Shown here: positions 1 to 48,031 of the stretch, piece by piece
How the letters are laid out: every line of letters starts with the position of its first letter
Position numbering within the stretch: position 1 is the stretch's first letter
Source: Fusobacteriaceae bacterium
GTDB taxonomy: Bacteria; Fusobacteriota; Fusobacteriia; Fusobacteriales; Fusobacteriaceae
Direction of reading: 5' to 3'
NCBI GenBank assembly: GCA_031272775.1
Contig: JAISTB010000031.1
Coordinates: forward strand, 1-48,031
Length of the DNA: 48,031 bases
Program-made: the position numbers and the translations under genes
The notes under the pieces: model-generated
Database searches by the model: none
Told to the model about the DNA's origin: nothing
What the model saw: the letters and a program-made list of their open reading frames with translations, nothing else

Positions 1-192
1 GCCATCCAGCAATATATTACGATTTATAACCGAGTCATTCTGAAAGCCATAAATGATATTCATTAACTGACTTTTTCCGCTTCCATTTACTCCGGAAAGA
101 ATGATTAAATCCCCTTCCAGTTCTTGATGGAATCCGTTTTTGAAGGATTTGTAATCCTGATTAAGTGTTATGCTGATTTTTTTCATACTCAT
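1..192 (-). CDS. P-loop ATPase (AAA/ABC-like, Rlo/PrrC/OLD-type context), 5' portion only; the gene runs off the window start
   Basis: Reverse-strand translation gives MSMKKISITLNQDYKSFKNGFHQELEGDLIILSGVNGSGKSQLMNIIYGF... with Walker A GVNGSGKS. Its ATG overlaps the TGA of the upstream hsdM-N ORF (ATGA). Confidence 0.55.
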   Translation of the reverse strand, partial: MSMKKISITLNQDYKSFKNGFHQELEGDLIILSGVNGSGKSQLMNIIYGFQNDSVINRNILLDG

Positions 193-500
193 TTGATTAG
201 TTTCCTTAAAAGTTTGTCGCGGGTGGCGGCGAGGGTTTGGAGATACTTCCAGCGGGCGGTGGGCGGCACATAGAAGATGTTGTCTTTGGTCAGGTAGTCG
301 CGGAGGAAGTCCTCGACTGTCTCGTCAAAGCCCTCCGCCTTATATTTGGCGAATTGCGTTTCAAAAGCGTCGGAGACATACTTGATAAAAATCAGCCCCA
401 GCACCACATATTTGTAGTCGGACGAGTTGATATTGCCGCGCAGTTTGTTGGCAGCGTCCCAGAGGGTGCGTTCTAAATTATTTTTTTCTGTTTCTGCCAT
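189..500 (-). CDS. HsdM N-terminal domain only (truncated type I restriction-modification methyltransferase subunit); no methyltransferase catalytic domain
   Basis: 103 aa: LWDAANKLRGNINSSDYKYVVLGLIFIKYVSDAFE is the canonical HsdM_N signature. The ORF stops after the N-domain and is translationally coupled to the ATPase gene. Confidence 0.6.
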   Translation of the reverse strand: MAETEKNNLERTLWDAANKLRGNINSSDYKYVVLGLIFIKYVSDAFETQFAKYKAEGFDETVEDFLRDYLTKDNIFYVPPTARWKYLQTLAATRDKLLRKLIK

Positions 501-536
501 ATTTTTTTACTATTTTGCAAAGATACACTTTTTTTG

Positions 537-1163
537 TTATTTCTCAATATCAATTATTTTCCAATAGCCATTTTTTCTTGCACCTTCGCGTTTGATAATG
601 TTTCCCTGTTGCAACTCTCTGATATGCCTTTCGATTGTCCGCGTGCTTACATTTAATAATCCGGCAAGTTCCGGAGTTGTAATTCTTCCGTTTTTTGCCA
701 TCAAATTTAAAATATTTGGTTTTATCCCGACATTTATCCCGACACTATCTTTGTTTATCCCGACATTGTTATCACTCAAAGTATCAGTTTTTTCCACAGT
801 TTTCGCGGGGAACAGTTTCGCCTCTTTGATATGCAAATATCTGTTTTTCAATTCATTGTGTTCCCCAAAAAGAAGATTGCCAAAGAATTGCATGAGATAT
901 TCGGTTGTGGCGTGGATATTCAGTTTGGCGTCATTGAAATTTGCGCGCACAAGCGCGTTACGAAAATACCACGAATGAACAGCAAACAAATCGTTATCAA
1001 CGTTGAACCCGAAAGTTCGCAGGTATTTGATGGTGAAAACTGCCGTTGTGCGCGTATTCCCTTCGCCAAAGGCGTGGATTTGCCACAAACCGGAAATAAA
1101 TTTTGAGATATGCTCCACTTCTGCATTTATTTCGGGCAAAGCGTTTGCGTATCTTTCCGCCAA
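537..1163 (-). CDS. Fic/Doc family protein, N-terminally truncated, with C-terminal winged-helix DNA-binding domain
   Basis: Fic motif HAFGEGNTRTT (HxFx[DE]GNxR) lies only about 30 aa from the start, so the N-terminal helices of a normal Fic fold are missing. The C-terminus (NVSTRTIERHIRELQQGNII) looks like a wHTH. The start is TTG and is in frame immediately after the hepT stop. Confidence 0.55.
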   Translation of the reverse strand: MAERYANALPEINAEVEHISKFISGLWQIHAFGEGNTRTTAVFTIKYLRTFGFNVDNDLFAVHSWYFRNALVRANFNDAKLNIHATTEYLMQFFGNLLFGEHNELKNRYLHIKEAKLFPAKTVEKTDTLSDNNVGINKDSVGINVGIKPNILNLMAKNGRITTPELAGLLNVSTRTIERHIRELQQGNIIKREGARKNGYWKIIDIEK

Positions 1164-1226
1164 TTCTTTAATTTTTGTATTGAAAATAGAAGCGCGGGGT
1201 TTAGCGTTTGCATTAAAGTTGGCTCC

Positions 1227-1562
1227 TTATTCTTCCAATATAGTCTTGATTCGGCATATAAGAACAGGCACGTCTTTGGTTGCGGTTCCCCATATATCAT
1301 TTATGCGTAAAGAATCATAACCGTGCGCAGTGATATCGCGAAGGCCCGTTATTTTTTTCCACGGAATGTCCGCATATTGCTGACGCACGCTTTGAGGCAA
1401 TTGCTTAACCAATTCGCCTATATTCAGCAAATTCATACATACGCCGTCTTGGGCCATTTCATTGTCCAGGAACATCTCCAGCGAGCAACCTGAAACATAG
1501 CGAATGATTCGATTTGCCCGATATATAATTTTCGTGAGCAACGCTCTGGTCAATTCATCCAT
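1227..1562 (-). CDS. hepT: HepT (DUF86) HEPN-type toxin of a MntA/HepT toxin-antitoxin pair
   Basis: 111 aa with Rx4HxY motif (RDITAHGY). Overlaps the upstream mntA by 8 nt. Confidence 0.8.
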   Translation of the reverse strand: MDELTRALLTKIIYRANRIIRYVSGCSLEMFLDNEMAQDGVCMNLLNIGELVKQLPQSVRQQYADIPWKKITGLRDITAHGYDSLRINDIWGTATKDVPVLICRIKTILEE

Positions 1563-1839
1563 AGACGCGCACCTCTTTATTGATGATCAAATGAGAATTT
1601 TCCGGTAGCGGCGCGTGAAGAACGTCGACCGATTTATTGAGTAAATCTTCAAAATCATACTTAACGCCAATGATGTCCAGCAGCGACACCGTATCAGTGG
1701 TAAACTCCACAAGCAAATCCAGATCGCTTTCCTCGGTTGCGGTTCCACTTGCATAGGATCCAAATACAGACACCTTGGTCAAAGGATAGTTTTTCGCGAC
1801 CTGTTCCGCCGCTTTTTTTATTTGCTCCAGTGTCAACAT
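1555..1839 (-). CDS. mntA: MntA minimal nucleotidyltransferase antitoxin
   Basis: 94 aa with GSxxxG...DxD NTase motif (VFGSYASGTATEESDLDLLVEF). Confidence 0.8.
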   Translation of the reverse strand: MLTLEQIKKAAEQVAKNYPLTKVSVFGSYASGTATEESDLDLLVEFTTDTVSLLDIIGVKYDFEDLLNKSVDVLHAPLPENSHLIINKEVRVYG

Positions 1840-1983
1840 GACAATACCTCGCTTTGTTTAATTCTATCAGGAATATCTTAAAAATTCCTCCCCCTTCTTT
1901 TCCAAAATTATACCGCACGGCGGCCAAAATGTCCATATTTATTTGCCTGTTTCCGTAATTTTCCGGTCGTAAAAACCACTCCC

Positions 1984-2016
1984 GACAAAAAACCCCCGCA
2001 TCCGAAGATACGGGGG
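1984..2016 (-). terminator. Rho-independent terminator following tRNA-Pro
   Basis: Minus-strand sequence CCCCCGTATCTTCGGATGCGGGGG followed by TTTTTTG, directly 3' of the tRNA. Confidence 0.5.
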
Positions 2017-2028
2017 AATTGTTTCGAC

Positions 2029-2105
2029 TGGTCGAGGCGACAGGATTTGAACCTGCGACTTTTGCGTCCCGAACGCAACGCTCTACCGGGCTGAGCCACG
2101 CCTCG
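2029..2105 (-). tRNA. tRNA-Pro (anticodon CGG)
   Basis: Cloverleaf folded by hand: acceptor CGAGGCG/CGCCTCG, D-arm GCTC-AGCCCGGTA-GAGC, anticodon arm TTGCG-TTCGGGA-CGCAA, T-arm GCAGG-TTCAAAT-CCTGT, 3' CCA encoded. Confidence 0.85.
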
Positions 2106-2215
2106 AAGGGGCAGGGCCAATTTTTCCCTGCCTTGACATTATACTAAAACATCGGCCTTTCGTCAAGTAAAAGTTTGATTTTTTGTAAACTTTTGGAAAT
2201 TTTTCCAAAAGGCCC

Positions 2216-5200
2216 CTACCGTAACTTCCAGTGGAAGCGGATTCCGCAGCTCAGATCGGTTTCTTGCGCGTTCTGTCTTCTGCCCAGCTCCACATCCAGC
2301 GTCACGCCGTAATGATCGCTCTTCTCCACGGTAAATCCCAGGCGTCCCTTGAGGATTCCCCTTTCTTTTTCAGGATTGAGAAGCTCGTCATAGTCCGTGC
2401 CGCTTCCCGCAAAGCGCACCCGGTTTGCGCGGTGATTTTCGCCGAAATCATAGGCCCAGGCGAGGGCGCCTTCCAATTTCACGGCGTATTGCCCGCCGAT
2501 ATGCGTCCGGCGCATCCCCCGGACGCCCACTTCGCCCAGTGCGCTCACGTAATCCCGGGCGTCCACTTCAAGAATCAGGGCGCTTTCCCCCAGGGCCCGC
2601 TCGCGGAAATGATCGCCCGCGCCGTAGCTGAGGTCAAGAGACGTGTAGAGGTCCAATTTTCCGTGGATACTCCTGAAGAGGGTATTTTCGAGGGTATTTA
2701 TCAGGCGCAGCTCGTAGCTGTTATAAGAGCTCTTATTTTTGTAAACTTGATCAAGCTCGAGGGTGCGCTCGGCCTCATGCCGGTACCAGCCCAGCTCCAC
2801 CCGGGAAAGAAGCCGCAGCCTGTCGTCGGCCCCGAAGGGTGTCAGTCGGTGCAGGCCGCCTCTCAGCGCGTAGATGTCCTCTTTGGATTTGTCGCCGTAC
2901 AGGGGCGCGTCGTCGAAGTCGAAGCGAGCGCCGCCGAAGCCCAGTGACCAGCCCCATTTGCCGCCGTAGCGGTATCCTTCTCTTTCTTTCATGTACAGCA
3001 GCCCGTGCACGCGGTAGTCATAGTCGTCGATGCCGTCTGTCCCGTCGCGGAACGCGCCCTGACCGTAGATCACGCTGAATTTGTCCGTATCGGCCGTGTC
3101 GTTGTAGGAATCAAACATTTCGGCAAATGAGCGGTCGAAGGCCTTTCGCGTGTGCAGCTCCCGGTTTTGGATCGTCGAGTAGATGTCGCCGCGGATCTCG
3201 CCCAGGAGCCGACCGCTTTCCCGTTCAAAGGCCGCCGTTCCCTGTGTGGCATCGATCCGGTCGAGCCGGTAATTAAGTTTTTTCAAGAGTTGCGCGTCTT
3301 TGGAGGTCCCGGTGGGATCCCGTTTCAAAAGGATGTCGGCGCCTTCCTCGATGGCCGTAAATCGCGGATCCTTCATCACAAGGGCATAGGGCTGCTTCCT
3401 CACGGTCAATGTGCCGTCGGGCTCGACCCAAGCCTCAAAGAGGGGGGAGGTCCCGATCGTAAGGGACGCCGCGGCCGTTCCCGGTGTGTCGGTCTCTGAC
3501 GCCGCTCCGGCGGGGCTTGCGATAAATTCGTCGACTGCCCATTCATAGCCGTTTCCGCTCAGGATGTAATCCGGCTCCAATTGAGCGGTTCCGCTGAGGC
3601 TCGCGGTCAGGAACATGGGGGCGGCGCGGTATTCGCTGAGAGCCAGTCTGAGCCCCTCGGCGACGATGGCTTCGGCCGCGATGGTCCCGGCTGTGACGAT
3701 GTTGCCTTCGAGGACGAGAGCTCCGCCTTCGGCGTGAATGCCGGTCGATTGGGCGTCGAGCAGGCGGATTTCGCCGTTATTGATGAATTCGGCGTTTCCC
3801 TTGGCAAAGATTCCGATGCCGCCGGCTTCCACGGTAATAAGGCCGTTGTTGGTAAATCGCGTTGTCGCCGCACTTTCGACGCCTTCGAGGTAGACGCCAA
3901 TCGCGTGTTCGCCGTTGACCTGAATCACGCCGGTTTCTGTATTTATACCGCTCGCGCCGTTTACGAGCCGGATGCCTACGGATTCCATACCATAGTACTC
4001 GCTGTTCGTCACGGATATTGTTTCGTAATTCCGAATCGTCACATTGTCGGCAGTTCCATTTCCTGCGGCATAAATTCCGATGGCGCCCATATCGACGGAA
4101 ATATTTGCGAAATTTTCAAGATTGACCTGATTGCCGCCGGAGTATTCTTCATTATTTATAAAAATGCCATAATTTCCTCTGCTTATGCTCCAATCCCCTG
4201 AAGTTGTAATTTTGCCACTGCTTGAAATCTTGTATACCTTTGCGATTGGCGCATTGTACATCCATTCCAATTTTCCGTCTCCGGCAAAATTGTAGTCTCC
4301 GTCGCGATCAAGATAAACCACAACCTGACCCGCGGCGCTTTTTTCTCCTTGCTCCTCTTTATTTACTATCATGTCAGTCGATGCTTGCCTTGTAAATTCG
4401 ACATCTATCGGTTCGTCATACCGGGGCGTACCGACATTGTCGGCAGAATTGTCGGGATTATTGGGATTGTCCGGAGTATCCGGATTATCCGGAATGCTTG
4501 GATTGTCCGGGGTATTGGGATTCTCATTGGGATTCTCATTGGGATTCTCATTGGGATTCTCATTGGGATTCTCATTGGGATTCTCATAAGGATTCTCATT
4601 GGGATTCTCATTGGGATTATTTTGTTCATTCGAATTATTCTGTTCATTCGAATTATTCTGTTCATTTGAATTATTCGGATCCTCATCCGTATCCTCATTG
4701 GGATTGTCCGGATCGTCTGGATCATTTGGATCGCCCGGTTCTTCAGGATCAACGCCGGGTTCTTCAGGGACAACGCCCGGTTCTTCGGGATCAGTTCCGG
4801 GTTCTTCTGGATTTTCAGGAACTATGCCCGGATCTACTGGATCTTCAGGATCTGTCGGATCATCCGGATCTTCTGGATTTACTGGATCATCAGGCTCTTC
4901 CGGATCTCCCGGACCAACGTTTGGATTTCCAGAATCATCCGAATCATCTTGATCTTCTGGATCTTCTGGATCTTCTGGATCTTCTGGATCTTCCGGATCT
5001 TCCGGATCTTCCGGATCTTCTGGTTCTTCCGGATCCACAAGCTCTTCCGGACCTTCAGGCTCAAGGCTGGATTCCCCCGGTTCCTCAGGATCCGATGGTT
5101 CTTCCCCCCCTACGTTGGGATTCTCCGATTCCTCAGGTTCGGAAGAACCTCCTCCGCCGGAAGGCGCCCCTCCCTCTTCGCCGGGCGTTTCGATCGCTCC

Positions 5201-5686
5201 TCCGGGCGGCCCAGTATCGGGCTTGACGCCGCCCGAGCCCCCCGGAGAGGCCGCTTCGCCCGATTTGTCCCCGGACGCTGCGGCCTGGGTCTGCGGGCCC
5301 CCAGTCTTCGCAGGCTCTTTGGCCGCCCCCTTGCCGCTTTTCTTGTTTTTCCCGCTTTTGCTGTAATAGCCCGTCATGAAAAACTGCCTGCTCTCAAAGC
5401 GGGGCTTCGCGTAAAAATCCCCCTTGCGGATCAGCTCGTCAAGTTCCAGTTGCGTTTGCGCCTTCCGCTTCCGGTTTTCTTCGATCAATTGTAAAATTTT
5501 CTCTTTTTCCCCCTGCACGGCCATGTCGTATGACGCGGCCGCCGCGGGGACGCTCTCCTCCTTTACCGCCTGCGTCGCCGCCGCAGGGCTTCCCGTCCAA
5601 AAAAATACCGCCAGACAACCTGCAATTGCCCATTTGCGCCAAAAAGAACTTCCGCCTTTCAGAATCGCGTCATGGTTTTTACTCAT
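2216..5686 (-). CDS. Autotransporter-type outer membrane protein/adhesin with acidic low-complexity repeat region, beta-helix passenger and C-terminal beta-barrel
   Basis: Signal peptide after internal M19 (WRKWAIAGCLAVFFWTGSPAAATQA). Passenger has GNGTADNVTIRN / NNGEIRL beta-helix-like repeats. The C-terminal ~280 aa show an alternating amphipathic pattern (YRYGGKWGWSLGFGGARFDFDD...GIRFHWKLR). The start is taken at M19, not at the ORF-track M1. Confidence 0.6.
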   Translation of the reverse strand: MSKNHDAILKGGSSFWRKWAIAGCLAVFFWTGSPAAATQAVKEESVPAAAASYDMAVQGEKEKILQLIEENRKRKAQTQLELDELIRKGDFYAKPRFESRQFFMTGYYSKSGKNKKSGKGAAKEPAKTGGPQTQAAASGDKSGEAASPGGSGGVKPDTGPPGGAIETPGEEGGAPSGGGGSSEPEESENPNVGGEEPSDPEEPGESSLEPEGPEELVDPEEPEDPEDPEDPEDPEDPEDPEDPEDQDDSDDSGNPNVGPGDPEEPDDPVNPEDPDDPTDPEDPVDPGIVPENPEEPGTDPEEPGVVPEEPGVDPEEPGDPNDPDDPDNPNEDTDEDPNNSNEQNNSNEQNNSNEQNNPNENPNENPYENPNENPNENPNENPNENPNENPNTPDNPSIPDNPDTPDNPNNPDNSADNVGTPRYDEPIDVEFTRQASTDMIVNKEEQGEKSAAGQVVVYLDRDGDYNFAGDGKLEWMYNAPIAKVYKISSSGKITTSGDWSISRGNYGIFINNEEYSGGNQVNLENFANISVDMGAIGIYAAGNGTADNVTIRNYETISVTNSEYYGMESVGIRLVNGASGINTETGVIQVNGEHAIGVYLEGVESAATTRFTNNGLITVEAGGIGIFAKGNAEFINNGEIRLLDAQSTGIHAEGGALVLEGNIVTAGTIAAEAIVAEGLRLALSEYRAAPMFLTASLSGTAQLEPDYILSGNGYEWAVDEFIASPAGAASETDTPGTAAASLTIGTSPLFEAWVEPDGTLTVRKQPYALVMKDPRFTAIEEGADILLKRDPTGTSKDAQLLKKLNYRLDRIDATQGTAAFERESGRLLGEIRGDIYSTIQNRELHTRKAFDRSFAEMFDSYNDTADTDKFSVIYGQGAFRDGTDGIDDYDYRVHGLLYMKEREGYRYGGKWGWSLGFGGARFDFDDAPLYGDKSKEDIYALRGGLHRLTPFGADDRLRLLSRVELGWYRHEAERTLELDQVYKNKSSYNSYELRLINTLENTLFRSIHGKLDLYTSLDLSYGAGDHFRERALGESALILEVDARDYVSALGEVGVRGMRRTHIGGQYAVKLEGALAWAYDFGENHRANRVRFAGSGTDYDELLNPEKERGILKGRLGFTVEKSDHYGVTLDVELGRRQNAQETDLSCGIRFHWKLR
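4517..4618 (-). repeat. 12-bp tandem repeat (gggattctcatt, about 8.5 copies) encoding (NENP)n inside the autotransporter
   Basis: Perfect in-frame tandem copies visible in the sequence. Confidence 0.8.
4622..4676 (-). repeat. 18-bp tandem repeat x3 encoding (NSNEQN)n inside the autotransporter
   Basis: ttgttcattcgaattattc repeated three times. Confidence 0.7.
4951..5031 (-). repeat. 9-bp tandem repeat (gatcttctg/gatcttccg, about 9 copies) encoding (EDP)n inside the autotransporter
   Basis: Direct tandem copies, in frame. Confidence 0.8.
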
Positions 5687-6078
5687 CGTTCCTCCATTCT
5701 TTTTTACCCATTTGCGCGGTTTTGTCCGCGCAATCGCCATGGTAGATTTTGTATTCCGTTGCTGTAGAGATTTATCGTGAAAAATCTATCTGAACATTTA
5801 TGTTTCAACAAAAAACAAAAAAACCGCCCGATTGATCTTCGCTTTTCCGCGGATTTTTCAACAAAAACAAAAAGTCCGCCTGAATAACGATCGCCTTATT
5901 GTGGAAACATTTTCGCCAAATGGATATTATTCACTATTATACCACGGACTCTGCCTTTTGTCACGCTATTTTTTTGTTTTTCTTCCGATTTTTGTCTTTT
6001 TGTTCCCCTCCAATAACACCAAAAAGCAATAATTCAGGACGGCGGCGTCGCCGAAATTTTTTTTGCTTTCCGAAAAAA

Positions 6079-6930
6079 TCAGGCGCTTTGTTCCGCCTCC
6101 CGGGCGTCCCGTTTGATTTCCCTTCTCCTGAGCCACAGCCAGTAGAGGATCAATACCGGAGGAAGGGATATGCCGAAGTTGCATTCGCCCAGAATATTGA
6201 AGCCCCGGTTCACGACGGGCAGAAAGGAAAAGGTCTGCCAGCTCCAGGCGAGACCCGCGGGCCCGCTTACGATCTCGAGGAGTATCGTCATGGGGAGCGT
6301 CACCATGATCCAGATTCTGGGATTTTTGACGAGCTTATGGTAGTCGAGCTCCGTCGCGATCAAGGCGATCAGGAAGAAGAGCGCCGCCAGCGTCGAAAAT
6401 ATCCGCTTTTGGCCGAAAAGGGCCACATTTTCCCGAACCGTCTCATTGTAGGGCTTCGTCAGCTCGGAAAAATTGATCGTGTGGAGCCGGATCGCGCCGT
6501 CATTTTCGTTGACCCGCACAAAGATCATGCCGTTGCGGTCGGGAAAGAGCGCGTCATACATAAAGACCGACTGCCTGAGGGGAATTTTCCTGCCGTCGGG
6601 GGCCGTGGCCTCCCATTTGCGGATCGAGAATTGGACCAGTTTTTCCTCTTTCAGGGGATTTGCCTCAAAGAAAGCCTTTGTCTGCGCGAATCCCTCGTCA
6701 AAATGCTCGAGGCCCGTCTCAAATTCCCCCCGCAGCTCCTCAAAGCGTCCGGTCTTGATCCGGGAAAAGACCGACGCCATATAGGTCATGGTCGCGGGAT
6801 CCTCAGTATATTGCGCGTTCCGAGTCCTCCAAAAATAAAAATTGGGTCCGAAAAGCGTCAGCAATCCCGTGACGCCGATAAAGATCAGCGCCGCGTAGTA
6901 CATAAATTTGCGTAATTTTGCTTCGTTCAT
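6079..6930 (-). CDS. Hypothetical integral membrane protein
   Basis: 283 aa with an N-terminal TM helix (YYAALIFIGVTGLLTLF) and a C-terminal cluster of TM helices. No recognisable catalytic motif. Confidence 0.5.
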   Translation of the reverse strand: MNEAKLRKFMYYAALIFIGVTGLLTLFGPNFYFWRTRNAQYTEDPATMTYMASVFSRIKTGRFEELRGEFETGLEHFDEGFAQTKAFFEANPLKEEKLVQFSIRKWEATAPDGRKIPLRQSVFMYDALFPDRNGMIFVRVNENDGAIRLHTINFSELTKPYNETVRENVALFGQKRIFSTLAALFFLIALIATELDYHKLVKNPRIWIMVTLPMTILLEIVSGPAGLAWSWQTFSFLPVVNRGFNILGECNFGISLPPVLILYWLWLRRREIKRDAREAEQSA

Positions 6931-6966
6931 GGCGTTTCTCCTTCTTTGTAGCGTTGTTTTCCTTAA

Positions 6967-7857
6967 TCAGGTTTGCGGCGCCCGCCGGTTCAGGATCCTG
7001 TCCCCGTATGTGAAGACAAACATGCCGACGAGGATCACGAGGCCGCCGATGACCGTGGAAAACTCGGGTTTTTCTCCGGCAATCAGAAAACCGAGGAGCG
7101 CCGTCGTAAAGGGCGGCACAAAGTTGTAATTGGCGACGGCCGTCGTCGTCTTGGATCGCTTGAAGGCCATGGACCAGGTCACATAGCCGATGAGGCTCGG
7201 GAAAATGGCCAAAACCAGCAGGATAAAAATCTGATTGGCCGGCGCGGCCCGGAGCTCGTTCAGGGCATTGGGCGCGGCGATTCCCATACAGACGGTCCCG
7301 ATCAGGATGCTGTAGGCCGTGGCGGGAAAGGCGTCGTAAGTCTCCAGAATTTTCCGCAGGAAGAGCGTCGAGACGGAGCCCGCCGTGCAGGCGAAAAGCA
7401 GCCAGAGCACGCCGGTATTGACGGAAATATCCGCCTTCAGAGCCGTTACGATAAATACGCCGGCAAATTCGATGCCCATGGCGGCGTACTGGATCAGTTT
7501 CAATTTTTCCCGGTAAAAGACCCTGACCAGAAGAGCCGTCAGTACGGGTCCCGTGGCGATAATCACGCTGACCGTGGCGGCCGTTACGGTCTTGGAGCCT
7601 TTGTTGAAGGCCATCATATAGACAAAATAACTCAATATTCCCTTACCCAGGAACCAGCCCCAATCTTTGGGCTTCGGCAACTTCTGTTTTGTCGCGATGA
7701 GCCCCGCGATCAGGAAAATCGAGGCGATCCCGAAACGCAGGAAGCCCAGCGAACGGGATGAGTAATAACGGAGCGCCAGCCGCGTAAACACATAGGAAAG
7801 CGACCAGAGCAAAACCGTAATAAACGCGAACACATGAAAATTATCCCTCCATCTCAT
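6967..7857 (-). CDS. EamA/DMT-family transporter
   Basis: 296 aa with about 10 predicted TM segments, as expected for two EamA half-domains. Confidence 0.75.
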   Translation of the reverse strand: MRWRDNFHVFAFITVLLWSLSYVFTRLALRYYSSRSLGFLRFGIASIFLIAGLIATKQKLPKPKDWGWFLGKGILSYFVYMMAFNKGSKTVTAATVSVIIATGPVLTALLVRVFYREKLKLIQYAAMGIEFAGVFIVTALKADISVNTGVLWLLFACTAGSVSTLFLRKILETYDAFPATAYSILIGTVCMGIAAPNALNELRAAPANQIFILLVLAIFPSLIGYVTWSMAFKRSKTTTAVANYNFVPPFTTALLGFLIAGEKPEFSTVIGGLVILVGMFVFTYGDRILNRRAPQT

Positions 7858-7875
7858 TTTCCATCCCCCCGCGCG

Positions 7876-8370
7876 TTAATTGACTCTGGGCAGGGCTTTT
7901 CGCTTCCCGCTGAAGTCCCTGACGACGAGCTTGTAAACGGCGGTATTGGCCAAATGAGCGTCGTGATACGTATACTCCCTGTCCACGCCCGTCTGGCAGC
8001 GCATCAGCTGGTTGAGGGCATAAATCTTGTCCGCTTTTTCCTCCAAAAATACCACGTCGCCGACGCCGATGACGCTGGCAAACGTAAAGCCGTAGTCGCA
8101 GGCGGCGTCCCCCTCTACGAGTCCGTGCTCGCAATCGACCTCAAAACAGGCGACGCCTGTCTTTTTCAGAATATCGATCTTCCTGCCCGCCCTGGCGCTG
8201 TGAAAATACAGGGTTAAAAGGCCCTCAGACCAGGTGTAGCCGTAATTGAGCGGCACGAGATACGGCGCCTCCCCGTCCGTCATAGCAAGCCGGCAGACTT
8301 TGCATTGATCAAGAATGGCCAACAAGTCCGCGATTTCCGTAACGGCCCTGTCGCTTCTGCGCATTTCCAT
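7876..8370 (-). CDS. Pyridoxamine 5'-phosphate oxidase-like (split-barrel, NimA-like) family protein
   Basis: 164 aa. MRRSDRAVTE...LVPLNYGY...FHSARAGRK matches PNPOx/Nim family hallmarks. Confidence 0.65.
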   Translation of the reverse strand: MEMRRSDRAVTEIADLLAILDQCKVCRLAMTDGEAPYLVPLNYGYTWSEGLLTLYFHSARAGRKIDILKKTGVACFEVDCEHGLVEGDAACDYGFTFASVIGVGDVVFLEEKADKIYALNQLMRCQTGVDREYTYHDAHLANTAVYKLVVRDFSGKRKALPRVN

Positions 8371-8431
8371 GGTTCCCTCCTCATGACTTTCATACGAAGC
8401 CGCCCCGGGGCGGCAGATTCAACCTCATCTA

Positions 8432-9985
8432 TTATAGCATTTTTTGCCTCATACAAAAAGAGAAATCTTTCAATCTCCGCAAAAACTCAGGAATCGCGTC
8501 GGCGATTTCCCCGGCCAGCGGGGCGTATTCCGTCATGGTCTCCGAAAGAAGCTCGCCGGCCCGTCCGTGGAGCCAGGCCCCCAGGGCCGCGGCGTGAAAG
8601 ATGTCCATGCCCTGAGCCCCGAGTCCCGCCACAAGGCCCGTCAACACATCGCCGCTCCCGCCCTTGGCGAGGGCCGTGTTTCCGCTGGGATTTAGGTAAA
8701 TCTCGCCGTCGGGCCGGGCGATCACGGTCCGGTGGTCCTTGAGGAGCGTCGCGGCGCGATATTTTTCGGCGAATGCTTTGGCCGTGGTCAGAGGGGAGGC
8801 CAGAATTTCCGTCACGGGCTTTCCGGTGAGCCTCGACATTTCTCCGGGATGGGGCGTAATGAGCGGAATTTTTTGGCAATCCCGCAGGATACGCGGATCT
8901 TCTTGGATCAGGTTCAGCCCGTCGGCGTCAAGGACAATCTGCCCGGAAAACCGCCGGAGCAGTTTTCGCAAGGCGCGCCGGATCGCTGGGCTTTGGCCGA
9001 GGCCGGGTCCGGCCGCGAGGACGTCCGCGCTTGCCAGGATGTTCTCGGCTTTTTCTCCGAAGTGAATCGTCGCGCCCGCCTCATAAGGCAACGTGATTGC
9101 TTCAGGAATAAGGATTTGCAGCGTACTTGCGATCTCTTCCGGGACGAGGCAGTACACGAGTCCAGCGCCTGCCCGGTAGGCGCTTTTGGCCGCAAGATAA
9201 GCGGCCCCCGCCATTTCCCGACTGCCCGCAAAGAGAAGGACCTTTCCGTAGCTCCCCTTGTTGCTGCGGGGTTTCCGCGAAGGCAACAGCGCCGCCGCTT
9301 CCTTCGGCGTCAGCATACGGTAAGGGCTTTGGACGGCCTCCGCGACATCCCGAGGGATTCCGATATCGGCCACATGGAGACGGCCGCAGCAGGCGGGGCC
9401 TTTGCCGGTCAAAAGGCTCAGCTTGGGGAGGGCAAAGGTCACCGTTTCATCGGCAATTACCGCGGCGGCGCCTTGATTTTCGTCCGCGTCTCCGACCCCT
9501 GAGGGGATATCGACGCTGATCACATAGCGGGCGTATTTGTTGACGCTTTCGATGACGCCGCGGATCGGTTCCCTGACATCCCCGCGAATACCGGTCCCGA
9601 GGAGGGCGTCCACCACGATGTCCGCTTTCCCGACGAGCTCATCAAAGCCTCCGGCTTTGTATTCTCCGACGGAAAAAAGCGCCTCCAGCCTGCGGTAATT
9701 GCTCAAGGCGTCGCCTTCCAAAGCATCGGGTTTTTCCGTAAAGACAAGTTGCGGCGCGTAGCCCGCCGCAAAGAGCTGTCTCGCCACGGCAAAGCCGTCG
9801 CCGCCGTTGTTTCCTTTTCCGCAGAGTACGAGAACCCGCTTCCAGCCATGTTCCCGCAGCCGCCGAATCACGAGATCCGTCACGGCCCGGGCGGCCCTTT
9901 CCATAAGCGTCAGACCCGGGACGCCGTATTCCTCTATGGTTATTTTGTCTATGGCGCGCATCTGCGCGCCCGTCACGATTTTCAT
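8432..9985 (-). CDS. nnr: Bifunctional NAD(P)H-hydrate repair enzyme (YjeF_N epimerase + YjeF_C ADP-dependent dehydratase)
   Basis: 517 aa. N-terminus LVLCGKGNNGGDGFAVARQL (YjeF_N). C-terminus GSYGKVLLFAGS...GGSGDVLTG (carbohydrate-kinase-like YjeF_C). Confidence 0.85.
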   Translation of the reverse strand: MKIVTGAQMRAIDKITIEEYGVPGLTLMERAARAVTDLVIRRLREHGWKRVLVLCGKGNNGGDGFAVARQLFAAGYAPQLVFTEKPDALEGDALSNYRRLEALFSVGEYKAGGFDELVGKADIVVDALLGTGIRGDVREPIRGVIESVNKYARYVISVDIPSGVGDADENQGAAAVIADETVTFALPKLSLLTGKGPACCGRLHVADIGIPRDVAEAVQSPYRMLTPKEAAALLPSRKPRSNKGSYGKVLLFAGSREMAGAAYLAAKSAYRAGAGLVYCLVPEEIASTLQILIPEAITLPYEAGATIHFGEKAENILASADVLAAGPGLGQSPAIRRALRKLLRRFSGQIVLDADGLNLIQEDPRILRDCQKIPLITPHPGEMSRLTGKPVTEILASPLTTAKAFAEKYRAATLLKDHRTVIARPDGEIYLNPSGNTALAKGGSGDVLTGLVAGLGAQGMDIFHAAALGAWLHGRAGELLSETMTEYAPLAGEIADAIPEFLRRLKDFSFCMRQKML

Positions 9986-10041
9986 CCTGTACCTCGCCAG
10001 CGCAATATCGTATCAATATGCGGTAATTGCTTTTTTGGGGA

Positions 10042-11265
10042 TTATTCCGTCCGCAGGGCGTCAACGGGATTGAGGTTTGCCGCCTTTCGGGCGGGCGTTA
10101 CGCCGAACACTACCCCGATAATCGTTGAAACCAGCATGGATCCGAAGATATAGATCGGGGAAAAGACCGGCGGGATTCCGAGGAAACCCCCGATGCCCAA
10201 GCCCAGGGATACGCCGAGAGCGATGCCGAAGACGCCTCCGAAGCCCGTAAGGATCACGGCCTCCATCAGGAACTGGATCAGAATATCGCTGTTGGTGGCC
10301 CCGATAGCCTTCCGGATGCCCACTTCCTTTGTGCGCTCGATGACGGATACGAGCATGATGTTCATGACGCCGATGCCGCCCACGAGGAGCGATATGGCCG
10401 CCACAAAGCTCACGAACATATTGAGTTGGGAGAGGATATTGTCGAAAGATTCGGCGGCGTTTGAGACCGTCGTCACTTCGTAGAGGTCCGCCGTACCGGT
10501 CAAGTCTTCAAGGACAAGCCGGGCGTCGCTCATGGATTCCGCCAGTTTTTCGGGATCTTGCGCCTCCACGATAATTTCCGTGTATTCCCCGGGGGTCTTC
10601 GTGAACATCTTGTCATAGGTGGAGACCGGGATCCGCACGAAACGCGGGATACGCCGGCCGCCCATGATCTTGATCATCTGCTCCAGAGGATTTTTGAAGA
10701 CGCCCACGATCCGATAGGCGATATAGCTGGTGTTTCTGCCCGGGGCGATGTCGAGGGTCTGCCCCACAGCGTTTTCGGGACTTCCGAAGAGGTTCCCCGC
10801 CGTCAGGTGGTCGATGGTCGCCACCTTTTCGCGCAGGTCGTACTCAAAGGACAGGATATTCCTGCCGTAGAGCATGTTCACTTTGTCGATTTCCTCAAAG
10901 TCTTTGTTCGTCGGGGAAGCCATCAGCATCTCGTTTCTGCCGTTGATCTTCACCATAAAGCGCGTCTGGATCCGGGGGCTCACGTTGCGGAATTTGCCGC
11001 TCCGCTTCATCCCCTCGATGATCTCGTCGTTGAGCATATATTTCCAGCGGAATTCCGTATCGCTTTTGTCTACGGAAACCGTAAATTTTCCGTAACCGCC
11101 CTGTTTCAGGTCTCCCATAATATTCTGCTGGGCCCCCTGACCGATGGCGGACATGGTGATGACCGAGGTGATGCCGATGATGATGCCGAGCATCGTGAGA
11201 AAGGAGCGGATCTTGTTGCCCTGGAGGGATTTGACCGCCGTTTTGAGACATTCCCAGAAATTCAT
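10042..11265 (-). CDS. macB: MacB-type ABC transporter permease (FtsX/MacB_PCD family)
   Basis: True start is MNFWECLKTAVKSLQGNKIRSFLTMLGIIIGITSVI, with ATGA overlap to the upstream ATPase. The 113-aa Arg/Pro-rich extension in the ORF track is a GC artefact. Confidence 0.8.
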   Translation of the reverse strand: MNFWECLKTAVKSLQGNKIRSFLTMLGIIIGITSVITMSAIGQGAQQNIMGDLKQGGYGKFTVSVDKSDTEFRWKYMLNDEIIEGMKRSGKFRNVSPRIQTRFMVKINGRNEMLMASPTNKDFEEIDKVNMLYGRNILSFEYDLREKVATIDHLTAGNLFGSPENAVGQTLDIAPGRNTSYIAYRIVGVFKNPLEQMIKIMGGRRIPRFVRIPVSTYDKMFTKTPGEYTEIIVEAQDPEKLAESMSDARLVLEDLTGTADLYEVTTVSNAAESFDNILSQLNMFVSFVAAISLLVGGIGVMNIMLVSVIERTKEVGIRKAIGATNSDILIQFLMEAVILTGFGGVFGIALGVSLGLGIGGFLGIPPVFSPIYIFGSMLVSTIIGVVFGVTPARKAANLNPVDALRTE

Positions 11266-11939
11266 GAGACCACCTCGTCCTTGATGATCATGCCGTCCTT
11301 GAACGTCAAGATCCGTTTGACGTATTTTTTCGTCTCGGGCTCGTGGCTCACGATGGCGACTGTTTTCCCCGCTTTGTTGAGCTTCACGAAAAGCTCCATG
11401 ATCTCGTTTTTTGAGACGGAGTCGAGGTTGCCGGTGGGCTCGTCGGCCAGAACGATGGCCGGGTCGTTGATGAGGGCCCGTGCGATGGCGACCCGTTGCT
11501 TCTGACCGCCCGAGAGTTCGTTGGGCCGGTGGTGCAGCCGGTCTCCGAGGCCCACCTGCTCCAGCATTTCCTGCGCCTTTTTGTGGCGGGTCGGTCCGTC
11601 GCATCCGCCGTAAATCAGCGGCAATTCCACATTTTCCAGGGCCGTCAGCTTCGAGAGCAGGTTGAAAGACTGGAACACAAAGCCGATCTTCGTGTTCCGG
11701 ATCCCGCAGAGTTCCTTTTCCGTCATGTTGGAGACATTTATGCCGTCCAGAATATACGTCCCCTCATACATGCGGTCCAGACAGCCGATGATATTCATCA
11801 GCGTCGACTTGCCGCTGCCGGAACTGCCCATAATGGCCGTGATCTCCCCGGCCCCGATCTCAAAATTGATGTCTTTCAGCGCGTGGAGCTTGATTTCTCC
11901 CGAGATATAATATTTGTCCAGATGCCGTATCGTGATCAT
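11262..11939 (-). CDS. ABC transporter ATP-binding protein (MacB/LolD-like)
   Basis: Walker A GSSGSGKST, signature [15 protein letters not shown], Walker [12 protein letters not shown]. Confidence 0.9.
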   Translation of the reverse strand: MITIRHLDKYYISGEIKLHALKDINFEIGAGEITAIMGSSGSGKSTLMNIIGCLDRMYEGTYILDGINVSNMTEKELCGIRNTKIGFVFQSFNLLSKLTALENVELPLIYGGCDGPTRHKKAQEMLEQVGLGDRLHHRPNELSGGQKQRVAIARALINDPAIVLADEPTGNLDSVSKNEIMELFVKLNKAGKTVAIVSHEPETKKYVKRILTFKDGMIIKDEVVS

Positions 11940-11953
11940 CGCGACTCCCCCGC

Positions 11954-13129
11954 CTACATGGGCGGTCCGCCTCCGCCGGGAGGCCCTCCGACGGATCCTG
12001 CCCGGGCGGCCCCGGTTGCGCCGTTTCTGCCGCTTCGCGCGCTCCCCGTCTGCCGCAGCGTATAATTGATTTTCTCCCCGTCCCGCATGTTTTCGTTGGG
12101 GGCCACAAGGACGGCTTCGCCCAGGGAAAGCCCTTCCTTGACTTCCACGTCATCCCCTTTGCGGACGTCGGAGATGGAAACGGTCTTTTTGGTAATGACG
12201 CCGCTCTTCTGGTCTACCACATAGACGTAATAGCCGCCATCTCCTTCGAGAAGAGCCGTTTTGGGGATATTGAGCCCCTCTCCGGAATCGAGATAAATGG
12301 AGGCCGAGACCTTGAAGCCCGGCACGATATCGGCGATGGGCTCGTCGGGTTTCACTTCCACCTCGACGACGTTTTCCGAGGTGGACGTCGATGTCTTGGA
12401 AATTTTGGAGATGTCGACGACCTTCCCGGGGAAGGCCCGTTTTTTTTCGTAGACCTCGGGCCGGATCTCGATCCGCTGCCCGAGCCGGATATCGACAATG
12501 TCGTATTCGGGCACCTCGAGGATGATCTTGATCTCCGTGAGATCCGTGATCTCCATCAGGGGCTGCTCGGTGTTGACGCTGTAGTTTTCCTCGGCCGTGA
12601 GGCTTGTAATCGTGCCGCTGACGGGACTGTCAATGCGCTCGACGGTCTTTTTCAGATCCTCTTCGTATTCCTCGATATTGATTTCCGAGGTCCGGATATT
12701 TTCCTCGATTTCCAGCACGGCGTTTTTGGAGCTGCCGCCGATGGCGAGGAGGTTTTTCTCCACTTCGAGGTTCCGGCGCAGTTTGGAGAGCGTCAATTGC
12801 TCCCGCTCGATTTTCCGCACCGTATTGTTGCGTTCGTTCTCGTCAAAGGTCATGAGAAGCTGCCCTTTTTCCACATAATCCCCTTCTTTGACGAAGATTT
12901 CCTTGACTTTGAGTTTTTTGTCCACGTAGACTTTTTTCGTATCGTTTTCCACGACTTTCCCGTCTACGGAGATATAGGCCTTGCCGCGGGAATTGACGAG
13001 AGACAGGGCCTCATAGCGGACCGCGGGCGCCTTTTCTTCGGCCGTTCCGGCCTTTTTCTTCTGCCATACCCGGTATCCCGCGTATACGCCGCCCAGGACG
13101 AGCAGCAGCGCAAACAGCTTTTTTCCCAT
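11954..13129 (-). CDS. macA: Efflux periplasmic adaptor (MacA/HlyD-family membrane fusion protein)
   Basis: N-terminal TM anchor, coiled-coil middle, beta-barrel and lipoyl-like motifs. Sits between tolC and the ABC genes. Confidence 0.8.
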   Translation of the reverse strand: MGKKLFALLLVLGGVYAGYRVWQKKKAGTAEEKAPAVRYEALSLVNSRGKAYISVDGKVVENDTKKVYVDKKLKVKEIFVKEGDYVEKGQLLMTFDENERNNTVRKIEREQLTLSKLRRNLEVEKNLLAIGGSSKNAVLEIEENIRTSEINIEEYEEDLKKTVERIDSPVSGTITSLTAEENYSVNTEQPLMEITDLTEIKIILEVPEYDIVDIRLGQRIEIRPEVYEKKRAFPGKVVDISKISKTSTSTSENVVEVEVKPDEPIADIVPGFKVSASIYLDSGEGLNIPKTALLEGDGGYYVYVVDQKSGVITKKTVSISDVRKGDDVEVKEGLSLGEAVLVAPNENMRDGEKINYTLRQTGSARSGRNGATGAARAGSVGGPPGGGGPPM

Positions 13130-14374
13130 TTATTCCTCCCCTTTGACGCGCAGCTCATAGATATAACCGTAGAGGCTGTTTCTGGACTTCTCGGCCGTGA
13201 TCCGGTATTCGAGGTAGTCGTTGAAGGATTCCATGACGTCAAGATATGTCGATTTGCCGTTCTGGTATTCCAGCTTCTTGATTTCGTAATTTTTCGCCTC
13301 AAGATCGGCTTTGTTTTTATTCACCAGCCAGGTATTCTCATAGCTGGCAAGATTGTAGAGGATCTTTTGCTTCTCGGCTTCATTTTCGAGGCGGGCCTGC
13401 CGGTAGCTGATGGCCTGCTGTTCAAGATCCAGTTTTTCCTGCTCGAGGTCGAGGTTGTAGTCGAGAAAACGTTTGGAAAAGGTGAGGGACACGCGGTTTT
13501 CGTCGTTTTTCGTGTCCCGGGAGAGACCCACGGTGATGTCGGGCGTTATGTCGTCATAGTTCAAATAATTGATGCTCTCTTTGGTGATTTCCTGCTGGAG
13601 CAATTGTTTTTGCAGATCGAGCTGTCCGTATCGGGCGACGAGCCCGTCGTAATTGAGCTTTTTCCCGGGGATATCGGCCAGGGCCAGCTTTCCCGTGTCG
13701 ATGCCGAAAATATAGCGGAACTGCTCCCGGAGCTTCGTGAGGTTGTCTTTGAGCAAAACCGATTCCAGATTGAGATTGTTGAGATTCATCAAAAGCGTCT
13801 CGAGCTCAATTTTGGACACAGCCCCCAGGTCATAGGATTTCGTCAGTTTTTCCCGCTCCAGTTCGAGGGTCTTGACGCCGCTCTGCTTCACTCGGAGCTC
13901 CAGCTCGTTATTTTTGTATTCGACGTACAGCGAAATCAGGTTGGCCTTGATGGTCTCCATATCGATCCGGTAAGTCAGCTCGTCGACTTTTTTGCTGAGG
14001 TCCAGTTTTTTGAGCTCGCTCTTGTTTTTGCTGTAAATGAGGTCTTTGAGGCTCTTTTCGACGCCGATCGTCGCATAGTCGTCGTTGTCGTAGTCCTTGG
14101 TCCCCTCGATGTAAATGGGGCCCCACTGGGCGCGGCCCGTGGTCTGCCAGGCGTCCTCCAGCCTGCTGTACTGGCTTGAGGCCGTGGTCTGGACGCCGTT
14201 CCAGTCCCCGAGCTTGTAGTATTTTTCCTTGTCCCGGTTGAGCTCCCTTTGCTTTTGCCAGAGGTCGATCCGATAGGAGGAACGGGATACCATATCGAGC
14301 ATGTTGTCGAGGGTCATGGTCTTTCCCTGGAGCGTCGCCGCCAAGAGGAAAACCGACATAAGAATTTTTTTCAT
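13130..14374 (-). CDS. tolC: TolC-family outer membrane efflux channel
   Basis: 414 aa, signal peptide, two long coiled-coil repeats. First gene of a tolC-macA-macB operon. Confidence 0.8.
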   Translation of the reverse strand: MKKILMSVFLLAATLQGKTMTLDNMLDMVSRSSYRIDLWQKQRELNRDKEKYYKLGDWNGVQTTASSQYSRLEDAWQTTGRAQWGPIYIEGTKDYDNDDYATIGVEKSLKDLIYSKNKSELKKLDLSKKVDELTYRIDMETIKANLISLYVEYKNNELELRVKQSGVKTLELEREKLTKSYDLGAVSKIELETLLMNLNNLNLESVLLKDNLTKLREQFRYIFGIDTGKLALADIPGKKLNYDGLVARYGQLDLQKQLLQQEITKESINYLNYDDITPDITVGLSRDTKNDENRVSLTFSKRFLDYNLDLEQEKLDLEQQAISYRQARLENEAEKQKILYNLASYENTWLVNKNKADLEAKNYEIKKLEYQNGKSTYLDVMESFNDYLEYRITAEKSRNSLYGYIYELRVKGEE

Positions 14375-14471
14375 AGAATACCGCCGTTATTCGGAATGGA
14401 TTTCGAAAAGCCTGTTTTTTCTTTCGCCCGCTATTATCTCATGATACTGTGTCCCAATCATGGCAGGACGC

Positions 14472-16910
14472 TTATATTTCCTCCGCGAGGGAAGAAAAGC
14501 CGCCGCCCGGATCGCAAGTTTCGTCGCCGATGACCAAATGGCCGCCTGTCCCGGGGGATTCCCTCAAAACGCGCAACATGTCCCCATCGGGGTCGAGCCA
14601 CAGGGTAAAATCCGCCTTTTCGGGGGGAGAGGCCGCCACGTGAAGCGCCGCCGCCACATCGGGGGAAACGGGTCCCTTCGTCACAAGGACGGCTGTTTTT
14701 CCGCTATTCTGAAAATAAAAGCCCAGGGTTTTGAGGATCGTCCGGATGCCCGCGCCTTGGCGTCTCTGCAGAAAGACGTTTTTCTTTTCGAAAAATACGG
14801 CACGGAACACGCTTTTCTGGATCGGATTGTATTCGGCTTCCCCGATCAGGAATTCCTTGATTTCCCGGAAGAGCTGCGCCTCTTTGAGGGCCAGGGACTC
14901 GAAGCGCCAGTCGGGCTCGATCAAGAGATGGATCCGGTAGTGCTCGGCCATGGTCGCGGTTTCTTTGTGGGAAACGAGAAAATTGCGGCGCTTGCGTTGC
15001 CTCAAGCTGGTCAGGATCCCCGCCGTGGCCGGATCCAGCATATCGACGATCATCTTGTTTTGCCGGACCGCGACGCCCTTTTCCGAAAATTCCAGCGACC
15101 AGTTGTCGGATCCCGTTTCTTTTTTCGTGTATACGACGGCCTCCATGGGAAAACGCTGGGTCTCCGGAGCGGCCGCTTCCGCGCGATCGCCGCTTTTTTC
15201 TTCCGAAAAACGCATATCTTCTATGTGGCATTTCACCTGAAAGCGCCCGAGCCATGTCTCCAACCGCAAGCGGAAGGCCGCGTCTACAAGGGCTTGGGGC
15301 TGTTTTTGCAATTCTTCGTAGCAGGCGGCGCTTTGAAACCAGACGCAATTTTTCGCTTCGTAACCGTCATTGAGCAAATCGGTCATCAGATGGTTTTTGT
15401 CCTTGCCGATGAGCCGCATCCGTTCCCGTTTGCAGCCCAACGCCGCGAATACCGGCGTAGGGTTCCCCTGCCCGTAGGGTTCGAGACGGCTCAGTTTTTG
15501 GTAAAAATCATAGTTCAGCTTGGAAAGGGGAAGGCGTCGCTCGATTTTGACCGGCTGCTTCAGGTCCTCATCGGTCAGCCGCTCTCCGGCGTAGGCGATC
15601 AATTTTTCCGTCAATTCCGGCAATTTTTCAAGGCTCACGGTAAATCCCGCCGCCATGGCGTGACCGCCGAATTTCTCGAAATATTCCCGGTGGGCGACGA
15701 GGGCCGCCGTAATGTCAAACCCTTCTATACTGCGGCAGGAAGCCGTGGCTATCCCCTCTTGGGGCTTGATCTCGTAGATGATCACGGGCCGATACCAGCG
15801 CTCGAGGACCTTGCTCGCCACGATGCCGATGACGCCGTGGTGGAAGCCCTCGCCGCCGGCGATCAGGATCTTGTGCCGGTCCGCTTTCTCCCGGGTGATT
15901 TTCGCGACGACAGTCCGGAAAATCTCCTCCTGGATCCGCTTGCGCTCTTTGTTGTTCTCGATCAACGAGGAAATGATGTCCATGAGTTTTTTCCGATCTT
16001 CGGAAATAAAGAGCTCCACGGCCTTTTTGGCGTCTTCGAGACGCCCGGCGGCGTTAAACAGGGGGCCGATCACAAAACCCACGTCAAAAGGCGTGTACGT
16101 TCTCGTTTCCCAGTCAGGCCACAACTGCGAGAGCAGCATTTTGAATCCCGCGGAGCGGCTTTGCGGGAGCTGCCGCAGGCCGGTTTTCGTGATGATCCGA
16201 TTGTCTCCGGTCAGCGGCACGATGTCGGCCACGGTCCCCACGGCGGCCATATCGATATAATCGAGGGCCTCATCTTTGCGTCCCAGCGCCCCATAGAGCG
16301 CCCGGATCAGCGTAAAGGCCGTTCCCACGCCTGAAAGATAGGGATAGGGCCAGCGGTTTTCGGGACGCCGAGGGTTGATGACCGCATATGCCGGAGGGAG
16401 CTCCCCCGTGATCTCATGGTGGTCCGTCAGGATCATGTCCATGCCCAGTTCCCGGCAGCGTTGGGCCTCGTTGACCGAGGTAACGCCGCAATCCACGGTA
16501 ATCACCAAATTTGCCCCGAGGGCCGCGATTTCTTCGATGGCCTGGGTATTGAGGCCGTAGCCCTCCTCCCGCAGCGGGATGTAATAACGGGGCGCGGCGC
16601 CCAGGCGGCGCAGGGCGAGAATCAGAAGAGACGTCGCCGTGATGCCGTCGACGTCGTAATCGCCGTAAATCCAGATGTTCTCGTTCTTTTCAAGGGCCTG
16701 GCGCAGGCGCGTCACGGCCTTTTCCATGTCTTCGAAAAGAAGCGGGTCCGGCAGGTCGGCGGCCGTCCCTTCAAGGAAACGAGCGACATCTTCTGTCCTT
16801 CGTATATTCCGGTGGTAGAGTATTGCGGCCACATCGGGGTCCAGGTCCCCGTATACGGCGGGATCCAGATCCTCAACGGGCGGATTGATGATCCATTTGG
16901 TATTTTTCAT
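14472..16910 (-). CDS. recJ: Single-stranded-DNA-specific exonuclease RecJ (DHH/DHHA1) with C-terminal extension
   Basis: IWIYGDYDVDGITATSLL (DHH motif I), MILTDHH (motif III), GGHAMAAG (DHHA1). Confidence 0.85.
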   Translation of the reverse strand: MKNTKWIINPPVEDLDPAVYGDLDPDVAAILYHRNIRRTEDVARFLEGTAADLPDPLLFEDMEKAVTRLRQALEKNENIWIYGDYDVDGITATSLLILALRRLGAAPRYYIPLREEGYGLNTQAIEEIAALGANLVITVDCGVTSVNEAQRCRELGMDMILTDHHEITGELPPAYAVINPRRPENRWPYPYLSGVGTAFTLIRALYGALGRKDEALDYIDMAAVGTVADIVPLTGDNRIITKTGLRQLPQSRSAGFKMLLSQLWPDWETRTYTPFDVGFVIGPLFNAAGRLEDAKKAVELFISEDRKKLMDIISSLIENNKERKRIQEEIFRTVVAKITREKADRHKILIAGGEGFHHGVIGIVASKVLERWYRPVIIYEIKPQEGIATASCRSIEGFDITAALVAHREYFEKFGGHAMAAGFTVSLEKLPELTEKLIAYAGERLTDEDLKQPVKIERRLPLSKLNYDFYQKLSRLEPYGQGNPTPVFAALGCKRERMRLIGKDKNHLMTDLLNDGYEAKNCVWFQSAACYEELQKQPQALVDAAFRLRLETWLGRFQVKCHIEDMRFSEEKSGDRAEAAAPETQRFPMEAVVYTKKETGSDNWSLEFSEKGVAVRQNKMIVDMLDPATAGILTSLRQRKRRNFLVSHKETATMAEHYRIHLLIEPDWRFESLALKEAQLFREIKEFLIGEAEYNPIQKSVFRAVFFEKKNVFLQRRQGAGIRTILKTLGFYFQNSGKTAVLVTKGPVSPDVAAALHVAASPPEKADFTLWLDPDGDMLRVLRESPGTGGHLVIGDETCDPGGGFSSLAEEI

Positions 16911-16948
16911 TGCTGTTTTCCTTTATGCGCGAAATGGGTTTTATTTCT

Positions 16949-17812
16949 TTATTCCTCCGGGGCGAAGCGATACAGGCCCACGTCTCCCTTTTCCACATAA
17001 CCCACGCCCGCGTAGGGAATGTGCATGCCGGCGATCCGATAGTTCTTTTCGGCGGCAAGGTCGAGAATTCGTTTTCTTGAGACTGCGGCCTCCGCGGGAT
17101 CGAGGTCGTAGCGGACTGAGAGCGCCGGATCCGCGAATTGGACGGGCGTCACATGGACGATGTCCCCGACGATGAGAACCTGATCCTGGATTTCGGGCCC
17201 GAATTTCAGCAGAAATACCGTGTGACCCGGCGTATGGCCCTTGGCCTCCATAGTCGTCACGTAGCCCGTAATGCCTTGATCCCAGGCAAAGGTCTCAAGA
17301 CGACTGTCATAGGCGGCCTTGACGGCTTTGGCGAGGTCGGCGTTGCCCTTGTTGGCGGGTTCGTCGGACAGCCAGAACGCCAGCTCCTTTTCATGGACAT
17401 AGAGCATGGCTTTTTCAAAATACGCTTTCCCGTCGGCGGTCAAAAGCCCCCCGATGTGGTCGCCGTGCATGTGGGTGAGAAAAATCCGGCGCACGAGTTT
17501 CGGGTCTATGCCCGCCATTTTCAGGGACTCATGCAGGGAACCGTTGGCGCCCAGACCCGCGTCGAAAAGCATAGTCCCCTGCGGCGTCTTGATGGCGAAG
17601 CCGTTGATGGCGCCGGGCGTTTCGTCTCCGGGCAGGATTTTCTTGACGATTTCGGCGTCAGGGTTCAGCAGTACGCTTTTCGCCTGAGTCCTTTTGGCGT
17701 CGGAAAGGCTGATCAATTCAGAATTACCGATGGTCCGGGACTTGAAGTCCCCCGCAAGCGCGGACGCGGCGGATGCCAGAAATACCAAACCAACTGCGAG
17801 TGCTTTTTTCAT
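16949..17812 (-). CDS. Secreted MBL-fold metallo-hydrolase
   Basis: Signal peptide MKKALAVGLVFLASAASALA after an AAGGGGG RBS. HxHxDH motif THMHGDHIGG. Start moved to M7 of the ORF-track entry. Confidence 0.75.
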   Translation of the reverse strand: MKKALAVGLVFLASAASALAGDFKSRTIGNSELISLSDAKRTQAKSVLLNPDAEIVKKILPGDETPGAINGFAIKTPQGTMLFDAGLGANGSLHESLKMAGIDPKLVRRIFLTHMHGDHIGGLLTADGKAYFEKAMLYVHEKELAFWLSDEPANKGNADLAKAVKAAYDSRLETFAWDQGITGYVTTMEAKGHTPGHTVFLLKFGPEIQDQVLIVGDIVHVTPVQFADPALSVRYDLDPAEAAVSRKRILDLAAEKNYRIAGMHIPYAGVGYVEKGDVGLYRFAPEE

Positions 17813-17926
17813 AATTCCCCCTTGGGTCATATAAGTTTATCGTTTATTTCATCAGGATAATCTTACTTCATTATACAAGAATTTTTACCGCGAAGCAAGC
17901 ACTTTCGCAGAGATTCCCCGGGGAAT

Positions 17927-17956
17927 TCAAAAACCGGCGCGATTGCTCACGCCGGC
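17927..17956 (-). terminator. Putative intrinsic terminator after the cyclophilin gene
   Basis: Minus strand CCGGCGTGAGCAATCGCGCCGG followed by TTTTTG. Confidence 0.4.
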
Positions 17957-17972
17957 CTCAAATTTTCGAAAT

Positions 17973-18839
17973 TTATTGCTGCCCTTTGACGCCCGCCGCC
18001 CGGGTCTTCAGATCCTCGAGATCCGATTTCAGCGCGTCGACCTTTTCCTGTTCCTTCGTCGCGGCCTGGGCCTTTTTGTCATCGCCCGAGAACTTGTTCT
18101 CAACTTTTTTCAGGGTCTTGGCGATAAAGGGTTCCTTTTCCTGCTTCTTGGGCCGCGCGGCGTAAATGGCCTTGAGCTCGGCCTGATAGGCGGCCTGGGC
18201 CGAGGGCGAAGCCGGTTTCACGGCATATTTGCGCAGATTGGGGAAATTCTTGTCCAGCGTCTTGTTCCATTCGTCGACTTTGGCCTTGTGCAGGGACAGA
18301 TAGCCGTCGGCGTTGGAGCTGAAGCGGATTTCCTTGATGATGTCGCCGTATTCGAGCTTGCGGATGATCTCGCTGTCCTGCTCTCCTTCGGTCTCGCCGA
18401 ATACCGTATGGCGGCCGTTGAGCCAGTCGGCGGGGGCGAGGGTCACGAAATACTGCGATCCGCCCGTATTGGGTCCCGCGTTTGCCATGGCCAGCATACC
18501 GGGCTGGAAGAAATCAAGCCAGTTCACGATCTCGTCGGGGATGCTGTAGCCGGGTCCGCCCTTTCCGGTGCCGGTGGGGTCTCCCGCCTGGAACACGAAG
18601 CCGTCAATGGCCCGGTGGATCCTGTTGTTGTTGTAAAACCCGCGTTTGGCCAGGTTGATGAAATTGGCCACCGTAATCGGCGCCGCTTCGGGATAGAGAT
18701 AAAAACTTACCTCTCCCTGGGTTGTCACAAACGTACAGCGTATGTCGTTATAGCGGAGCGACTGCTTTTTCGGCTTGCCGAAGGCTACGGCGCCGAATAC
18801 GAAGAGAAGCAGTATGGTCAATTTGAATATTCTTTTCAT
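17973..18839 (-). CDS. ppiB: Secreted cyclophilin-type peptidyl-prolyl cis-trans isomerase with Lys-rich C-terminal extension
   Basis: Signal peptide MKRIFKLTILLLFVFGAVAFG after a CAGGAGGA RBS. Cyclophilin core FHRAIDGFVFQAGDP...GGSQYFVTL. Start moved to M9. Confidence 0.85.
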   Translation of the reverse strand: MKRIFKLTILLLFVFGAVAFGKPKKQSLRYNDIRCTFVTTQGEVSFYLYPEAAPITVANFINLAKRGFYNNNRIHRAIDGFVFQAGDPTGTGKGGPGYSIPDEIVNWLDFFQPGMLAMANAGPNTGGSQYFVTLAPADWLNGRHTVFGETEGEQDSEIIRKLEYGDIIKEIRFSSNADGYLSLHKAKVDEWNKTLDKNFPNLRKYAVKPASPSAQAAYQAELKAIYAARPKKQEKEPFIAKTLKKVENKFSGDDKKAQAATKEQEKVDALKSDLEDLKTRAAGVKGQQ

Positions 18840-18958
18840 GTTTTTGGTCCTCCTGACAATCATGGTCTTGGTAAAGTGGAATCTCTTCCCTGTGCTCTAC
18901 CCGAATTATATCATGTTTTTCCTTTTGACACAACTATAATTCTTGTCTTTTGGGGATT

Positions 18959-20017
18959 TTATTTCTGATTTGCCTCGCTCTCCTTTTTTGCCGCTCTCTT
19001 TGCTCTTTCTATCATAAAAAGAACATCTGCGTTCTGATTGATGCAATCCACCTTGATTTCAGGGTATTCTCTCCGGAAAATGCGAAAAACTTCATCCGCA
19101 AAGCCCTGCCCAATCATTTTTACGTCTTTAAAATCCAACACAACTTCCTGAAAGTCTTCAATTCTGCGTAAAATTCTCCTGGCTTGCGACCTTGCCATCA
19201 AGACGTCCTCATATTCCTGGGCAAGTCGGATGATGATTTCCGTTTTGCTAAAATCATAGCTTTCTTCGTCAGTGAATTTGTCAAAGATTTCTTTTATGGG
19301 AACAGTCGTGTTTTTCTTTATGGCAAAATAAATTACGCTGCCTTGCACGACTGAGTCAATCAAAGGGTATTCTTCGATTGCTCCAGAAGTTTCACTCAGA
19401 ATGGCTTTTTCGGAACCGGAATAAATGATAAACAAATCGGATGCCTTGGAACTGAAAAAGATCCCCTCACCGGAATGCCTGTGAGGCGAAGAAGTCAGTT
19501 TACCTTTTTTTAGCTCAAATACCACCTCGCCTGCGTTGGCAAGACAATGATCTTTGATAATTTTGTTGAAAATACCGACCCCGTCATCTGCAATAAAAAT
19601 ATTGATACAAAAATAATCTTCGAAATAGCTTATGTCAAGACGGTTCCCGCCGGAATGCTCTATGGCGTTATTGACCATTTCAGAAAAAATGTATAAGATT
19701 TTTTGTTTGACTAAATCCGTTTGTTCTGACAGCAAGGGGAGGATCGCATTTTTATAGATGGCGTCTTCAGACAAGGCGTTCAGATTTTGATACGAAAAAT
19801 GGACATTTTTGAGATCTTTCAGCGCATATTGCTTATTTGTTTTTTGCTTCCCGGCAATAATGAATCCATCGTTTTCCAATTCTATAAGATACGTTCGGAT
19901 TGTCTGACGGCTGATGCCAAATTCCGCTTCAGCTTCAATATACGGCGAACGCTTGTGGTAGATTGCGCTCAGCAAAAATGCTTTGATTTCTGATTTCATT
20001 TTTCGTGATATGCTCAT
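18959..20017 (-). CDS. Fusion protein: N-terminal winged HTH + GHKL (histidine-kinase-like / RsbW-SpoIIAB-like) ATPase + C-terminal STAS-like (DUF4325-like) domain. Low-GC gene.
   Basis: wHTH ISRQTIRTYLIELENDGFI. GHKL N-box/G-box EMVNNAIEHSGG ... ADDGVGIF. C-terminal EVVLDFKDVKMIGQGFADEVFR resembles STAS-like DUF4325. Local GC is about 38-40% against about 60% in the flanks. Confidence 0.6.
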   Translation of the reverse strand: MSISRKMKSEIKAFLLSAIYHKRSPYIEAEAEFGISRQTIRTYLIELENDGFIIAGKQKTNKQYALKDLKNVHFSYQNLNALSEDAIYKNAILPLLSEQTDLVKQKILYIFSEMVNNAIEHSGGNRLDISYFEDYFCINIFIADDGVGIFNKIIKDHCLANAGEVVFELKKGKLTSSPHRHSGEGIFFSSKASDLFIIYSGSEKAILSETSGAIEEYPLIDSVVQGSVIYFAIKKNTTVPIKEIFDKFTDEESYDFSKTEIIIRLAQEYEDVLMARSQARRILRRIEDFQEVVLDFKDVKMIGQGFADEVFRIFRREYPEIKVDCINQNADVLFMIERAKRAAKKESEANQK

Positions 20018-20035
20018 ATTGGCCTCCTTTTCTGT

Positions 20036-20064
20036 ATTTTAGCAGATCCAGGCGGTATTGTAAA
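20036..20064 (-). promoter_or_regulatory. Sigma70-like promoter for the low-GC gene (TTTACA-17-TAAAAT)
   Basis: Read on the minus strand, upstream of the AAAGGAGG RBS and the ATG at 20017. Confidence 0.4.
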
Positions 20065-20103
20065 GATAAAAATATTTATTTTTACTTGTTCCCCACGCCC
20101 CCC

Positions 20104-20877
20104 TCAATTGATAAAGTGCTTCTGCAGCTTTTTCGTCGAAAGGGTCAGGACCACGGAGATCCCGATCAGGAGCACCGACAGCGAATTGATGGCCGGATTG
20201 ACGCCCAGGCGCACCATGGAAAATATCCTGAGCGGCAACGTCGACGAGCCCGGTCCCGAGACAAAAAATGTCGTCACAAAATCATCGAAGGAGAGCGTCA
20301 CGGAAATGAGAAAACCCGACACGATCCCGGGTAGGAGCGCCGGAATCACCACTTTCCCAAGGGTCTGAAGCTCCGAAGCCCCGAGGTCGTAGGCGGCCTC
20401 GATAATCGAGTAATCGAATTCATCCATCCGCGACATAATCAAAAACAGCACATAGGGAATGTTGAAGGTCGTATGGGCAATGAAGATCGTCGTGAGCCCG
20501 AGGCTGAAACGGATCGTGGCGAACATGATCAAGAGCGAGACGCCAAGGATGATTTCCGGGATCATCAGCGGCACATAGGACATGACCCGGATCAGTTTTT
20601 TTCCTGGGAAATCGTGCCACTGGATGGCGATAGCCCCTAAAGTCCCGATGGTCGTCGAGATCAAAGCCGAGGTCGCCGCGATCACGACGCTCCAGCGAAA
20701 GGACGTCCAGATCTCGGCGGAATAGACAAAGAGCTCCCGGTACCATTTGAGGGAGAATCCGCTCCAGACCATGGCCCGGCCTTCATTGAAGGAATAGACC
20801 ACGAGACAGACCAGCGGCAGATAGAAAAAGAGCATGGTCAGGATAAATAGGATTAAAGATGTCCGTCTTTTATTCAT
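20104..20877 (-). CDS. potC: Spermidine/putrescine ABC transporter permease PotC
   Basis: True start MNKRRTSLILF. EAA-like loop EAAYDLGAS. Six TM helices. Confidence 0.85.
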   Translation of the reverse strand: MNKRRTSLILFILTMLFFYLPLVCLVVYSFNEGRAMVWSGFSLKWYRELFVYSAEIWTSFRWSVVIAATSALISTTIGTLGAIAIQWHDFPGKKLIRVMSYVPLMIPEIILGVSLLIMFATIRFSLGLTTIFIAHTTFNIPYVLFLIMSRMDEFDYSIIEAAYDLGASELQTLGKVVIPALLPGIVSGFLISVTLSFDDFVTTFFVSGPGSSTLPLRIFSMVRLGVNPAINSLSVLLIGISVVLTLSTKKLQKHFIN

Positions 20878-21727
20878 CGACCGTCGCCTCCGCCTCCGCC
20901 GCGCTCTTCCGCGAAATTCGCATAAAAAGATAGATCGTAATGCCCGTGACGACAATAAGGCCGCCGGAAATGACCGAGGCCAGGGGCCAGTTGCGGGTCG
21001 TCAGCAGATGCTGCGCGATGAGGTTCCCCAGCATGATGCTCTGCGTTCCTCCGACGAGCCTCGGGACCGCGTAGGATCCGAGACTGGGAATAAAAGTAAA
21101 CAAGACGGCCGTAATGACGCCGGCCTTGATATTCGGCAAAAAAACCTTGAAAAAAGCCTGTCCGTTGGTCATGCCGAGATCCCGGGCCGCCTCGATCAAC
21201 GTAAAGTCAAATTTTTCGATTACCGCGTAGAGCGGCAGGATCGCGAAGGGGAGGTCCGTATAAACGGATATCACAATGACGGCCGCCATGTTGTACAACA
21301 GTTGCAAGGGCTCTTTGATGAGCCCGCTTTTGAGGAGAAGACTGTTGACGAGGCCGTTATTCCCGAGGATGGCCACCCAGGAATAAATCCGGATCAAAAA
21401 ATTTGTCCAGAAGGGAATGATAATGAGAAAAAGAAATTCCTGCTTGTGATTGCTCCGGGCGATGAAATAGGCCGAGGGAATCGCGAGAACCACGGTAAAA
21501 AACGTGATGAAAATGGAAATCAGAATCGTCCGGCCCAGCACAATCAAAAAAACGTGGTCCTTGAAGACCGAGAAGGCCTGCAGGGAAAATTCCAGCTCCA
21601 CGCCGCCGTAGAGTCCCTTTTTCAAAAACGCGTACACCAGGACGACGGCCATGGGGATCATAAAAAAGATCACAAGCCAAACCGTCAGCGGCAGCGCGTA
21701 AAATATCCCGTATTTATCTTTATTCAC
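20870..21727 (-). CDS. potB: Spermidine/putrescine ABC transporter permease PotB
   Basis: GTG start overlaps the potA stop. EAARDLGMTNGQAFFKV loop. Confidence 0.85.
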   Translation of the reverse strand: MNKDKYGIFYALPLTVWLVIFFMIPMAVVLVYAFLKKGLYGGVELEFSLQAFSVFKDHVFLIVLGRTILISIFITFFTVVLAIPSAYFIARSNHKQEFLFLIIIPFWTNFLIRIYSWVAILGNNGLVNSLLLKSGLIKEPLQLLYNMAAVIVISVYTDLPFAILPLYAVIEKFDFTLIEAARDLGMTNGQAFFKVFLPNIKAGVITAVLFTFIPSLGSYAVPRLVGGTQSIMLGNLIAQHLLTTRNWPLASVISGGLIVVTGITIYLFMRISRKSAAEAEATVDE

Positions 21728-22847
21728 GGCCCGTCACCTCCACAAGGAAGCCATCGTCGGCGTCCCAGTAGACCCAGGCTTCTTCGTCCCACCATACGAC
21801 GTCTTCGTCTTCCTCGTCAAAATAAATGGCGTGCTGCTTGAAGATCTTGAAGGGCATTTCCTTGTCCCCTTCCATCCAGACGAAGTATTTGCTCTGAAAG
21901 CCTGAGTAAATGACCTCGTGGACGAAGGCCCGGGCCACGTTGAGGATCTTGTCGGTCTGCGGGGGACTCATCTTGGAAAGTTTCAATTTTTCAGGCCGGA
22001 TCGACACCCGGACCCGATCCCCCACCCGGACGGGCTTGTCCATTTCTATGGTGATCTCGCCGAGGGTCTTGTTCTTGAGCCGGGCAAAGCGTTCGTCAAT
22101 GAGGGACACAATTTCCCCCTCAAAGAAATTGTTCTCACCCAAAAAGTCCGCAACGAACGAATCCGAGGGCGCTTCATAGACTTCGGCAGGCGTCCCCACC
22201 TGGAGGACGTTTCCCTCGTTCATGACCGCGATCCGGTCGGAAATCGAAAGGGCCTCCTGCTGGTCGTGAGTGATGAAGATAAACGTGATCCCCACTTCGT
22301 CATGAATATTGTCGATTTCGATCAGGAGATTCTGCCTGAGCTTGGCGTCCAGGGCCGAGAGCGGCTCGTCCAGCAGCAGGACCCCGGGTTTGTTGATCAG
22401 GGCCCGGGCGATGGCGACCCGCTGTTGCTGCCCGCCAGAGAGCTGGTTGGGCTTTTTGTTCACATGCTCGTTGAGGCCGACGAGATCGATGTATTTTCTC
22501 ACTTCCTCATCGATTTCCCTGCGGCCGAGCTTCTTGATCCGCAGGGCGAAAGCGATGTTTTCATAGACCGTCAGGTGTGGAAACAACGCGTATTTTTGAA
22601 AGATCGTATTGACATTGCGCCGGTTGGGCGGCAAACCCAGGATGTTTTCGTTCCCGAGGTAGATGGCCCCCGAGTCGGGCGTGATAAAACCGGCGATCAT
22701 CCGCAAAAGCGTCGTCTTCCCACAGCCCGAAGGGCCCAAAATCGTAAAAAATTCCCCGTCCTCAATCGTCAGGTTGATGTCGTTCAAAACCTTTACCCCG
22801 TCAAAACTCTTGTTCACATGCTCGATTCTGATGTCGTTTTTTCCCAA
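21720..22847 (-). CDS. potA: Spermidine/putrescine ABC transporter ATP-binding protein PotA
   Basis: GPSGCGKTT Walker [17 protein letters not shown]-terminal TOBE-like regulatory domain. TTG start after GAGGAGG. Confidence 0.85.
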
Positions 22848-23076
22848 TTTATCCCCTTTACCTCCTCTGTTGCACGTTTCATAAGATGTGATACTGACTT
22901 ATTATACCATATTTTCCCGTGTTTTTACAGGGAAAAGATGTTGAGACGGGATATTTCAAAAAAATCCGCTTTTGCCATTGAATAATCCCGGAAAATGTTG
23001 TATTATTGTAGCAGAAATTTGAAATCTTTTTTTGTTGTCCCTGTGATGAAGAGAAAAGTAAAAAACGGAGGTCCCT

Positions 23077-26000
23077 ATGAAAAAGTATTTCCTGCTGTTG
23101 ATGCTGATCCTGCTGCTGGCATGCGGAAAAAAAGAGCAGGCGCCCCAAAGCGATACGCCGCCGGCGACAGCCGCCGTACAGACCGTGACGTCCGAAGCCC
23201 CCAAGACCGAAGCCGCGACGACCGCCGATGAAAAGAAAGAAGAACCGAAAGCGGAAACGACGGCGGAAAAGCCTGCCGAGCCCCGGGTCTCGGAAGCGCC
23301 CGCCATTGCGGCAAATCAGGATAAACCGGCCGAAGCCGCGACGACCGCCGTTGCCGCCGAGCCCGCGCCCAGCCCCAAGGGCGAAGACACCACCCCGCGG
23401 GTGGCTTTTATCGGCGGAGACCGGTCCGGAGACGGGGCCTCCGTGGAGATTGTCCTCACGAAGCCTGTCAAAGACGGCTTTGACCCCTCCGCCTACGTCC
23501 GGGTCGTGGACGCCGTCGACGGGACCGCGCTTACGGTCAAGACCGCCGTCTTCAAGGATACGATCAAGCTCATGGGCGGTTTTGAAACGGACAGAGAATA
23601 TACGGTCACGGTCCTTGCCGGAATTCCCGCGGCCGATGAGACGAAGCTGAGCGCGGACGTTACGGAAAACGTAAAATTTTCCGAACGGGAACCGCGGATC
23701 GCCTTTTTGAATGAAGGGATTCTGCTGCCCTCCACGGCGGACCGCTCGATTATCCTCCGGACCATGAACGTCACCAAGGTCGACGTCAAAGTCTGGAAAG
23801 TCTTTGAGAACAATTTTACGCAGTATCTGCACAATTTCCATTTCAAGAGCAACGGCATGAACGGCTACGGCAACAATCTGCTCGCGGATTACAACCTCGC
23901 GCAGGTGGCCGAGGAAATCGCCGTCAAGAGCTTTACGATCAACAATAACAAAAACAAGTGGGTGCAGAGCGCCCTTGATCTGCGCGGTATCATCGACGGC
24001 AAGGGACTGTATCTCTTGAGCGTCTCCTTTCCCCGGGACGGCGTCAGCTATGAGTTTCCCGAGGATTTGCCCGAATGGCGGCGGGACAGCTTCTTTTACC
24101 GGGGGGTCGTCAGCAAGGCCATTCTTTTGACCGACGTGGCCCTGATCGCGCAAAAGGACGGCGGCGGCAAAATTTTCGTGAGCGCCATGGACATCGTGAA
24201 AAACGAGCCCGCGCCGGGCGCCAAAATCAGTCTCGTCAGCGCCACGAACCAACTCCTGGGGGAAAAACTCTCCGACGGGGACGGCAACGTCGTCTTTACC
24301 GACAACACGAAAAACGCCTTCTATGTGGTCGCCGAATATGACGACAAAAAATCCCTGCTGAAGCTAAACGATCCGCTCTCCATGGACGGCTTCAAGGTCG
24401 GGGGCCAGACGGCGACCGAAGGACTCAAGGCCTTCGTCTATACGGAGCGGGGCGTTTACCGGCCCGGCGATCCCATTCACATCGGCATTGTCGCCCGGAA
24501 TGAGAAAAGCGTTCTCCCCGACGACCATCCGGTCAAAGTGACGGTCTACACGCCCACAGGCGCCAAATATATCGAAGACGCCGTGATTCCCTCGGGCAAA
24601 AACGGCTTCTATACCTGGGAATTTTCGACGAAGACCTCGGACAATACGGGCATCTGGAAACTGGTCGCCACGATCGGCAGCCATACGGTCACCAAGGAAA
24701 TCATGGTCGAGACCGTCGTGCCCAACAAAATCCAGAATACGCTGACGGCGCCTGAATCCATTACCGGCGACGCGAAGCTCCTCGACTGGAGCATAGATTC
24801 CAAATACCTCTTCGGCTCTCCCGCGGCGGGACTTGTCGCCGAAGGAGACATCATCATCACCGAAGCGCCGGCGGATTTTGAAAACTATAAAAACTACGCC
24901 TTTTCCGCGCCGGGAACTTATTTTTACGCCACCTATGACAACTTTACGGGATTCCTTGACGAAAACGGACACGTCGATATTCAGACGAACCTCGAAAATA
25001 TCCAGTACCGCTCCCTCAACGTCCACGTACAGCTGGTGGCGCGGGTTCTGGAAGAAAGCGGACGGCCCGTCCGGACGCAAAAAGTCGTCCTGGTGAAAAA
25101 ATTTGACTCCTATGTGGGCATAGAGCGGAACAACCGCTATCTGGGCAATAACGCCCCCGTCAACATCAAAGTCATCACGCCTGCGACCGACGGGGAAAAA
25201 CTCGTCGCGGGCCGCAATTTAGAATATCGCGTTTACTACAACCGCTATTCCTGGTGGTGGGATTACAGCAACTTTGACGACTTCATCCGGAGCATCAAGG
25301 ACGACAAGGAGACGGAACTCGTGGAGACAAAGGACTTCACCTCCACGGAAGATCCCTACGTGATCGGCTTCGTTCCCGAATATGAAGGCGAATACTATGT
25401 GGAAGTCACGGATCTCGATTCCAATCAGGTCACAGGGACGTCCTTCTACGCCTCCGACTGGACGGATCCCGCCAACGTCGTCAAGCTGGACGGGCTCCGG
25501 ATCTCGACGGACAAGGCCAAATACCGCTCCGGGGAAAAGGCCGTCGTGACCTTCGAGGGGACAAAGGGCGCGAAGGCCCTCGTCGCCATTGAACAAAACG
25601 GAAAGATCGTCAAGCGCTTCCTCAAATCCATCGGCGAGGGCGCGGTCAAAGAAGAGATCGACCTCGAAAAATCCATGGCCCCCAATATCTATGTACATGT
25701 GTCCCTCCTGCAGGATTACGCGCGGAAAAACGACCGCTCCCTGCGGCTCTACGGGACAGTCCCGGTCCTCATCGAGGATGAGGACACAAAGCTCAACCTC
25801 TCCCTTGAGGCCCCCGATTCCGTGCGGCCCAACGAGACCTTTACCGTAAAAATCACCAACGACAAAAACAAAAAAGCCGAATACACCGTCGCCGTGGTGG
25901 ACGAAGGGCTTCTGGATCTGACGGCTTTCCAGACCCCGGATCCCTGGACCTTCTTCTATCAGAAAACAGCGTCTCTGCTGCGCCAATACGACAACTACGG

Positions 26001-28224
26001 CAGCATCATGGACAGACCCTGGGGCGACATTCACCAGATCCTCAAGGTGGGCGGCGAAGTCATGGCCATGGCGGAAGCTTCAAGGGCGCGAAAGGCGGAC
26101 CTCGGCTTTGAGGATGAAAACCGCTTCAAGCCCGTAGCCCTGTGGCAGGGCGTCCTTAGTACAAATGAAAAGGGCGAGGGTGAGGTCGCCTTCACGATGC
26201 CAAACTACATGGGCTCCGTCCGGATCATGGTCGTCGCGGCCCAGGGGGCTTCCTACGGCAGCGCCGAAAAGACCATGACCGTCAAGGCCCCCGTGGTCGT
26301 GCTGGAATCTCTCCCGCGGACGCTCAAGGTCGGCGACGAATTTATCTTCCCGGTCAAGGTCTTCGCCCTCGAGGAGAATATCGGCGACATCGAAGTTTAT
26401 TATTCCTTTAACGGCAAGCGCCAGAGCCAGACCGTCAATCTCGAAAAGGGCAAAGACACGACGGTATTCTTCCGGGAGAAAATCGATCCCCGGGCGGGCC
26501 TGAATCAGGTCGCCATCGGCGTCAAAAGCGCCGCCTATGACCACGAGGAGACCGTGGGCATGGCCGTCAACTCCAACGCGCTTCCGATCTATGAGAGTCA
26601 ATATGTGGTGACGACGGACAACACTCCGGCCGCTTTCAGCCAGAAACACGACTATGTGGGCAATACGGTCGCGAGCTACGTGACGATCTCCAATACGCCG
26701 ATCCTCGGCATCGATCAGCGGCTCCGCTGGCTGATCCAGTATCCCTACGGCTGCGTGGAACAGACGACGTCCGCCGCCATGCCGCAGCTTTTCATTGACC
26801 GGCTCATGACCCCGGGCGCCTGGGACAAAAAAGAGGTCCTCAAAAACATCAACGCGGGCGTCAACCGGCTCTGCACGCAGTTCCAGCGCTCTGACGGCGG
26901 CTTTTCCTACTGGCCCGGCGAAAGTTCCGTCGACGACTGGGGAACGGCCTGGGCGGCCACGTTCCTGATCAACGCGCGGAAAATGGGTTATTATGTGCCC
27001 GAAAATTCCTGGAACCGGCTGATCAAATACCTGACGCGGCAAGTCCGCGAGCGGAAAGGCGGCCGTTACGCCTCCACAGACAGAACTTCGGCAAATTACT
27101 ATTTGCAGACGCGGACCTTTACGCTCTATCTGCTGGCGCTGGCAGGAAATCCGCTCCTCAGTGAAATGAACTACACCTGGGCCAATGAAACGGCTGATTT
27201 GAGCCCATTCGCCAAGCTCTATCTCGCCGCGGCCTACAAGCTCGCCGGCGAAGACAATACGGCAAAGGAAATCTTCGCCAAATCCGAAATCAAAGAGACG
27301 CTGGCCAAAACGGACCGATCGACGGACCATTACCGCTACACCTACGGCTCCAACCTCTGCGACATGGGCGTTTATCTCCATCTCTACCACACGATACACG
27401 GCGAGGTGGATCAGAATATGCTCGATGACGTCTTGGGCTTACTGAGATCAGGCGCCTGGTACAACACCCAGGGCACGGCCTGGGCGCTTTTGGCCCTGTC
27501 CGACATCACCGCCAACAACAGCGACAAAGCCCTCAAGGGCACGATCACCATGGACGGCGTCGCGACTTCCTACGAAGGGAACGGACAGACCCGGGTCACG
27601 ATCCCCGAAACGATCCGGGAGATCGTCGTGACCCCCGAAGCCCGAGGCAACAGTTTCATCAGCTACTACTGGGAAGGGACGCCCCTCAACGAGGAGACCG
27701 CCAACATCGTCAAGGGCTTTACGCTGGAGCGTAAGTACTACGACAAAGACGGAAATCCTTTCAATCCGCGGGAAGCGGAGTCCGGAAAAACCTTCTGGCT
27801 CGAGATCCTCGTCAACAGCGACAGCAACAACCGCTATCTCGTCGTGGACAACGTGGCCCTGACACAGATCCTGCCCACGGGCTGGGAGATCGAAAACACG
27901 CGACTGACCGGGGAGCCATACCCCGAGTGGATCCGAAACAAATTGAGCGGCGTCGAAGACTACGCGCGCTATACGGATATCCGCGACGACAGGATCATCT
28001 GGTTCTTCGACTATGATACCTATCGCTACGGCAACAACGGCGTCTACCGCTTCTTCGTCAAGATCAACGCCGTGACCCGGGGCGTCTTCGACTTCCCCGG
28101 CACAAAACTGGAAGCCATGTATGACAACAACTACCGCTCCTACCTCAACGGCTACCCCGTCCGGGTCGTAGACAAAAACATCCCCTTGGATGAAAAAAAT
28201 CCGGACAGCAACACACCACTATGA
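23077..28224 (+). CDS. Bacterial alpha-2-macroglobulin (lipoprotein; thioester-containing protease trap)
   Basis: 1715 aa. Lipobox LLLACGKKE. Thioester motif GCVEQT (YPYGCVEQTTSAA). Typical A2M domain spacing, with a PBP1C gene downstream. Confidence 0.9.
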   Translation: MKKYFLLLMLILLLACGKKEQAPQSDTPPATAAVQTVTSEAPKTEAATTADEKKEEPKAETTAEKPAEPRVSEAPAIAANQDKPAEAATTAVAAEPAPSPKGEDTTPRVAFIGGDRSGDGASVEIVLTKPVKDGFDPSAYVRVVDAVDGTALTVKTAVFKDTIKLMGGFETDREYTVTVLAGIPAADETKLSADVTENVKFSEREPRIAFLNEGILLPSTADRSIILRTMNVTKVDVKVWKVFENNFTQYLHNFHFKSNGMNGYGNNLLADYNLAQVAEEIAVKSFTINNNKNKWVQSALDLRGIIDGKGLYLLSVSFPRDGVSYEFPEDLPEWRRDSFFYRGVVSKAILLTDVALIAQKDGGGKIFVSAMDIVKNEPAPGAKISLVSATNQLLGEKLSDGDGNVVFTDNTKNAFYVVAEYDDKKSLLKLNDPLSMDGFKVGGQTATEGLKAFVYTERGVYRPGDPIHIGIVARNEKSVLPDDHPVKVTVYTPTGAKYIEDAVIPSGKNGFYTWEFSTKTSDNTGIWKLVATIGSHTVTKEIMVETVVPNKIQNTLTAPESITGDAKLLDWSIDSKYLFGSPAAGLVAEGDIIITEAPADFENYKNYAFSAPGTYFYATYDNFTGFLDENGHVDIQTNLENIQYRSLNVHVQLVARVLEESGRPVRTQKVVLVKKFDSYVGIERNNRYLGNNAPVNIKVITPATDGEKLVAGRNLEYRVYYNRYSWWWDYSNFDDFIRSIKDDKETELVETKDFTSTEDPYVIGFVPEYEGEYYVEVTDLDSNQVTGTSFYASDWTDPANVVKLDGLRISTDKAKYRSGEKAVVTFEGTKGAKALVAIEQNGKIVKRFLKSIGEGAVKEEIDLEKSMAPNIYVHVSLLQDYARKNDRSLRLYGTVPVLIEDEDTKLNLSLEAPDSVRPNETFTVKITNDKNKKAEYTVAVVDEGLLDLTAFQTPDPWTFFYQKTASLLRQYDNYGSIMDRPWGDIHQILKVGGEVMAMAEASRARKADLGFEDENRFKPVALWQGVLSTNEKGEGEVAFTMPNYMGSVRIMVVAAQGASYGSAEKTMTVKAPVVVLESLPRTLKVGDEFIFPVKVFALEENIGDIEVYYSFNGKRQSQTVNLEKGKDTTVFFREKIDPRAGLNQVAIGVKSAAYDHEETVGMAVNSNALPIYESQYVVTTDNTPAAFSQKHDYVGNTVASYVTISNTPILGIDQRLRWLIQYPYGCVEQTTSAAMPQLFIDRLMTPGAWDKKEVLKNINAGVNRLCTQFQRSDGGFSYWPGESSVDDWGTAWAATFLINARKMGYYVPENSWNRLIKYLTRQVRERKGGRYASTDRTSANYYLQTRTFTLYLLALAGNPLLSEMNYTWANETADLSPFAKLYLAAAYKLAGEDNTAKEIFAKSEIKETLAKTDRSTDHYRYTYGSNLCDMGVYLHLYHTIHGEVDQNMLDDVLGLLRSGAWYNTQGTAWALLALSDITANNSDKALKGTITMDGVATSYEGNGQTRVTIPETIREIVVTPEARGNSFISYYWEGTPLNEETANIVKGFTLERKYYDKDGNPFNPREAESGKTFWLEILVNSDSNNRYLVVDNVALTQILPTGWEIENTRLTGEPYPEWIRNKLSGVEDYARYTDIRDDRIIWFFDYDTYRYGNNGVYRFFVKINAVTRGVFDFPGTKLEAMYDNNYRSYLNGYPVRVVDKNIPLDEKNPDSNTPL

Positions 28225-28259
28225 ATACAGGATAAACAACGATTACAGGAGTTGAAAAC

Positions 28260-28311
28260 GTGATTGACAATGAAACCCTGATTTGATGAATCATGGTTTC
28301 ACGTCAATCAC
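28260..28311 (+). promoter_or_regulatory. Inverted-repeat operator/promoter element upstream of the SPFH module
   Basis: GTGATTGACAATGAAACC-N17-GGTTTCACGTCAATCAC (17/18 complementary). The left arm contains the perfect -35 hexamer TTGACA. It lies 30 nt upstream of the SPFH start codon. Confidence 0.4.
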
Positions 28312-28340
28312 ATAAATCATAGTCACAGGAGGAATATCGC

Positions 28341-29690
28341 ATGGGATTAATCAGAGCGGCAATAGGGGCAGCCGGCGGCACGCTGGCCGATCAGTGGAAA
28401 GAGTTTTTCTACTGTGAATCCATCAGCAAGGATGTCCTTGTCACAAAAGGGGTAAAGCGGATCAGCGGGCGTTCGTCCAACACAAAGGGCAACGACAACA
28501 TCATTTCCAGCGGCAGCGGCATCGCCGTGGCCGACGGGCAGTGCATGATCATCGTCGAGCAGGGAAAAGTCGTCGAAGTCTGCGCGGAGCCCGGGGAATT
28601 CACGTTCAACGCGTCTACGGAACCCAGCATCTTCGCGGGCGGTCTCAACATGACCAGCATCAAAAACACCTTCGCTACCATCGGGAAGCGCTTCGCCTAC
28701 GGCGGAGACCCCGGCAAGGATCAACGGGTGTACTATTTCAACACGAAAGAAATCCTCGACAACAAATTCGGGACCGCGACGCCGATCCCCTTCCGGGTCG
28801 TGGACGCCAAGATCGGTCTCGACATCGACGTCTCCGTCCGCTGTAACGGCATATTCACATTCAAAATCGTGGATCCGCTGCTGTTTTACACCAACGTCAG
28901 CGGAAATGTGCAAAATGAGTACGTGAAAGAAGAGATTGCCGACACGCTGAAATCCGATATTCTGACGTATCTGGCGCCGGCGTTTTCCGCCATTTCCGAT
29001 ATGGGCATCCGGCCGAACCAACTGGCCGCTCAAAATATCGCGATCCGCGACGTTCTGAAGCAGCAGCTCTCCCCCGAATGGGCGGACCGGCGGGGTCTGG
29101 AAATCGTCAACATTTCCTTCAACTCCGTGACGATCCCCAAAGAAGACGAAGAGCTGATCAAACAGGCCCAGCGGGCGGCCATGCTCCAGAATCCCAACTA
29201 CGCGGCGGCAACGATCGCCGCGGCTCAGAGCGACGCCATGCGGGCGGCCGCGTCCAATCCCAACGGGTCCATGGGGGCCTTTGTGGGCATGGGCATGGCC
29301 CAGGGCGTGGGCGGTATGAACGCCGGAGAATTATTTAAAATGGGCGCGGCGCAAAACGCGGCGTCTCAAGGCGGCGCGGGGGCGCAAGGGTCGGCGGCCG
29401 CAACCGCCGGATGGACCTGTCCCGCCTGCGGCGCCACGGGCAATACCGGAAAATTCTGCATGAATTGCGGAAAGCCCAAACCGGCCCCCGCCGAAGGCTG
29501 GGCCTGTCCCAAGTGCGGAACCGTCAACGAAGGCAATTTCTGCGTCAATTGCGGCGAAAAGCGGCCCGCCGGCGCGCCTTTGTACAAGTGCGACAAATGC
29601 GGCTGGACGCCCCCCGATCCCAAGAACCCGCCCAAATTCTGCCCCGAATGCGGAGATGTGTTCGACGACAGCGACAAGACAAACGGTTAA
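28341..29690 (+). CDS. SPFH/band-7 (flotillin-like, COG4260/YdjI-like) protein with three C-terminal zinc ribbons
   Basis: N-terminus MGLIRAAIGAAGGTLADQWKEFF is characteristic of the YdjI/COG4260 group. The C-terminus carries CPAC..CMNC, CPKC..CVNC and CDKC..CPEC ribbons. Confidence 0.75.
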   Translation: MGLIRAAIGAAGGTLADQWKEFFYCESISKDVLVTKGVKRISGRSSNTKGNDNIISSGSGIAVADGQCMIIVEQGKVVEVCAEPGEFTFNASTEPSIFAGGLNMTSIKNTFATIGKRFAYGGDPGKDQRVYYFNTKEILDNKFGTATPIPFRVVDAKIGLDIDVSVRCNGIFTFKIVDPLLFYTNVSGNVQNEYVKEEIADTLKSDILTYLAPAFSAISDMGIRPNQLAAQNIAIRDVLKQQLSPEWADRRGLEIVNISFNSVTIPKEDEELIKQAQRAAMLQNPNYAAATIAAAQSDAMRAAASNPNGSMGAFVGMGMAQGVGGMNAGELFKMGAAQNAASQGGAGAQGSAAATAGWTCPACGATGNTGKFCMNCGKPKPAPAEGWACPKCGTVNEGNFCVNCGEKRPAGAPLYKCDKCGWTPPDPKNPPKFCPECGDVFDDSDKTNG

Positions 29691-29714
29691 GAATCCCGAT
29701 ACAGAGGTGATGTC

Positions 29715-30794
29715 ATGGGCTCTTTGATGGAATTCAAATGCCCGAACTGCGACGCGTCCATTCATTTCGACAGCGGCGCGCAGAAAATGAAATGCCCCTA
29801 CTGCGGGACGGAACTCGATATCGCTTCGCTCAAAGCCCTGGACGACGTGCTGAAACAGGAAAAGCCCGGGGAGGAAAACTGGGAGAAGGAAGCGGGTTCC
29901 GACTGGCAGCCCGGGGAAAAGGAAGGGATGGTTGTCTATTCCTGCAAGTCCTGCGGCGGGGAAATCCTCGTCGACAAAAACACGGCGGCCACGTCCTGCC
30001 CATTCTGCGGCAACACGGTCATCATGCCGCGGGAACTGGCGGGAGAATTGCGCCCCGACTGGGTCATTCCCTTCAAGTACGACAAAAACGGCGCCAAGGA
30101 GGCCCTGCGTCGGCATATGGCGGGGAAAAAGCTTCTCCCCAAGGTCTTCAAGGACGAGAACCACATCGACGAGATCAAGGGGATCTATGTGCCCTTCTGG
30201 CTCTTCGACTGCACGGCCGACGCCCATATCCGCTATCAGGGCGTGACCTATAAGCGCTACGCCTCCGGCGGGTACAATGTTACGGAACGGCAGGTCTACG
30301 CCATCACCCGGGAGGGAACCCTCGATTTTCAAAACGTCCCCGTGGACGGGTCCAGTCAGATGCCCGACGAACTCATGGAATCCATCGAGCCCTTCGACTT
30401 CGGGGCCGCGGTGGACTTTCAGGCGGCCTATCTGGCGGGCTATCTCGCCAACCGCTATGACGAGGACGCCGAGACCGGCAAGGCCAAGGTCAACAAACGC
30501 ATCGTGGCCAGTACGACCGCTTCCTTTGACGCGTCGGTCACGGGATTTGCCGAGGTCACGACGCAAAACCGGACCATCAACCTCATCCACGGCAGCGTCC
30601 GCTACGCGCTGCTGCCGGTCTGGATGCTCAACACGACCTGGCGGGGCCGGCGTTATACCTTCGTCATGAACGGTCAGAGCGGAAAATTCGCCGGAGATCT
30701 GCCGGTCGATACGGGCGCCTACTGGCGCTGGTTCGGAACGCTCTTCGGCGTCATTGCCGTCGCCGCCTTCGCGGCGGCGAAATTATTCCTGTAG
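29715..30794 (+). CDS. Double zinc-ribbon membrane-anchored protein (YdjG-like)
   Basis: CPNC..CPYC and CKSC..CPFC ribbons at the N-terminus. Single C-terminal TM helix (WFGTLFGVIAVAAFAAAKLFL). Confidence 0.6.
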   Translation: MGSLMEFKCPNCDASIHFDSGAQKMKCPYCGTELDIASLKALDDVLKQEKPGEENWEKEAGSDWQPGEKEGMVVYSCKSCGGEILVDKNTAATSCPFCGNTVIMPRELAGELRPDWVIPFKYDKNGAKEALRRHMAGKKLLPKVFKDENHIDEIKGIYVPFWLFDCTADAHIRYQGVTYKRYASGGYNVTERQVYAITREGTLDFQNVPVDGSSQMPDELMESIEPFDFGAAVDFQAAYLAGYLANRYDEDAETGKAKVNKRIVASTTASFDASVTGFAEVTTQNRTINLIHGSVRYALLPVWMLNTTWRGRRYTFVMNGQSGKFAGDLPVDTGAYWRWFGTLFGVIAVAAFAAAKLFL

Positions 30795-30806
30795 GAGGCG
30801 GAGCAA

Positions 30807-31592
30807 ATGCGAAAACTCAAGATGTGCAAAAAATGTCTTCTTCTCGCGCTGCTGACGCTGCTCTGGACGCTGTGTCTCACGGCCGCCTTACCCAAGGTCG
30901 TCGACGAGGCCGGTCTCCTGAGTTCGCAGGAAGAGCAGCAGCTGGCGCAAATGATAGACAAAGTGATAACAAAGTACAATAAATGTGATGTCGTCGTGGT
31001 CACCGTCAACAATCTGGGCGGCAAGTCGGCCATGGCCTTTGCCGACGACTGGTTTGACTACAAGGGCTACGGCGTGGGGCCGGACAAAAGCGGCGTCCTT
31101 TTCCTCGTCAGCATGGCTGAAAGAGAGTTCTGGATGTCCACGACGGGCTACGGCATCAAGGCCTTCACGGATTGGGGCATCGATCAGATCACGGAAAAAA
31201 TGGTCCCCGACCTCAGCAAGGGCAACTATTATCGGGCCTTTTCGACCTACGTCTCCGAGTGCGACCGCTATCTCGCGGCGGCGGCCAAAGGAAAGCCCGT
31301 CGACAAGGACAACACGTTTATGGCCGGAATCATTTCCCTCGTGGCGGGCCTTCTGGGCGCCTTCGGCGGAACGGCGGGCATGAAGAGCCAGCTCAGGTCC
31401 ATCAAACGGCAAGGCGCCGCCGCCAACTATGTCCAAACCGACAGCCTGAACTTCGCGGCCAAAGACGCCATTTACCTCTTCAGCAACATCACCCGTACGC
31501 CGATCCCCAAAGCAAGCAGCGGAGGCGGAGGCAGCAGCGTCCACACGGGCTCGTCGGGAACGTCCCACGGCGGGCGCGGCGGACGGTTCTGA
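30807..31592 (+). CDS. TPM-domain protein (YdjH-like) with C-terminal TM helix and Gly-rich tail
   Basis: Signal/TM, then PKVVDEAGLLSSQEEQQLAQMIDKV (typical TPM/DUF477 start), TM IISLVAGLLGAFGG, tail SGGGGSSVHTGSSGTSHGGRGGRF. Confidence 0.7.
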   Translation: MRKLKMCKKCLLLALLTLLWTLCLTAALPKVVDEAGLLSSQEEQQLAQMIDKVITKYNKCDVVVVTVNNLGGKSAMAFADDWFDYKGYGVGPDKSGVLFLVSMAEREFWMSTTGYGIKAFTDWGIDQITEKMVPDLSKGNYYRAFSTYVSECDRYLAAAAKGKPVDKDNTFMAGIISLVAGLLGAFGGTAGMKSQLRSIKRQGAAANYVQTDSLNFAAKDAIYLFSNITRTPIPKASSGGGGSSVHTGSSGTSHGGRGGRF

Positions 31593-31599
31593 GAAATTC

Positions 31600-33906
31600 A
31601 TGAAACGCAAAATAAAACTTGTTTTGTATACAATTACGACCGGCGCCCTTTTGGCGACCTGTCTCGCGGGATACGCGGTCTTCCGGATCTATACCGGCTA
31701 CGACGCGGCGGCGCTCCTCGACAGGGTAGAGGCGTCCTACGGCGCGGCGCTCCTGGACCGGGACGACCGCATTCTCTCCGTCGCCCTCGGCGCCGACGAA
31801 CAGTGGCGCGTCAAGAGCGAAGACCCCGTCCCCGAAAACCTGAAGACGGCCGTTTTGACCTACGAGGACAAAAATTTTTACAAACATCCGGGCATAGACG
31901 TCGCGGCCCTGCTCCGGGCCTTCAAAAACAACGTCGCGGGCAGAAGAAAAAGCGGGGCCAGCACGATCACCATGCAGGTCGCCAAGGTGCTCTCGCCCGG
32001 GAAACGGACCTACCGCAACAAAATCCGGGAAATGATCGCGGCCCTGAAGCTGGAACGAAGCCTCTCCAAGGACGAAATCCTCGCCCTCTGGCTGAATAAC
32101 GCCCCCTACGGCGGAAACATCACGGGCTACGCCACGGCGTCCCGCCTGTATTTTGAAAAAAGCCCGGCGGAACTCTCCTGGGGGGAAGCGGCCCTTCTGG
32201 CGGTACTGCCCAATTCCCCGGGACTCATCAATGTGGAGAAAAACCGGGACAGACTCCTCGCCAAGAGAAACGCCCTGTTGTTGCGACTTTCGGAAAAGGG
32301 AGCGCTGCCCCGGGACCAGTACGCGCTGGCCGTCCGGGAACCGCTGCCCCGACAGATCCACCCTTTTCCCCGCCACGCGCCCCATCTCTTGCGGAGGCTT
32401 TCGGGGGAAAGCCGGGAAAAACTCCTTCGCAGTACCATCGACGGCGAACTCCAGCAAAACGTCGAGGCGGTCTGCAAGACCTACGCGGCCTTCATCAGAA
32501 ATGAAGGCGTTGAAAACGTGGCGGTTCTCGTCGTAGAAAACGCGACCCGGGCCGTCCGGGCCTACGCGGGATCTCAGGACTTTCTGGATTTCGACGCTCT
32601 GGGTCAAGTGGACGGCGTCACGGCCAGACGTTCGCCTGGCTCGGTCCTGAAGCCTTTTTTATTCGCCCTCGCCATCGACGCGGGCCTGGTCGCGCCCCAA
32701 TCCCTGGTCCCCGACGTGCCCCTTTATTTTTCGGGCTTCCGGCCGCAAAACGCCAACAAACTCTATAACGGCATGGTGGAAATGCGCCTTGCCCTGATCC
32801 GTTCGCTGAACATCCCCTTTGTCCATCTGCTCGAAGAATACGGATACGAGCGTTTTTATTATTTTTTGAAAAACGTGCTGGGCTTTGCCGAAAGCGACCC
32901 CGACCGCTACGGCCTGTCGCTGATCCTGGGGACAAAGGAAATCTCCATGGAAGACATGGCCGTCCTCTACTCGGGACTGGCGGACCGGGGAAAGTTCAAA
33001 AACCTGCGGTATTTGCGGAACGACGGGAATAAACCGGTCGATCCCGGCAGGCAGCTGATCACGCCGGGGGCCTGCTGGCTCACGCTGCAGACCATGAAGG
33101 CCCTCGTGCGGCCCGGTTTTGAGAATTACTACCGTTGGAAAAACCCCATTTCCTGGAAGACCGGCACGAGCTACGGCAGGCGGGACGGCTGGGCCTGCGG
33201 CGTTACGCCCGAATACACGATTATCTGCTGGGCCGGAAATTTTAGCGGAAAAAGCAGCCCCGACCTCACGGGCGTCGTCTCGGGGGGGCGACTGCTCTTC
33301 AATATTTTCAGTGAGCTGAACCTCAATTACCGCGAGTTTCCGCGGCCGCCGGACCTCGTCGCCATAACGGTCGACGCCCGCACCGGCTACCGGCCGCCCT
33401 GGCCCGGGCTTCCCGCAAAGGAGATCCTCTGGCCCCAAGGGGCCCGGGCCCTCAAGGTCTCGCCCTATTATCGCAAAATTTACGTCAACGCCCAGGGAGA
33501 GGAAATCGACTCCCGGGATCCGGAATTTACCGAGCGCCAGGAGAAAATCATCTTGAATTACCCCCTTGAGGTCGTCAACTACCTGATCCGGGAAAATATC
33601 ACGGCGAGCGGCCTCCAAGATCCGGGCGCAAAAAGCGTCGACAGTCTCCGTATCCTCTATCCCGCCGAGGGAGCGACGATTCTCCTCCCGAGGGACTTTG
33701 ACGGGGACAGGGAGCTCATCGTGAAAATCGCCAATATCAGAGATCAGGACGTCTACTGGTATCTTGACAATACTTTTCTCGGCGTCGACAGAGCCTATGA
33801 AAAACAATTGAGCGTCCCCAACGGCGACCATACGCTGACCGTCATGGGGGAAAACGGGGAAATCCGCAAGGTGAGATTTACCGTAAAAAGAACGGGGGAC
33901 AGATGA
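31600..33906 (+). CDS. pbpC: Penicillin-binding protein 1C (bifunctional glycosyltransferase/transpeptidase)
   Basis: GT51 motifs (TYEDKNFYKHPGID, RKSGASTITMQVAK). SxxK/transpeptidase region. C-terminal PBP1C-specific domain. Classic partner of A2M. Confidence 0.85.
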   Translation: MKRKIKLVLYTITTGALLATCLAGYAVFRIYTGYDAAALLDRVEASYGAALLDRDDRILSVALGADEQWRVKSEDPVPENLKTAVLTYEDKNFYKHPGIDVAALLRAFKNNVAGRRKSGASTITMQVAKVLSPGKRTYRNKIREMIAALKLERSLSKDEILALWLNNAPYGGNITGYATASRLYFEKSPAELSWGEAALLAVLPNSPGLINVEKNRDRLLAKRNALLLRLSEKGALPRDQYALAVREPLPRQIHPFPRHAPHLLRRLSGESREKLLRSTIDGELQQNVEAVCKTYAAFIRNEGVENVAVLVVENATRAVRAYAGSQDFLDFDALGQVDGVTARRSPGSVLKPFLFALAIDAGLVAPQSLVPDVPLYFSGFRPQNANKLYNGMVEMRLALIRSLNIPFVHLLEEYGYERFYYFLKNVLGFAESDPDRYGLSLILGTKEISMEDMAVLYSGLADRGKFKNLRYLRNDGNKPVDPGRQLITPGACWLTLQTMKALVRPGFENYYRWKNPISWKTGTSYGRRDGWACGVTPEYTIICWAGNFSGKSSPDLTGVVSGGRLLFNIFSELNLNYREFPRPPDLVAITVDARTGYRPPWPGLPAKEILWPQGARALKVSPYYRKIYVNAQGEEIDSRDPEFTERQEKIILNYPLEVVNYLIRENITASGLQDPGAKSVDSLRILYPAEGATILLPRDFDGDRELIVKIANIRDQDVYWYLDNTFLGVDRAYEKQLSVPNGDHTLTVMGENGEIRKVRFTVKRTGDR

Positions 33907-35069
33907 AAACCGAATGCTACATCGCGAAAAAATATATCACGGAACGCAAGCGCCAGAGTCTGATTTCCGTCGTCGGCATCGCGCTGGGGGTAGCGGTTTT
34001 GACCGTTTCCATCGCCATCGCCAACGGCCTCAACGACAACCTGATCACGAATATCCTCTCGGTCACGAGCCACGCCTTTATCGGAAATTACGGCAGGATC
34101 GAGGATTACCGCGAGCTTGCGGCGACTATTGAGCAAATCCCCGGCGTCAAGGGGGCCGTTCCCGCCATCGAAACCCAGGGCATCGTCAAACATACGGGGC
34201 CCTACGGCCTCTACGCGGCGGGGGTCCGGATTGAGGGCTATGATCTCGGGTCCGCCGAAAAGGCCATGGACCTCAAAAAACGCATCGTCGAGGGAGAAAT
34301 CCTCCCCGACAAAATCGACGGGATTCTGCTGGGCCGGGAATTGCAGAAAATCACCGGCGCAAAAACCGGCGACACGGTCACGATCATCTCTTCGGAAAAC
34401 CGCGAGATCGATTTTACGCTTACCGGCATTTTCCAGAGCGGTTATTACGACTATGACGTCAACATGGTGATCCTGCCGCTCACCGCCGCCCAGTACCTCA
34501 TGCAAAGCGGCGACTGCACGAACCGGATCAACATCATGCTCAAAGATCCCTACAAAGCGCCGGCAATCGCGGCGGAGGTGGCAGAGGCCACCGGAAAGAA
34601 AGTCGTGACCTGGGGGGAAGTCAACCGGAACCTCCTGCAGGCCCTGTCTCTGGAAAAAACCGTCATGATCCTCGTCTTTTCGCTGATCGTGGTGATCGCG
34701 GGCTTCGTGGTCTGGGTGACTTTGAATAACCTCGTGCGGGAAAAGATCAGGGACATCGGAATCCTCAGGGCCATGGGCTATCCGAGGGGAAGCGTCACAA
34801 AAATCTTCCTCCTGCAGGGGCTGATCTTAGGGATCGCCGGAATTGCAGCGGGTCTCGGGGTTTCCTGGGCCGTGCTCTCCTGGCTCAAACACAACAGTCT
34901 CTCCTTTGTGACCTCGGTCTATTACCTGACCAGAGTGCCCGTCGTGATTTCCGCCCGGGAAGTGCTTCTGATCGCCGCGGCAAATCTCGTCGTGATCCTT
35001 TTTTCGAGCGTCCTTCCCGCCCGGCGGGCCGGAAAGCTCAACACGGTGGAGGCGCTGCGCTATGAGTGA
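33903..35069 (+). CDS. lolC: LolC/LolE-type lipoprotein-release ABC transporter permease (FtsX family)
   Basis: 388 aa, 4 TM helices with a large periplasmic loop. ATGA overlap with the pbpC stop. Confidence 0.75.
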   Translation: MKTECYIAKKYITERKRQSLISVVGIALGVAVLTVSIAIANGLNDNLITNILSVTSHAFIGNYGRIEDYRELAATIEQIPGVKGAVPAIETQGIVKHTGPYGLYAAGVRIEGYDLGSAEKAMDLKKRIVEGEILPDKIDGILLGRELQKITGAKTGDTVTIISSENREIDFTLTGIFQSGYYDYDVNMVILPLTAAQYLMQSGDCTNRINIMLKDPYKAPAIAAEVAEATGKKVVTWGEVNRNLLQALSLEKTVMILVFSLIVVIAGFVVWVTLNNLVREKIRDIGILRAMGYPRGSVTKIFLLQGLILGIAGIAAGLGVSWAVLSWLKHNSLSFVTSVYYLTRVPVVISAREVLLIAAANLVVILFSSVLPARRAGKLNTVEALRYE

Positions 35070-35745
35070 AATTTTGCGACTTGAACATATCCGAAAGGAC
35101 TACCGGACAAAGACCGACCGCTTGCAGATCCTGCGGGATCTGGACCTCAGTGTGGAAAAGGGGGAATGCGTCGCCGTCCTTGGCCGCTCGGGCTCCGGCA
35201 AATCAACGCTTTTGAACGTCATGGGGCTTCTGGACCGGGCCGACGCCGGAAAAATCACCTTAAACGGTAAAGAAATCAGCCGCATGAAAGAAGCGGAAAT
35301 CGACCGGCTCAAAAACCGCTTTATCGGCTTTGTCTTCCAGTTTCACTATCTGCTGCCGGAGTTTACGGCGCTGGAAAACGTCATGCTGCCGGCTCTCGCG
35401 GCCGGAAACGAATCCAAATCCGCAATCGCCGCCCGCGCCGGGGAGATCCTCGCCCGGATGGGGCTGGGGGAGCGCCTCCGGCACAAGCCCGCGCAGCTCT
35501 CGGGCGGGGAAAAGCAACGAGTCGCCATCGCCCGGGCCCTCATCAACAACCCGGACCTGATCCTGGCCGACGAACCCACCGGCAACCTCGACGAAGAGAC
35601 CAGCGAGGGGATTTTTCACCTCTTCCGGGACATCAACCGGGAACTGGGCCGGACGCTTGTGATCGTGACCCATTCGCGGGATCTGGCCGCCCTCGCCGAC
35701 AGACGCTTCAATCTCCGGAAAGGGCTGCTCGAACCCGAGCCCTGA
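35062..35745 (+). CDS. lolD: LolD-type ABC transporter ATP-binding protein
   Basis: [37 protein letters not shown]. Confidence 0.85.
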
Positions 35746-35797
35746 GGCCGGAATTCGGCCATTTCGGGAATGCGCGGGTTTTTTCGTATCATTCCTA

Positions 35798-35825
35798 TTG
35801 CTTTTTCCGATTTTTGGTGTATAAT
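35798..35825 (+). promoter_or_regulatory. Putative sigma70 promoter for hpf (TTGCTT-16-TATAAT with upstream TG)
   Basis: Hexamers read directly from the sequence. Preceded by a GC hairpin plus T-run that could terminate lolD. Confidence 0.35.
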
Positions 35826-35892
35826 TATACTAAGCGGTACGATGTCTTGCATGGGTGAGACGGCGTATCCAACCAAAAAAAGGGGTGATGGT

Positions 35893-36456
35893 ATGAAATT
35901 ATCCATTTACGGCAAAGGACTCACGGTTACGGAAGCAATCAAAAAGTACGTGGAGACAAAAATCGGAAGGGTGGAAAAATTCCATGACGGCGTCATTTCC
36001 CTCGATGTGTACCTGAGCGCGAAAAAAGTCAAAACAGGGGATTATGTCAAGGTGGACGCCCTCGCTTACCTCGAGGGGACCACGGTCAAGTGCACGAAGG
36101 AAGACAACGACCTCTACGCGGCCATTGACGTGATCTCCGACATGTTGGAACGTCAGCTCCGGAAAAAGAAAGAAAAATCCCTCAAGGCCAATCACAACAA
36201 GGAAAAACTCACCAAACATCTGCATTATTACACGATCGCGCAGCAGTCGTCCGATGAGCGCGAGGAGATCCACGGGCCCGATGAGAAAAACGTCGTCAGC
36301 GTCCTGCTGCCGCCGAAGCCCATGGCCGTAAACGAGGCCATTTTGCAACTTGACGCGCTGGATCGCGTGTTTTACGCCTTCGTCAACGTCCGCACGGGCC
36401 GCATGAATGTCGTTTACAAGCGGAAAGACGGCGATTACGGTTATATTGAATCCTAA
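35893..36456 (+). CDS. hpf: Ribosome hibernation-promoting factor, long form (HPF/RaiA)
   Basis: True start MKLSIYGKGLTVTEAIKKYVE after an AAAAGGGG RBS. The ORF-track N-terminal 41 aa are discarded. Confidence 0.85.
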   Translation: MKLSIYGKGLTVTEAIKKYVETKIGRVEKFHDGVISLDVYLSAKKVKTGDYVKVDALAYLEGTTVKCTKEDNDLYAAIDVISDMLERQLRKKKEKSLKANHNKEKLTKHLHYYTIAQQSSDEREEIHGPDEKNVVSVLLPPKPMAVNEAILQLDALDRVFYAFVNVRTGRMNVVYKRKDGDYGYIES

Positions 36457-36478
36457 GAGCAATCCGGATACAGATTCC

Positions 36479-36503
36479 GCGGTCGGGTTTCAAGCCCGAC
36501 CGC
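36479..36503 (+). terminator. Hairpin downstream of hpf (weak T tail)
   Basis: GCGGTCGGG-TTTCAAG-CCCGACCGC stem-loop. Confidence 0.3.
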
Positions 36504-36542
36504 TTCTCACGTAAATCCGGCCGCCACAGGGGGGAGTCCCGC

Positions 36543-37988
36543 ATGAGCATCGCGTTATATTTTCTGCGCGAATACATCTTATATATCAACGTCCTGTTTA
36601 TCCTGATCATTATCCTGATCGAGAAGCGAAACCCGCTTTACACGCTGTTTTGGATAATGATCCTCATTCTTGCCCCCTACTTCGGTTTCGTACTCTACCT
36701 CTTTCTGGGCTTGAAATTTCAAAAGCGGCGCAGGGCCGAAAAATACTACAAATGGAAGTTTTCCCACAGCCGGGATATCATCGGCGCCGCCGATCGGGCC
36801 GACCTCAACAAATGGCGTCAGCTCATTTCCTATCTCGACATCTCGTCCAAGAGCAAACTCACGACCAGCAACGCCGTGGAGATTTTTACTTTGGGCCGGA
36901 AATTTTTCGACCGCATGAAGGCCGATATCGAAAACGCGCAAAAATCCGTTAACCTGGAATATTATCTGTTCCGTTACGACGGTCTGGGCCGGGAAATGGC
37001 CGAGCTTTTGATCCGCAAAGTCAAGTCCGGCGTCAATGTCAAGATCATTATCGACGGCGCCAGCAGCGTGGACAAGTCCATGCTCAAGAGCCTGTCCGAA
37101 GCGGGTTGTCAGGTCAGACGCTTTTTCCCCTGGCATTTCCTCTTTCTCAAGATCGCGAGCCTGCGGGTCAATTACCGGGATCACCGGAAGTTGACCATCA
37201 TCGACGACAAGATCGGCTATATCGGCGGCTTCAATATCGGCGACGAGTACCTCGGCAAGGGGGAACTCGGCAACTGGCGCGATACTGCGGTCAGAATCCA
37301 CGGCGACTGCGTGCTGGAACTGCAGAAGGAATTTTATTTTTCCTGGGGCATCGTCAATGACAAGGACGACTTCGATCTGCTGGAGCTCCCCTACCGGACC
37401 GACAGCCGGGACGTACTGTCGCCTGAGCAGCTTGTGGACGCGACCTACATGCAGGTCGTGAGCTCGGGGCCCAATTATCAGTACCGGACCATGCGGGACA
37501 ATTTCCTGAAGATCATCCTCGAAGCCCAGCGCTATATCTATGTGCAAACGCCCTATTTCGTCCCCGACGAGATTATCCTCGAGGCGCTGAAAGTGGCGGC
37601 CACTTCCGGCGTCAAGATCAAGATCATGATCCCCGAAAAATGCGACCACATCTTTATGAAATGGGTCAACCAGTATTTCGCCGGGGAGCTCATCGATCTG
37701 GGCGTCAAGATTTACCGCTATCGGAACGGCTTTCTCCATTCCAAGCTCGTCCTTGCCGACGACGAAGTCGCCAGCGTCGGGAGCGCCAATTTCGACTACA
37801 GGAGCCTGTATCAGAACTTCGAGATCAACGTGAATATCTACGACACGGCCATGGTCAAGGAATTCGCGCGGATTTTCCGGGATGACGCCCGGCTCTCGGA
37901 CCAGATTTTCACCAAGCAGTTTAAAAACAGAGGAATTCTGGCCAAATGCGCCGAAGCGGTCTTCAGACTTTTAGCGCCCATTTTATGA
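36543..37988 (+). CDS. cls: Cardiolipin synthase (PLD superfamily, two HKD motifs)
   Basis: Two N-terminal TM helices. HKD motifs YRDHRKLTIIDD and FLHSKLVLADDEVASVGSANFD. Confidence 0.85.
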   Translation: MSIALYFLREYILYINVLFILIIILIEKRNPLYTLFWIMILILAPYFGFVLYLFLGLKFQKRRRAEKYYKWKFSHSRDIIGAADRADLNKWRQLISYLDISSKSKLTTSNAVEIFTLGRKFFDRMKADIENAQKSVNLEYYLFRYDGLGREMAELLIRKVKSGVNVKIIIDGASSVDKSMLKSLSEAGCQVRRFFPWHFLFLKIASLRVNYRDHRKLTIIDDKIGYIGGFNIGDEYLGKGELGNWRDTAVRIHGDCVLELQKEFYFSWGIVNDKDDFDLLELPYRTDSRDVLSPEQLVDATYMQVVSSGPNYQYRTMRDNFLKIILEAQRYIYVQTPYFVPDEIILEALKVAATSGVKIKIMIPEKCDHIFMKWVNQYFAGELIDLGVKIYRYRNGFLHSKLVLADDEVASVGSANFDYRSLYQNFEINVNIYDTAMVKEFARIFRDDARLSDQIFTKQFKNRGILAKCAEAVFRLLAPIL

Positions 37989-38046
37989 GGTTTTGCAATG
38001 GATCAGGAAGAATAATTTTGATTTTTCCCTGAAAATTTGCTATAAT

Positions 38047-38123
38047 AACAAAGAGTGATCCCGTAGCTCAATTGGATAGAGCAATTCCCTCCTAAGGAAT
38101 AGGTTGTGTGTTCAAGCCACATC
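38047..38123 (+). tRNA. tRNA-Arg (anticodon CCU)
   Basis: Acceptor GATCCCG/CGGGGTC, D-arm GCTC-AATTGGATA-GAGC, anticodon arm ATTCC-CTCCTAA-GGAAT, T-arm GTGTG-TTCAAGC-CACAT, CCA encoded. Confidence 0.85.
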
Positions 38124-38178
38124 GGGGTCGCCATTTCTTTATCCGCAATTTTTGACTTTACCCTATGAGGAGTGAGCG

Positions 38179-38460
38179 ATGAAAAAAACGCTGTTTTTCT
38201 TTCTGTCTCTTCTGGCTTTGACCGGATGCTCCATGACGCCGGAAAAAGCGGATCGCCGGTATAACGACCTTTCCCACCGCTTTGACCGCCTTGTGGACGA
38301 TCGCTTTCGGGAAAAGGACAGGAAGCGGCTCGAAAAATCCTTCCGCAAACTGGGGAAACGCCTGGACCATCCCAAACGGCCCGAAGACGCCCCCGCCATC
38401 CGGGAAACCCGCAACAAAGTCAACGAAAAAATACAATATCTCGAGGACCTGAAGGATTAA
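38179..38460 (+). CDS. Small lipoprotein, hypothetical
   Basis: Lipobox LLALTGCS, highly charged 93-aa protein, RBS GAGGAG upstream. Confidence 0.5.
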   Translation: MKKTLFFFLSLLALTGCSMTPEKADRRYNDLSHRFDRLVDDRFREKDRKRLEKSFRKLGKRLDHPKRPEDAPAIRETRNKVNEKIQYLEDLKD

Positions 38461-38505
38461 GCCCTCCGGGGAAACCTTCACGATCCGGTTCAAGGAGTCC
38501 GCAAC

Positions 38506-39471
38506 ATGGCTGTTACCGAAGTTTTGGACAATATTTTTTGTATTGAAGTGCCGCTTCCGAAAAATCCTCTGAAGTTTTTAAACGCCTATTTCATCAGGGG
38601 CGGGAAGCGCAATATGCTCATCGATACGGGATTCAACCTCCCGGTCTGCGCGGAAGCCCTCCGCTCAGGGCTCGACGCGCTGGGCGTTTCCATGGCGACG
38701 ACGGATATTTTTCTGACCCACATGCACTCGGACCATACGGGTCTCGTGGACGCCGTAAGGGATCCGGCGGGTATCGTGTGGGCAAGCGAACTCGACGCCG
38801 AAGTGATCCGAATCGCCGGTTCCGAAGGTTTTTGGGATGAATTGGAGCGGCTTTGGAGCAAATTCGGCTTCACGGAAGATTCCCACACCCACCCGGGCAG
38901 GAAATTCGCCGCCGACGGGAAGTTCCCGATGACGATCGTGGCCGAAGGCATGAGCATTTCCGTAGGCGATTACGCCTTTCAAGTGTTGGAAACCCCCGGC
39001 CATACCCGGGGACATCTCTGTCTCTATGAGGCGAAGCGCGGGATCCTTGTGGCCGGCGATACGATTTTGGCCGACATTACCCCGAACATCTCCGTCGGCG
39101 TAAACAATCTCAATCCGCTGGGCGATTATTTCCGGAGCCTTGAGCGGCTGGAAAAATTAACGGTGAACCATACGCTTTCCGCCCACCGGCGGAGACCGGC
39201 CTCGCTCTATGAGCGGATCGCCGAGCTCCGGGTCCATCACCGGCAAAGACTCGACGAGGCCCTTTCCATTGTCCGCGCCTCGGAAGGGATCAGCGCCGCC
39301 GAAGCGGCCGCCCGCATGAGCTGGGACATCACAAGCCGCACCTGGGAGGAATTTCCCCTTTCCCAGAAGTGGTTCGCCATCGGCGAGGCCGCGGCCCATT
39401 TGCAACTGCTCGCGGCCGAAGGGACCGTTAGACGAAGAGAAGAAAACAATGTCTGGATTTATGAAGCTTGA
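38506..39471 (+). CDS. MBL-fold metallo-hydrolase
   Basis: THMHSDHTG motif, downstream His/Asp ligands (TPGHTRGH, VAGDT). Confidence 0.7.
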   Translation: MAVTEVLDNIFCIEVPLPKNPLKFLNAYFIRGGKRNMLIDTGFNLPVCAEALRSGLDALGVSMATTDIFLTHMHSDHTGLVDAVRDPAGIVWASELDAEVIRIAGSEGFWDELERLWSKFGFTEDSHTHPGRKFAADGKFPMTIVAEGMSISVGDYAFQVLETPGHTRGHLCLYEAKRGILVAGDTILADITPNISVGVNNLNPLGDYFRSLERLEKLTVNHTLSAHRRRPASLYERIAELRVHHRQRLDEALSIVRASEGISAAEAAARMSWDITSRTWEEFPLSQKWFAIGEAAAHLQLLAAEGTVRRREENNVWIYEA

Positions 39472-39527
39472 ATGAAAATATAAATAATCGATGTTGTATC
39501 AAATAGGAAAAATAGCATTAACAGAAA

Positions 39528-39561
39528 ACAGGGACTGCCCGGGCAATCCCTGTTATTTTTT
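39528..39561 (+). terminator. Rho-independent (possibly bidirectional) terminator between convergent genes
   Basis: ACAGGGACTGCCCGGGCAATCCCTGT hairpin followed by TATTTTTT. Confidence 0.5.
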
Positions 39562-39651
39562 ATCCGCTTTTTGAATGCCGCAAATATTCGCGGTTTTTCA
39601 CAGATTCTCTTTAGCTAGTTTTTTTATCCGTTTTCCATACCGGCTGAAGTT

Positions 39652-40818
39652 TCAAGCCTTGAACGCCGTGTAGGAGAGCATGAGCCCGCCCGTGGTGTTG
39701 TTCCCGTCGTCTTCGTAGCCGTACTCGCCGAAGGTGAACTCCATCAGGAAAGGAACGCCGCCCGCCGCGCCCTTGACCACGCTCACGAGTTCGCCGATCC
39801 TGTCGCCGATGCCGGCCCTGCGTCCGCCGCAGTGTACGAGATGATAGCCCGCCACGTCGCCCCCCGCCTTGTCCTTGAGGGCCGTCAGCGTCGCGCCCGC
39901 GCTCTGGATCAGCTCGTCGACGCTTCCCGCCATGCGGATGACCGCGGTCTTTTCGGCCAGGTCGGCGCCGATATTCATGGAGTAATCGTCATTGCCGTTC
40001 ATGGGATGACGAATCGCGATGAGATCGCCCAGTCTGTCCTTGACGCCCAGGGGAGAGGTAATCGTATAGACGAGAAGATTGCCGCCCTTGAGGGAATCGG
40101 GGTCGACGCCCGCCCATTTGGCGTATTTTTTGACGGCCGGTTCGCCGTCGATTTCGACGAGGACCCGTTTATCGCGGACTTTGGTGATGATCCCCACGTC
40201 TTCGGTCTCCCGGTAAGCTCCTGTAAAGAGGTTTGTCATGCCGAGCCCCCAGAAAAAGGCCACCGCCACGCCATCCGCGTAAACGCCCGTATCGCCCGTA
40301 CCGAGAACCCATTCGCCGGCGATGGCGTTGTCGGCCGCGCTGCCGCCGAAGAAGGGCTTGCGTCCGATGATGTCCGTAATCCCCTTGAGGTAGGTCTCCT
40401 CTTCGCCCGGGGGCGCGACCATATAGAAGCAGTCGGGGGGCGTATCTTTACCCGCGTTTTTCATTGCGGCCGCGGCCGCTTCCTTGCCCGCCTTCCGGGC
40501 GCACTTGTCTTTCTTGACGCCCGCGATCCCGGCGGTCACTTCATCTCCGCCCACCGCGAGAATCCCTACAAATCCGCTGTCGCCTCCGACGAAGCCCTCG
40601 GGCGTCACCACCCCGGTAAAGGAAGTGTTTCCGACGATGGGAACCCCGGGGAGCGCCTCTTTGACCCCCGCGTAAAGCGCGTTATTGTCATAAGCCACAC
40701 TGGAATAGACAAAAGCCATTTTGGCCTTACCGAGACCGGCCACAGCCTTTTCGGCGGCCTGTTTTCCCGCCGCCTTCGCATCCGTCAGCACGCTTGATCC
40801 GACGCCGCATTTTGCCAT
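39652..40818 (-). CDS. FIST-domain (FIST_N/FIST_C) sensory protein
   Basis: 388 aa, Gly/Ala-rich, with repeated GxxVxxG patterns typical of FIST domains. No output domain. Confidence 0.65.
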   Translation of the reverse strand: MAKCGVGSSVLTDAKAAGKQAAEKAVAGLGKAKMAFVYSSVAYDNNALYAGVKEALPGVPIVGNTSFTGVVTPEGFVGGDSGFVGILAVGGDEVTAGIAGVKKDKCARKAGKEAAAAAMKNAGKDTPPDCFYMVAPPGEEETYLKGITDIIGRKPFFGGSAADNAIAGEWVLGTGDTGVYADGVAVAFFWGLGMTNLFTGAYRETEDVGIITKVRDKRVLVEIDGEPAVKKYAKWAGVDPDSLKGGNLLVYTITSPLGVKDRLGDLIAIRHPMNGNDDYSMNIGADLAEKTAVIRMAGSVDELIQSAGATLTALKDKAGGDVAGYHLVHCGGRRAGIGDRIGELVSVVKGAAGGVPFLMEFTFGEYGYEDDGNNTTGGLMLSYTAFKA

Positions 40819-40927
40819 AATCTTTACCTCCTCCTATTATCAAAATGTTTTTGCTCTACTTTGATTATACCTCATTTTTGCGAGAAAGCAAGGGGCATTT
40901 TCGGTTTTGTTCGGGGCGGGAGGAGCG

Positions 40928-41689
40928 CTATCGTTTGGGTAAAAATCGGAATGTCTTTGTAAACCAGACTTTGATGTTACGGTTTTGATAATACACCGGA
41001 CGGAACTTCCACCGGCGGAGCGCCGCGGTCACTTCGTCGTCAAATCCGAGTCCCTTGTTTCCTGAAAGAATCAGAATCTGCTCCACATTCCCGGACAAAC
41101 CGACCAGAAATTTCGCCGTGACGGAAACCGTTCCGGAAATACGCATTTGCTCGGCTCTCGCCGGATAAGCCGGCTCATGCTGACGCAGGATTTGATAGGC
41201 GATGCCTTCGGGAGAATGCGCGACGGGAATCCCGTCCTGTCCCACGCTGATATTCCGGTTTCCCGAAAAACCCGCTTCCGTGGGCGGCGCGGGGCGCTTT
41301 TTTTCCGGAACGCGCTTCCGCGTTTTGTTCTCGGTTAATTTGGGCTCCGGTTTCCGCTCGGGTTTGACTTTGCTTGGCTCAGGCCGTGGCTCGGGTTCAG
41401 GCTTCGGCTTGGGTTCAGACTGTGGTTCGGGTTCAGGTATCGGCTCGGGTTCAGGCTGCGGCTCAGGTTCAGGTATCGGCTCGGGTTCAAGTCGCGGCTC
41501 GGGTTCAGGTATCGGCCCGGGCGCCGCAAGGGGTTCCATAACAGCCTCCGATCCGGGATCTTCCACGGCTTCTCGAAGCGTCACGGGAATCCGGTCCGGT
41601 TTTTCCGCGTGTATCCGAAAATATTCCGGTATTCCCGGACGCAGAAACAAAAGCGCGTGAACCAACAATGAGATCAGGATGTATTTCAT
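40928..41689 (-). CDS. tonB: TonB-family energy transducer with proline-rich (EPEP) spacer
   Basis: N-terminal TM helix, (PEPEPx)n linker, C-terminal TonB domain. Confidence 0.7.
   Translation of the reverse strand: MKYILISLLVHALLFLRPGIPEYFRIHAEKPDRIPVTLREAVEDPGSEAVMEPLAAPGPIPEPEPRLEPEPIPEPEPQPEPEPIPEPEPQSEPKPKPEPEPRPEPSKVKPERKPEPKLTENKTRKRVPEKKRPAPPTEAGFSGNRNISVGQDGIPVAHSPEGIAYQILRQHEPAYPARAEQMRISGTVSVTAKFLVGLSGNVEQILILSGNKGLGFDDEVTAALRRWKFRPVYYQNRNIKVWFTKTFRFLPKR
41384..41520 (-). repeat. Imperfect ~18/36-bp tandem repeats encoding the EPEP linker of TonB
   Basis: ggttcaggtatcggctcgggttcaggctgcggctca repeated with minor variation. Confidence 0.6.
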
Positions 41690-41710
41690 AAAAAATCCCT
41701 CCGGAGAAGC

Positions 41711-41838
41711 TTATTTTTGCACGGTCAGGGAAAGCGAAGGAAAAAGGCGGCGCGCTCGAGGATTACGGCGAGCGCGACGACAGACAGGACAAGCAGTACC
41801 CACATCAGATTTCCGCCCGCTTTGATATAATAAAGCAT
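41711..41838 (-). pseudogene. ExbB/TolQ/MotA-like N-terminal fragment (37 codons), probable remnant of exbB upstream of tonB
   Basis: Minus-strand ORF MLYYIKAGGNLMWVLLVLSVVALAVILERAAFFLRFP*. The GG..M...LL.S..ALAxxxER pattern matches ExbB/TolQ helix-1. No exbD is present. Confidence 0.3.
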
Positions 41839-42150
41839 TCTTTCCTCCTTATCGAAAGGACTCCCGGTATGGTCAGGATAGTTTTTTCATTTTAACCCTG
41901 ATGTTCTCCGGAAACGTTGCATCAGTTCGGAAAAATAGGTTTTCGCGTTCTTTTCATCATCTATTTTTTTGTGTTGCCTGTCAATGTAGAATACGCAATC
42001 AGTACTTTCAACGATCAATTCCTCCTGTTTCTGTTTTGACTTTCAAAATAAATGTCAATCTATTTGCATTATATCAAAAATATTTCTTTTGTCAAATAAT
42101 TTTTTGTTTAAAATTCGCTATTACTGACTTTGCGGGAAAAAATTATTTTC

Positions 42151-42179
42151 TTGACAACGCAGCGCAAAAATATTATAAT
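42151..42179 (+). promoter_or_regulatory. Consensus sigma70 promoter (TTGACA-17-TATAAT) for the haem-uptake locus
   Basis: Exact consensus -35 and -10 hexamers with 17-nt spacer, about 145 nt upstream of the radical-SAM gene start. Confidence 0.55.
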
Positions 42180-42182
42180 AAC

Positions 42183-42218
42183 TGATATGATAATTAATTT
42201 GATTTTATGATTATTTAA
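42183..42218 (+). promoter_or_regulatory. AT-rich Fur-box-like operator candidate overlapping/downstream of the -10
   Basis: TGATATGATAATTAATTTGATTTTATGATTATTTAATA contains GATAAT/ATGATTAT half-site-like hexamers. The location fits iron/haem regulation. Confidence 0.3.
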
Positions 42219-42323
42219 TAAATAAAATATTTATCAATAAAATTATTTGGTTTTTTCTTTTACAGCGCAGAAATAGTGAATTCTTGTCTGTTTCATACCG
42301 ATAAGGGAGGCGGAATACAGAAC

Positions 42324-43174
42324 ATGGACAACATATTGACACTGTGGCCCAAACGGTTGAAATCACATCATGACGCGGCAAGTCTTGTCGAAAAATATCA
42401 AAAAGCGGAAAAAGCGACGGAAGCGGATTTTTCAGCGAAACTGGAAGAACGACCGGAAAATAACCCAAAGGCCATGTATGTGCATGTTCCGTGGTGCGAC
42501 CGGATTTGTTCCTTTTGCAATATGAACCGGAAGCAGGCTGACGCCGCGTTGACAGCGTATCCGGCCCGGCTTGCGGCCGAATTGGAAAAATACGGAAAAA
42601 CCAGATACTTGCGGGAAAGCCGTTTTGAAGCGATCTTTTTTGGAGGCGGGACGCCGACTGTTCTTTCGACGGAGCAACTTGCGACGGTTTTGTCCGCTTT
42701 GCGCAAAAATGTACATCTGGCGGAGGATTGCGAATTTACTTTCGAAAGTACGCTGCACAACCTGCAGGAAGATAAAATCGGACTTCTCACGCAATACGGC
42801 GTCAACCGGATCAGCGTCGGGATTCAGACATTTTCCGAAAGAGGTCGGCAATTCTATAACCGGACGTACAACCGTCAGCAGGCCCTCGACAAACTGAGGA
42901 CATTGCAAAAGCTCTTTCACGGGGATGTCTGTGTGGATATCATTTATAACTTTCCGGGCTCATGCAGTTTCCGGAATTTTCAAAAAGCCGGATCGAAACG
43001 CTTCTGACAGAGGAGGAATCCGTCGTCTACCGGAAAAAGATGAAACAGTATCAGAACGCGGGGCTTCTCAAAGAGAGTAAAACTTCCTATGATCTGACTT
43101 CCGCCGGTGTATTCTGGGGGAACAATCTGATCGTTGATACGATTACGGAAATTTTGGAAAAGACATTGAAATGA
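42324..43174 (+). pseudogene. HemN/HemW/HutW-family radical SAM protein, short and frameshifted (frame switch near 42950-42961)
   Basis: Start MDNILTLW after an AAGGGAGG RBS. CxxxCxxC motif CDRICSFC. GGGTPT. Frame 1 stops at 43007. The HemN_C-like tail (…NAGLLKESKTSYDLTSAGVFWGNNLIVD…) continues in another frame (42962..43174), which opens immediately after a TAA. Confidence 0.55.
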
Positions 43175-43195
43175 CTGCGACAGAAGGAGAGGGAC

Positions 43196-45319
43196 ATGCG
43201 TTCTAAAGAATTGTTGATTTTAAGTGTTATCTTGTGTGGGATGGCTTACGGAAGCCAAAATGTGGAACTTGAGGACAGCGTTATCTACTCGACCACCGGA
43301 TTTGCGGAAAGCGTCCGGGATGAAGCGAGTACCCCGGTGATCATCACAAAGCGGGAAATAGAAGAAAAACGCTATAAAACCGCCATTGAAGCCCTGAAAG
43401 ACGTTCCGTCCGTCAATGTGCAGTACCAGATGGGAATGCCTGTCATCGATATGCGGGGTCAGGGAATGAAAGCGAAGGACAATGTGCAGGTTCTCATCGA
43501 CGGCGTTCCGGTAAATTCCCTGGAGACTTCCATGGTCGCCAGCGTCATCAATACAATTTCGGTGGACAGTATCGAGCGCATTGAAGTCATTCCGGGCGGC
43601 GGCGCGGTTCTGTACGGCAGCGGGACCTCAGGAGGGGTCGTAAACATCATCACGAAAAAAGGAACCGGATCGCGGGCATCCGCCGGATACAGTTACGGCG
43701 ACGTTCTCGGCGGCAAAGCCGATGTTTCGGCCGGATATACCTTTGCCGACCGCCTTGATTTGGATCTGGCCTATACGAAAAATAACATCAAAGGATACCG
43801 GGATTACAGCCGGGACGAATCGGATTATTTCCTCGGAAGTCTGCGGTACAGGATATCGGAGGATCAGCGCATCAGCCTGAAATACACCAAATACAAAAAT
43901 GAGATGCAGTACCCGGGTTCGCTGACCGATGTCCAACTCAGAGAAGACAGAAGACAAAGTTCGCTGTATCCCGGAGAGGAATATCTGATTTTGTCGGATA
44001 AAGACGAAATTATGCTTGATTATCAAAACAAGCTGAGCGATAAACTGGAATTGAACCTCCTGGGGTTTTCTCAAAAAATTGAAATCACGATGAAGGATAA
44101 CTATAAAATACCCGGGGAGTCCTTTGATATGGAAGCGCACTTTGACACAAAAAAGAACGGGCTCAAGGCCAAATTAAAGTATACTTATACGGAAAAAGGA
44201 GCCCTGATTTTCGGTGTGGATTATATAGACGACAAGCTTGACAGAACCATGGAACAGCTGATAAAGGGCGTCACAACGGTAGGACCTATGGTTGTCGCCA
44301 ATGATGTCTTCACCGATACGGAGATCTATCTGAAAAAAAAGACCTGGAGCGCTTTTCTGCTCAACACGATTCGAGTCAATGATTTTGAATTGATCCAGGG
44401 CGTCCGTTATGAAAAGGCGAGATATCATATTGATCGCTCGTCGATGTCCCATGTCCACGTGGAAGGCAGAATGGGGCCGATGATTATACCCATGGCGGAT
44501 ACGACAAGCCTCTATCCGATTGTCGCAAAACGCGATGAAGACAACTTTGCGTTGGAGCTGGCCGCCAATTATCTCTATTCGGAAACCGGAAAACTGTATT
44601 TGAAGTATGAACGTGGATTTTCCTCTCCCGCGCCCGCTTTGCTGACAGATCGCGATGCCACGCCGTCTTACGGCGGAAGCGGAAATTATTTCCTGAACGA
44701 TCTGAAATCGGAAACATTCAACACGGTGGAATTGGGATTCAAGGACTATTTCGGACCGACAACCCTCACCGCGGCAGTCTTTTATACGTTGACGAACGAC
44801 GAGATCCGCTCTTCCGGAATGAGCAGAACTTCGCGCATCGTCAATTACAATCTTGCCAAAACGGAACGTTTCGGCTTTGAAATTTCGGCGGAACAACGGG
44901 TGAACCGGTTCACATTCCGGGAAACCTATCATTTCGTGAACGCGAAAATCAAAGACGGGATCGACGGTTATTCCGGACTGGATGTTTCCGGAAAGAGAAT
45001 TGCCCTCGTTCCGCAGCATAAATTTTCCGTCGGCGCCAATGTCCGGATTCTTCCGAACCTGAGTCTGGACGCGGACGTTGTCTATGCGGGCAATTATTAT
45101 CTGAACGACGGCAATACCGGCGGAAAGAAAAACAAGCGCCTGCTTGTGAATTCGCGAATCAATTGGGAACCTAAGACAGGCCTTGTCGTCTATGCCGGCG
45201 TGAACAATCTCTTTGATGAAAAATATTCCAATTCCGTGGATTACGATCCGGCCGGCGGGTATTCATATGATCCCGCCTACGGCAGAAACTGGTATGTGGG
45301 ATTCAAATATCAGTTCTGA
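43196..45319 (+). CDS. TonB-dependent outer membrane receptor (haem/siderophore type)
   Basis: Signal peptide, plug domain, 22-strand-like barrel, terminal ...NWYVGFKYQF. Confidence 0.9.
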   Translation: MRSKELLILSVILCGMAYGSQNVELEDSVIYSTTGFAESVRDEASTPVIITKREIEEKRYKTAIEALKDVPSVNVQYQMGMPVIDMRGQGMKAKDNVQVLIDGVPVNSLETSMVASVINTISVDSIERIEVIPGGGAVLYGSGTSGGVVNIITKKGTGSRASAGYSYGDVLGGKADVSAGYTFADRLDLDLAYTKNNIKGYRDYSRDESDYFLGSLRYRISEDQRISLKYTKYKNEMQYPGSLTDVQLREDRRQSSLYPGEEYLILSDKDEIMLDYQNKLSDKLELNLLGFSQKIEITMKDNYKIPGESFDMEAHFDTKKNGLKAKLKYTYTEKGALIFGVDYIDDKLDRTMEQLIKGVTTVGPMVVANDVFTDTEIYLKKKTWSAFLLNTIRVNDFELIQGVRYEKARYHIDRSSMSHVHVEGRMGPMIIPMADTTSLYPIVAKRDEDNFALELAANYLYSETGKLYLKYERGFSSPAPALLTDRDATPSYGGSGNYFLNDLKSETFNTVELGFKDYFGPTTLTAAVFYTLTNDEIRSSGMSRTSRIVNYNLAKTERFGFEISAEQRVNRFTFRETYHFVNAKIKDGIDGYSGLDVSGKRIALVPQHKFSVGANVRILPNLSLDADVVYAGNYYLNDGNTGGKKNKRLLVNSRINWEPKTGLVVYAGVNNLFDEKYSNSVDYDPAGGYSYDPAYGRNWYVGFKYQF

Positions 45320-45344
45320 TCCCTTGCCTTTCGATTGAGGATTT

Positions 45345-46314
45345 ATGAAAAAACACGTCTCAAAATTATTACTGGTATTGCTGCTTGTCACGGGAATCCT
45401 GGCCATCCCCTCGGGCCCGGTTCCCGTTCCCTTAGGGGATCTGCTTGGGGGAAGGCCTCTCCCGGACCACATACGGACCATCTTGCTGCAATTGCGCATC
45501 CCGCGTATTCTGATGGCCGTCATCGTGGGGATGATGCTCGCCTCCGGCGGCGCCGTGGTTCAGACCGTTTTTCAAAACCCCCTGGCGGATCCCTATATTA
45601 TCGGCATTTCCGCAAGCGCCACGTTCGGAGCGGTCCTTGCCTACCTCCTTCATATGCCGGACGCGATGTACGGAGTTTTTGCCTTCGTATGCTGCCTTGG
45701 GAGCACATTCATCGTTTTTGGAATCTCCCGCCGGGGAAAGGGCCTGCCCGTCACGACTCTCCTGATCGTCGGAATTGCGCTTTCTTCATTTTTGGGCGCG
45801 TTTACTTCGTTTTCCATGCTTCTCATCGGCCAGGATTCCTTCCGGATTACGATGTGGATGATGGGATACCTGGGAAACGCCAGCTGGTCCCGGGTCGGTT
45901 TTCTTACGGTTCCGCTTTTGCTGTCCGTTTTCTATTTCTGGATGGAACGCCACCATTTGGACGCTCTTTTGTCCGGAGATGAAGAGGCGCATGCTCTGGG
46001 CGTGGATGTCCGCAAACTTAAGATCCCGTCTGCTGACTGTCGTTGCGCTCGTTGTTGCGTTTTCGGTTGCGTTTACGGGCATGATCAGCTTTGTGGGCCT
46101 GATCGTCCCGCATATCGTAAAGACCATAATGGGTTCTTCCCATGCCGCATCGTTGCCGGTCGTGATCCTTGGCGGCGGCTGGTTCCTGCTCGTGTGTGAT
46201 CTGTTTGGGCGTTGCGCCTTTGCGCCTGTTGAAATCCCAATCGGGGTCGTCACCGGTTTTTTGGGCGCGCCTTTTTTCCTGTATCTTGCCTTCAGAAAAA
46301 AAGGAGTGCGGTAA
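45345..46314 (+). pseudogene. hmuU: FecCD/HmuU-family iron-complex ABC permease, split by a +1 frameshift in a CCC run near 46013-46015
   Basis: Frame A (45345..) reads ...HALGVDVRKLKI then nonsense. Frame B (45979..46314) reads ...RLLTVVALVVAFSVAFTGMISFVGLIVPHIV. Removing one C from aagatcccgtctg gives KLKIRLLTVVALV. Confidence 0.7.
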
Positions 46315-46316
46315 CG

Positions 46317-47108
46317 ATGCCTGCCATTGTCGTCAAAAATTTGAATTTTTCGTATGAAAATAAAAAGATTCTGGACGGGATCAGTTTTGCGGTCCCCAGA
46401 GGGAAACTGACCGGGATTCTGGGCCCCAACGGCTGTGGCAAATCGACGCTCCTGCAGAATATACTGGGTTTTTTGAATGAAAAATCCGAAGCGGTCGAAG
46501 TTTTGGGAAAACCGCGTACGAGCTACACCGCGGCGGAACTTGCGAAAAAGATGGCTTTCGTACCGCAAAAATCAAGGCTCAACGCGAATCTTTGCCTGTA
46601 TGAGTTTGCCCTTCTCGGCCGAATTCCACACATGAAAAGCATTTTTTACGGATATTCCCGGGAAGACCATCGAATCACGGAATACGTCCTGCGGACCCTT
46701 CACCTGTCGGAGATGAAGGAAAGGATGACCATGACGCTTTCCGGCGGGGAATTTCAGATGCTTCTTCTGGCAAGGGCGCTCGTGCAGGATCCGGAAATTC
46801 TTCTGCTTGACGAGCCGACGGCGGCGCTTGATCTCAATCACGCGATTTCTCTGATGAGACGCTTAAACGCCGAGATACGGTCCCGGGACCTGAGCGCGTG
46901 CATCGTTTTGCATGATTTGAATCTTGCCGCTCTTTTTTGCGACGGACTCATTCTGATGCACCATGGAAAAGTTTATCGCAGCGGCGCGCCGGAGAGCGTA
47001 CTGACGCCGGAGAATCTCAAGGCGGTCTACGGGCTTTCCTGCGTCGTGACAGCGCTTCCGAACGGAAAGCCGTATATCATACCGAATATCGAAGAAAAAA
47101 TTGATTGA
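46317..47108 (+). CDS. hmuV: Iron-complex/haemin ABC transporter ATP-binding protein (HmuV/FecE-like)
   Basis: GPNGCGKSTLL, LSGGEFQMLLLARAL, LLLDEPTAALD. Confidence 0.85.
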   Translation: MPAIVVKNLNFSYENKKILDGISFAVPRGKLTGILGPNGCGKSTLLQNILGFLNEKSEAVEVLGKPRTSYTAAELAKKMAFVPQKSRLNANLCLYEFALLGRIPHMKSIFYGYSREDHRITEYVLRTLHLSEMKERMTMTLSGGEFQMLLLARALVQDPEILLLDEPTAALDLNHAISLMRRLNAEIRSRDLSACIVLHDLNLAALFCDGLILMHHGKVYRSGAPESVLTPENLKAVYGLSCVVTALPNGKPYIIPNIEEKID

Positions 47109-47126
47109 AGAAAAGGAGAAAGAGAG

Positions 47127-48017
47127 TTGAAGAAAAAAATTTTGGCGGCGCTCTTTTGCGTTGTTTTCTACCGGATGCTGCCGGGTATGCAGATATCGGA
47201 CGGAAAAATCATGGATCATACCAATACAAGCATAGAGGCGAGACGCTACAATCGCGTCGTCGTTTTGGATCCCGCCGTCACGGAAACGCTCTATGAGATA
47301 GGCGGAGAGGATATCATCGCGGCAGTGGCCAATACGACAATGAGTAAAATCTGGCCGGAGGAGAAGGTGAAAGAACTGCCCAGTGTCGGAACACTCACAA
47401 AACCAAGCATAGAAAAAATTCTGTCCTTCGGGCCCGATCTGGTTATTGTAAACGGTATGGCGACCGGCGTCCGCGACAGAATTCGGGAATTTGGGATTCC
47501 CGTTCTTGTGTGGGAGGCAAACAGCCTTGCCGATATCCTGGACAATATCAGGGCGCTGGGGATCATCAGCGGGCGGGAAGAAAAAGCGGAAAAGCTTTAT
47601 CAGGAAAGTCTCGGTAAAATAGAACGGCTCCGCGCAAAAAGCGCCAAAGAGAAAAAACTGAGAGGCGCGCTTCTGATTTCCGTCCAGCCGCTTATGGTTT
47701 TTCCGAAAGGGACGCTTCCGAATGAAATTCTGGAATTGCTGGGCGTGGATTCTCTCGGAAAGGAACTTCTTGGAATGCGGCCCATTGTTTCCGCCGAAAT
47801 GCTCCTGACATTTGATCCGGACTTTATCGCGGGCGCCATGAGTATAGCCGATGTCGACAGCATCCGGAACGGAAACGAAGCGATAAAAAAAACCCGGGCC
47901 TACCGGAACAATCGGATTTTTATTGTGGATTCCGCGAAAATTCTGCGCGGATCTCCGAGAATTTTTGAAGCGATCGAAGCCTTTGAAAATGAGTTGGAGG
48001 CCATCCGGCCGTTGTGA
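47127..48017 (+). CDS. hmuT: Periplasmic binding protein (HmuT/BtuF cluster, PBP type III)
   Basis: TTG start after AAGGAGAAAGAGAG. Signal peptide. VVVLDPAVTETLYEIGGEDIIAAV and LVIVN motifs typical of class III substrate-binding proteins. Confidence 0.75.
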   Translation: MKKKILAALFCVVFYRMLPGMQISDGKIMDHTNTSIEARRYNRVVVLDPAVTETLYEIGGEDIIAAVANTTMSKIWPEEKVKELPSVGTLTKPSIEKILSFGPDLVIVNGMATGVRDRIREFGIPVLVWEANSLADILDNIRALGIISGREEKAEKLYQESLGKIERLRAKSAKEKKLRGALLISVQPLMVFPKGTLPNEILELLGVDSLGKELLGMRPIVSAEMLLTFDPDFIAGAMSIADVDSIRNGNEAIKKTRAYRNNRIFIVDSAKILRGSPRIFEAIEAFENELEAIRPL

Positions 48018-48031
48018 GCTATCTTTTGGCC

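Follow-up and report, generated by a model that had tools for sequence, protein, structure and literature searches.

A probable horizontally acquired patchwork of defence-gene pieces, with an apparently intact MntA/HepT pair, downstream of tRNA-Pro(CGG) at a contig end

Features at the contig end

The window analyzed here is the full deposited contig (48,031 bp), and it opens within a low-GC islet that reaches the contig end at position 1. The GC content of positions 1-2028 was 41.9%, compared with a mean of 54.4% (sd 3.8) for 2-kb intervals elsewhere in the contig; this was the lowest value among the contig's 2-kb intervals (z = -3.3). The first-pass annotation of this DNA had described a tRNA-Pro, an mntA/hepT pair, a Fic protein, an HsdM_N ORF and a Walker-A ATPase, and all of these were found where it had placed them. 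The features are as follows; all those within 1-2105, namely tRNA-Pro(CGG), mntA, hepT, 'fic, hsdM' and the start of the ATPase gene, lie on the minus strand.

1-192, minus strand: first 64 codons of an ABC-type ATPase gene that runs off the contig (Walker A, GVNGSGKS)
189-500, minus strand: hsdM', a 3'-truncated hsdM remnant of 103 aa that matches positions 1-87 of the 135 in Pfam HsdM_N only
537-1163, minus strand: 'fic, a 5'-truncated Fic-wHTH remnant (ORF of 208 aa, annotated start TTG; homology over 537-1119)
1120-1226, minus strand: 107-nt stretch from the hepT stop to the start of Fic homology, which accompanies hepT in contigs L001 and L002 (see below)
1227-1562, minus strand: hepT, predicted HEPN RNase toxin, 111 aa (Pfam HepT-like, 72.9 bits, 2.3e-20, positions 5-119 of 120)
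1555-1839, minus strand: mntA, predicted minimal nucleotidyltransferase antitoxin, 94 aa (Pfam NTP_transf_2, 49.5 bits, 5.7e-13)
1907-1935, minus strand: promoter-like site within the module, upstream of mntA (TGGACA-17-TATAAT, 11/12 consensus, conserved in L001)
1945, no strand: right-hand boundary of the horizontally shared module, where homology to L001 begins exactly, at CAAATAAATATGGAC
1993-2016, minus strand: intrinsic-terminator-like hairpin and T-run 3' of the tRNA gene (10-bp stem with 7 GC pairs, then TTTTTT)
2029-2105, minus strand: tRNA-Pro, anticodon CGG (ARAGORN; Rfam tRNA, 66.2 bits, E 3e-13)
2138-2166, minus strand: promoter-like site for the tRNA gene (TTGACG-17-TATAAT, 11/12 in a consensus scan, a consensus match only)

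An Rfam search of positions 1-6000 found no RNA gene besides tRNA-Pro. To the right of the tRNA gene, the contig carries chromosomal-type genes (autotransporter, EamA, Nnr, MacB/HlyD/OEP and RecJ), and tRNA-Pro(CGG) is part of this chromosomal side (54% GC) rather than of the islet. The five ORFs of the islet are co-oriented and no terminator-like site was found from hepT to the contig end; read-through from the putative mntA promoter is therefore plausible.

The mntA-hepT pair

According to Yao et al. (2020; PMC7641770), a Class I HEPN/MNT pair consists of adjacent genes encoding PF01909 (MNT) and PF01934 or PF08780 (HEPN) domains, the toxin carrying the motif RX4HXY and the antitoxin GSX10DXD. 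In the islet, the NTP_transf_2 and HepT-like matches were both above the gathering cut-offs and lay in neighbouring genes, which overlap by 8 nt. Both motifs were present, RX4HXY as RDITAHGY in hepT and GSX10DXD as GSYASGTATEESDLD in mntA. The claim of an intact MntA/HepT pair in the first-pass annotation was thus borne out by domain and motif, and the two genes appear from their sequences to encode a Class I HEPN/MNT (type VII) toxin-antitoxin pair that is apparently intact. It is the only demonstrably complete unit of the islet.

The two proteins scored below the 60-bit cut-off of the NCBIfam equivalog models (40.1 bits for MntA_antitoxin and 25.0 bits for HepT_toxin). As judged by these profile scores, MntA and HepT are distant superfamily members and not equivalogs. 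MntA matched PDB entry 1WOT (E 3e-7), and no relative of HepT in the PDB was detectable by sequence. The arrangement resembles that of SO_3166/SO_3165 of Shewanella oneidensis (PMC7641770), in which mntA likewise lies upstream of and overlaps hepT and the domains are PF01909 and PF01934; the pair in the islet also keeps GSX10DXD and RX4HXY, including the acceptor tyrosine. Unlike SO_3166/SO_3165, to which they are only distantly related in sequence, the islet proteins are short (111 aa for HepT and 94 aa for MntA).

Because the NCBIfam scores were below cut-off and HepT had no PDB relative, an AMPylation mechanism is proposed by analogy only. By analogy with SO_3165/3166, the GSX10DXD site of MntA would oligo-AMPylate the tyrosine of the HepT RX4HXY motif and thereby hold the RNase inactive. 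Once MntA activity was lost, HepT would be released to cleave RNA, and growth would be arrested. Addiction of this kind would account for an intact cassette amid decayed neighbours, that is, for the retention of mntA-hepT while the adjacent genes decayed.

Truncated fic and hsdM genes

'fic covers positions 59-93 of the 93 in Pfam Fic and positions 168-373 of the 377 in the PADLOC model PDC-S72 (184 bits). It carries the motif HAFGEGNTR and a C-terminal wHTH (HTH_24, 1.3e-9). Intact Fic relatives had a median length of 363 aa (mostly 348-395 aa), and their motif lay at residue ~185-200; approximately 160 N-terminal residues are therefore missing from 'fic. DNA and protein homology to the Fic family ended at ~1118-1120 in dozens of independent alignments. 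Thus, the Fic protein is truly truncated, as had been proposed: the motif is kept and the N-terminal part of the fold, including the helices N-terminal to the motif, is absent. The motif of 'fic (HAFGEGNTRTTA) differs from HxFx(D/E)GNGRxxR in two places, the second G and the final R. The same or a closely similar variant (HAFGEGN[TS]R...A) occurs in nearly all of the 40 relatives listed, and the deviation is therefore a family trait rather than decay. No relative of 'fic was found in the PDB by sequence.

The proteins most like 'fic are the Fic-wHTH proteins of the PADLOC candidate PDC-S72, which are embedded in type I RM loci and share the HAFGEGNTRT[TI]A motif and the C-terminal wHTH. Unlike them, 'fic lacks the residues that correspond to profile positions 1-167, and it lies upstream of the hsdM remnant and not downstream. 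Fic relatives immediately followed hsdM in 12 of 79 loci, so the order in the islet, 'fic and then hsdM', is the reverse of that in these 12 related loci.

In hsdM', residues 1-~89 resemble HsdM of type I RM systems, with matches to HsdM_N and PADLOC MTase_I, and the DNA is 94% identical to the hsdM genes of L006 and L007 (see below). The final ~15 residues (TLAATRDKLLRKLIK) were unrelated to HsdM in protein alignment, and no match supported them as the native end of a deleted hsdM. Unlike HsdM, hsdM' has no N6_Mtase domain, no alternative frame could hold the rest of the gene, and neither hsdS nor hsdR was found in 1-2105 or near hsdM' in the 48-kb contig, past the end of which the locus continues. 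The ORF, described in the first-pass annotation as the HsdM N-domain only, is a real truncation: homology to hsdM DNA ends at 238. A full-length hsdM interrupted by a frameshift was excluded, as the 237 nt past 238 consist of the ATPase gene and its leader.

Thus, 'fic and hsdM' are pseudogene remnants, and hsdM' is without the whole methyltransferase domain. They were probably made by deletion or illegitimate recombination and not by a sequencing frameshift.

Breakpoints shared with independent contigs

Three breakpoints were mapped in the islet, at 1945, ~1119 and 238, and individual pieces of the islet were common to independent contigs at 94-100% identity. Four segments of differing ancestry appear to be joined at sharp breakpoints. 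The first would comprise the intact cassette of mntA and hepT, together with a near-consensus promoter of its own (1227-1945), and the 107-nt tail (1120-1226), the second the 3' ~55% of a Fic-wHTH gene (537-1119), the third the 5' ~270 nt of an hsdM gene and its leader (238 to ~535/569), and the fourth the 5' end of the ABC-ATPase gene (1-237).

When the islet was aligned with contig L001 (JGI sample 3300005723), positions 1152-1945 matched L001 10411-9618 at 99.4% identity (blastn and pairwise alignment), and the MntA and HepT proteins were identical in the two. The other flank of L001 was unrelated to the window; it has 55% GC, a flavoprotein gene, a sigma-54 gene and a diderm-type character, and carries no tRNA. 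The putative tRNA terminator at 1993-2016 is specific to the window, lies outside the shared module and had no homology to L001 in the alignment. Contig L002 (Logan SRR14710912) matched positions 506-1564 at 100%, with an identical HepT, and reproduced the junction between hepT and 'fic independently. No significant match to the 107-nt tail that could indicate its source was found in any fetched locus.

Two further loci delimited the hsdM segment. The hsdM gene of L007 was 93.6% identical to positions 238-473, and DNA homology stopped at 238. In L006, which is from a Tannerella MAG, identity was 94.6% to positions 312-535 and DNA homology stopped at 312; this locus has a different internal hsdM deletion and adjoins two GmrSD_N genes and RadC. 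The junctions at 1945 and 238 were observed in this MAG contig only.

Origin of the islet

Taken together, these results indicate that positions 1-1945 are probably the exposed margin of a low-GC mosaic of defence-gene pieces, acquired horizontally, that lies downstream of tRNA-Pro(CGG) and its terminator. The accessory and partly eroded character that the first-pass annotation had ascribed to the islet was supported by its low GC, its breakpoints, its gene remnants and the occurrence of its pieces in independent contigs. The islet is an ordinary decayed defence-island edge. Positions 1-1945 could form the end of a much larger element, such as an ICE, an integrative island or an RM locus.

The 3' ends of tRNA genes are well-known integration sites, and the first-pass annotation had pointed to that of tRNA-Pro. 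If the locus were a classic tRNA-targeted island, an integrase-bearing element would have entered the 3' end of tRNA-Pro(CGG), positions 1-2028 would be its tRNA-proximal arm, and the sequence past the contig end would contain the integrase, hsdS/hsdR and the distal att repeat. Like tRNA-associated genomic or defence islands, the islet is positioned directly 3' of a tRNA gene, its composition is atypical, with a sharp GC drop at that point, and it contains defence genes; further, the contig breaks inside the islet, with the far end outside the sequence. However, the shared homology stops at 1945 and not at the tRNA 3' end (2029), so that the boundary is 84 nt off and past the intact tRNA terminator. 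The identical module end abuts the terminator of the flavoprotein gene in L001, in which there is no tRNA. Integrases of tRNA islands usually adjoin the tRNA gene, whereas the first gene here is mntA, and no integrase was present among the genes of the visible 2 kb (1-2028). Positions 1-2028 contained no direct repeat of the 3' end of tRNA-Pro, the matches being short and at chance level, and the search for terminal inverted repeats also gave short, chance-level matches only.

Searches against mobile-element sequences also argued against such an island. HepT and the ATPase had no relatives on IMG/VR viral contigs, and the plasmid and phage collections held no close match, the matches being at most 166 nt long and 71-77% identical. 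The 10 plasmid matches listed, of 18, all fell within the conserved 5' part of hsdM', and the sole match in the phage collection fell in the Fic remnant. We therefore consider integration of an island into this tRNA gene unlikely. Proximity to a tRNA gene and a drop in GC do not show tRNA-targeted integration; here, alignment with another contig showed the module to end in fact 84 nt from the tRNA gene, beside a terminator.

An assembly or binning artefact, in which 2 kb of low-GC sequence from another organism or element became wrongly attached to one end of a contig with 54% GC, is very improbable. It would fit the restriction of the 1945 and hsdM'/ATPase (238) junctions to this metagenome-assembled contig, the location of the islet at the extreme contig end, and the labels of the MAGs that hold the nearest relatives of its pieces, which are those of other phyla (e.g. 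Tannerella); the label "Fusobacteriaceae" on a 54%-GC contig also hints at binning uncertainty. In contrast, L001, an independent assembly, has this module joined at the identical nucleotide to a diderm-type flank of 55% GC. Further, a third data set (L002) contains the hepT/'fic junction at 100% identity, and around 1945 there is no repeat of a kind to favour a mis-join.

That the short ORFs are themselves functional, with the HsdM N-fragment and the ATPase forming a two-gene unit by translational coupling (ATGA) and the 208-aa Fic-C/wHTH protein serving as a DNA-binding regulator, is scarcely credible: the ATPase start codon does overlap the hsdM' stop codon (ATGA), the ORFs share one orientation and no terminator separates them, 'fic keeps an intact wHTH, and the Tannerella MAG retains an hsdM N-fragment that is nearly identical (97% over 63 aa), but an HsdM_N ORF was upstream of the ATPase in none of 13 ATPase-relative loci, hsdM' ends within the HsdM_N domain, the truncation point differs (residue ~89 in the islet and ~63 in L006) as expected for independent decay, and 'fic has a TTG start and lacks N-terminal residues found in nearly all relatives.

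Neither the HsdM_N and ATPase architecture nor the MntA/HepT and Fic architecture was found as a recurrent one in related loci. Further, the same left end was not detected in other contigs, either by an exact 32-mer scan of GTDB genomes or by a degenerate-pattern scan of JGI metagenomes, in which there were only relatives at 56-77% identity. Given a patchwork of acquired pieces, the consequence for annotation is that the hsdM and Fic ORFs are to be recorded as pseudogene remnants and MntA/HepT as the sole credible functional unit. Beyond annotation, the islet matters little.

The ATPase at the contig edge

The 64-aa ATPase fragment gave weak matches to AAA_15, SMC_N and ABC_tran, and its closest relative was a 70-aa stub. 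We defined the ATPase family by a profile search, which yielded 216 cluster representatives at E<=1e-3. Most untruncated relatives are 550-640 aa long, and in the full-length ones AAA_21/SMC_N matched residues 1-340 above cut-off. The C-terminal profile of the relatives (positions 395-586) gave a weak match (E 2e-5) to the retron Ec67/Eco2 RT-Toprim protein, within its Toprim part, and conserved E-G..D and DxD-like motifs were present in this region; the Pfam Toprim model did not match the full-length relatives.

When the full-length relatives were compared with PADLOC, Pfam and NCBIfam, generic ABC-ATPase models alone were matched (E 1e-9 to 1e-15, mostly over part of the profile), and none of the three collections holds a dedicated model for the family. 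The first-pass annotation had considered an Rlo/PrrC-like ATPase, and no PrrC or Rlo family was among the matches listed for either the fragment or the full-length relatives. Its suggestion that the Fic protein and the ATPase are RM-associated held up, as relatives of both are often embedded in RM operons. For the ATPase, these contexts include L095 (M-ATPase-S), L092 (Mod-ATPase-Res), L091 and L093, and the relative in L094 adjoins a McrB-like AAA_5 gene. Members of the family were located inside restriction loci of types I, III and IV, and they were frequently reduced to N-terminal stubs.

On this profile evidence, the ATPase of the islet belongs to a family that combines an ABC ATPase with a putative Toprim-like domain at the C-terminus, in an OLD-like architecture, and that is commonly found inside type I/III RM operons. 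The closest architecture is that of the OLD-family ATPase-Toprim nucleases (P2 Old, Gabija GajA, PARIS AriA/AriB and retron Toprim effectors), which the full-length relatives resemble in having an N-terminal ABC ATPase, a putative C-terminal Toprim-like domain and a defence-locus context; the Toprim assignment derives from the single weak profile match and the motifs, both in relatives, and the window itself holds 64 residues of the protein. We raise tentatively, as a somewhat doubtful possibility, that this OLD-like family, as yet uncharacterised, may be a distinct kind of anti-phage effector in which the Toprim-like domain is divergent; the islet copy would then be a further example, whether intact or a stub. 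As an RM-embedded group, the ABC-ATPase/Toprim-like family is a minor lead for the cataloguing of defence systems.

Composition and right-hand boundary of the islet

The window comprises the complete deposited contig (48,031 bp), which belongs to a metagenome-assembled genome (MAG) labelled Fusobacteriaceae bacterium. GC content was 41.9% in positions 1-2028 and 54.4% in the other 46 kb of the contig (z = -3.3; the lowest among all 2-kb windows). All features of this low-GC islet and of the adjacent tRNA-Pro lie on the minus strand, in the following order from right to left.

2166-2138, minus: near-consensus promoter-like site of tRNA-Pro
2029-2105, minus: tRNA-Pro(CGG) (ARAGORN; Rfam 66 bits)
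2016-1993, minus: strong terminator-like hairpin after tRNA-Pro
1935-1907, minus: second promoter-like site (TGGACA-17-TATAAT), ahead of mntA
1555-1839, minus: mntA, 94 aa (Pfam NTP_transf_2, 49.5 bits)
1227-1562, minus: hepT, 111 aa (Pfam HepT-like, 72.9 bits, profile positions 5-119/120)
537-1163, minus: 'fic, a Fic open reading frame of 208 aa with a TTG start
189-500, minus: hsdM', 103 aa (HsdM_N positions 1-87/135, no other match)
from 192, minus: ATPase open reading frame (MSMKKISITLNQDYKSF...GVNGSGKSQ), leaving the window after 64 codons

Every feature named in the first-pass annotation (tRNA-Pro, mntA/hepT, Fic, HsdM_N, the Walker-A ATPase and the motifs) was confirmed. Its description of an accessory, eroded defence islet also held. 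The low-GC region is a mosaic with sharp breakpoints at 1945, ~1119 and 238. The islet consists of ordinary defence-island debris and one intact toxin-antitoxin (TA) module of a well-understood type, and none of its features departs from known families.

The JGI contig L001, an independent assembly, matches window 1152-1945 with 99.4% identity, and its MntA and HepT proteins are identical to those of the window. Upstream of the position equivalent to 1945, L001 possesses a flavoprotein gene and the terminator belonging to it, then sigma-54, MlaA and other genes; this flank has 55% GC, lacks a tRNA and showed no similarity to the window by tblastx. Because the L001 homology starts exactly at CAAATAAATATGGAC (window 1945) beside an unrelated flank, the alignment places the right end of the module at a discrete point, 84 nt beyond tRNA-Pro and past the tRNA terminator. 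By the same comparison, an identical module end recurs in a different genomic setting.

The first-pass annotation had suggested integration at tRNA-Pro; the islet would then be the near part of a larger element whose far end lies outside the contig. The tRNA is indeed adjacent. However, the boundary is 1945, the same end occurs away from any tRNA in L001, and the visible part of the islet contains neither an integrase nor an att-like repeat, and we consider this origin unlikely. Neither GTDB genomes, scanned for an exact 32-mer, nor JGI metagenome contigs, scanned with a degenerate pattern, yielded a contig sharing the left end of the window. A chimeric assembly joining the low-GC module to the contig is more improbable still, given that the module is flanked by ~55%-GC sequence in two independent assemblies.

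The MntA/HepT pair

The mntA and hepT genes overlap by 8 nt. MntA possesses the GSX10DXD motif (GSYASGTATEESDLD) and HepT the RX4HXY motif (RDITAHGY). Class I HEPN/MNT pairs are operationally defined as adjacent PF01909 and PF01934 genes with these two motifs (PMC7641770), and the pair agrees with this definition in domains, adjacency and both motifs. As judged by every sequence test, it is the sole complete unit of the islet. Both proteins scored under the NCBIfam equivalog cut-offs. In the PDB, MntA matched the minimal nucleotidyltransferase 1WOT only, and no relative of HepT was detectable by sequence. Purely by analogy with the published Shewanella pair (SO_3165/SO_3166), we infer a type VII-like mechanism, in which MntA would oligo-AMPylate HepT with the tyrosine in RDITAHGY as the acceptor. 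Further, TA addiction could plausibly have kept the mntA-hepT cassette intact while its neighbors decayed. From 1900 to 1, the minus strand contained no terminator-like site, making it plausible that the remnants and the ATPase gene would be transcribed by read-through from the mntA promoter.

The Fic and HsdM remnants

Of the Pfam Fic profile, the 'fic product matched just the final 35 positions; it also has a C-terminal winged-helix (wHTH) domain and matched positions 168-373/377 of the PADLOC candidate family PDC-S72 (184 bits). When 79 Fic-wHTH genes from GTDB genomes were compared, most encoded 348-395 aa (median 363), with the motif HAFGEGNTRT[TI]A usually located at residue ~185-200; 'fic lacks ~160 N-terminal residues relative to these. 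The unusual motif (T for the second G, A for the last R) is, on this alignment, a family trait. In dozens of independent alignments, Fic homology of both DNA and protein ended at ~1118-1120, and no match was obtained for the 107-nt stretch separating this point from the hepT stop. A third data set, Logan contig L002, reproduces window 506-1564 at 100%, which rules out an assembly artefact at the hepT/'fic junction (~1119). The 'fic gene is best read as a pseudogene remnant without the part of the fold preceding the catalytic loop. Within it, a 14-nt unit (TTTATCCCGACATT) occurs three times at 721-767 and encodes VGIN-type repeats (NNVGINKDSVGINVGIK) of the linker ahead of the wHTH; the aligned relatives carry similar short, variable linker repeats. 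For many of the closest Fic relatives, the source MAGs bear isolate names that resemble one large gut-metagenome series.

The DNA of hsdM' was 93.6% identical to hsdM of contig L007 (window 238-473) and 94.6% identical to that of L006, a Tannerella MAG (window 312-535). Protein similarity stopped after ...PPTARWKYLQ; the window continues TLAATRDKLLRKLIK*, whereas relatives continue AKQPxIGxLVDKAM.... The first-pass annotation had allowed for a frameshifted full-length hsdM. This was looked for and ruled out: the ATPase gene directly follows hsdM', so no frame can contain the remainder. The comparison indicates a true truncation with its breakpoint at 238, and hsdM' is best read as a pseudogene remnant without the methyltransferase domain. 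In L006, this N-terminal fragment recurs (97% over 63 aa), joined to a late part of the methylase domain and adjoining two GmrSD_N genes and RadC at a core-gene edge. This looks like independent decay within the same hsdM lineage.

In 12 of the 79 Fic loci, a co-oriented hsdM immediately precedes the Fic gene. The window has the opposite order, with 'fic upstream of hsdM', so the remnants cannot be put down simply to decay of a single hsdM-fic operon. In L007, the hsdM relative is preceded by a HATPase_c_4 gene (L007 453-640), whose wHTH-coding 3' end resembles the end of 'fic (88% over 41 nt at window 529-569; 39% protein identity over 59 aa). This hsdM lineage seems to keep the wHTH end and the hsdM leader, with a variable upstream gene.

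The ATPase fragment and its family

The ATPase start overlaps the hsdM' stop (ATGA). A profile built from the 64-aa fragment and four relatives detected 216 cluster representatives at E<=1e-3. Untruncated relatives are mostly 550-640 aa, with an AAA_21/SMC_N-type ABC ATPase at residues 1-340 and a C-terminal region of ~200-250 aa without a Pfam match. This region has conserved ..FVEG.xD..Y.. and ..FDCD.. motifs, and its profile matched residues 363-579 of the retron Ec67/Eco2 protein (E 2e-5), which is described in the literature as an RT-Toprim fusion. From these motifs and this match, the family architecture is predicted to be OLD-like, an ABC ATPase with a Toprim-like domain. PADLOC and NCBIfam gave generic ABC-core matches only (mad3, AriA, AbiLi, NsnB, PtuA and GajA), mostly with partial profile coverage. 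Nothing among them was specific to PrrC/Rlo, and the Rlo/PrrC-like identity proposed at first was not supported.

Among 13 metagenomic loci, members often lie within restriction loci, for example:

L095: N6_Mtase, ATPase, HsdS
L092: type III Mod, ATPase, Res
L091 and L093: methylase upstream of the ATPase
L094: McrB-like AAA_5 gene downstream of the ATPase

These contexts, together with the Fic loci preceded by hsdM, bear out the earlier view that Fic and ATPase genes accumulate in restriction-modification (RM) loci. The only mildly interesting lead is the RM-embedded ABC-ATPase/Toprim-like family, which is not represented by any curated model.

The closest relative, in L003 (76% identical in DNA across 167 nt and 79% in protein), is only 70 aa long, and the gene after it is unrelated. 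N-terminal stubs of 70-187 aa from this family, the L003 copy among them, recur in unrelated contigs; each keeps the Walker A region and precedes unrelated ORFs:

L003, 1458-1670
L004, 1482-1745
L005, 802-1140
L087, 9368-9931
L088, 10004-10567

The window copy may be a stub as well. The ORF that follows the L004 stub is 174 aa long and has an IGIFDRD motif.

The chromosomal flank

Genes to the right of tRNA-Pro are of chromosomal type and of a diderm bacterium. Directly adjacent is an autotransporter of 1174 aa (2216-5740, minus), which gave no Pfam match at full length; scanning its C-terminal 294 aa alone detected PF03797 (Autotransporter beta-domain, 1e-19). Its passenger domain contains long acidic Pro-rich repeats (PEDPEDPED..., NENPNENP...), which account for a local GC dip at ~4000-4750. 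Further genes encode EamA, an NAD(P)HX repair enzyme, MacB/HlyD/OEP efflux components and RecJ. The NCBI label Fusobacteriaceae contrasts with the 54% GC and the diderm efflux and autotransporter genes, and may reflect an error in binning or classification.

Second-lowest in GC on the contig is 18959-20017 (minus; GC 0.38-0.41 vs ~0.55 in the flanks), a candidate second low-GC single-gene insertion. Its product is 352 aa long and has a DUF4325 (STAS-like) domain at the C terminus; the neighboring genes encode a cyclophilin and an ABC-transporter permease. In addition to tRNA-Pro, a second tRNA gene, for tRNA-Arg(CCT), lies at 38057-38133 (plus).

Follow-up and report, generated by a model that had tools for sequence, protein, structure and literature searches.

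The window analysed here is the whole of a 48,031-nt stretch of contig JAISTB010000031.1 from a Fusobacteriaceae bacterium (NCBI GenBank assembly GCA_031272775.1). Between potC and the gene for a cyclophilin-type peptidyl-prolyl isomerase (ppi) lies a single gene of low GC content, whose ORF is intact, begins with ATG and encodes a protein of 352 amino acids (Table 1). The potABC genes (20104..22847) belong to a host operon that lies upstream of the insertion and outside the islet, and the islet gene starts 86 nt past potC. One limit of the islet was set immediately beyond the stop codon of potC, the other at the position from which the sequence again matches the spacer found in relatives that lack the gene.

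Table 1. Positions of the islet, its gene and the neighbouring genes in the window.
Feature	Position	Strand	Basis or remark
ppi, cyclophilin-type peptidyl-prolyl isomerase gene	17973..18863	-	native downstream neighbour of potC in all relatives
ppi upstream element, TTGTGT-17-TATAAT	18905..18933	-	intact past the insertion; kept in the islet-free relative L002
Inserted low-GC islet, ~1152 nt	18952..20103	-	empty-site alignment (L002), sister contig (L001), composition
CDS of the 352-aa wHTH / SpoIIAB-RsbW-type GHKL / DUF4325 (STAS-like) protein	18959..20017	-	ORF list, Pfam, AF2, fold matches
C-terminal STAS-like (DUF4325) domain, residues ~255-352	18962..19255	-	R276-S277 and G303-Q304 motifs
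GHKL ATPase/kinase domain, residues ~80-236	19310..19780	-	N-box, G1, lid and G2 motifs
N-terminal winged helix-turn-helix, residues ~1-76	19790..20017	-	ISRQT at 35-39, nearly invariant
Shine-Dalgarno sequence AAAGGAGG	20023..20030	-	5 nt ahead of the ATG
Promoter-like site of the islet, TTTACA-17-TGnTAAAAT	20036..20064	-	consensus match only
3′ end of potC CAGAAGCACTTTATCAATTGAGGGGGG, left copy of a 27-nt direct repeat	20098..20124	-	right copy deleted in the window
potC	20104-20955	-	Pfam, NCBIfam
potB	20870-21727	-	Pfam, NCBIfam
potA	21720-22847	-	Pfam, NCBIfam; PotA reaches the TIGR01187 cutoff

The islet gene has a GC content of 0.398 and a GC3 of 0.442, against 0.52-0.58 and 0.70-0.76, respectively, in the flanking genes. 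A sequence-only reading of this DNA had placed the gene about 20 percentage points below its neighbours; the low GC content holds, at a smaller measured drop of 12-18 points, while GC3 falls by ~28 points. The same reading had credited the gene with its own TTTACA-17-TAAAAT promoter and a strong ribosome-binding site, and both sequences could be located. The promoter-like site consists of TTTACA (20064-20059) and TAAAAT (20041-20036), separated by 17 nt and with TGn before TAAAAT, and it matches the consensus at 10 of 12 positions. Because the whole region holds five such sites, compared with 3.2 ± 1.8 in shuffled sequences, it is to be read as a consensus match only. The promoter-like site (as TTTACA-17-TAGAAT) and the ribosome-binding site are both kept in a sister metagenome contig (L001) from a second strain, in which a hairpin lies 3′ of the gene. 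The reading frame is unbroken, and a dN/dS of 0.17 between the window gene and the 97%-identical sister copy shows purifying selection.

Insertion of a single-gene cassette into the potC-ppi spacer

In all 24 of the Fusobacteriaceae loci compared, potABC is followed by ppi across a gap of at most 180 nt, and in none of these 24 relatives was the islet gene found at the potC-ppi site. Since ppi directly follows potABC throughout, the islet gene represents a 1.15-kb insertion, and the position was never that of potD. The earlier suggestion that the gene occupies the potD site, having possibly replaced potD, is also contradicted by the upstream element of ppi, which is intact past the insertion; the sequence TAGTTGT...ATGATATAATTC[G/A]GGTAGA is common to the window and the islet-free relative L002.

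The sister contig carries two copies of a 27-nt repeat (positions 1-27 and 1265-1291 of that contig) that are 93% identical, 1264 nt apart and placed on either side of the islet. Compared with it, the window is without the distal copy and a further ~133 nt. Integration at the 3′ end of potC thus duplicated ~27 nt, and the sister contig has both copies, whereas the window has lost the distal one. A search of the window for transposon-like ends revealed neither direct nor inverted repeats that were convincing, the scar being visible only in the sister contig, and no integron attC-like signatures were seen by eye downstream of the gene in that contig. The segment is absent from relatives, atypical in composition and accompanied by an insertion scar. 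The proposal that a one-gene islet had been acquired horizontally is upheld by the flanking duplication and by the site being empty in all 24 relatives: a cassette of ~1.15 kb with a single gene, the low-GC segment, entered the potC-ppi spacer of this high-GC fusobacterium by horizontal transfer.

Domain architecture and conserved residues of the islet protein

Fold and motif searches recovered all three parts of the fusion that had been proposed for the protein, namely a wHTH, an RsbW/SpoIIAB-type GHKL domain and a STAS-like domain. The AF2 model (pLDDT 83.8, pTM 0.78) has SpoIIAB, RsbW and UsfX as its top fold matches, and further matches to wHTH and to RsbV/STAS folds, so that the C-terminal domain has the STAS fold; a fold search of BFVD returned matches to single domains only. 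The N-box EMVNNAIEHSGG at residues 113-124 includes E113, N116, N117 and H121, the G1 motif D144xGxG148 lies within DDGVGIF (residues 144-150), the lid reads KGKLT175, and the G2 motif is H181-S-G183-E-G185. The protein thereby has the N-box Asn, the G1 DxGxG and the G2 GxG that characterise the Bergerat fold of GHKL proteins. Its scores stay below the Pfam gathering thresholds for HATPase_c (19.8 vs 26.4 bits) and HATPase_c_2 (18.1 vs 27.4 bits), and the GHKL domain is divergent in sequence. For DUF4325 (PF14213), the Pfam score is 52.7 bits against a gathering cutoff of 23 (residues 278-332, E 3.4e-14). An NCBIfam scan gave nothing significant, and neither Pfam nor NCBIfam found a solute-binding domain in the protein.

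Among family representatives, E113, N116, N117, H121, D144, G146, G148, G183 and G185 are conserved at 98-100%, and T175 and T259 are invariant too. The C-terminal domain has two family-specific motifs, (S)-R-S-Q-A and G-Q-(A/G)-F-A-D-E. Residues R276-S277, with which helix 1 of this domain begins, are invariant; the family has S-R-S at 275-277 in 98% of cases, and the window copy has A-R-S (Ala275). The R276-S277 pair could potentially be a displaced phospho-acceptor, in which case the STAS-like domain would be a true substrate.

An alignment with VapS and an ungapped register with the verified SpoIIAA sequence place Q304 at the equivalent of the phosphorylated serines VapS S48 and SpoIIAA S58. 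In 141 representatives this position holds Gln in 130 (92%), Pro in 8 and Arg in 3, and never Ser or Thr, while position 305 is Ala or Gly. The islet protein thus has Q304 in place of the phosphorylatable Ser/Thr that anti-sigma-factor antagonists have at the start of helix 2. With hhalign, no alignment between the C-terminal domain profile and SpoIIAA was returned, and the domain could not be aligned to classical STAS profiles either. When the C-terminal profile was used to search for Ser-bearing stand-alone DUF4325 proteins, only fragments or 5′-truncated copies of the same family were recovered, all of them with G-Q-A. The idea of a kinase fused to its own substrate domain is weakened by the Gln at the acceptor position; the ATP-binding residues are conserved at ~100%.

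The protein family and its genomic contexts

The islet protein belongs to a large family of uniform architecture (wHTH, GHKL, DUF4325) and a length of ~340 aa, with more than 7000 homologues that form 617 clusters at 50% identity (E<=1e-30) and range from Fusobacterium to Anaerolineae, in addition to many prophages. The family is uncharacterised: a literature search gave no paper on it and no experiment on any member, in agreement with the remark in the sequence-only reading that HATPase+STAS-like proteins are poorly characterised.

Family genes are carried by 58 IMG/VR contigs, in most of which their GC content is below that of the surroundings. Their neighbours on viral contigs include terminase, portal, integrase, repressor and tail genes, and within prophages they are found beside terminase, beside repressor/integrase, or past the tail/lysis genes; one 47%-identical homologue adjoins a CI-like S24 repressor. 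Members of the family are solitary, usually lower in GC than their context, and frequently located in the accessory (‘moron’) slots of temperate phages. Clustering of the three neighbours on each side at 54 viral loci (47 non-redundant, as seven are near-duplicates) gave phage core genes only and no conserved partner gene. A tblastn search against INPHARED phages and PLSDB plasmids returned no match, and the link to phages is drawn solely from IMG/VR and metagenome contigs. The islet gene is like a phage moron in having its own promoter-like site and, in the sister contig, a 3′ hairpin, and its family is moron-like in its low GC and its placement between prophage modules. Unlike phage morons, the window copy lies outside any prophage and stands by itself in a spacer between housekeeping genes.

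In Anaerolineales, a separate islet of the family lies between the copies of a 266-nt duplication derived from the 5′ end of pgm. Flanking repeats were detected for 5 of 45 family genes and 5 of 199 control genes (p 0.02, uncorrected for relatedness), a difference too weak for a general claim, and we did not retain such repeats as a family-wide trait. In several Fusobacterium species, the homologues are found at the same place in the chromosome, flanked by holA and a gene for a META-domain protein, which is compatible also with an ordinary host regulator. Elsewhere, 5′-truncated remnants of the family occur.

We also considered an association with defence islands, because the protein had been suggested to be a stress/defence switch. 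In PADLOC-DB v2.0.0, the islet protein has no significant match, the best (E 0.008) being confined to the wHTH region (SoFic, Csa3, CasR). Among 263 neighbour proteins on viral contigs, three (five model hits) matched PADLOC models at E<=1e-10: a type II restriction endonuclease, a TnpB/Cas12f-like protein and a capH-like protein. At most one of these, the restriction endonuclease, is a bona fide defence gene; the association was rejected, and the suggestion, taken as one of a defence island, loses weight.

A candidate one-polypeptide switch and its alternatives

Recent work has shown that anti-phage operons and a toxin are governed by partner switching between GHKL kinases and STAS proteins, in the ssDNA-responsive CapK/CapS and VapK/VapS/VapC systems (Chambers et al., EMBO J 2026; PMC13373217). 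These systems likewise combine SpoIIAB-like GHKL, STAS-type and HTH domains, also in phage-related or accessory contexts, and in the PDB the sequence closest to the C-terminal domain of the islet protein is that of VapS (E 0.07). CapK has the order HTH-STAS-GHKL and VapK the order STAS-GHKL (PMC13373217), whereas the islet protein is wHTH-GHKL-STAS-like and encoded by one solitary gene. The gene for CapK always has capS (STAS-wHTH) directly behind it and an immune operon downstream, whereas the islet gene is flanked by ppi and potC; CapS and VapS are phosphorylated on S54 and S48, respectively, where the islet protein has Gln. Homology to CapK is short of full length, since hhalign aligned 61 columns (N-box to G1) at a probability of 44%, and no PIN gene or separate STAS gene, as in the VapKSC operon, was found beside the islet gene or its homologues. 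CapK/CapS and VapKSC are the closest characterised systems, and the islet protein falls outside both in domain order, in partner genes and in sequence similarity, which is marginal. DUF4325 genes are reported to be coupled to PIN.4 (PMC5499597), in line with VapS-VapC. Such stand-alone DUF4325 proteins have ~100 aa and a separate kinase and toxin, whereas the DUF4325 domain of the islet protein is fused behind a kinase-like domain.

More distant parallels are found in other bacteria. In the SpoIIAB-SpoIIAA and RsbW-RsbV modules of Bacillus, two small proteins with a phosphorylatable Ser control a sigma factor and are reset by a PP2C phosphatase; the islet protein, by contrast, is one polypeptide with a wHTH, has no sigma-factor or phosphatase gene beside it and lacks the acceptor Ser. 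Rv1364c of M. tuberculosis (PDB 3ke6) is a PAS-PP2C-RsbW-STAS protein without a wHTH, whereas the islet protein is without PAS and PP2C domains.

We propose that the whole protein may work as an ATP-dependent partner switch that is complete within a single polypeptide. ATP would be bound by the GHKL domain, as predicted from the conservation of all nucleotide-binding residues, and the tethered STAS-like domain would dock on it by analogy with SpoIIAA on SpoIIAB. With Gln in place of the canonical acceptor Ser, this domain would be a non-phosphorylatable pseudo-substrate or latch and not a classical substrate; the non-phosphorylatable SpoIIAA variant S58A forms long-lived complexes with SpoIIAB. 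The latch could then be opened or closed by the nucleotide state or, as in CapK and VapK, by a trigger such as nucleic acid, and this would alter oligomerisation and nucleic-acid binding of the wHTH. As a whole explanation of the locus, a cassette carrying an ATP-gated one-polypeptide switch from the temperate-phage gene pool stands, in our estimate, about evenly between true and false. Most likely it serves an accessory function from that gene pool, in regulation or immunity, that is unrelated to polyamine transport. A bolder version is tentative and probably wrong: a new autonomous one-protein immunity or sensor module of the temperate phages, in which a Gln-STAS latch on the GHKL domain would open when the nucleotide state changes or nucleic acid binds and so control a wHTH output, together with a ~1.2-1.4 kb cassette that inserts at the ends of housekeeping genes and duplicates these ends (27 nt of potC, 266 nt of pgm).

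The protein could instead have Ser/Thr kinase activity directed at its own STAS-like domain, the release of which upon phosphorylation switches the wHTH, in a partner switch in cis resembling that of Rv1364c, whose STAS domain is autophosphorylated on Ser. The full conservation of catalytic and ATP-binding residues would fit, as would the closest folds, which are those of serine kinases (RsbW, SpoIIAB and the RsbW domain of Rv1364c), and R276-S277, T175 and T259 are possible non-canonical acceptors. We regard it as unlikely, given the residues at positions 304 and 305, the classical STAS profiles that do not align with the C-terminal domain, and the lack of a PP2C domain in the protein, or a PP2C gene nearby, to reset the switch. 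Quite unlikely is an orphan sensor kinase of the CapK/VapK kind, with the STAS-like domain as a sensor surface (e.g. for ssDNA) and a substrate in trans, encoded elsewhere in the cell or by an infecting phage, whose phosphorylation would serve exclusion or regulation, even though a non-substrate STAS domain and GHKL form a predicted ssDNA groove in CapK and VapK (PMC13373217), the islet protein has the same three domain types, its N-box-to-G1 core aligns with CapK (hhalign E 2e-4), and VapS is the nearest PDB sequence to its C-terminal domain. The domain order differs from that of CapK and VapK, the similarity to CapK is confined to that low-probability core, and there is no capS, vapS, vapC or other conserved neighbour. 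To our knowledge, moreover, SpoIIAB-type kinases act only on STAS partners.

An ordinary one-component transcription factor of the host, with no phage link, a low GC that reflects the amino-acid composition of the whole family, and ppi or potABC as its target, would account for the wHTH with sensor-like domains, for the fixed site in Fusobacterium and for the scant co-occurrence with known defence genes. It is improbable in view of the empty site and the duplication scars, of neighbours that differ wholly between lineages, with many copies inside prophages, and of the drop in GC3, which is independent of amino-acid composition. That the gene is what is left of a lost integrative element, without function and in decay, is highly improbable: the window has indeed lost one flanking repeat and adjacent sequence, truncated relatives exist, and Ala275 departs from the family Ser, but the ORF is intact, all other invariant residues are present, and the dN/dS and the retention of promoter-like site and ribosome-binding site in both strains speak for a maintained gene. 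Scarcely credible is a replacement of potD or another tie to polyamine uptake, for which there are the position after potC and the absence of a potD-like binding-protein gene among the large window ORFs scanned; no relative has potD at this site, the protein contains no solute-binding domain, and its homologues have unrelated neighbours.

Compared with CapKS and VapKSC, the family packs the same parts into one solitary polypeptide, in another order and with no acceptor serine. If the autonomous switch proposed above is true, the range of partner switching would grow to include a one-protein format, and the family would provide a compact, easily testable candidate for a role in phage-host conflict or prophage regulation. 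The series of empty site, occupied site and scar documents the entry of single genes into housekeeping loci.

The potC-ppi site and its insertion

A scan for PotC with one genome per species returned 41 loci, the nearest of which were Fusobacteriaceae (termite-gut MAGs, Fusobacterium and Cetobacterium), and the window is therefore taken to come from an unusually GC-rich fusobacterium. The window proteins were searched against all loci by tblastn. In all 24 Fusobacteriaceae loci extending past potC (L002-L024 and L026), potA, potB and potC are followed by the cyclophilin gene at a distance of ≤180 nt, and neither a potD-like gene after potC nor the target gene at the potC-ppi site was found in any of them by tblastn. 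In the window, the upstream trio was confirmed as potA, potB and potC (Pfam and NCBIfam), and the large ORFs scanned included none for a solute-binding protein. The sequence-only reading had placed the gene where potD is expected, possibly as its replacement; this is refuted by the position of ppi directly after potC in 24/24 relatives. The composition shift within this one family is very large, from ~0.30 GC in the potABC-ppi-syntenic L006 and ~0.50 in L002 to 0.54 in the host (GC3 0.70-0.76).

The cyclophilin orthologues of the islet-free relatives L002 and L006 share 77 and 67% identity, respectively, with that of the window. Either side of the low-GC segment, the window aligns with the empty-site spacer of L002, including a conserved pre-ppi element, TAGTTGT...ATGATATAATTC(G/A)GGTAGA, found in both. 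The target gene is thus an insertion of ~1152 nt (18952-20103) in the potC-ppi spacer. Its GC content is 0.398 (GC3 0.442), while the flanking recJ, metallo-beta-lactamase-fold gene, ppi, potC, potB and potA have 0.52-0.58 (GC3 0.70-0.76). The gene is indeed low in GC, by 12-18 points (~28 points in GC3) rather than the 20 first claimed, which is the sole correction to an otherwise accurate description of the locus. The promoter-like site and RBS described upstream of the gene are both present, the former as a consensus match only, with five such sites in the region compared with 3.2 ± 1.8 in shuffled sequences.

Features of the islet and of other regions of the window
Feature	Position	Strand	Remark
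Target ORF	18959-20017	-	352 aa, sole long ORF in the region
Promoter-like TTTACA-17-TAAAAT with TGn extension	20064-20036	-	consensus match
RBS AAAGGAGG	20030-20023	-	sequence
hsdM N-terminal fragment	189-500	-	cluster in window 1-2000
Fic-motif protein (HAFGEGNTR) with C-terminal wHTH	537-1163	-	cluster in window 1-2000
HepT-like ORF	1227-1562	-	cluster in window 1-2000
MntA-type antitoxin	1555-1839	-	cluster in window 1-2000
1174-aa protein with long acidic tracts of PEDPED and NPNENPNE repeats	2216-5740	-	
TonB-dependent receptor	43196-45319		after HutW/ChuW-like ORF

The sole close homologue (97% amino acid identity) is carried by L001, a JGI metagenome contig that shares its downstream genes with the window. 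In L001, the islet is flanked by a 27-nt direct repeat, CAGAAGCATTTTATCAATTGA(GG/NN)AGGG (copies at 1-27 and 1265-1291), which comprises the last 21 nt of potC, including the stop codon, and 6 further nt. The right copy and the sequence following it align with the uninterrupted potC end and spacer of L002, and the functional potC now ends in the left copy. This repeat pair indicates that the islet arrived by target-duplicating integration. The gene and the right copy are ~105 nt apart in L001, a stretch containing a short hairpin (CATTACCGCAGTAATG), and the window lacks ~133 nt here (junction 18952/18951), so that right repeat and hairpin are both gone. By this comparison, the window islet has lost one end after integration. 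The horizontal acquisition suggested earlier is borne out by absence from the site in 24/24 relatives, the low GC3 and the flanking duplication in L001. The window and L001 genes differ by 15.5 synonymous and 10.5 non-synonymous changes, and the resulting dN/dS of 0.17 implies purifying selection. In L001, recJ (3347-5708) is divided into three ORFs, probably by sequencing frameshifts; the window copy is intact (812 aa).

A family with a probable link to the prophage gene pool

The family gene is encoded on 58 IMG/VR viral contigs; searches of cultured-phage genomes and of plasmids found nothing for the target protein. Gene GC is clearly below contig GC in most of the viral contigs (e.g., 0.38 vs 0.57, 0.31 vs 0.51 and 0.29 vs 0.44), and chromosomal loci give 0.37 vs 0.51 in Anaerolineales and 0.21 vs 0.25 in Fusobacterium. 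Within three genes on the viral contigs, small and large terminase, portal, integrase, invertase and endolysin genes are found downstream, and repressors or regulators, integrases and tail proteins upstream. One homologue (47% identical) adjoins a CI-like S24 repressor in a prophage, another follows a tail-fibre/amidase/MazE block, and the gene after the nearest non-sister homologue (51% identical) encodes a YobI-type ATPase. In Fusobacterium species, the family gene occupies one fixed site, with holA and a META-domain gene on either side. Clustering of all neighbours yielded no conserved partner gene. This solitary, low-GC, phage-adjacent occurrence resembles that of a frequently transferred accessory gene of the temperate-phage "moron" type. 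The idea of a defence-island gene is weakened: only 3 of 263 neighbour proteins are defence-like (a type II restriction enzyme, a TnpB-like and a capH-like protein), and the target protein matched no PADLOC model.

Flanking repeats also occur elsewhere in the family. In the Anaerolineales locus L044, the islet of a homologue 38% identical to the target (41% by local BLASTP) has on either side, as in L045, one copy of a 266-nt direct repeat (92% identity; 7609-7874 and 9057-9322). The repeat duplicates the neighbouring phosphoglucomutase gene at its 5′ end, leaving a 99-aa fragment of it upstream, and is an independent parallel to the potC-end duplication. Across the family, bracketing repeats were found for 5/45 genes, compared with 5/199 control genes, a weak enrichment.

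Several phage-borne loci carry other repeat arrangements. Inverted repeats of 24-33 nt lie tightly round the homologue in L054-L056, beside tail-fibre genes, with a direct repeat in L053; DNA-invertase matches are seen when the downstream neighbours of all viral loci are pooled. Inverted repeats of 22-24 nt bracket the homologue in L047 and L048, L067 has a 49-nt inverted repeat and L109 a 58-nt direct repeat, and the 346-nt inverted copies in L060 (99% identity) may be IS elements. Some 120 database proteins of 95-160 aa, such as P0357 (L118-L120), are 5′-truncated family copies covering residues ~203-341 only. They are often found at the end of a contig, and this points to frequent decay, or to breaks in assembly, at family loci.

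Domain architecture and the acceptor position

In Pfam, residues 278-332 score above threshold as DUF4325 ("STAS-like"), residues 104-201 match HATPase_c and HATPase_c_2 below threshold, and residues 22-68 give weak matches to several HTH families. A confident AlphaFold2 model built from 24 homologues (pLDDT 83.8, pTM 0.78) matched SpoIIAB best in a Foldseek search of the PDB (E 6e-6, TM 0.76 on the target), followed by RsbW and UsfX. The three domains proposed from the sequence (wHTH, GHKL and STAS-like) are all confirmed at the level of predicted fold, and the quoted motifs are present (EMVNNAIEHSGG, residues 113-124; DDGVGIF, 144-150). The family is large and uniform, with >7000 homologues of ~340 aa in the 90% database and 617 clusters at 50% identity (E ≤ 1e-30). 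It is poorly characterised, as had been stated: members are labelled only "DUF4325 / STAS-like domain-containing protein", and a literature search found no publication on the wHTH-GHKL-DUF4325 family. Among 141 representatives, the nucleotide-binding residues E113, N116, N117, H121, D144xG146xG148 and H181-x-G183-x-G185 are near-invariant, as are lid T175, T259, S275-R276-S277-Q-A and G303-Q304-x-F306-A-D-E. Position 275 is Ser in 98% of representatives; in the window protein, as in its sister copy, it is Ala.

Against the PDB, the C-terminal domain matched VapS best by sequence (9z7o; E 0.07, both for the sequence alone and for a 41-sequence profile). Phosphorylated S48 of VapS, whose numbering was checked for a His-tag offset, falls on Q304 in both alignments. 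SpoIIAA S58 also falls on Q304 by the ungapped strand 3/helix 2 register (second stretch of the pair VVLDFKDVKMIGQGFADEVFRIF; SpoIIAA sequence checked against 1AUZ). Profile alignment of the domain to SpoIIAA itself fails, so the mapping of the acceptor site rests on VapS and secondary structure. At position 304, the 141 representatives have Q (130), P (8) or R (3), never S or T, and position 305 is A or G; phosphorylation at the canonical site is therefore not possible in this domain. Of the proposed fusion of a kinase with its own substrate domain, the two folds stand and the substrate reading is weakened.

A possible partner switch and its alternatives

The nearest characterised systems are CapK/CapS and VapK/VapS/VapC. 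ssDNA activates CapK (HTH-STAS-GHKL), which phosphorylates the repressor CapS at S54, and VapK phosphorylates the DUF4325-like antitoxin VapS, releasing a PIN toxin (PMC13373217). The sole contextual statement found was that DUF4325 genes accompany PIN.4 nucleases (PMC5499597). With sequences taken from the PMC13373217 source data, hhalign aligned the target to CapK over the N-box to G1 core only (61 columns, 44% probability) and to CapS over a 29-column wHTH stretch that is not meaningful (4%). Membership of the CapK/VapK family was rejected, as domain order, partner genes and acceptor Ser all differ. The SpoIIAB/SpoIIAA and RsbW/RsbV modules share folds with the target, but lack the fusion and the wHTH and possess the acceptor Ser. 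The kinase-STAS fusion has a precedent in Rv1364c, which, however, carries PAS and PP2C domains.

The protein joins an N-terminal winged helix, an intact GHKL domain of anti-sigma kinase type that is predicted to bind ATP, and a tethered STAS-like domain that lacks the canonical acceptor. Most likely it acts as a one-chain, ATP-dependent partner switch, in which the STAS-like domain would hold the GHKL domain as a latch that cannot be phosphorylated. The S58A variant of SpoIIAA forms long-lived complexes with SpoIIAB. Release of the latch would then depend on nucleotide state or on a nucleic-acid trigger, and would alter dimerisation and DNA binding by the winged helix. A rival to this latch is true autophosphorylation in cis at a displaced site (S277): R276-S277 is invariant at the N-terminus of helix 1 and is a possible displaced phospho-acceptor. 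The protein might also be an orphan CapK-like kinase working in trans, a reading to be set beside the shared N-box to G1 core and the differing domain order. An ordinary host regulator and a decaying remnant are further alternatives, to be weighed against a gene that is foreign, under selection and solitary; the window islet's missing end and the truncated copies elsewhere bear on the remnant reading. The gene probably has an accessory regulatory or immunity function drawn from the prophage gene pool. The family is abundant and unstudied, a variation on the GHKL-kinase/STAS partner-switching theme, and the target gene is a clean candidate, tractable by experiment.

Other regions of the window are also low in GC. 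A second patch (~0.40), at 1-2000, holds a defence/TA-type cluster, and a local dip at 4001-5000 overlaps the repeat tracts of the 1174-aa protein. The region 41500-45319 (0.41-0.50) contains a HutW/ChuW-like radical SAM ORF of 243 aa, compared with a 419-position model, which may be truncated or frameshifted; the region may be another acquired or decaying locus, for haem uptake.

Follow-up and report, generated by a model that had tools for sequence, protein, structure and literature searches.

Bacterial alpha-2-macroglobulin (A2M) of type I and penicillin-binding protein 1C (PBP1C) are encoded as a pair, yfhM-pbpC, in Escherichia coli and Salmonella (PMC5764988). In the contig analysed here, from a high-GC Fusobacteriaceae metagenome-assembled genome (MAG), a cassette of three genes lies between the two. 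It encodes an SPFH protein, a zinc-ribbon (ZnR) protein and a TPM-domain protein. The locus raises two questions: where did the cassette come from, and does it work with the genes on either side of it? The role of bacterial A2M/PBP1C and the action of SPFH/TPM cassettes that lack PspA are both poorly understood. PspA-free trios resembling YdjI/YdjG/YdjH are widespread in gut Bacillota, where they are annotated and unstudied. Cooperation between the proteins, if it exists, would make this locus a way into both problems; otherwise it remains a well-documented cross-phylum transfer.

Organization of the locus

The window is the whole stretch of DNA that was analysed (48,031 nt), the entire 48-kb contig with about 38 open reading frames (ORFs). 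Seven plus-strand ORFs occupy positions 23077-35745 in the order A2M, SPFH, ZnR, TPM, PBP1C, LolC/E-like and LolD-like, exactly where a preliminary description of this DNA had placed them, and three of them do split A2M from pbpC as it had claimed (Table 1). The gaps from A2M to pbpC are, in order, 116, 24, 12 and 7 nt. A2M and pbpC are separated by 3375 nt and are not direct neighbours. Further downstream, pbpC and the lolC-like gene overlap by 4 nt (ATGA) and the lolC-like and lolD-like genes by 8 nt. Both overlaps were read directly and agree with the earlier account, in which the lolC start overlaps the pbpC stop and lolD comes next. A HepT toxin gene and an HsdM fragment are found at the far end of the window.

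Table 1. Features of the A2M-pbpC locus in the window
Feature	Length	Position	Strand	Assignment
Type I bacterial alpha-2-macroglobulin lipoprotein	1715 aa	23077..28224	+	nine Pfam A2M/MG families
A2M-SPFH spacer	116 nt	28225..28340	+	strong hairpin and ribosome-binding site
Soluble SPFH protein, Band_7_1 / YdjI type	449 aa	28341..29690	+	PF13421
Tail-anchored YdjG-type ZnR protein	359 aa	29715..30794	+	zinc-ribbon Pfam families only
YdjH-type TPM protein	261 aa	30807..31592	+	PF04536 TPM_phosphatase
Penicillin-binding protein 1C	768 aa	31600..33906	+	TIGR02073 PBP_1c
LolC/E-like FtsX/MacB-type permease	388 aa	33903..35069	+	FtsX and MacB_PCD
LolD-like ABC ATPase	227 aa	35062..35745	+	ABC_tran
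Long HPF ribosome hibernation factor	228 aa	35770..36456	+	Ribosomal_S30AE and C-terminal domain

Domains were called with Pfam and NCBIfam profiles at curated cut-offs, together with motif and hydropathy checks, and Pfam supports the SPFH (Band_7_1), zinc-ribbon, TPM, A2M and PBP1C domains that had been proposed. A2M consists of MG domains, a bait region and a thioester domain, with a CxEQ-type motif (CVEQ) at residue 1226 and a lipobox (LLAC followed by G). It shares 41-66% identity with the A2M proteins encoded upstream of pbpC in the Fusobacteriaceae loci L003-L008. PBP1C scores 691.5 bits against TIGR02073, above the equivalog cut-off of 494.2, and has Transgly, Transpeptidase and BiPBP_C domains in Pfam and the motifs EDKNF and SVLK. 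It matches at 100% a protein (P0241) named ‘MAG: penicillin-binding protein 1C [Fusobacteriaceae bacterium]’; the NCBI call begins 8 codons further on. Like yfhM-pbpC, the locus therefore has a CxEQ thioester A2M lipoprotein and a PBP1C above the equivalog cut-off on the same strand and in the same order. Unlike yfhM-pbpC, its pair is held 3.4 kb apart by foreign genes, pbpC abuts the TPM gene, and the Fusobacteriaceae pair is followed by lolC-like, lolD-like and hpf genes.

The top NCBIfam match of the permease is lolCE (233 bits; cut-off 362) and that of the ATPase is LolD (270 bits; cut-off about 307-308), both with full-length alignments. The names lolC and lolD given earlier hold as best family matches; since both scores fall below the curated cut-offs, the products are to be taken as Lol-like.

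The hairpin of the A2M-SPFH spacer spans 28260-28311, and a GGAGG ribosome-binding site precedes the SPFH ATG. The spacer RNA folds at -28.6 kcal/mol (z = -3.5), with none of 200 shuffles equally stable. In L001, a 99% identical relative, the hairpin shows one compensatory change, T-A to G-C. The structure matches no Rfam family and has no further copies within the window, and a promoter scan found no sigma-70-type consensus in the spacer. L006, a high-GC MAG, is without the hairpin and has TTGAAA-16-TATAAT at that position instead. The hairpin could terminate or attenuate transcription coming from A2M; scanning the junctions for promoters and terminators returned nothing that settles the transcription units.

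The cassette proteins and their known counterparts

The SPFH protein scores 70.8 bits against Band_7_1 (cut-off 24) and has additional zinc-ribbon matches. A low-complexity linker leads to three C-terminal zinc ribbons (six CxxC, residues 360-437), and hydropathy analysis finds no hydrophobic segment, as in soluble SPFH proteins of the YdjI type. An exact look-up of its sequence gave no record, and a 99% relative (P0001) served as query; no solved structure was matched by sequence.

The four CxxC of the ZnR protein correspond to two N-terminal ribbons; a conserved alpha/beta domain follows in the middle, and a single hydrophobic helix (339-359) ends the protein. This is the YdjG architecture of two ribbons, middle domain and C-terminal transmembrane helix. 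An AF2 model (mean pLDDT 66.6) predicts the alpha/beta middle domain with values of about 75-89 over much of it. For the YdjG type, a middle domain related to YpeB and with an NTF2-like fold is expected, and this may hold for the ZnR protein.

The TPM protein scores 113.6 bits against TPM_phosphatase and has hydrophobic segments at 6-32 and 169-192 and a Gly/Ser-rich tail, as in YdjH. Its predicted topology comprises an N-terminal signal or anchor, an extracytoplasmic TPM domain, a second transmembrane helix and a cytoplasmic tail. The TPM domain has PDB counterparts in 7tbr and 2kw7. Of the three proteins, TPM evolves fastest, here and in Clostridia; adaptation to the periplasm was considered as the cause and rejected on account of the Clostridial pattern.

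The preliminary description had likened the three genes to YdjI/YdjG/YdjH, and their domain set fits the published B. subtilis architecture (PMC11237479, PMC8581546). In B. subtilis, YdjI is soluble and its membrane localization requires the membrane proteins YdjG and YdjH, of which YdjH interacts with YdjI (PMC11237479, PMC8581546). The published function of these relatives is a membrane-stress response, and under alkali shock deletion of ydjG or ydjH mislocalizes peptidoglycan synthesis (PMC8581546). Like the pspA-ydjG-ydjH-ydjI operon, the window has a soluble Band-7/SPFH protein with C-terminal zinc ribbons, a protein with two zinc ribbons, an uncharacterized middle domain and a transmembrane helix, and a membrane TPM protein with a low-complexity tail, all encoded in one tight cluster. 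The gene order differs (SPFH-ZnR-TPM vs ZnR-TPM-SPFH), as does the number of SPFH ribbons (three vs one). Because the host is a diderm, the predicted location of the TPM domain is on the periplasmic side, unlike in B. subtilis. The B. subtilis operon is sigma-W dependent and contains pspA, which is missing from the window cluster and the 48-kb contig. The putative link to YdjG/H/I is drawn from Pfam families, the published architecture and full-length homology to an Enterococcus trio.

The absence of pspA reported earlier is borne out, as none of the roughly 38 ORFs of the contig, those of the gene cluster included, matches PspA_IM30. It is not a trait of this locus, however: 80 Clostridial metagenome loci and the Ruminococcus and Enterococcus trios also lack an adjacent pspA. 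By neighbour clustering and Pfam, PspA does not appear among the listed neighbour families of Clostridial cassettes (25 of 101). An E. coli PspA probe and a composition screen found none near 93 related loci either, which is weak evidence.

The PspA-free trios in Ruminococcus sp. Marseille-P6503 (UWPB01000002.1) and Enterococcus gallinarum (NZ_CP116511.1) have the gene order of the window and three proteins of similar length, each homologous to its counterpart there from end to end, and no pspA adjoins them. In contrast to the window, neither A2M nor PBP1C nor a Lol-like gene is found beside them. Genes for a LuxR-type response regulator and a histidine kinase lie upstream of many Clostridial copies, and many have additional zinc-ribbon/DUF4428 genes between SPFH and ZnR; the window has none of these. 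Literature searches on SPFH together with the TPM domain, and on termite Fusobacteriaceae MAGs, returned nothing useful.

Ancestral arrangement and origin of the cassette

In 8/8 cassette-free relatives (L003, L004, L005, L007, L008, L097, L098 and L100; about 30% GC) A2M adjoins pbpC, across a spacer of 64-184 nt that carries a hairpin. This upholds the earlier claim that the window’s pair has been interrupted, and runs against the possibility, raised at the same time, that the insertion is the common ancestral arrangement. A lolC-like gene lies 3' of pbpC in six of the eight (L003, L004, L007, L097, L098 and L100), and the position of the LolD-like gene is conserved among the relatives. The block conserved across Fusobacteriaceae ends with hpf, which follows the lolD-like gene in L003, L004, L098 and L100; in L006 one extra gene intervenes. 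The ancestral Fusobacteriaceae string is A2M-pbpC-lolC-like-lolD-like-hpf, and pbpC-lolC-lolD(-hpf) is ordinary inherited synteny, found without the cassette too. The cassette occurs at the A2M-pbpC locus only in the window, in the metagenome contig L001 and in L006.

Outside these sequences, the nearest homologues are Clostridial. Below the 99% hit, SPFH identity falls to 66-67%, and all named hits are from Clostridia; across Clostridial homologues it ranges from 62 to 73%. ZnR is 55-58% identical to Clostridial proteins and aligns over its full length with the middle gene of the Enterococcus trio (28%, E = 5e-60). Full-length identities for SPFH/ZnR/TPM are 66/55/41% to Ruminococcus and 31/28/27% to Enterococcus. 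All 80 gut-metagenome contigs carry SPFH, and most of those of sufficient length carry the whole SPFH-ZnR-TPM trio in the same order, as do the Ruminococcus and Enterococcus genomes. Neither A2M nor PBP1C occurs near the cassette in any of these 80 loci or in Ruminococcus or Enterococcus. In a neighbour-joining tree rooted with Enterococcus and Monoglobus, SPFH of the window and L006 groups with Ruminococcus sp. Marseille-P6503 and L011 (97% bootstrap), and Clostridia are monophyletic to their exclusion in 0.5% of bootstrap replicates; apart from a few named genomes, the metagenome sequences in the SPFH trees have no known taxonomy.

The cassette is a single old cross-phylum acquisition from Clostridia, a point absent from the preliminary description. 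It is of the YdjI/YdjG/YdjH type and of Bacillota origin, and was probably acquired once, from a Ruminococcus-like Clostridium, by the ancestor of a small high-GC clade. It would have entered the short A2M-pbpC spacer, downstream of the A2M hairpin and directly upstream of pbpC, and would since have taken on the codon GC of its host; GC3 is 0.76-0.81 in the cassette genes vs 0.75-0.77 in the flanking genes.

Transfer by a mobile element is not supported by the IMG/VR, plasmid or flank evidence. Plasmids hold distant homologues only (at most 39% identity), and no repeats or integrase genes were found beside the insertion. The IMG/VR scan gave one partial match, L094, without clear phage genes; this contig encodes a reverse transcriptase, a CHAP protein and a cardiolipin synthase. 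Cardiolipin synthase was considered as a co-traveller of the cassette and rejected, the window’s cls being 27% identical to the Clostridial ones; cls was not found in the examined flanks of Fusobacterial relatives.

Age, selection and packing

Between the window and L006, SPFH is 91% identical (dN 0.048, dS 0.85, dN/dS about 0.056) and ZnR 87.5% identical (dN 0.083, dS 1.23), which gives dN/dS near 0.06 for both; the flanking genes have dN 0.16-0.25 and dS 1.3-1.9, with proteins 66-78% identical, and all of these dS values are near saturation. The ratios indicate strong purifying selection on both genes. The dS of SPFH, lower than that of its flanks (0.85 vs 1.3-1.9), could reflect a later replacement rather than constraint only. 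The TPM stop lies 7 nt before pbpC in the window and 3 nt before it in L006, so pbpC no longer has a spacer of its own. Given this tight packing against pbpC-lolCD, the cassette and those genes are most likely co-transcribed. The locus offers a natural experiment, in which a membrane-scaffold module of monoderms is kept under strong selection in a diderm and is physically fused to an envelope-repair gene string.

Possible function and its coupling to A2M and PBP1C

By analogy with its relatives, the cassette likely serves as an inner-membrane SPFH scaffold. The TPM protein and the tail-anchored zinc-ribbon protein would form an anchor in the inner membrane, as proposed from B. subtilis YdjGHI, and would recruit the soluble SPFH protein. 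The latter would oligomerize beneath the membrane and organize or stabilize stressed patches. The scaffold may do so by itself or together with a protein of the PspA/ESCRT-III type whose gene lies in another part of the genome. This anchor-and-scaffold mechanism is inferred, as are a shared transcript and any joint action with A2M or PBP1C; the analysis itself shows which genes are present, how their domains are arranged, the topology predicted for the products, the history of the insertion, its affinity to a donor, selection and the spacing of the genes.

The preliminary description had read the gene string as one envelope-integrity supercluster. A single insertion, confined to one small clade, provides no statistical evidence for such a functional unit, and lolC-lolD belongs to the inherited synteny; coupling of the cassette to A2M/PBP1C rests on that single event and is unproven. 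This reading, in which the cassette was co-opted and owes its retention at the locus to joint work with A2M, PBP1C and the Lol-like transporter, is unlikely, although several features fit it. Every product is an envelope protein, the loss of the pbpC spacer is common to the window and L006, and the arrangement has been retained in both while the flanking proteins diverged to the identities given above. The peptidoglycan phenotype of ydjG and ydjH deletions in B. subtilis also points this way (PMC8581546). The SPFH scaffold or the periplasmic TPM domain might, for instance, bring PBP1C or A2M to places where the envelope is damaged. Yet persistence of a single insertion in one clade amounts to inheritance, and a spacer between genes, behind a hairpin, readily tolerates an insertion. 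The lolCD and hpf genes were not recruited, the cassette is found in 0/8 related A2M-pbpC pairs, and none of the 80 metagenome, Ruminococcus or Enterococcus cassettes has A2M or PBP1C nearby.

Less probable again is that the cassette, on passing from monoderm to diderm, was rewired into the A2M-pbpC-lolCD operon as a PspA-independent device spanning the inner membrane. In it, SPFH and ZnR would serve as a cytoplasmic scaffold that senses or stabilizes damaged inner membrane, and the periplasmic TPM domain would position PBP1C, possibly A2M as well, for local wall repair. If true, it would tie an SPFH scaffold physically to the periplasmic A2M/PBP1C defence pair, which would be a first.

The earlier suggestion of an anti-lysis or anti-phage device found no support. 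That the cassette is an anti-phage or abortive-infection module that landed here by chance is highly unlikely. It would accord with horizontal transfer, with the variation of zinc-ribbon-rich accessory genes among Clostridial loci, with the relative on an IMG/VR-labelled viral contig beside a reverse transcriptase, and with the HepT and HsdM genes of the window. Against it, neither the SPFH nor the TPM protein matches a family in PADLOC-DB 2.0, and the hits for ZnR are weak zinc-ribbon noise (E >= 1e-4, no full domain). The neighbours are housekeeping genes in Ruminococcus, Enterococcus and a spore-former locus, where a cassette homologue adjoins the spoIIIA operon. Purifying selection on the cassette is strong and uniform, and the published role of its relatives lies in membrane stress (PMC8581546).

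Alternative histories of the insertion

Ancestral presence of the cassette at the Fusobacteriaceae A2M-pbpC locus, with loss in the other lineages, is extremely unlikely. Host-like GC3 and flanks free of mobile-element remnants would suit it. It requires, however, that the cassette was cleanly and precisely lost by at least eight relatives, the next-nearest, L097 (63% PBP1C identity), among them, and it conflicts with the well-supported position of SPFH within Clostridia. SPFH is much more similar to Clostridia than to Enterococcus, the opposite of the pattern expected from vertical descent across phyla. An assembly or binning artefact, with Clostridial DNA misjoined into a Fusobacterial contig, might be suspected of a MAG whose cassette has its closest outside relatives in Clostridia, but is already refuted by the recurrence of its junctions in three independent assemblies (the window, the JGI contig L001 and the MAG L006), and the cassette has host GC3, the reading frames are closely packed without breaks, and L006 is a different organism, its proteins being 65-91% identical to those of the window.

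Gene content of the locus

Between the alpha-2-macroglobulin (A2M) gene and pbpC, which encodes PBP1C, lies a cassette of three genes for an SPFH protein, a double-zinc-ribbon protein (ZnR) and a TPM protein. An ORF check and Pfam/NCBIfam profile searches place it within seven closely packed ORFs at 23077-35745. The names LolC and LolD for the last two products are top family matches that score below the curated thresholds. A2M carries the lipobox LLAC and a CVEQ thioester motif and is therefore the type I form, the form tied to pbpC in the literature (PMC5764988). By motif and hydropathy analysis, the SPFH protein has three CxxC...CxxC ribbons at its C-terminus and no hydrophobic segment; the ZnR protein has two ribbons and a sole C-terminal helix, and is therefore predicted to be tail-anchored; in the TPM protein, an N-terminal signal/anchor is joined by a second helix, and the tail is rich in Gly. 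In sequence searches against solved structures, the TPM domain hits 7tbr and 2kw7, and the SPFH protein has no match.

Read directly, pbpC and lolC overlap by ATGA, and lolC and lolD by 8 nt. No ORF of the 48-kb contig matches PspA_IM30. The preliminary description had listed these seven ORFs with their domains, the ATGA overlap and the lack of pspA; profile matches, motifs, overlaps and the PspA_IM30 search bear it out, with the caveat on the Lol names. In the NCBI annotation of this contig, PBP1C begins eight codons further downstream (31600-31623; 760 instead of 768 aa), which would widen the TPM-pbpC gap from 7 to 31 nt; the 767-aa PBP1C of L006, a second high-GC cassette-bearing MAG, favours the longer form.

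Features of the window and of comparison loci, each in the coordinates of the locus named
Locus	Feature	Position	Strand	Details
Window	HsdM N-terminal fragment; HepT-like toxin ORF	189-500; 1227-1562	-; -	
Window	tRNA	2032-2105	-	
Window	ORF, no Pfam match	2216-5740	-	1174 aa
Window	ORF, no Pfam match	5920-6915	+	331 aa
Window	second MacB-type system	10042-14374	-	outer-membrane efflux protein, HlyD-family adaptor, FtsX/MacB_PCD permease
Window	ORF in low-GC patch	18959-20017	-	352 aa, C-terminal DUF4325 (STAS-like) domain
Window	ORF, no Pfam match	20834-21841	+	335 aa
Window	ORF, no Pfam match	21918-22985	+	355 aa
Window	A2M	23077-28224	+	nine MG/A2M/thioester-domain families
Window	hairpin 3' of A2M	28260-28311		-28.6 kcal/mol, z = -3.5
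Window	SPFH protein	28341-29690	+	Band_7_1 (PF13421) 70.8 bits, zinc-ribbon matches
Window	ZnR	29715-30794	+	zinc-ribbon families only
Window	TPM protein	30807-31592	+	TPM_phosphatase 113.6 bits
Window	PBP1C	31600-33906	+	TIGR02073 691 bits, above curated cut-off
Window	FtsX/MacB-type permease	33903-35069	+	top NCBIfam match lolCE 233 bits, cut-off 362
Window	ABC ATPase	35062-35745	+	top match LolD 270 bits, cut-off 308
Window	cardiolipin synthase	36543-37988	+	PLDc_N + 2x PLDc_2; 0.8 kb past lolD-hpf
Window	promoter-like site and tRNA (38057-38130)	38018-38130	+	TTGATT-17-TATAAT, upstream TG
L002	cardiolipin synthase	13549-15135		PLDc_N + 2x PLDc_2
L011	cardiolipin synthase	about 13671-15056		PLDc_N + 2x PLDc_2
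L094	cardiolipin synthase	283-1860	-	PLDc_N + 2x PLDc_2; about 6 kb upstream of cassette
L091	homologue with internal duplication	7889-9346		P0123, 485 aa
L092	homologue with internal duplication	2392-4071		P0003, 559 aa
L093	homologue with internal duplication	1624-3219		P0122, 531 aa

Ancestral gene order in the Fusobacteriaceae

Relatives were gathered by a PBP1C scan with one genome per species (eight loci) and three look-ups of next-best homologues (four more loci). A2M lies upstream of pbpC in six of the eight scan loci. It stands directly beside pbpC in eight cassette-free relatives (L003, L004, L005, L007, L008, L097, L098/L099 and L100), whose PBP1C is 44-63% identical to the window's and whose GC is 27-32%; their A2M-pbpC spacer is 64-184 nt long and contains a hairpin. 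A lolC-like gene follows pbpC in L003, L004, L007, L097, L098 and L100. A lolD-like gene is also present in all of these except L097, whose contig ends before the next gene is complete, and hpf, the ribosome hibernation factor gene, comes next in L003, L004, L098 and L100. The order A2M-pbpC-lolCD-hpf is therefore inherited Fusobacteriaceae synteny.

Among the Fusobacteriaceae loci recovered, the only cassette carriers are the window, L001 (a 99% identical JGI metagenome contig) and L006 (GC 52%, PBP1C 71% identical to the window's). The next-nearest relative, L097 (63% identical), is without it. GC in the cassette-bearing clade is about 52-57% (window 0.54, L006 0.52, L001 0.57; window GC3 about 0.76), and it is 0.24-0.32 in all other Fusobacteriaceae/Fusobacteria loci recovered (L003-L005, L007-L009, L097-L100); a shift of such size inside one family is unusual.

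Origin of the cassette

Database matches of the SPFH protein fall to 66-67% identity after a 99% one, and every named match is Clostridial (Ruminococcus, Faecousia, Eubacterium, Clostridiales); ZnR gives the same pattern. In Ruminococcus sp. Marseille-P6503 (Oscillospiraceae; L002) the trio recurs with its gene order unchanged and its proteins similar in length, surrounded by unrelated genes. A metagenome scan yields 80 loci with SPFH proteins 58-67% identical to the window's; SPFH-ZnR-TPM order is kept in most of those with enough sequence, and in none of the 80 does A2M or PBP1C lie within 10 kb. One cassette relative adjoins the spoIIIA sporulation operon. An Enterococcus gallinarum replicon holds a more distant trio in the same order and without pspA (31%, 28% and 27% identity for SPFH, ZnR and TPM; ZnR and TPM alignments nearly full length). 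In a neighbour-joining SPFH tree rooted with Enterococcus and Monoglobus proteins (an unrooted version was also made), the window and L006 group with Ruminococcus sp. Marseille-P6503 and L011 in 97% of 200 bootstraps; Clostridia are monophyletic without this pair in only 0.5% of replicates.

Taken with the cassette's absence from the eight related A2M-pbpC loci, this Clostridial affinity and nesting shows that in all probability a Ruminococcus-like Clostridium passed the cassette, once, to the common ancestor of the window and L006. Far less parsimonious is a vertical history in which the cassette was precisely lost again and again. An assembly chimera is excluded, since three independent assemblies have the junctions in common and the codon GC is the host's.

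Age, selection and junctions

The cassette is an old resident, and its codon GC is now host-like. Between the window and L006, dN/dS is near 0.06 for SPFH and ZnR, both far more conserved than the flanks; TPM diverges at a flank-like rate. TPM is the fastest-evolving member of the trio in Clostridial pairs too, so this rate is no sign of adaptation to a periplasm.

Codon GC of the window's genes and their divergence from L006
Genes	GC3 (window)	dN	dS	Protein identity
Cassette, all three genes	0.76-0.81			
SPFH	0.76	0.048	0.85	91%
ZnR	0.81	0.083	1.23	87.5%
TPM	0.78	0.275	saturated	65%
Flanking host genes	0.75-0.77	0.16-0.25	1.3-1.9	66-78%

RNA folding predicts a strong hairpin just before the insertion. 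It carries one compensatory change in L001 and has no Rfam family match; L006 lacks it and has TTGAAA-16-TATAAT at the equivalent position. Only 7 nt separate the TPM end from the pbpC start in the window, and 3 nt in L006; the window's pbpC is without the spacer and hairpin that part it from A2M in relatives. Because of this loss and the tight gaps and overlaps, spacing indicates that pbpC and the overlapping lol-like genes are most likely co-transcribed with the cassette. A consensus scan of the junctions gave no decisive promoter or terminator.

Likely function and coupling with A2M and PBP1C

The cassette is of a known kind, a YdjI/G/H-type SPFH module. In Bacillus subtilis, YdjI combines a band-7 domain with a zinc ribbon at its C-terminus, YdjG carries two zinc ribbons along with an uncharacterised domain and a transmembrane helix, and YdjH pairs a TPM domain with a low-complexity tail (PMC11237479). 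All three architectures match the trio, as the preliminary description had proposed. Unlike the B. subtilis operon, however, the trio has no pspA on its contig, places the SPFH gene first, encodes three ribbons in the SPFH protein and resides in a diderm. Clostridial and Enterococcus trios share its gene order and lack of adjacent pspA, so a trio without PspA is what gut Bacillota commonly have and is nothing peculiar to the window. We found no description of the trio in this setting: a cross-phylum gain by a diderm, inside the A2M-pbpC pair and abutting pbpC-lolCD.

B. subtilis YdjI is soluble and depends on YdjG and YdjH for its membrane localisation; YdjH interacts with both YdjI and PspA, and when ydjG or ydjH is lost, peptidoglycan synthesis is misplaced under alkali shock (PMC8581546). 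On this model, the TPM and ZnR proteins would most likely form an inner-membrane anchor that recruits the SPFH scaffold, which would oligomerise and organise or stabilise stressed membrane. PADLOC finds no defence-system match for the cassette proteins.

Functional co-option, with the cassette working together with A2M and PBP1C, is improbable. The cassette is physically joined to pbpC in an arrangement kept in two diverged genomes, and B. subtilis YdjG/H are tied to where wall synthesis occurs; but this is one evolutionary event only, at a spacer behind a hairpin that makes a permissive insertion site, none of the more than 80 related cassettes has A2M or PBP1C nearby, and none of the eight related A2M-pbpC pairs has the cassette. 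A narrower version, in which the TPM domain would position PBP1C, is more doubtful still. The preliminary description had read the whole string as an envelope-integrity supercluster; the architectural match stands, whereas the supercluster is not established, given a single insertion and an inherited lolCD-hpf order. What the locus offers is a clear-cut case of transfer and perhaps a starting point for experiments, not a new mechanism.

Cassette neighbourhoods in other loci

A cardiolipin synthase gene directly follows the cassette in L002 and L011, and others occur near it in L094 and the window. Identity between the window's enzyme and the Clostridial copies is just 27%, and the flanks retrieved for Fusobacterial relatives showed no copy of its gene, so this gene and the cassette did not move together. 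The SPFH/cardiolipin-synthase neighbourhood may still be a recurring one.

Many Clostridial cassettes (L020-L028, L031, L035, L037, L046, L047, L055, L061, L068, L071, L083, L087) have SPFH and ZnR set apart by 1.6-4.3 kb of additional genes, for DUF3592-like, Zn_ribbon_3, DUF4428 plus double-zinc-ribbon and unannotated 250-aa Cys-rich proteins. A LuxR-type response regulator, a histidine kinase and a 7TM sensor-like protein are often encoded upstream (about 20 loci), which suggests two-component control in the donor lineage. The window has none of these zinc-ribbon or regulator genes. Some ZnR/SPFH homologues contain internal tandem duplications, visible as overlapping tblastn segments, which inflate bit scores without closer kinship.

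L094 (IMG/VR UViG 3300008132_000231; 8.4 kb) is labelled viral and has an SPFH gene at its end, with the first 130 residues 82% identical to the window's. Other genes on it encode a reverse transcriptase and a CHAP-domain protein; phage structural genes are not evident on the contig, and the viral label looks doubtful.

Rest of the contig

The contig start (1-2100, GC 0.40-0.44) looks like the edge of a restriction-modification/toxin-antitoxin island integrated beside a tRNA. The low-GC patch (GC 0.40 in 19001-20000), whose ORF has a very weak PADLOC SoFic match (E = 0.008), may be a small foreign island. The Pfam-less 335- and 355-aa ORFs sit directly upstream of A2M and were not found there in loci L001-L090. 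Given the second MacB-type system, the lol-like pair beside pbpC is not the contig's sole FtsX-type transporter. A near-consensus promoter-like site lies directly 5' of a tRNA gene at the end of the long plus-strand string, after the cardiolipin synthase gene.

What the first reader, a model, noticed from the sequence alone, without database searches (positions are those of the whole stretch)
41711..47108. TonB-dependent haem-type uptake locus showing coordinated gene decay (exbB remnant, frameshifted radical-SAM gene, frameshifted hmuU)
The locus is tonB (minus strand) with only a 37-codon ExbB-like stub upstream and no exbD. A HemN/HutW/ChuW-family radical SAM gene then sits in two frames (catalytic CxxxCxxC domain to 43007, HemN_C-like tail in another frame to 43174). 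Even when joined it is only about 280 aa. The TonB-dependent receptor is intact. hmuU is broken by one extra C in a CCC run (46013-46015), while hmuV and hmuT are intact. Three independent lesions in one functional unit, with long ORFs elsewhere in the window intact, suggest relaxed selection on haem/iron acquisition through this route rather than random sequencing error. Homopolymer errors cannot be excluded.
Basis: partly seen in the sequence, partly recalled or inferred. Interest (0 to 1): 0.55.

Follow-up and report, generated by a model that had tools for sequence, protein, structure and literature searches.

The report
Decaying copy of haem-uptake gene cluster
One copy of a haem import and haem breakdown gene cluster in an uncultured Fusobacteriaceae genome has been disabled by several real deletions and a one-base insertion, while a near-identical intact version of its left half occurs in a JGI metagenome and, by indirect evidence, in the same sequencing run; this is ordinary gene decay, unusually well documented.

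Summary
Two Fusobacteriaceae relatives (L002, L004) show a 10-gene ancestral cluster: tonB-exbD-exbB-DUF454-flavodoxin, divergent from hutW-TBDR-hmuU-hmuV-hmuT. In the window six of these ten genes are dead.

- **exbB/exbD:** a 900-bp deletion leaves 34 exbB codons and 8 exbD codons.
- **Flavodoxin and DUF454:** the flavodoxin survives as two tiny relics and DUF454 is gone.
- **hutW:** it lost 415 bp between 11-nt direct repeats.
- **hmuU:** it carries one extra C at 46025-46027, not 46013-46015.

The lesions were defined against 92-97% identical contigs. L163 has intact exbB, exbD and hutW, and L165 has CC where the window has CCC. An independent Logan assembly reproduces the hmuU frameshift. 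The deletion junctions share too little sequence for an assembler misjoin.

The other ~36 genes on the contig are intact apart from one hsdM remnant. tonB, the receptor, hmuV, hmuT and both consensus promoters survive.

Two Logan contig ends suggest that the intact version is in the same read set. Whether it lies in the same genome is unresolved. The cluster is a low-GC3 island whose similarity to the second copy stops at the tonB stop codon.

This is ordinary relaxed-selection decay of one copy of a known locus type.

The parts
40928..41689 (-). tonB, intact (253 aa). It has an N-terminal SxxxH anchor motif, a Pro-rich spacer and a TonB_C domain.
   Evidence: Pfam TonB_C 52 bits and TIGR01352. 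There are no nonsynonymous differences from L163 or L164 over 108 codons.
41376..41555 (.). 18-nt tandem repeats encoding the (E/K)P-rich TonB spacer. They probably explain why the related contigs L163 and L164 break inside tonB.
   Evidence: the repeat finder family D1. L163 ends at window-equivalent 41587 and L164 starts at 41152.
41711..41736 (-). exbD 3' relic: the last 8 codons (LSLTVQK) plus the stop codon.
   Evidence: Alignment to L163 ExbD, which ends ...PTLSLTVQK*.
41736..41737 (.). Junction of the 900-bp deletion that removed exbB codons 35-202 and exbD codons 1 to about 121. Microhomology is 0-4 nt.
   Evidence: blastn and junction alignment of L163 against the window.
41725..41838 (-). 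exbB stub ORF of 37 codons. Codons 1-34 (41737-41838) are genuine ExbB. The last 3 codons and the stop are out-of-frame exbD tail.
   Evidence: tblastn to L002, L004 and L163 ExbB. Codon view. No MotA_ExbB domain remains.
41839..41886 (.). 48-bp spacer at the position where L002 and L004 carry a 120-126-aa DUF454 (YbaN-like) gene. The gene is absent here and also in L163.
   Evidence: Synteny with L002 and L004. The same spacing is seen in L163.
41887..42014 (-). Relic of a HmuF/FldH-type flavodoxin gene. Codons 1-16 lie at 42011-41964 and the last ~21 codons plus stop at 41973-41887, in a different frame. The original ATG is now TTG. In L163 the same relic is in frame, and the window has one fewer A in the junction A-run.
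   Evidence: tblastn of the L002 flavodoxin, residues 1-16 (87.5% identity) and 148-168. Codon views. The L002 protein matches Pfam Flavodoxin_3 at 176 bits and FldH (PDB 8G64) at E = 3e-22.
42068..42095 (-). Perfect sigma-70-type promoter (TTGACA-16-TATAAT with an extended TG) facing the flavodoxin relic, exbB stub and tonB.
   Evidence: 12/12 consensus match. The hexamers are conserved in L163.
42151..42179 (+). Perfect sigma-70-type promoter (TTGACA-17-TATAAT) facing hutW, the receptor and hmuUVT.
   Evidence: 12/12 consensus match. Conserved in L163.
42324..42958 (+). hutW/hmuW 5' part: codons 1-211, including the CxxxCxxC radical SAM motif. It reads on out of frame to a stop at 43007.
   Evidence: Pfam Radical_SAM, and TIGR04107 positions 18-205. 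94.8% nucleotide identity to intact L163 hutW.
42948..42958 (+). Junction of the 415-bp hutW deletion: the single remaining copy of the 11-nt direct repeat AACTTTCCGGG. The intact allele has AACTTCCCGGG and AACTTTCCGGG, with 404 nt between them.
   Evidence: Junction alignment. Logan contig L001 begins exactly at 42948.
42950..43174 (+). hutW 3' part: the last 74 codons, in another frame.
   Evidence: TIGR04107 positions 366-414 and a weak HemN_C match. Aligns to P0121 from its LSGLMQFPEF segment to the C-terminus.
43196..45319 (+). TonB-dependent receptor (HmuR-like), intact at 707 aa, with a signal peptide, plug, barrel and C-terminal Phe.
   Evidence: Pfam Plug and TonB_dep_Rec_b-barrel. 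Full-length alignment to the L002 and L004 receptors. dN/dS 0.12-0.16 against L165 and L166.
45345..46314 (+). hmuU (FecCD-type permease), broken by a +1 insertion. The repaired reading gives 322 aa.
   Evidence: FecCD positions 1-221 and 219-311 lie in two frames. The repaired protein is 67% identical to L002 HmuU. No NCBI accession falls between the receptor (MDR1832544) and hmuV (MDR1832545), so NCBI probably did not annotate it as an intact gene.
46025..46027 (+). CCC run holding the extra C. The 97% identical relative L165 has CC and reads in frame.
   Evidence: Indel-aware alignment of L165 against the window. The same CCC is present in Logan contig L001.
46317..47108 (+). hmuV (ABC ATPase), intact, with Walker A, signature, Walker B and H-loop all present.
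   Evidence: Pfam ABC_tran. NF010068 haem ABC ATPase scores 220.5 bits against a cut-off of 261. dN/dS 0.13.
47127..48017 (+). hmuT (periplasmic binding protein), intact. The contig ends 14 nt after its stop codon.
   Evidence: Pfam Peripla_BP_2. Logan contig L162 ends at the same base, 48031.

Best explanation
Window 40928-48017 is a degenerating copy of the Fusobacterium-type hmu cluster. That cluster encodes TonB-dependent haem import plus anaerobic haem breakdown by a HutW/ChuW/HmuW-class radical SAM enzyme and a HmuF-type flavodoxin.

Shown:
- The ancestral unit had ten genes: tonB-exbD-exbB-DUF454-flavodoxin, divergent from hutW-receptor-hmuU-hmuV-hmuT.
- This copy has lost six of them through at least five separate mutations.

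Inferred order of events:
1. An old internal deletion of the flavodoxin gene, plus loss of DUF454. Both are shared with the nearest relative, which still has intact hutW.
2. A 415-bp deletion in hutW between 11-nt direct repeats, the signature of replication slippage or microhomology-mediated deletion.
3. A 900-bp deletion fusing exbB codon 34 to the tail of exbD.
4. A very recent +1 slippage in a C run in hmuU.

Inferred consequences: this copy can no longer energise its receptor from its own ExbBD, move substrate across the inner membrane through its own permease, or open the haem ring. It is therefore non-functional as a unit and is under relaxed selection. tonB, the receptor, hmuV, hmuT and both promoters are still intact, either because the decay is young or because some of them are still used.

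The cluster is compositionally foreign to the contig, and a 92-97% identical version with intact exbB, exbD and hutW exists, with indirect evidence that it is in the same read set. The likeliest reason for relaxed selection is that this copy is dispensable: a redundant or horizontally acquired cassette, or a loss-of-function variant that coexists with an intact one.
For: - Ancestral architecture: it is the same in L002 (a MAG) and L004 (the isolate Fusobacterium sp. PH5-44). It also matches the published F. ulcerans/varium-type arrangement, in which hmuF is divergent from hmuW (PMC10404700).
- Lesions defined against near-identical contigs: L163 and L165.
- Sizes add up: 415 + 900 + about 730 bp of deletions account for the 2,054-bp length difference between the L002 and window loci.
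- Reproducibility: the hmuU frameshift is present in the independent Logan assembly.
- Concentration of damage: Fisher p = 1.4e-4, after a Pfam survey of the rest of the contig found full-length genes.
- Relaxed constraint on hutW: nonsynonymous to synonymous differences are 21:20, against 21:61 for the other locus genes (p = 0.008). Eleven replacements are derived in the window and 6 in the intact allele. Several window-derived changes hit invariant outgroup positions (F87L, I122V, M156T, E376K), and none of the changes derived in the intact allele does.
- Recent hmuU lesion: dN/dS is 0-0.09 on both sides of the frameshift.
- Neutral spacer: the flavodoxin-relic region is 89.5% identical between the two versions, close to the synonymous divergence of 0.06-0.13.
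- Compositional island: GC3 is 0.56-0.66 in the locus against 0.70-0.80 in core genes.
- Extent of similarity to the second copy: it stops at the tonB stop codon.
- Co-occurrence in SRR14710912 (indirect): Logan contig ends at 40979 and 42948 fall exactly at the boundaries of sequence blocks shared by the two versions.
Against: - No reads were inspected. The deletion junctions themselves are seen only in the one MAG contig, because Logan contigs stop at or before them.
- Low dN/dS in tonB, the receptor and hmuV could mean that they still function, so 'non-functional as a unit' is an inference.
- Only 48 kb of the genome is visible. Another ExbBD or TolQR pair, another FecCD permease or a FldH paralogue elsewhere could complement some of the lesions.
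- The 11 against 6 polarity count is not significant on its own (binomial p = 0.33).
- The substrate is assigned from context. The hemin-receptor, haem ABC ATPase and HutW NCBIfam models all score below their curated cut-offs.
Confidence: 0.85

Rival explanations
1. Redundant paralogue. The same genome carries two copies of the cassette. Copy B (contigs L163 and L164, next to a BigA-like giant gene) stays intact, and copy A (this window) is the duplicate being lost.
For: - Similarity between A and B is limited to the cassette. It stops at the tonB stop codon on one side, and on the other the contig and a Logan contig both end 14 nt after hmuT.
- L164's partial TonB has NCBI accession MDR1834580, under the same organism name as the window's MDR18325xx proteins.
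- Of 13 window proteins looked up, none outside TonB and an SPFH protein has a second variant of at least 90% identity carrying an NCBI accession or a JGI product name. This argues against a second closely related strain in that assembly.
- The Logan contig ends imply that B-type sequence is in the same run.
Against: - Logan contig L001 is 100% copy A over 3.6 kb. With two equally covered copies about 3% apart, a mosaic would be expected.
- No B-type receptor, hmuU, hmuV or hmuT appears in any 90% cluster.
- The accession gap of about 2,000 proteins could equally mean two consecutive MAGs.
- Membership of the same MAG was not verified.
Confidence: 0.3
2. Loss-of-function variant in a mixed population, or a cassette shared by horizontal transfer. 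A and B sit in different co-occurring genomes, either strains or distinct Fusobacteriaceae lineages. The window's lineage has lost haem use, or is losing a recently acquired cassette it does not need.
For: - Pure-A Logan contigs suggest unequal abundance of the two versions.
- L163 is a short 3-kb contig.
- Contigs about 97% identical to the window occur in two other JGI metagenomes (L165, L166), so this divergence is typical between populations.
- The locus has a lower GC3 than the host genes.
- RecJ's nearest relative is only 59% identical, whereas the cassette copies are 92-97% identical. This is compatible with recent transfer of the cassette between distant lineages.
Against: - No second set of core-gene variants from the same assembly was found.
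- The flanks differ immediately at the cassette boundary, which is not expected for simple allelic strains.
Confidence: 0.5
3. Assembly or sequencing artefact. The frameshift is a homopolymer error and the deletions are misjoins, so the real locus is intact.
For: - This is a MAG contig and no reads were available.
- The intact version exists in related data.
- Logan contigs break at the hutW junction rather than crossing it.
Against: - The junction homologies (0-4 nt and 11 nt) are far below any assembler k-mer.
- A and B differ by 4-10% around the junctions. The deleted contig is therefore not a collapsed version of the intact one.
- The frameshift is identical in two assemblers and sits in a run of only 3 C.
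- The window allele of hutW carries extra derived replacements, as expected of a real pseudogene.
Confidence: 0.04
4. Functional remodelling rather than decay. The surviving tonB, receptor, hmuV and hmuT, driven by intact promoters, still work with an ExbBD pair and a permease encoded elsewhere.
For: - Both promoters are perfect 12/12 matches and are conserved in L163.
- tonB has no nonsynonymous changes, and the receptor and hmuV have dN/dS 0.12-0.16.
- All five lesion events fall in the half of the ancestral locus that excludes these four genes (p about 0.03 under uniform targeting).
Against: - The frameshifted hmuU shows equally low dN/dS, so low dN/dS here reflects youth of the lesions, not current function.
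- No substitute permease or ExbBD is present in the 48 kb.
- hmuV has an excess of lineage-specific replacements compared with L002, using L004 as the third sequence (46 against 16, p = 1.4e-4).
Confidence: 0.15

Closest known systems
Fusobacterium hmu haem uptake and utilisation locus (hmuTRUV with hmuW and hmuF). The F. ulcerans/F. varium variant has hmuF divergent from hmuW (McGregor et al. 2023, PMC10404700).
   Same: - The gene set and orientation match those in the relatives L002 and L004.
- Proteins are 45-67% identical to those of L002 and L004.
- The flavodoxin of L002 matches FldH, PDB 8G64.
- The radical SAM gene matches HutW/ChuW best of all NCBIfam models.
   Different: - Six of ten genes are deleted or broken in the window.
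- A DUF454 gene belongs to the ancestral unit here.
- The host is a deep-branching Fusobacteriaceae lineage with much higher GC than its Fusobacterium relatives appear to have. Core genes have GC3 0.70-0.80, and RecJ is only 46-59% identical to other family members.
- No biochemical data exist for this lineage.
[quoted passage not shown]
   Same: The match runs along the full length of the model, positions 19-414 of 419 in the intact allele P0121. The CxxxCxxC motif is present.
   Different: - Scores are 235 bits for the intact allele and 164 + 23 bits for the window fragments, against a curated cut-off of 400. Equivalog membership is therefore not met.
- The window gene lacks residues corresponding to about 212-349 of the intact protein.
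Pseudogene formation and deletional erosion of dispensable or newly acquired genes in bacteria (general principle, from my own knowledge of the reductive-evolution literature; not checked in papers here).
   Same: - Deletions greatly outweigh insertions.
- One deletion lies between short direct repeats, and one lesion is a homopolymer slip.
- The lesions have different ages, and the locus is compositionally atypical.
   Different: The rest of the contig is not decaying, so this is decay of one locus, not genome-wide reduction. A near-identical intact counterpart was recovered, which gives exact breakpoints.

Membership tests
hmu-type haem uptake and anaerobic haem degradation locus | TonB-dependent outer-membrane haem receptor (HmuR) | tested here: inconclusive
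   The Plug and barrel domains are complete. TIGR01785, the hemin receptor subfamily, is the best NCBIfam hit but scores 153 bits against a cut-off of 316.85. The siderophore model scores 148 bits. The haem assignment rests on gene context.
hmu-type haem uptake and anaerobic haem degradation locus | HmuTUV ABC importer (binding protein, FecCD permease, ATPase) | tested here: not met
   HmuT and HmuV are intact. The HmuU permease is split by a +1 frameshift at 46025-46027. The haem ATPase model NF010068 scores 220.5 bits, below its cut-off of 261.
hmu-type haem uptake and anaerobic haem degradation locus | Full-length HmuW/ChuW/HutW radical SAM methyltransferase | tested here: not met
   The window gene lacks 415 bp and changes frame. 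Even the intact allele P0121 scores 234.9 bits against the TIGR04107 cut-off of 400.
hmu-type haem uptake and anaerobic haem degradation locus | HmuF/FldH-type flavodoxin next to hmuW | tested here: not met
   Only codons 1-16 and the last ~21 codons remain. The gene is present and full-length in L002 and L004.
hmu-type haem uptake and anaerobic haem degradation locus | Conserved gene order with Fusobacterium loci | tested here: met
   The order and orientation match L002 and L004 gene for gene. They also match the arrangement described for F. ulcerans and F. varium (PMC10404700).
Ton energy-transduction system (TonB-ExbB-ExbD) | TonB with membrane anchor, Pro-rich spacer and C-terminal domain | tested here: met
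   TonB_C and TIGR01352 match. The SLLVH motif and the EP/KP repeats are visible in the sequence.
Ton energy-transduction system (TonB-ExbB-ExbD) | ExbB with a MotA_ExbB channel domain, and ExbD | tested here: not met
   Only 34 ExbB codons and 8 ExbD codons remain and no domain is detected. Both proteins are intact in L163, at 202 and 129 aa. Copies elsewhere in the genome could not be tested.
Bacterial pseudogene or decaying locus | Disabling lesions relative to a closely related intact orthologue | tested here: met
   Two deletions were defined against L163 and one insertion against L165, both at 92-97% identity.
Bacterial pseudogene or decaying locus | Lesions are not assembly or sequencing artefacts | tested here: inconclusive
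   The hmuU frameshift is reproduced by the Logan assembly. The junction homologies are too short for a misjoin. Read-level confirmation was not possible with these tools.
Bacterial pseudogene or decaying locus | Signature of relaxed constraint in the remnants | tested here: inconclusive
   The hutW nonsynonymous to synonymous count is raised (p = 0.008) and derived changes favour the window allele 11 to 6, which is not significant alone. hmuU shows no relaxation.
Programmed frameshift or phase-variable switch (considered for hmuU) | A long homopolymer or known slippery motif with a stimulatory element, conserved in relatives | tested here: not met
   The run is only CCC. The zero frame continues 58 codons past the run before its stop at 46197-46199. 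Relatives L165 and L002 read straight through in frame.
Cobalamin (btuBFCD-type) uptake locus (considered because the HmuU halves score best against BtuC models) | Cobalamin riboswitch in the leader | tested here: not met
   An Rfam gathering-threshold scan of the whole window found only two tRNAs.

The most novel reading that the evidence does not exclude
The hmu cluster is a mobile cassette that moved recently between co-resident Fusobacteriaceae lineages, and its decay here is ordered and partly adaptive. After the HmuF-type flavodoxin was lost, HutW activity would release reactive anaerobilin. HmuF is reported to traffic haem to HmuW and to reduce anaerobilin, which the authors suggest lowers its toxicity (PMC10404700). 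Selection then favoured knocking out haem ring-opening (hutW), the energy supply (exbBD) and finally import (hmuU). This would be a 'toxic intermediate' domino loss, caught while the intact and decayed versions still coexist in one sample.
Probability: 0.1. Interest if true: 0.5.

Novelty: new member of a known kind. Interest (0 to 1): 0.22.

Why it matters
For annotation, the 227-aa 'radical SAM protein' (MDR1832543) and the receptor and ABC genes of this MAG should not be counted as a working haem-utilisation pathway. The flavodoxin, exbB and exbD relics are currently invisible to gene callers.

Biologically, this is a clean natural example of stepwise loss of a nutrient-uptake cassette. The breakpoints are exact, one deletion is repeat-mediated, and an intact counterpart appears to be present in the same read set. 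It offers a small test case for whether haem-catabolism cassettes in anaerobes are exchanged and discarded as units. It does not reveal a new mechanism or system.

Tried and rejected
- **Fur box.** An E. coli-type Fur box in the divergent promoter region gave no match at up to 3 mismatches. The best 13/19 match is within the range of shuffled sequence. No claim about iron regulation is made.
- **Cobalamin riboswitch.** None found.
- **Programmed frameshift or phase variation in hmuU.** Rejected (see the membership test).
- **Closer receptor relatives.** Searches of genome and metagenome collections found nothing above 58% and 49% identity. The near-identical relatives came only from the 90% cluster look-ups.
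- **Relative-rate tests against L002 and L004.** The three lineages are almost equidistant and the GC shift confounds the result. Only hmuV, the receptor and the exbB stub show an excess of window-specific changes, and hmuU shows none. This says little about the timing of the lesions.
- **ExbB homology beyond codon 37.** An apparent 'NKL' match proved spurious once L163 showed that this stretch is the exbD tail.
- **Exact-protein look-ups.** TonB, the exbB stub, HutW-227 and hmuV returned nothing. The JGI metagenome that holds the window contig could not be identified.
- **Source environment.** Literature searches for the sample identifiers returned nothing, so the environment is unknown.
- **GC3 of the L164 flank.** The values (0.53-0.71) do not discriminate between the same-genome and other-genome models.

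Full report
**Source of the window.** The window is a whole 48,031-bp contig of an NCBI MAG labelled 'Fusobacteriaceae bacterium'. Its RecJ is only 46-59% identical to other Fusobacteriaceae RecJ proteins. Its core genes have GC3 of 0.70-0.80. It therefore comes from a deep-branching, high-GC member of the family.

**Checking the observation.**
- tonB is intact at 40928-41689 on the minus strand.
- A 37-codon ExbB-like ORF lies at 41725-41838, and there is no exbD.
- A radical SAM gene best matches the ChuW/HutW model TIGR04107, as two pieces in different frames (profile positions 18-205 and 366-414 of 419).
- A 707-aa TonB-dependent receptor is intact.
- A FecCD permease is split into profile positions 1-221 and 219-311.
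- The ABC ATPase and the periplasmic binding protein are intact.
- One coordinate is wrong. The CCC run that carries the extra base is at 46025-46027, not 46013-46015.

**Ancestral state.** A scan of reference genomes with the receptor protein found two syntenic relatives. These are L002 (Fusobacteriaceae MAG Pq454_bin26) and L004 (the isolate Fusobacterium sp. PH5-44). Both carry exbD, exbB, a DUF454 gene and a Flavodoxin_3-family flavodoxin on one strand, with tonB downstream of exbD in L002. The L004 locus is cut off before that position. On the other strand both carry hutW (422-430 aa), the receptor, hmuU (321-323 aa), hmuV and hmuT. The L002 flavodoxin matches the haem-binding flavodoxin FldH of F. 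nucleatum (PDB 8G64, E = 3e-22). This is the arrangement published for F. ulcerans and F. varium, where hmuF is transcribed divergently from hmuW. HmuW degrades haem anaerobically to anaerobilin, and HmuF delivers haem to it and reduces the product (PMC10404700).

- The flavodoxin gene survives only as codons 1-16 (42011-41964) and the last ~21 codons (41973-41911), in different frames.
- The DUF454 gene is replaced by a 48-bp spacer.

**Near-identical relatives and exact breakpoints.** The 90%-identity cluster of the truncated HutW contains an intact 421-aa protein, P0121. Its contig L163 (JGI metagenome 3300042602, 2,968 bp) encodes the first 34 codons of tonB, then exbD (129 aa) and exbB (202 aa), all on one strand. 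hutW lies on the other strand. At the DNA level L163 aligns to the window in three blocks of 92-97% identity. These blocks define two deletions in the window.
- **900-bp deletion.** It joins exbB codon 34 to the last eight codons of exbD. The junction is at 41736/41737, with 0-4 nt of microhomology.
- **415-bp deletion in hutW.** It lies between two 11-nt direct repeats (AACTTCCCGGG and AACTTTCCGGG in the intact allele). One copy is left at 42948-42958, and the reading frame shifts.

L163 has the same flavodoxin relic and the same missing DUF454. That loss therefore predates the split between the two versions.

A second relative, L165 (JGI 3300005083, 97% identical), has CC where the window has CCC and reads in frame. 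The deletions sum to about 2,045 bp, which matches the 2,054-bp length difference between the L002 locus and the window locus.

**Are the lesions real?**
- A Logan assembly of run SRR14710912 yields a 3,588-bp contig identical to window 42948-46535, including the CCC.
- The deletion junctions share far less sequence than any assembler k-mer.
- The two versions differ by 4-10% around the junctions, so the deleted contig is not a collapsed form of the intact one.
- NCBI issued no protein accession between the receptor (MDR1832544) and hmuV (MDR1832545). This suggests the annotation pipeline did not call hmuU as an intact gene.
- Read-level confirmation was not possible with these tools.

**Is the decay specific to the locus?** A Pfam survey of the other ~36 genes found full-length domain matches throughout. 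These include a 1,715-aa alpha-2-macroglobulin, PBP1C, RecJ and two MacB-type systems. The only other remnant is an hsdM N-terminal fragment in a low-GC island at the contig start. Six of ten against one of about 36 gives Fisher p = 1.4e-4.

**Selection and timing.** Nei-Gojobori comparisons with the 92-97% identical relatives gave the following.

| Region | Result |
|---|---|
| tonB | no nonsynonymous changes |
| receptor | dN/dS 0.12-0.16 |
| hmuV | dN/dS 0.13 |
| hmuU (frameshifted) | dN/dS 0.00-0.09 |
| hutW, two fragments | dN/dS 0.25 and 0.47 |

- The hmuU lesion is therefore very recent.
- The nonsynonymous to synonymous count in hutW (21:20) is higher than in the rest of the locus (21:61; p = 0.008).
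- Polarising with seven outgroup HutW sequences, 11 replacements are derived in the window allele and 6 in the intact allele. Window-derived changes hit positions invariant in all seven outgroups (F87L, I122V, M156T, E376K), and no change derived in the intact allele does.
- The spacer holding the flavodoxin relic is 89.5% identical between the two versions, close to the synonymous divergence.
- The inferred order is flavodoxin and DUF454 first, then hutW, then hmuU. The position of exbBD in this order is unknown.

**What survives.** Both divergent promoters are perfect 12/12 sigma-70 consensus matches and are conserved in L163. All five lesion events fall in the half of the ancestral locus that excludes tonB, the receptor, hmuV and hmuT (p about 0.03 under uniform targeting). 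This is weak evidence that some of these genes are still useful. The low dN/dS of the broken hmuU shows that such values cannot prove current function.

**The second copy.** L164 (JGI 3300042602, 26,030 bp) begins inside the tonB C-terminal domain. It is 97.3% identical to the window down to the tonB stop codon and then continues into a 3,040-aa BigA-like gene instead of the window's FIST gene. Its partial TonB has an NCBI accession (MDR1834580) under the same organism name as the window's proteins.

Two Logan contig ends from SRR14710912 fall exactly where the two versions start or stop sharing sequence.
- L168 ends at 40979, 30 nt after the A/B mismatch at 40949.
- L001 starts at 42948, the first base of the 38-nt block shared at the hutW deletion.

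With a k = 31 graph (the k value is from my own knowledge of Logan), these are the expected branch points if both versions are in that read set. The window contig and Logan contig L162 both end at 48031, 14 nt after hmuT. This may be the other edge of the shared cassette.

The cassette also has a lower GC3 (0.56-0.66) than the host genes. It therefore behaves as a discrete unit, either duplicated or transferred.

**Same genome or not?** This is unresolved.
- For a paralogue in the same genome: similarity is limited to the cassette. In addition, none of the other core proteins looked up has a second variant with an NCBI accession or a JGI product name.
- For a separate genome: the Logan contig is pure copy A over 3.6 kb. 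No B-type receptor-to-hmuT genes were found. The accession gap of about 2,000 proteins could mean two MAGs.

**Checks that led nowhere.** There is no convincing Fur box and no cobalamin riboswitch. Collection scans found no closer relatives. Relative-rate tests against L002 and L004 were uninformative. No literature was found on the sample identifiers.

**Verdict.** Two qualifications apply. This is one decaying copy of a known Fusobacterium-type haem cassette. An intact counterpart appears to coexist with it, so loss of haem use by the organism is not established. The phenomenon is ordinary. Its value lies in correcting the annotation and in the unusually exact reconstruction of the lesions.

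Noticed in passing
window 1-2105: A low-GC island (GC 40-45%, GC3 0.43-0.50) lies next to a tRNA gene (2032-2105, minus strand). It holds an hsdM N-terminal remnant (189-500, HsdM_N profile positions 1-87 of 135 only), followed by an unrelated P-loop ORF that runs off the contig start. It also holds a Fic/HTH protein (537-1163) and a HepT/MNT toxin-antitoxin pair (1227-1839). It looks like an integrated mobile element with its own decay.
   Followed up: partly
window 2216-5740 (-); L164 237-9359: A 1,174-aa ORF has no Pfam match. It shares 68% nucleotide identity over 327 nt with the 3,040-aa BigA-like gene that flanks the second tonB copy in L164. These may be related surface proteins.
   Followed up: no
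L168 (= window 38107-40979), L001 (= 42948-46535), L162 (= 46821-48031): Logan contigs of SRR14710912 end exactly at the boundaries of sequence shared between the window and the intact-copy contigs L163 and L164 (at 40979 and 42948) and at the contig end 48031. L168 also differs from the window at three positions (39413, 39600, 39682). This implies microdiversity, or that the MAG was assembled from a different library.
   Followed up: partly
L163 ~1200-1330 versus window 41887-42014: In L163 the flavodoxin relic is an in-frame mini-ORF of about 41 codons, with residues 1-16 fused to the last ~25. The window has one fewer A in the junction A-run, which puts the two halves out of frame. A second 1-nt difference lies in a T-run at 41882.
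   Followed up: partly
window 40928-48031 versus the rest: The haem locus genes have GC3 of 0.56-0.66, against 0.70-0.80 for the neighbouring core genes. The AT-rich divergent promoter region (42019-42323) has 25% GC. This suggests a horizontally acquired cassette that is only partly ameliorated.
   Followed up: partly
window 18959-20017 (-): A DUF4325 (STAS-like) gene forms a separate low-GC islet (GC 0.40, GC3 0.44) among high-GC core genes.
   Followed up: no
window 23077-33906: A bacterial alpha-2-macroglobulin (1,715 aa) lies a few genes upstream of PBP1C (768 aa). An SPFH protein, a zinc-ribbon protein and a TPM-domain protein sit between them. All appear intact.
   Followed up: no
window 28341-29690 (+): The SPFH protein has a variant of at least 90% identity (451 aa, MDR1834232) on a 38.5-kb contig under the same NCBI organism name. 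The neighbouring TPM and PBP1C proteins have no such variant. This may be a second duplicated or shared segment.
   Followed up: no
window 14472-16910 (-): The homology search with RecJ returned no hit at or above 90% identity (best 59%). However, the exact sequence is in the collection (P0376), in a cluster whose representative is a 159-aa fragment. This is a quirk of cluster representatives, not a feature of the gene.
   Followed up: yes
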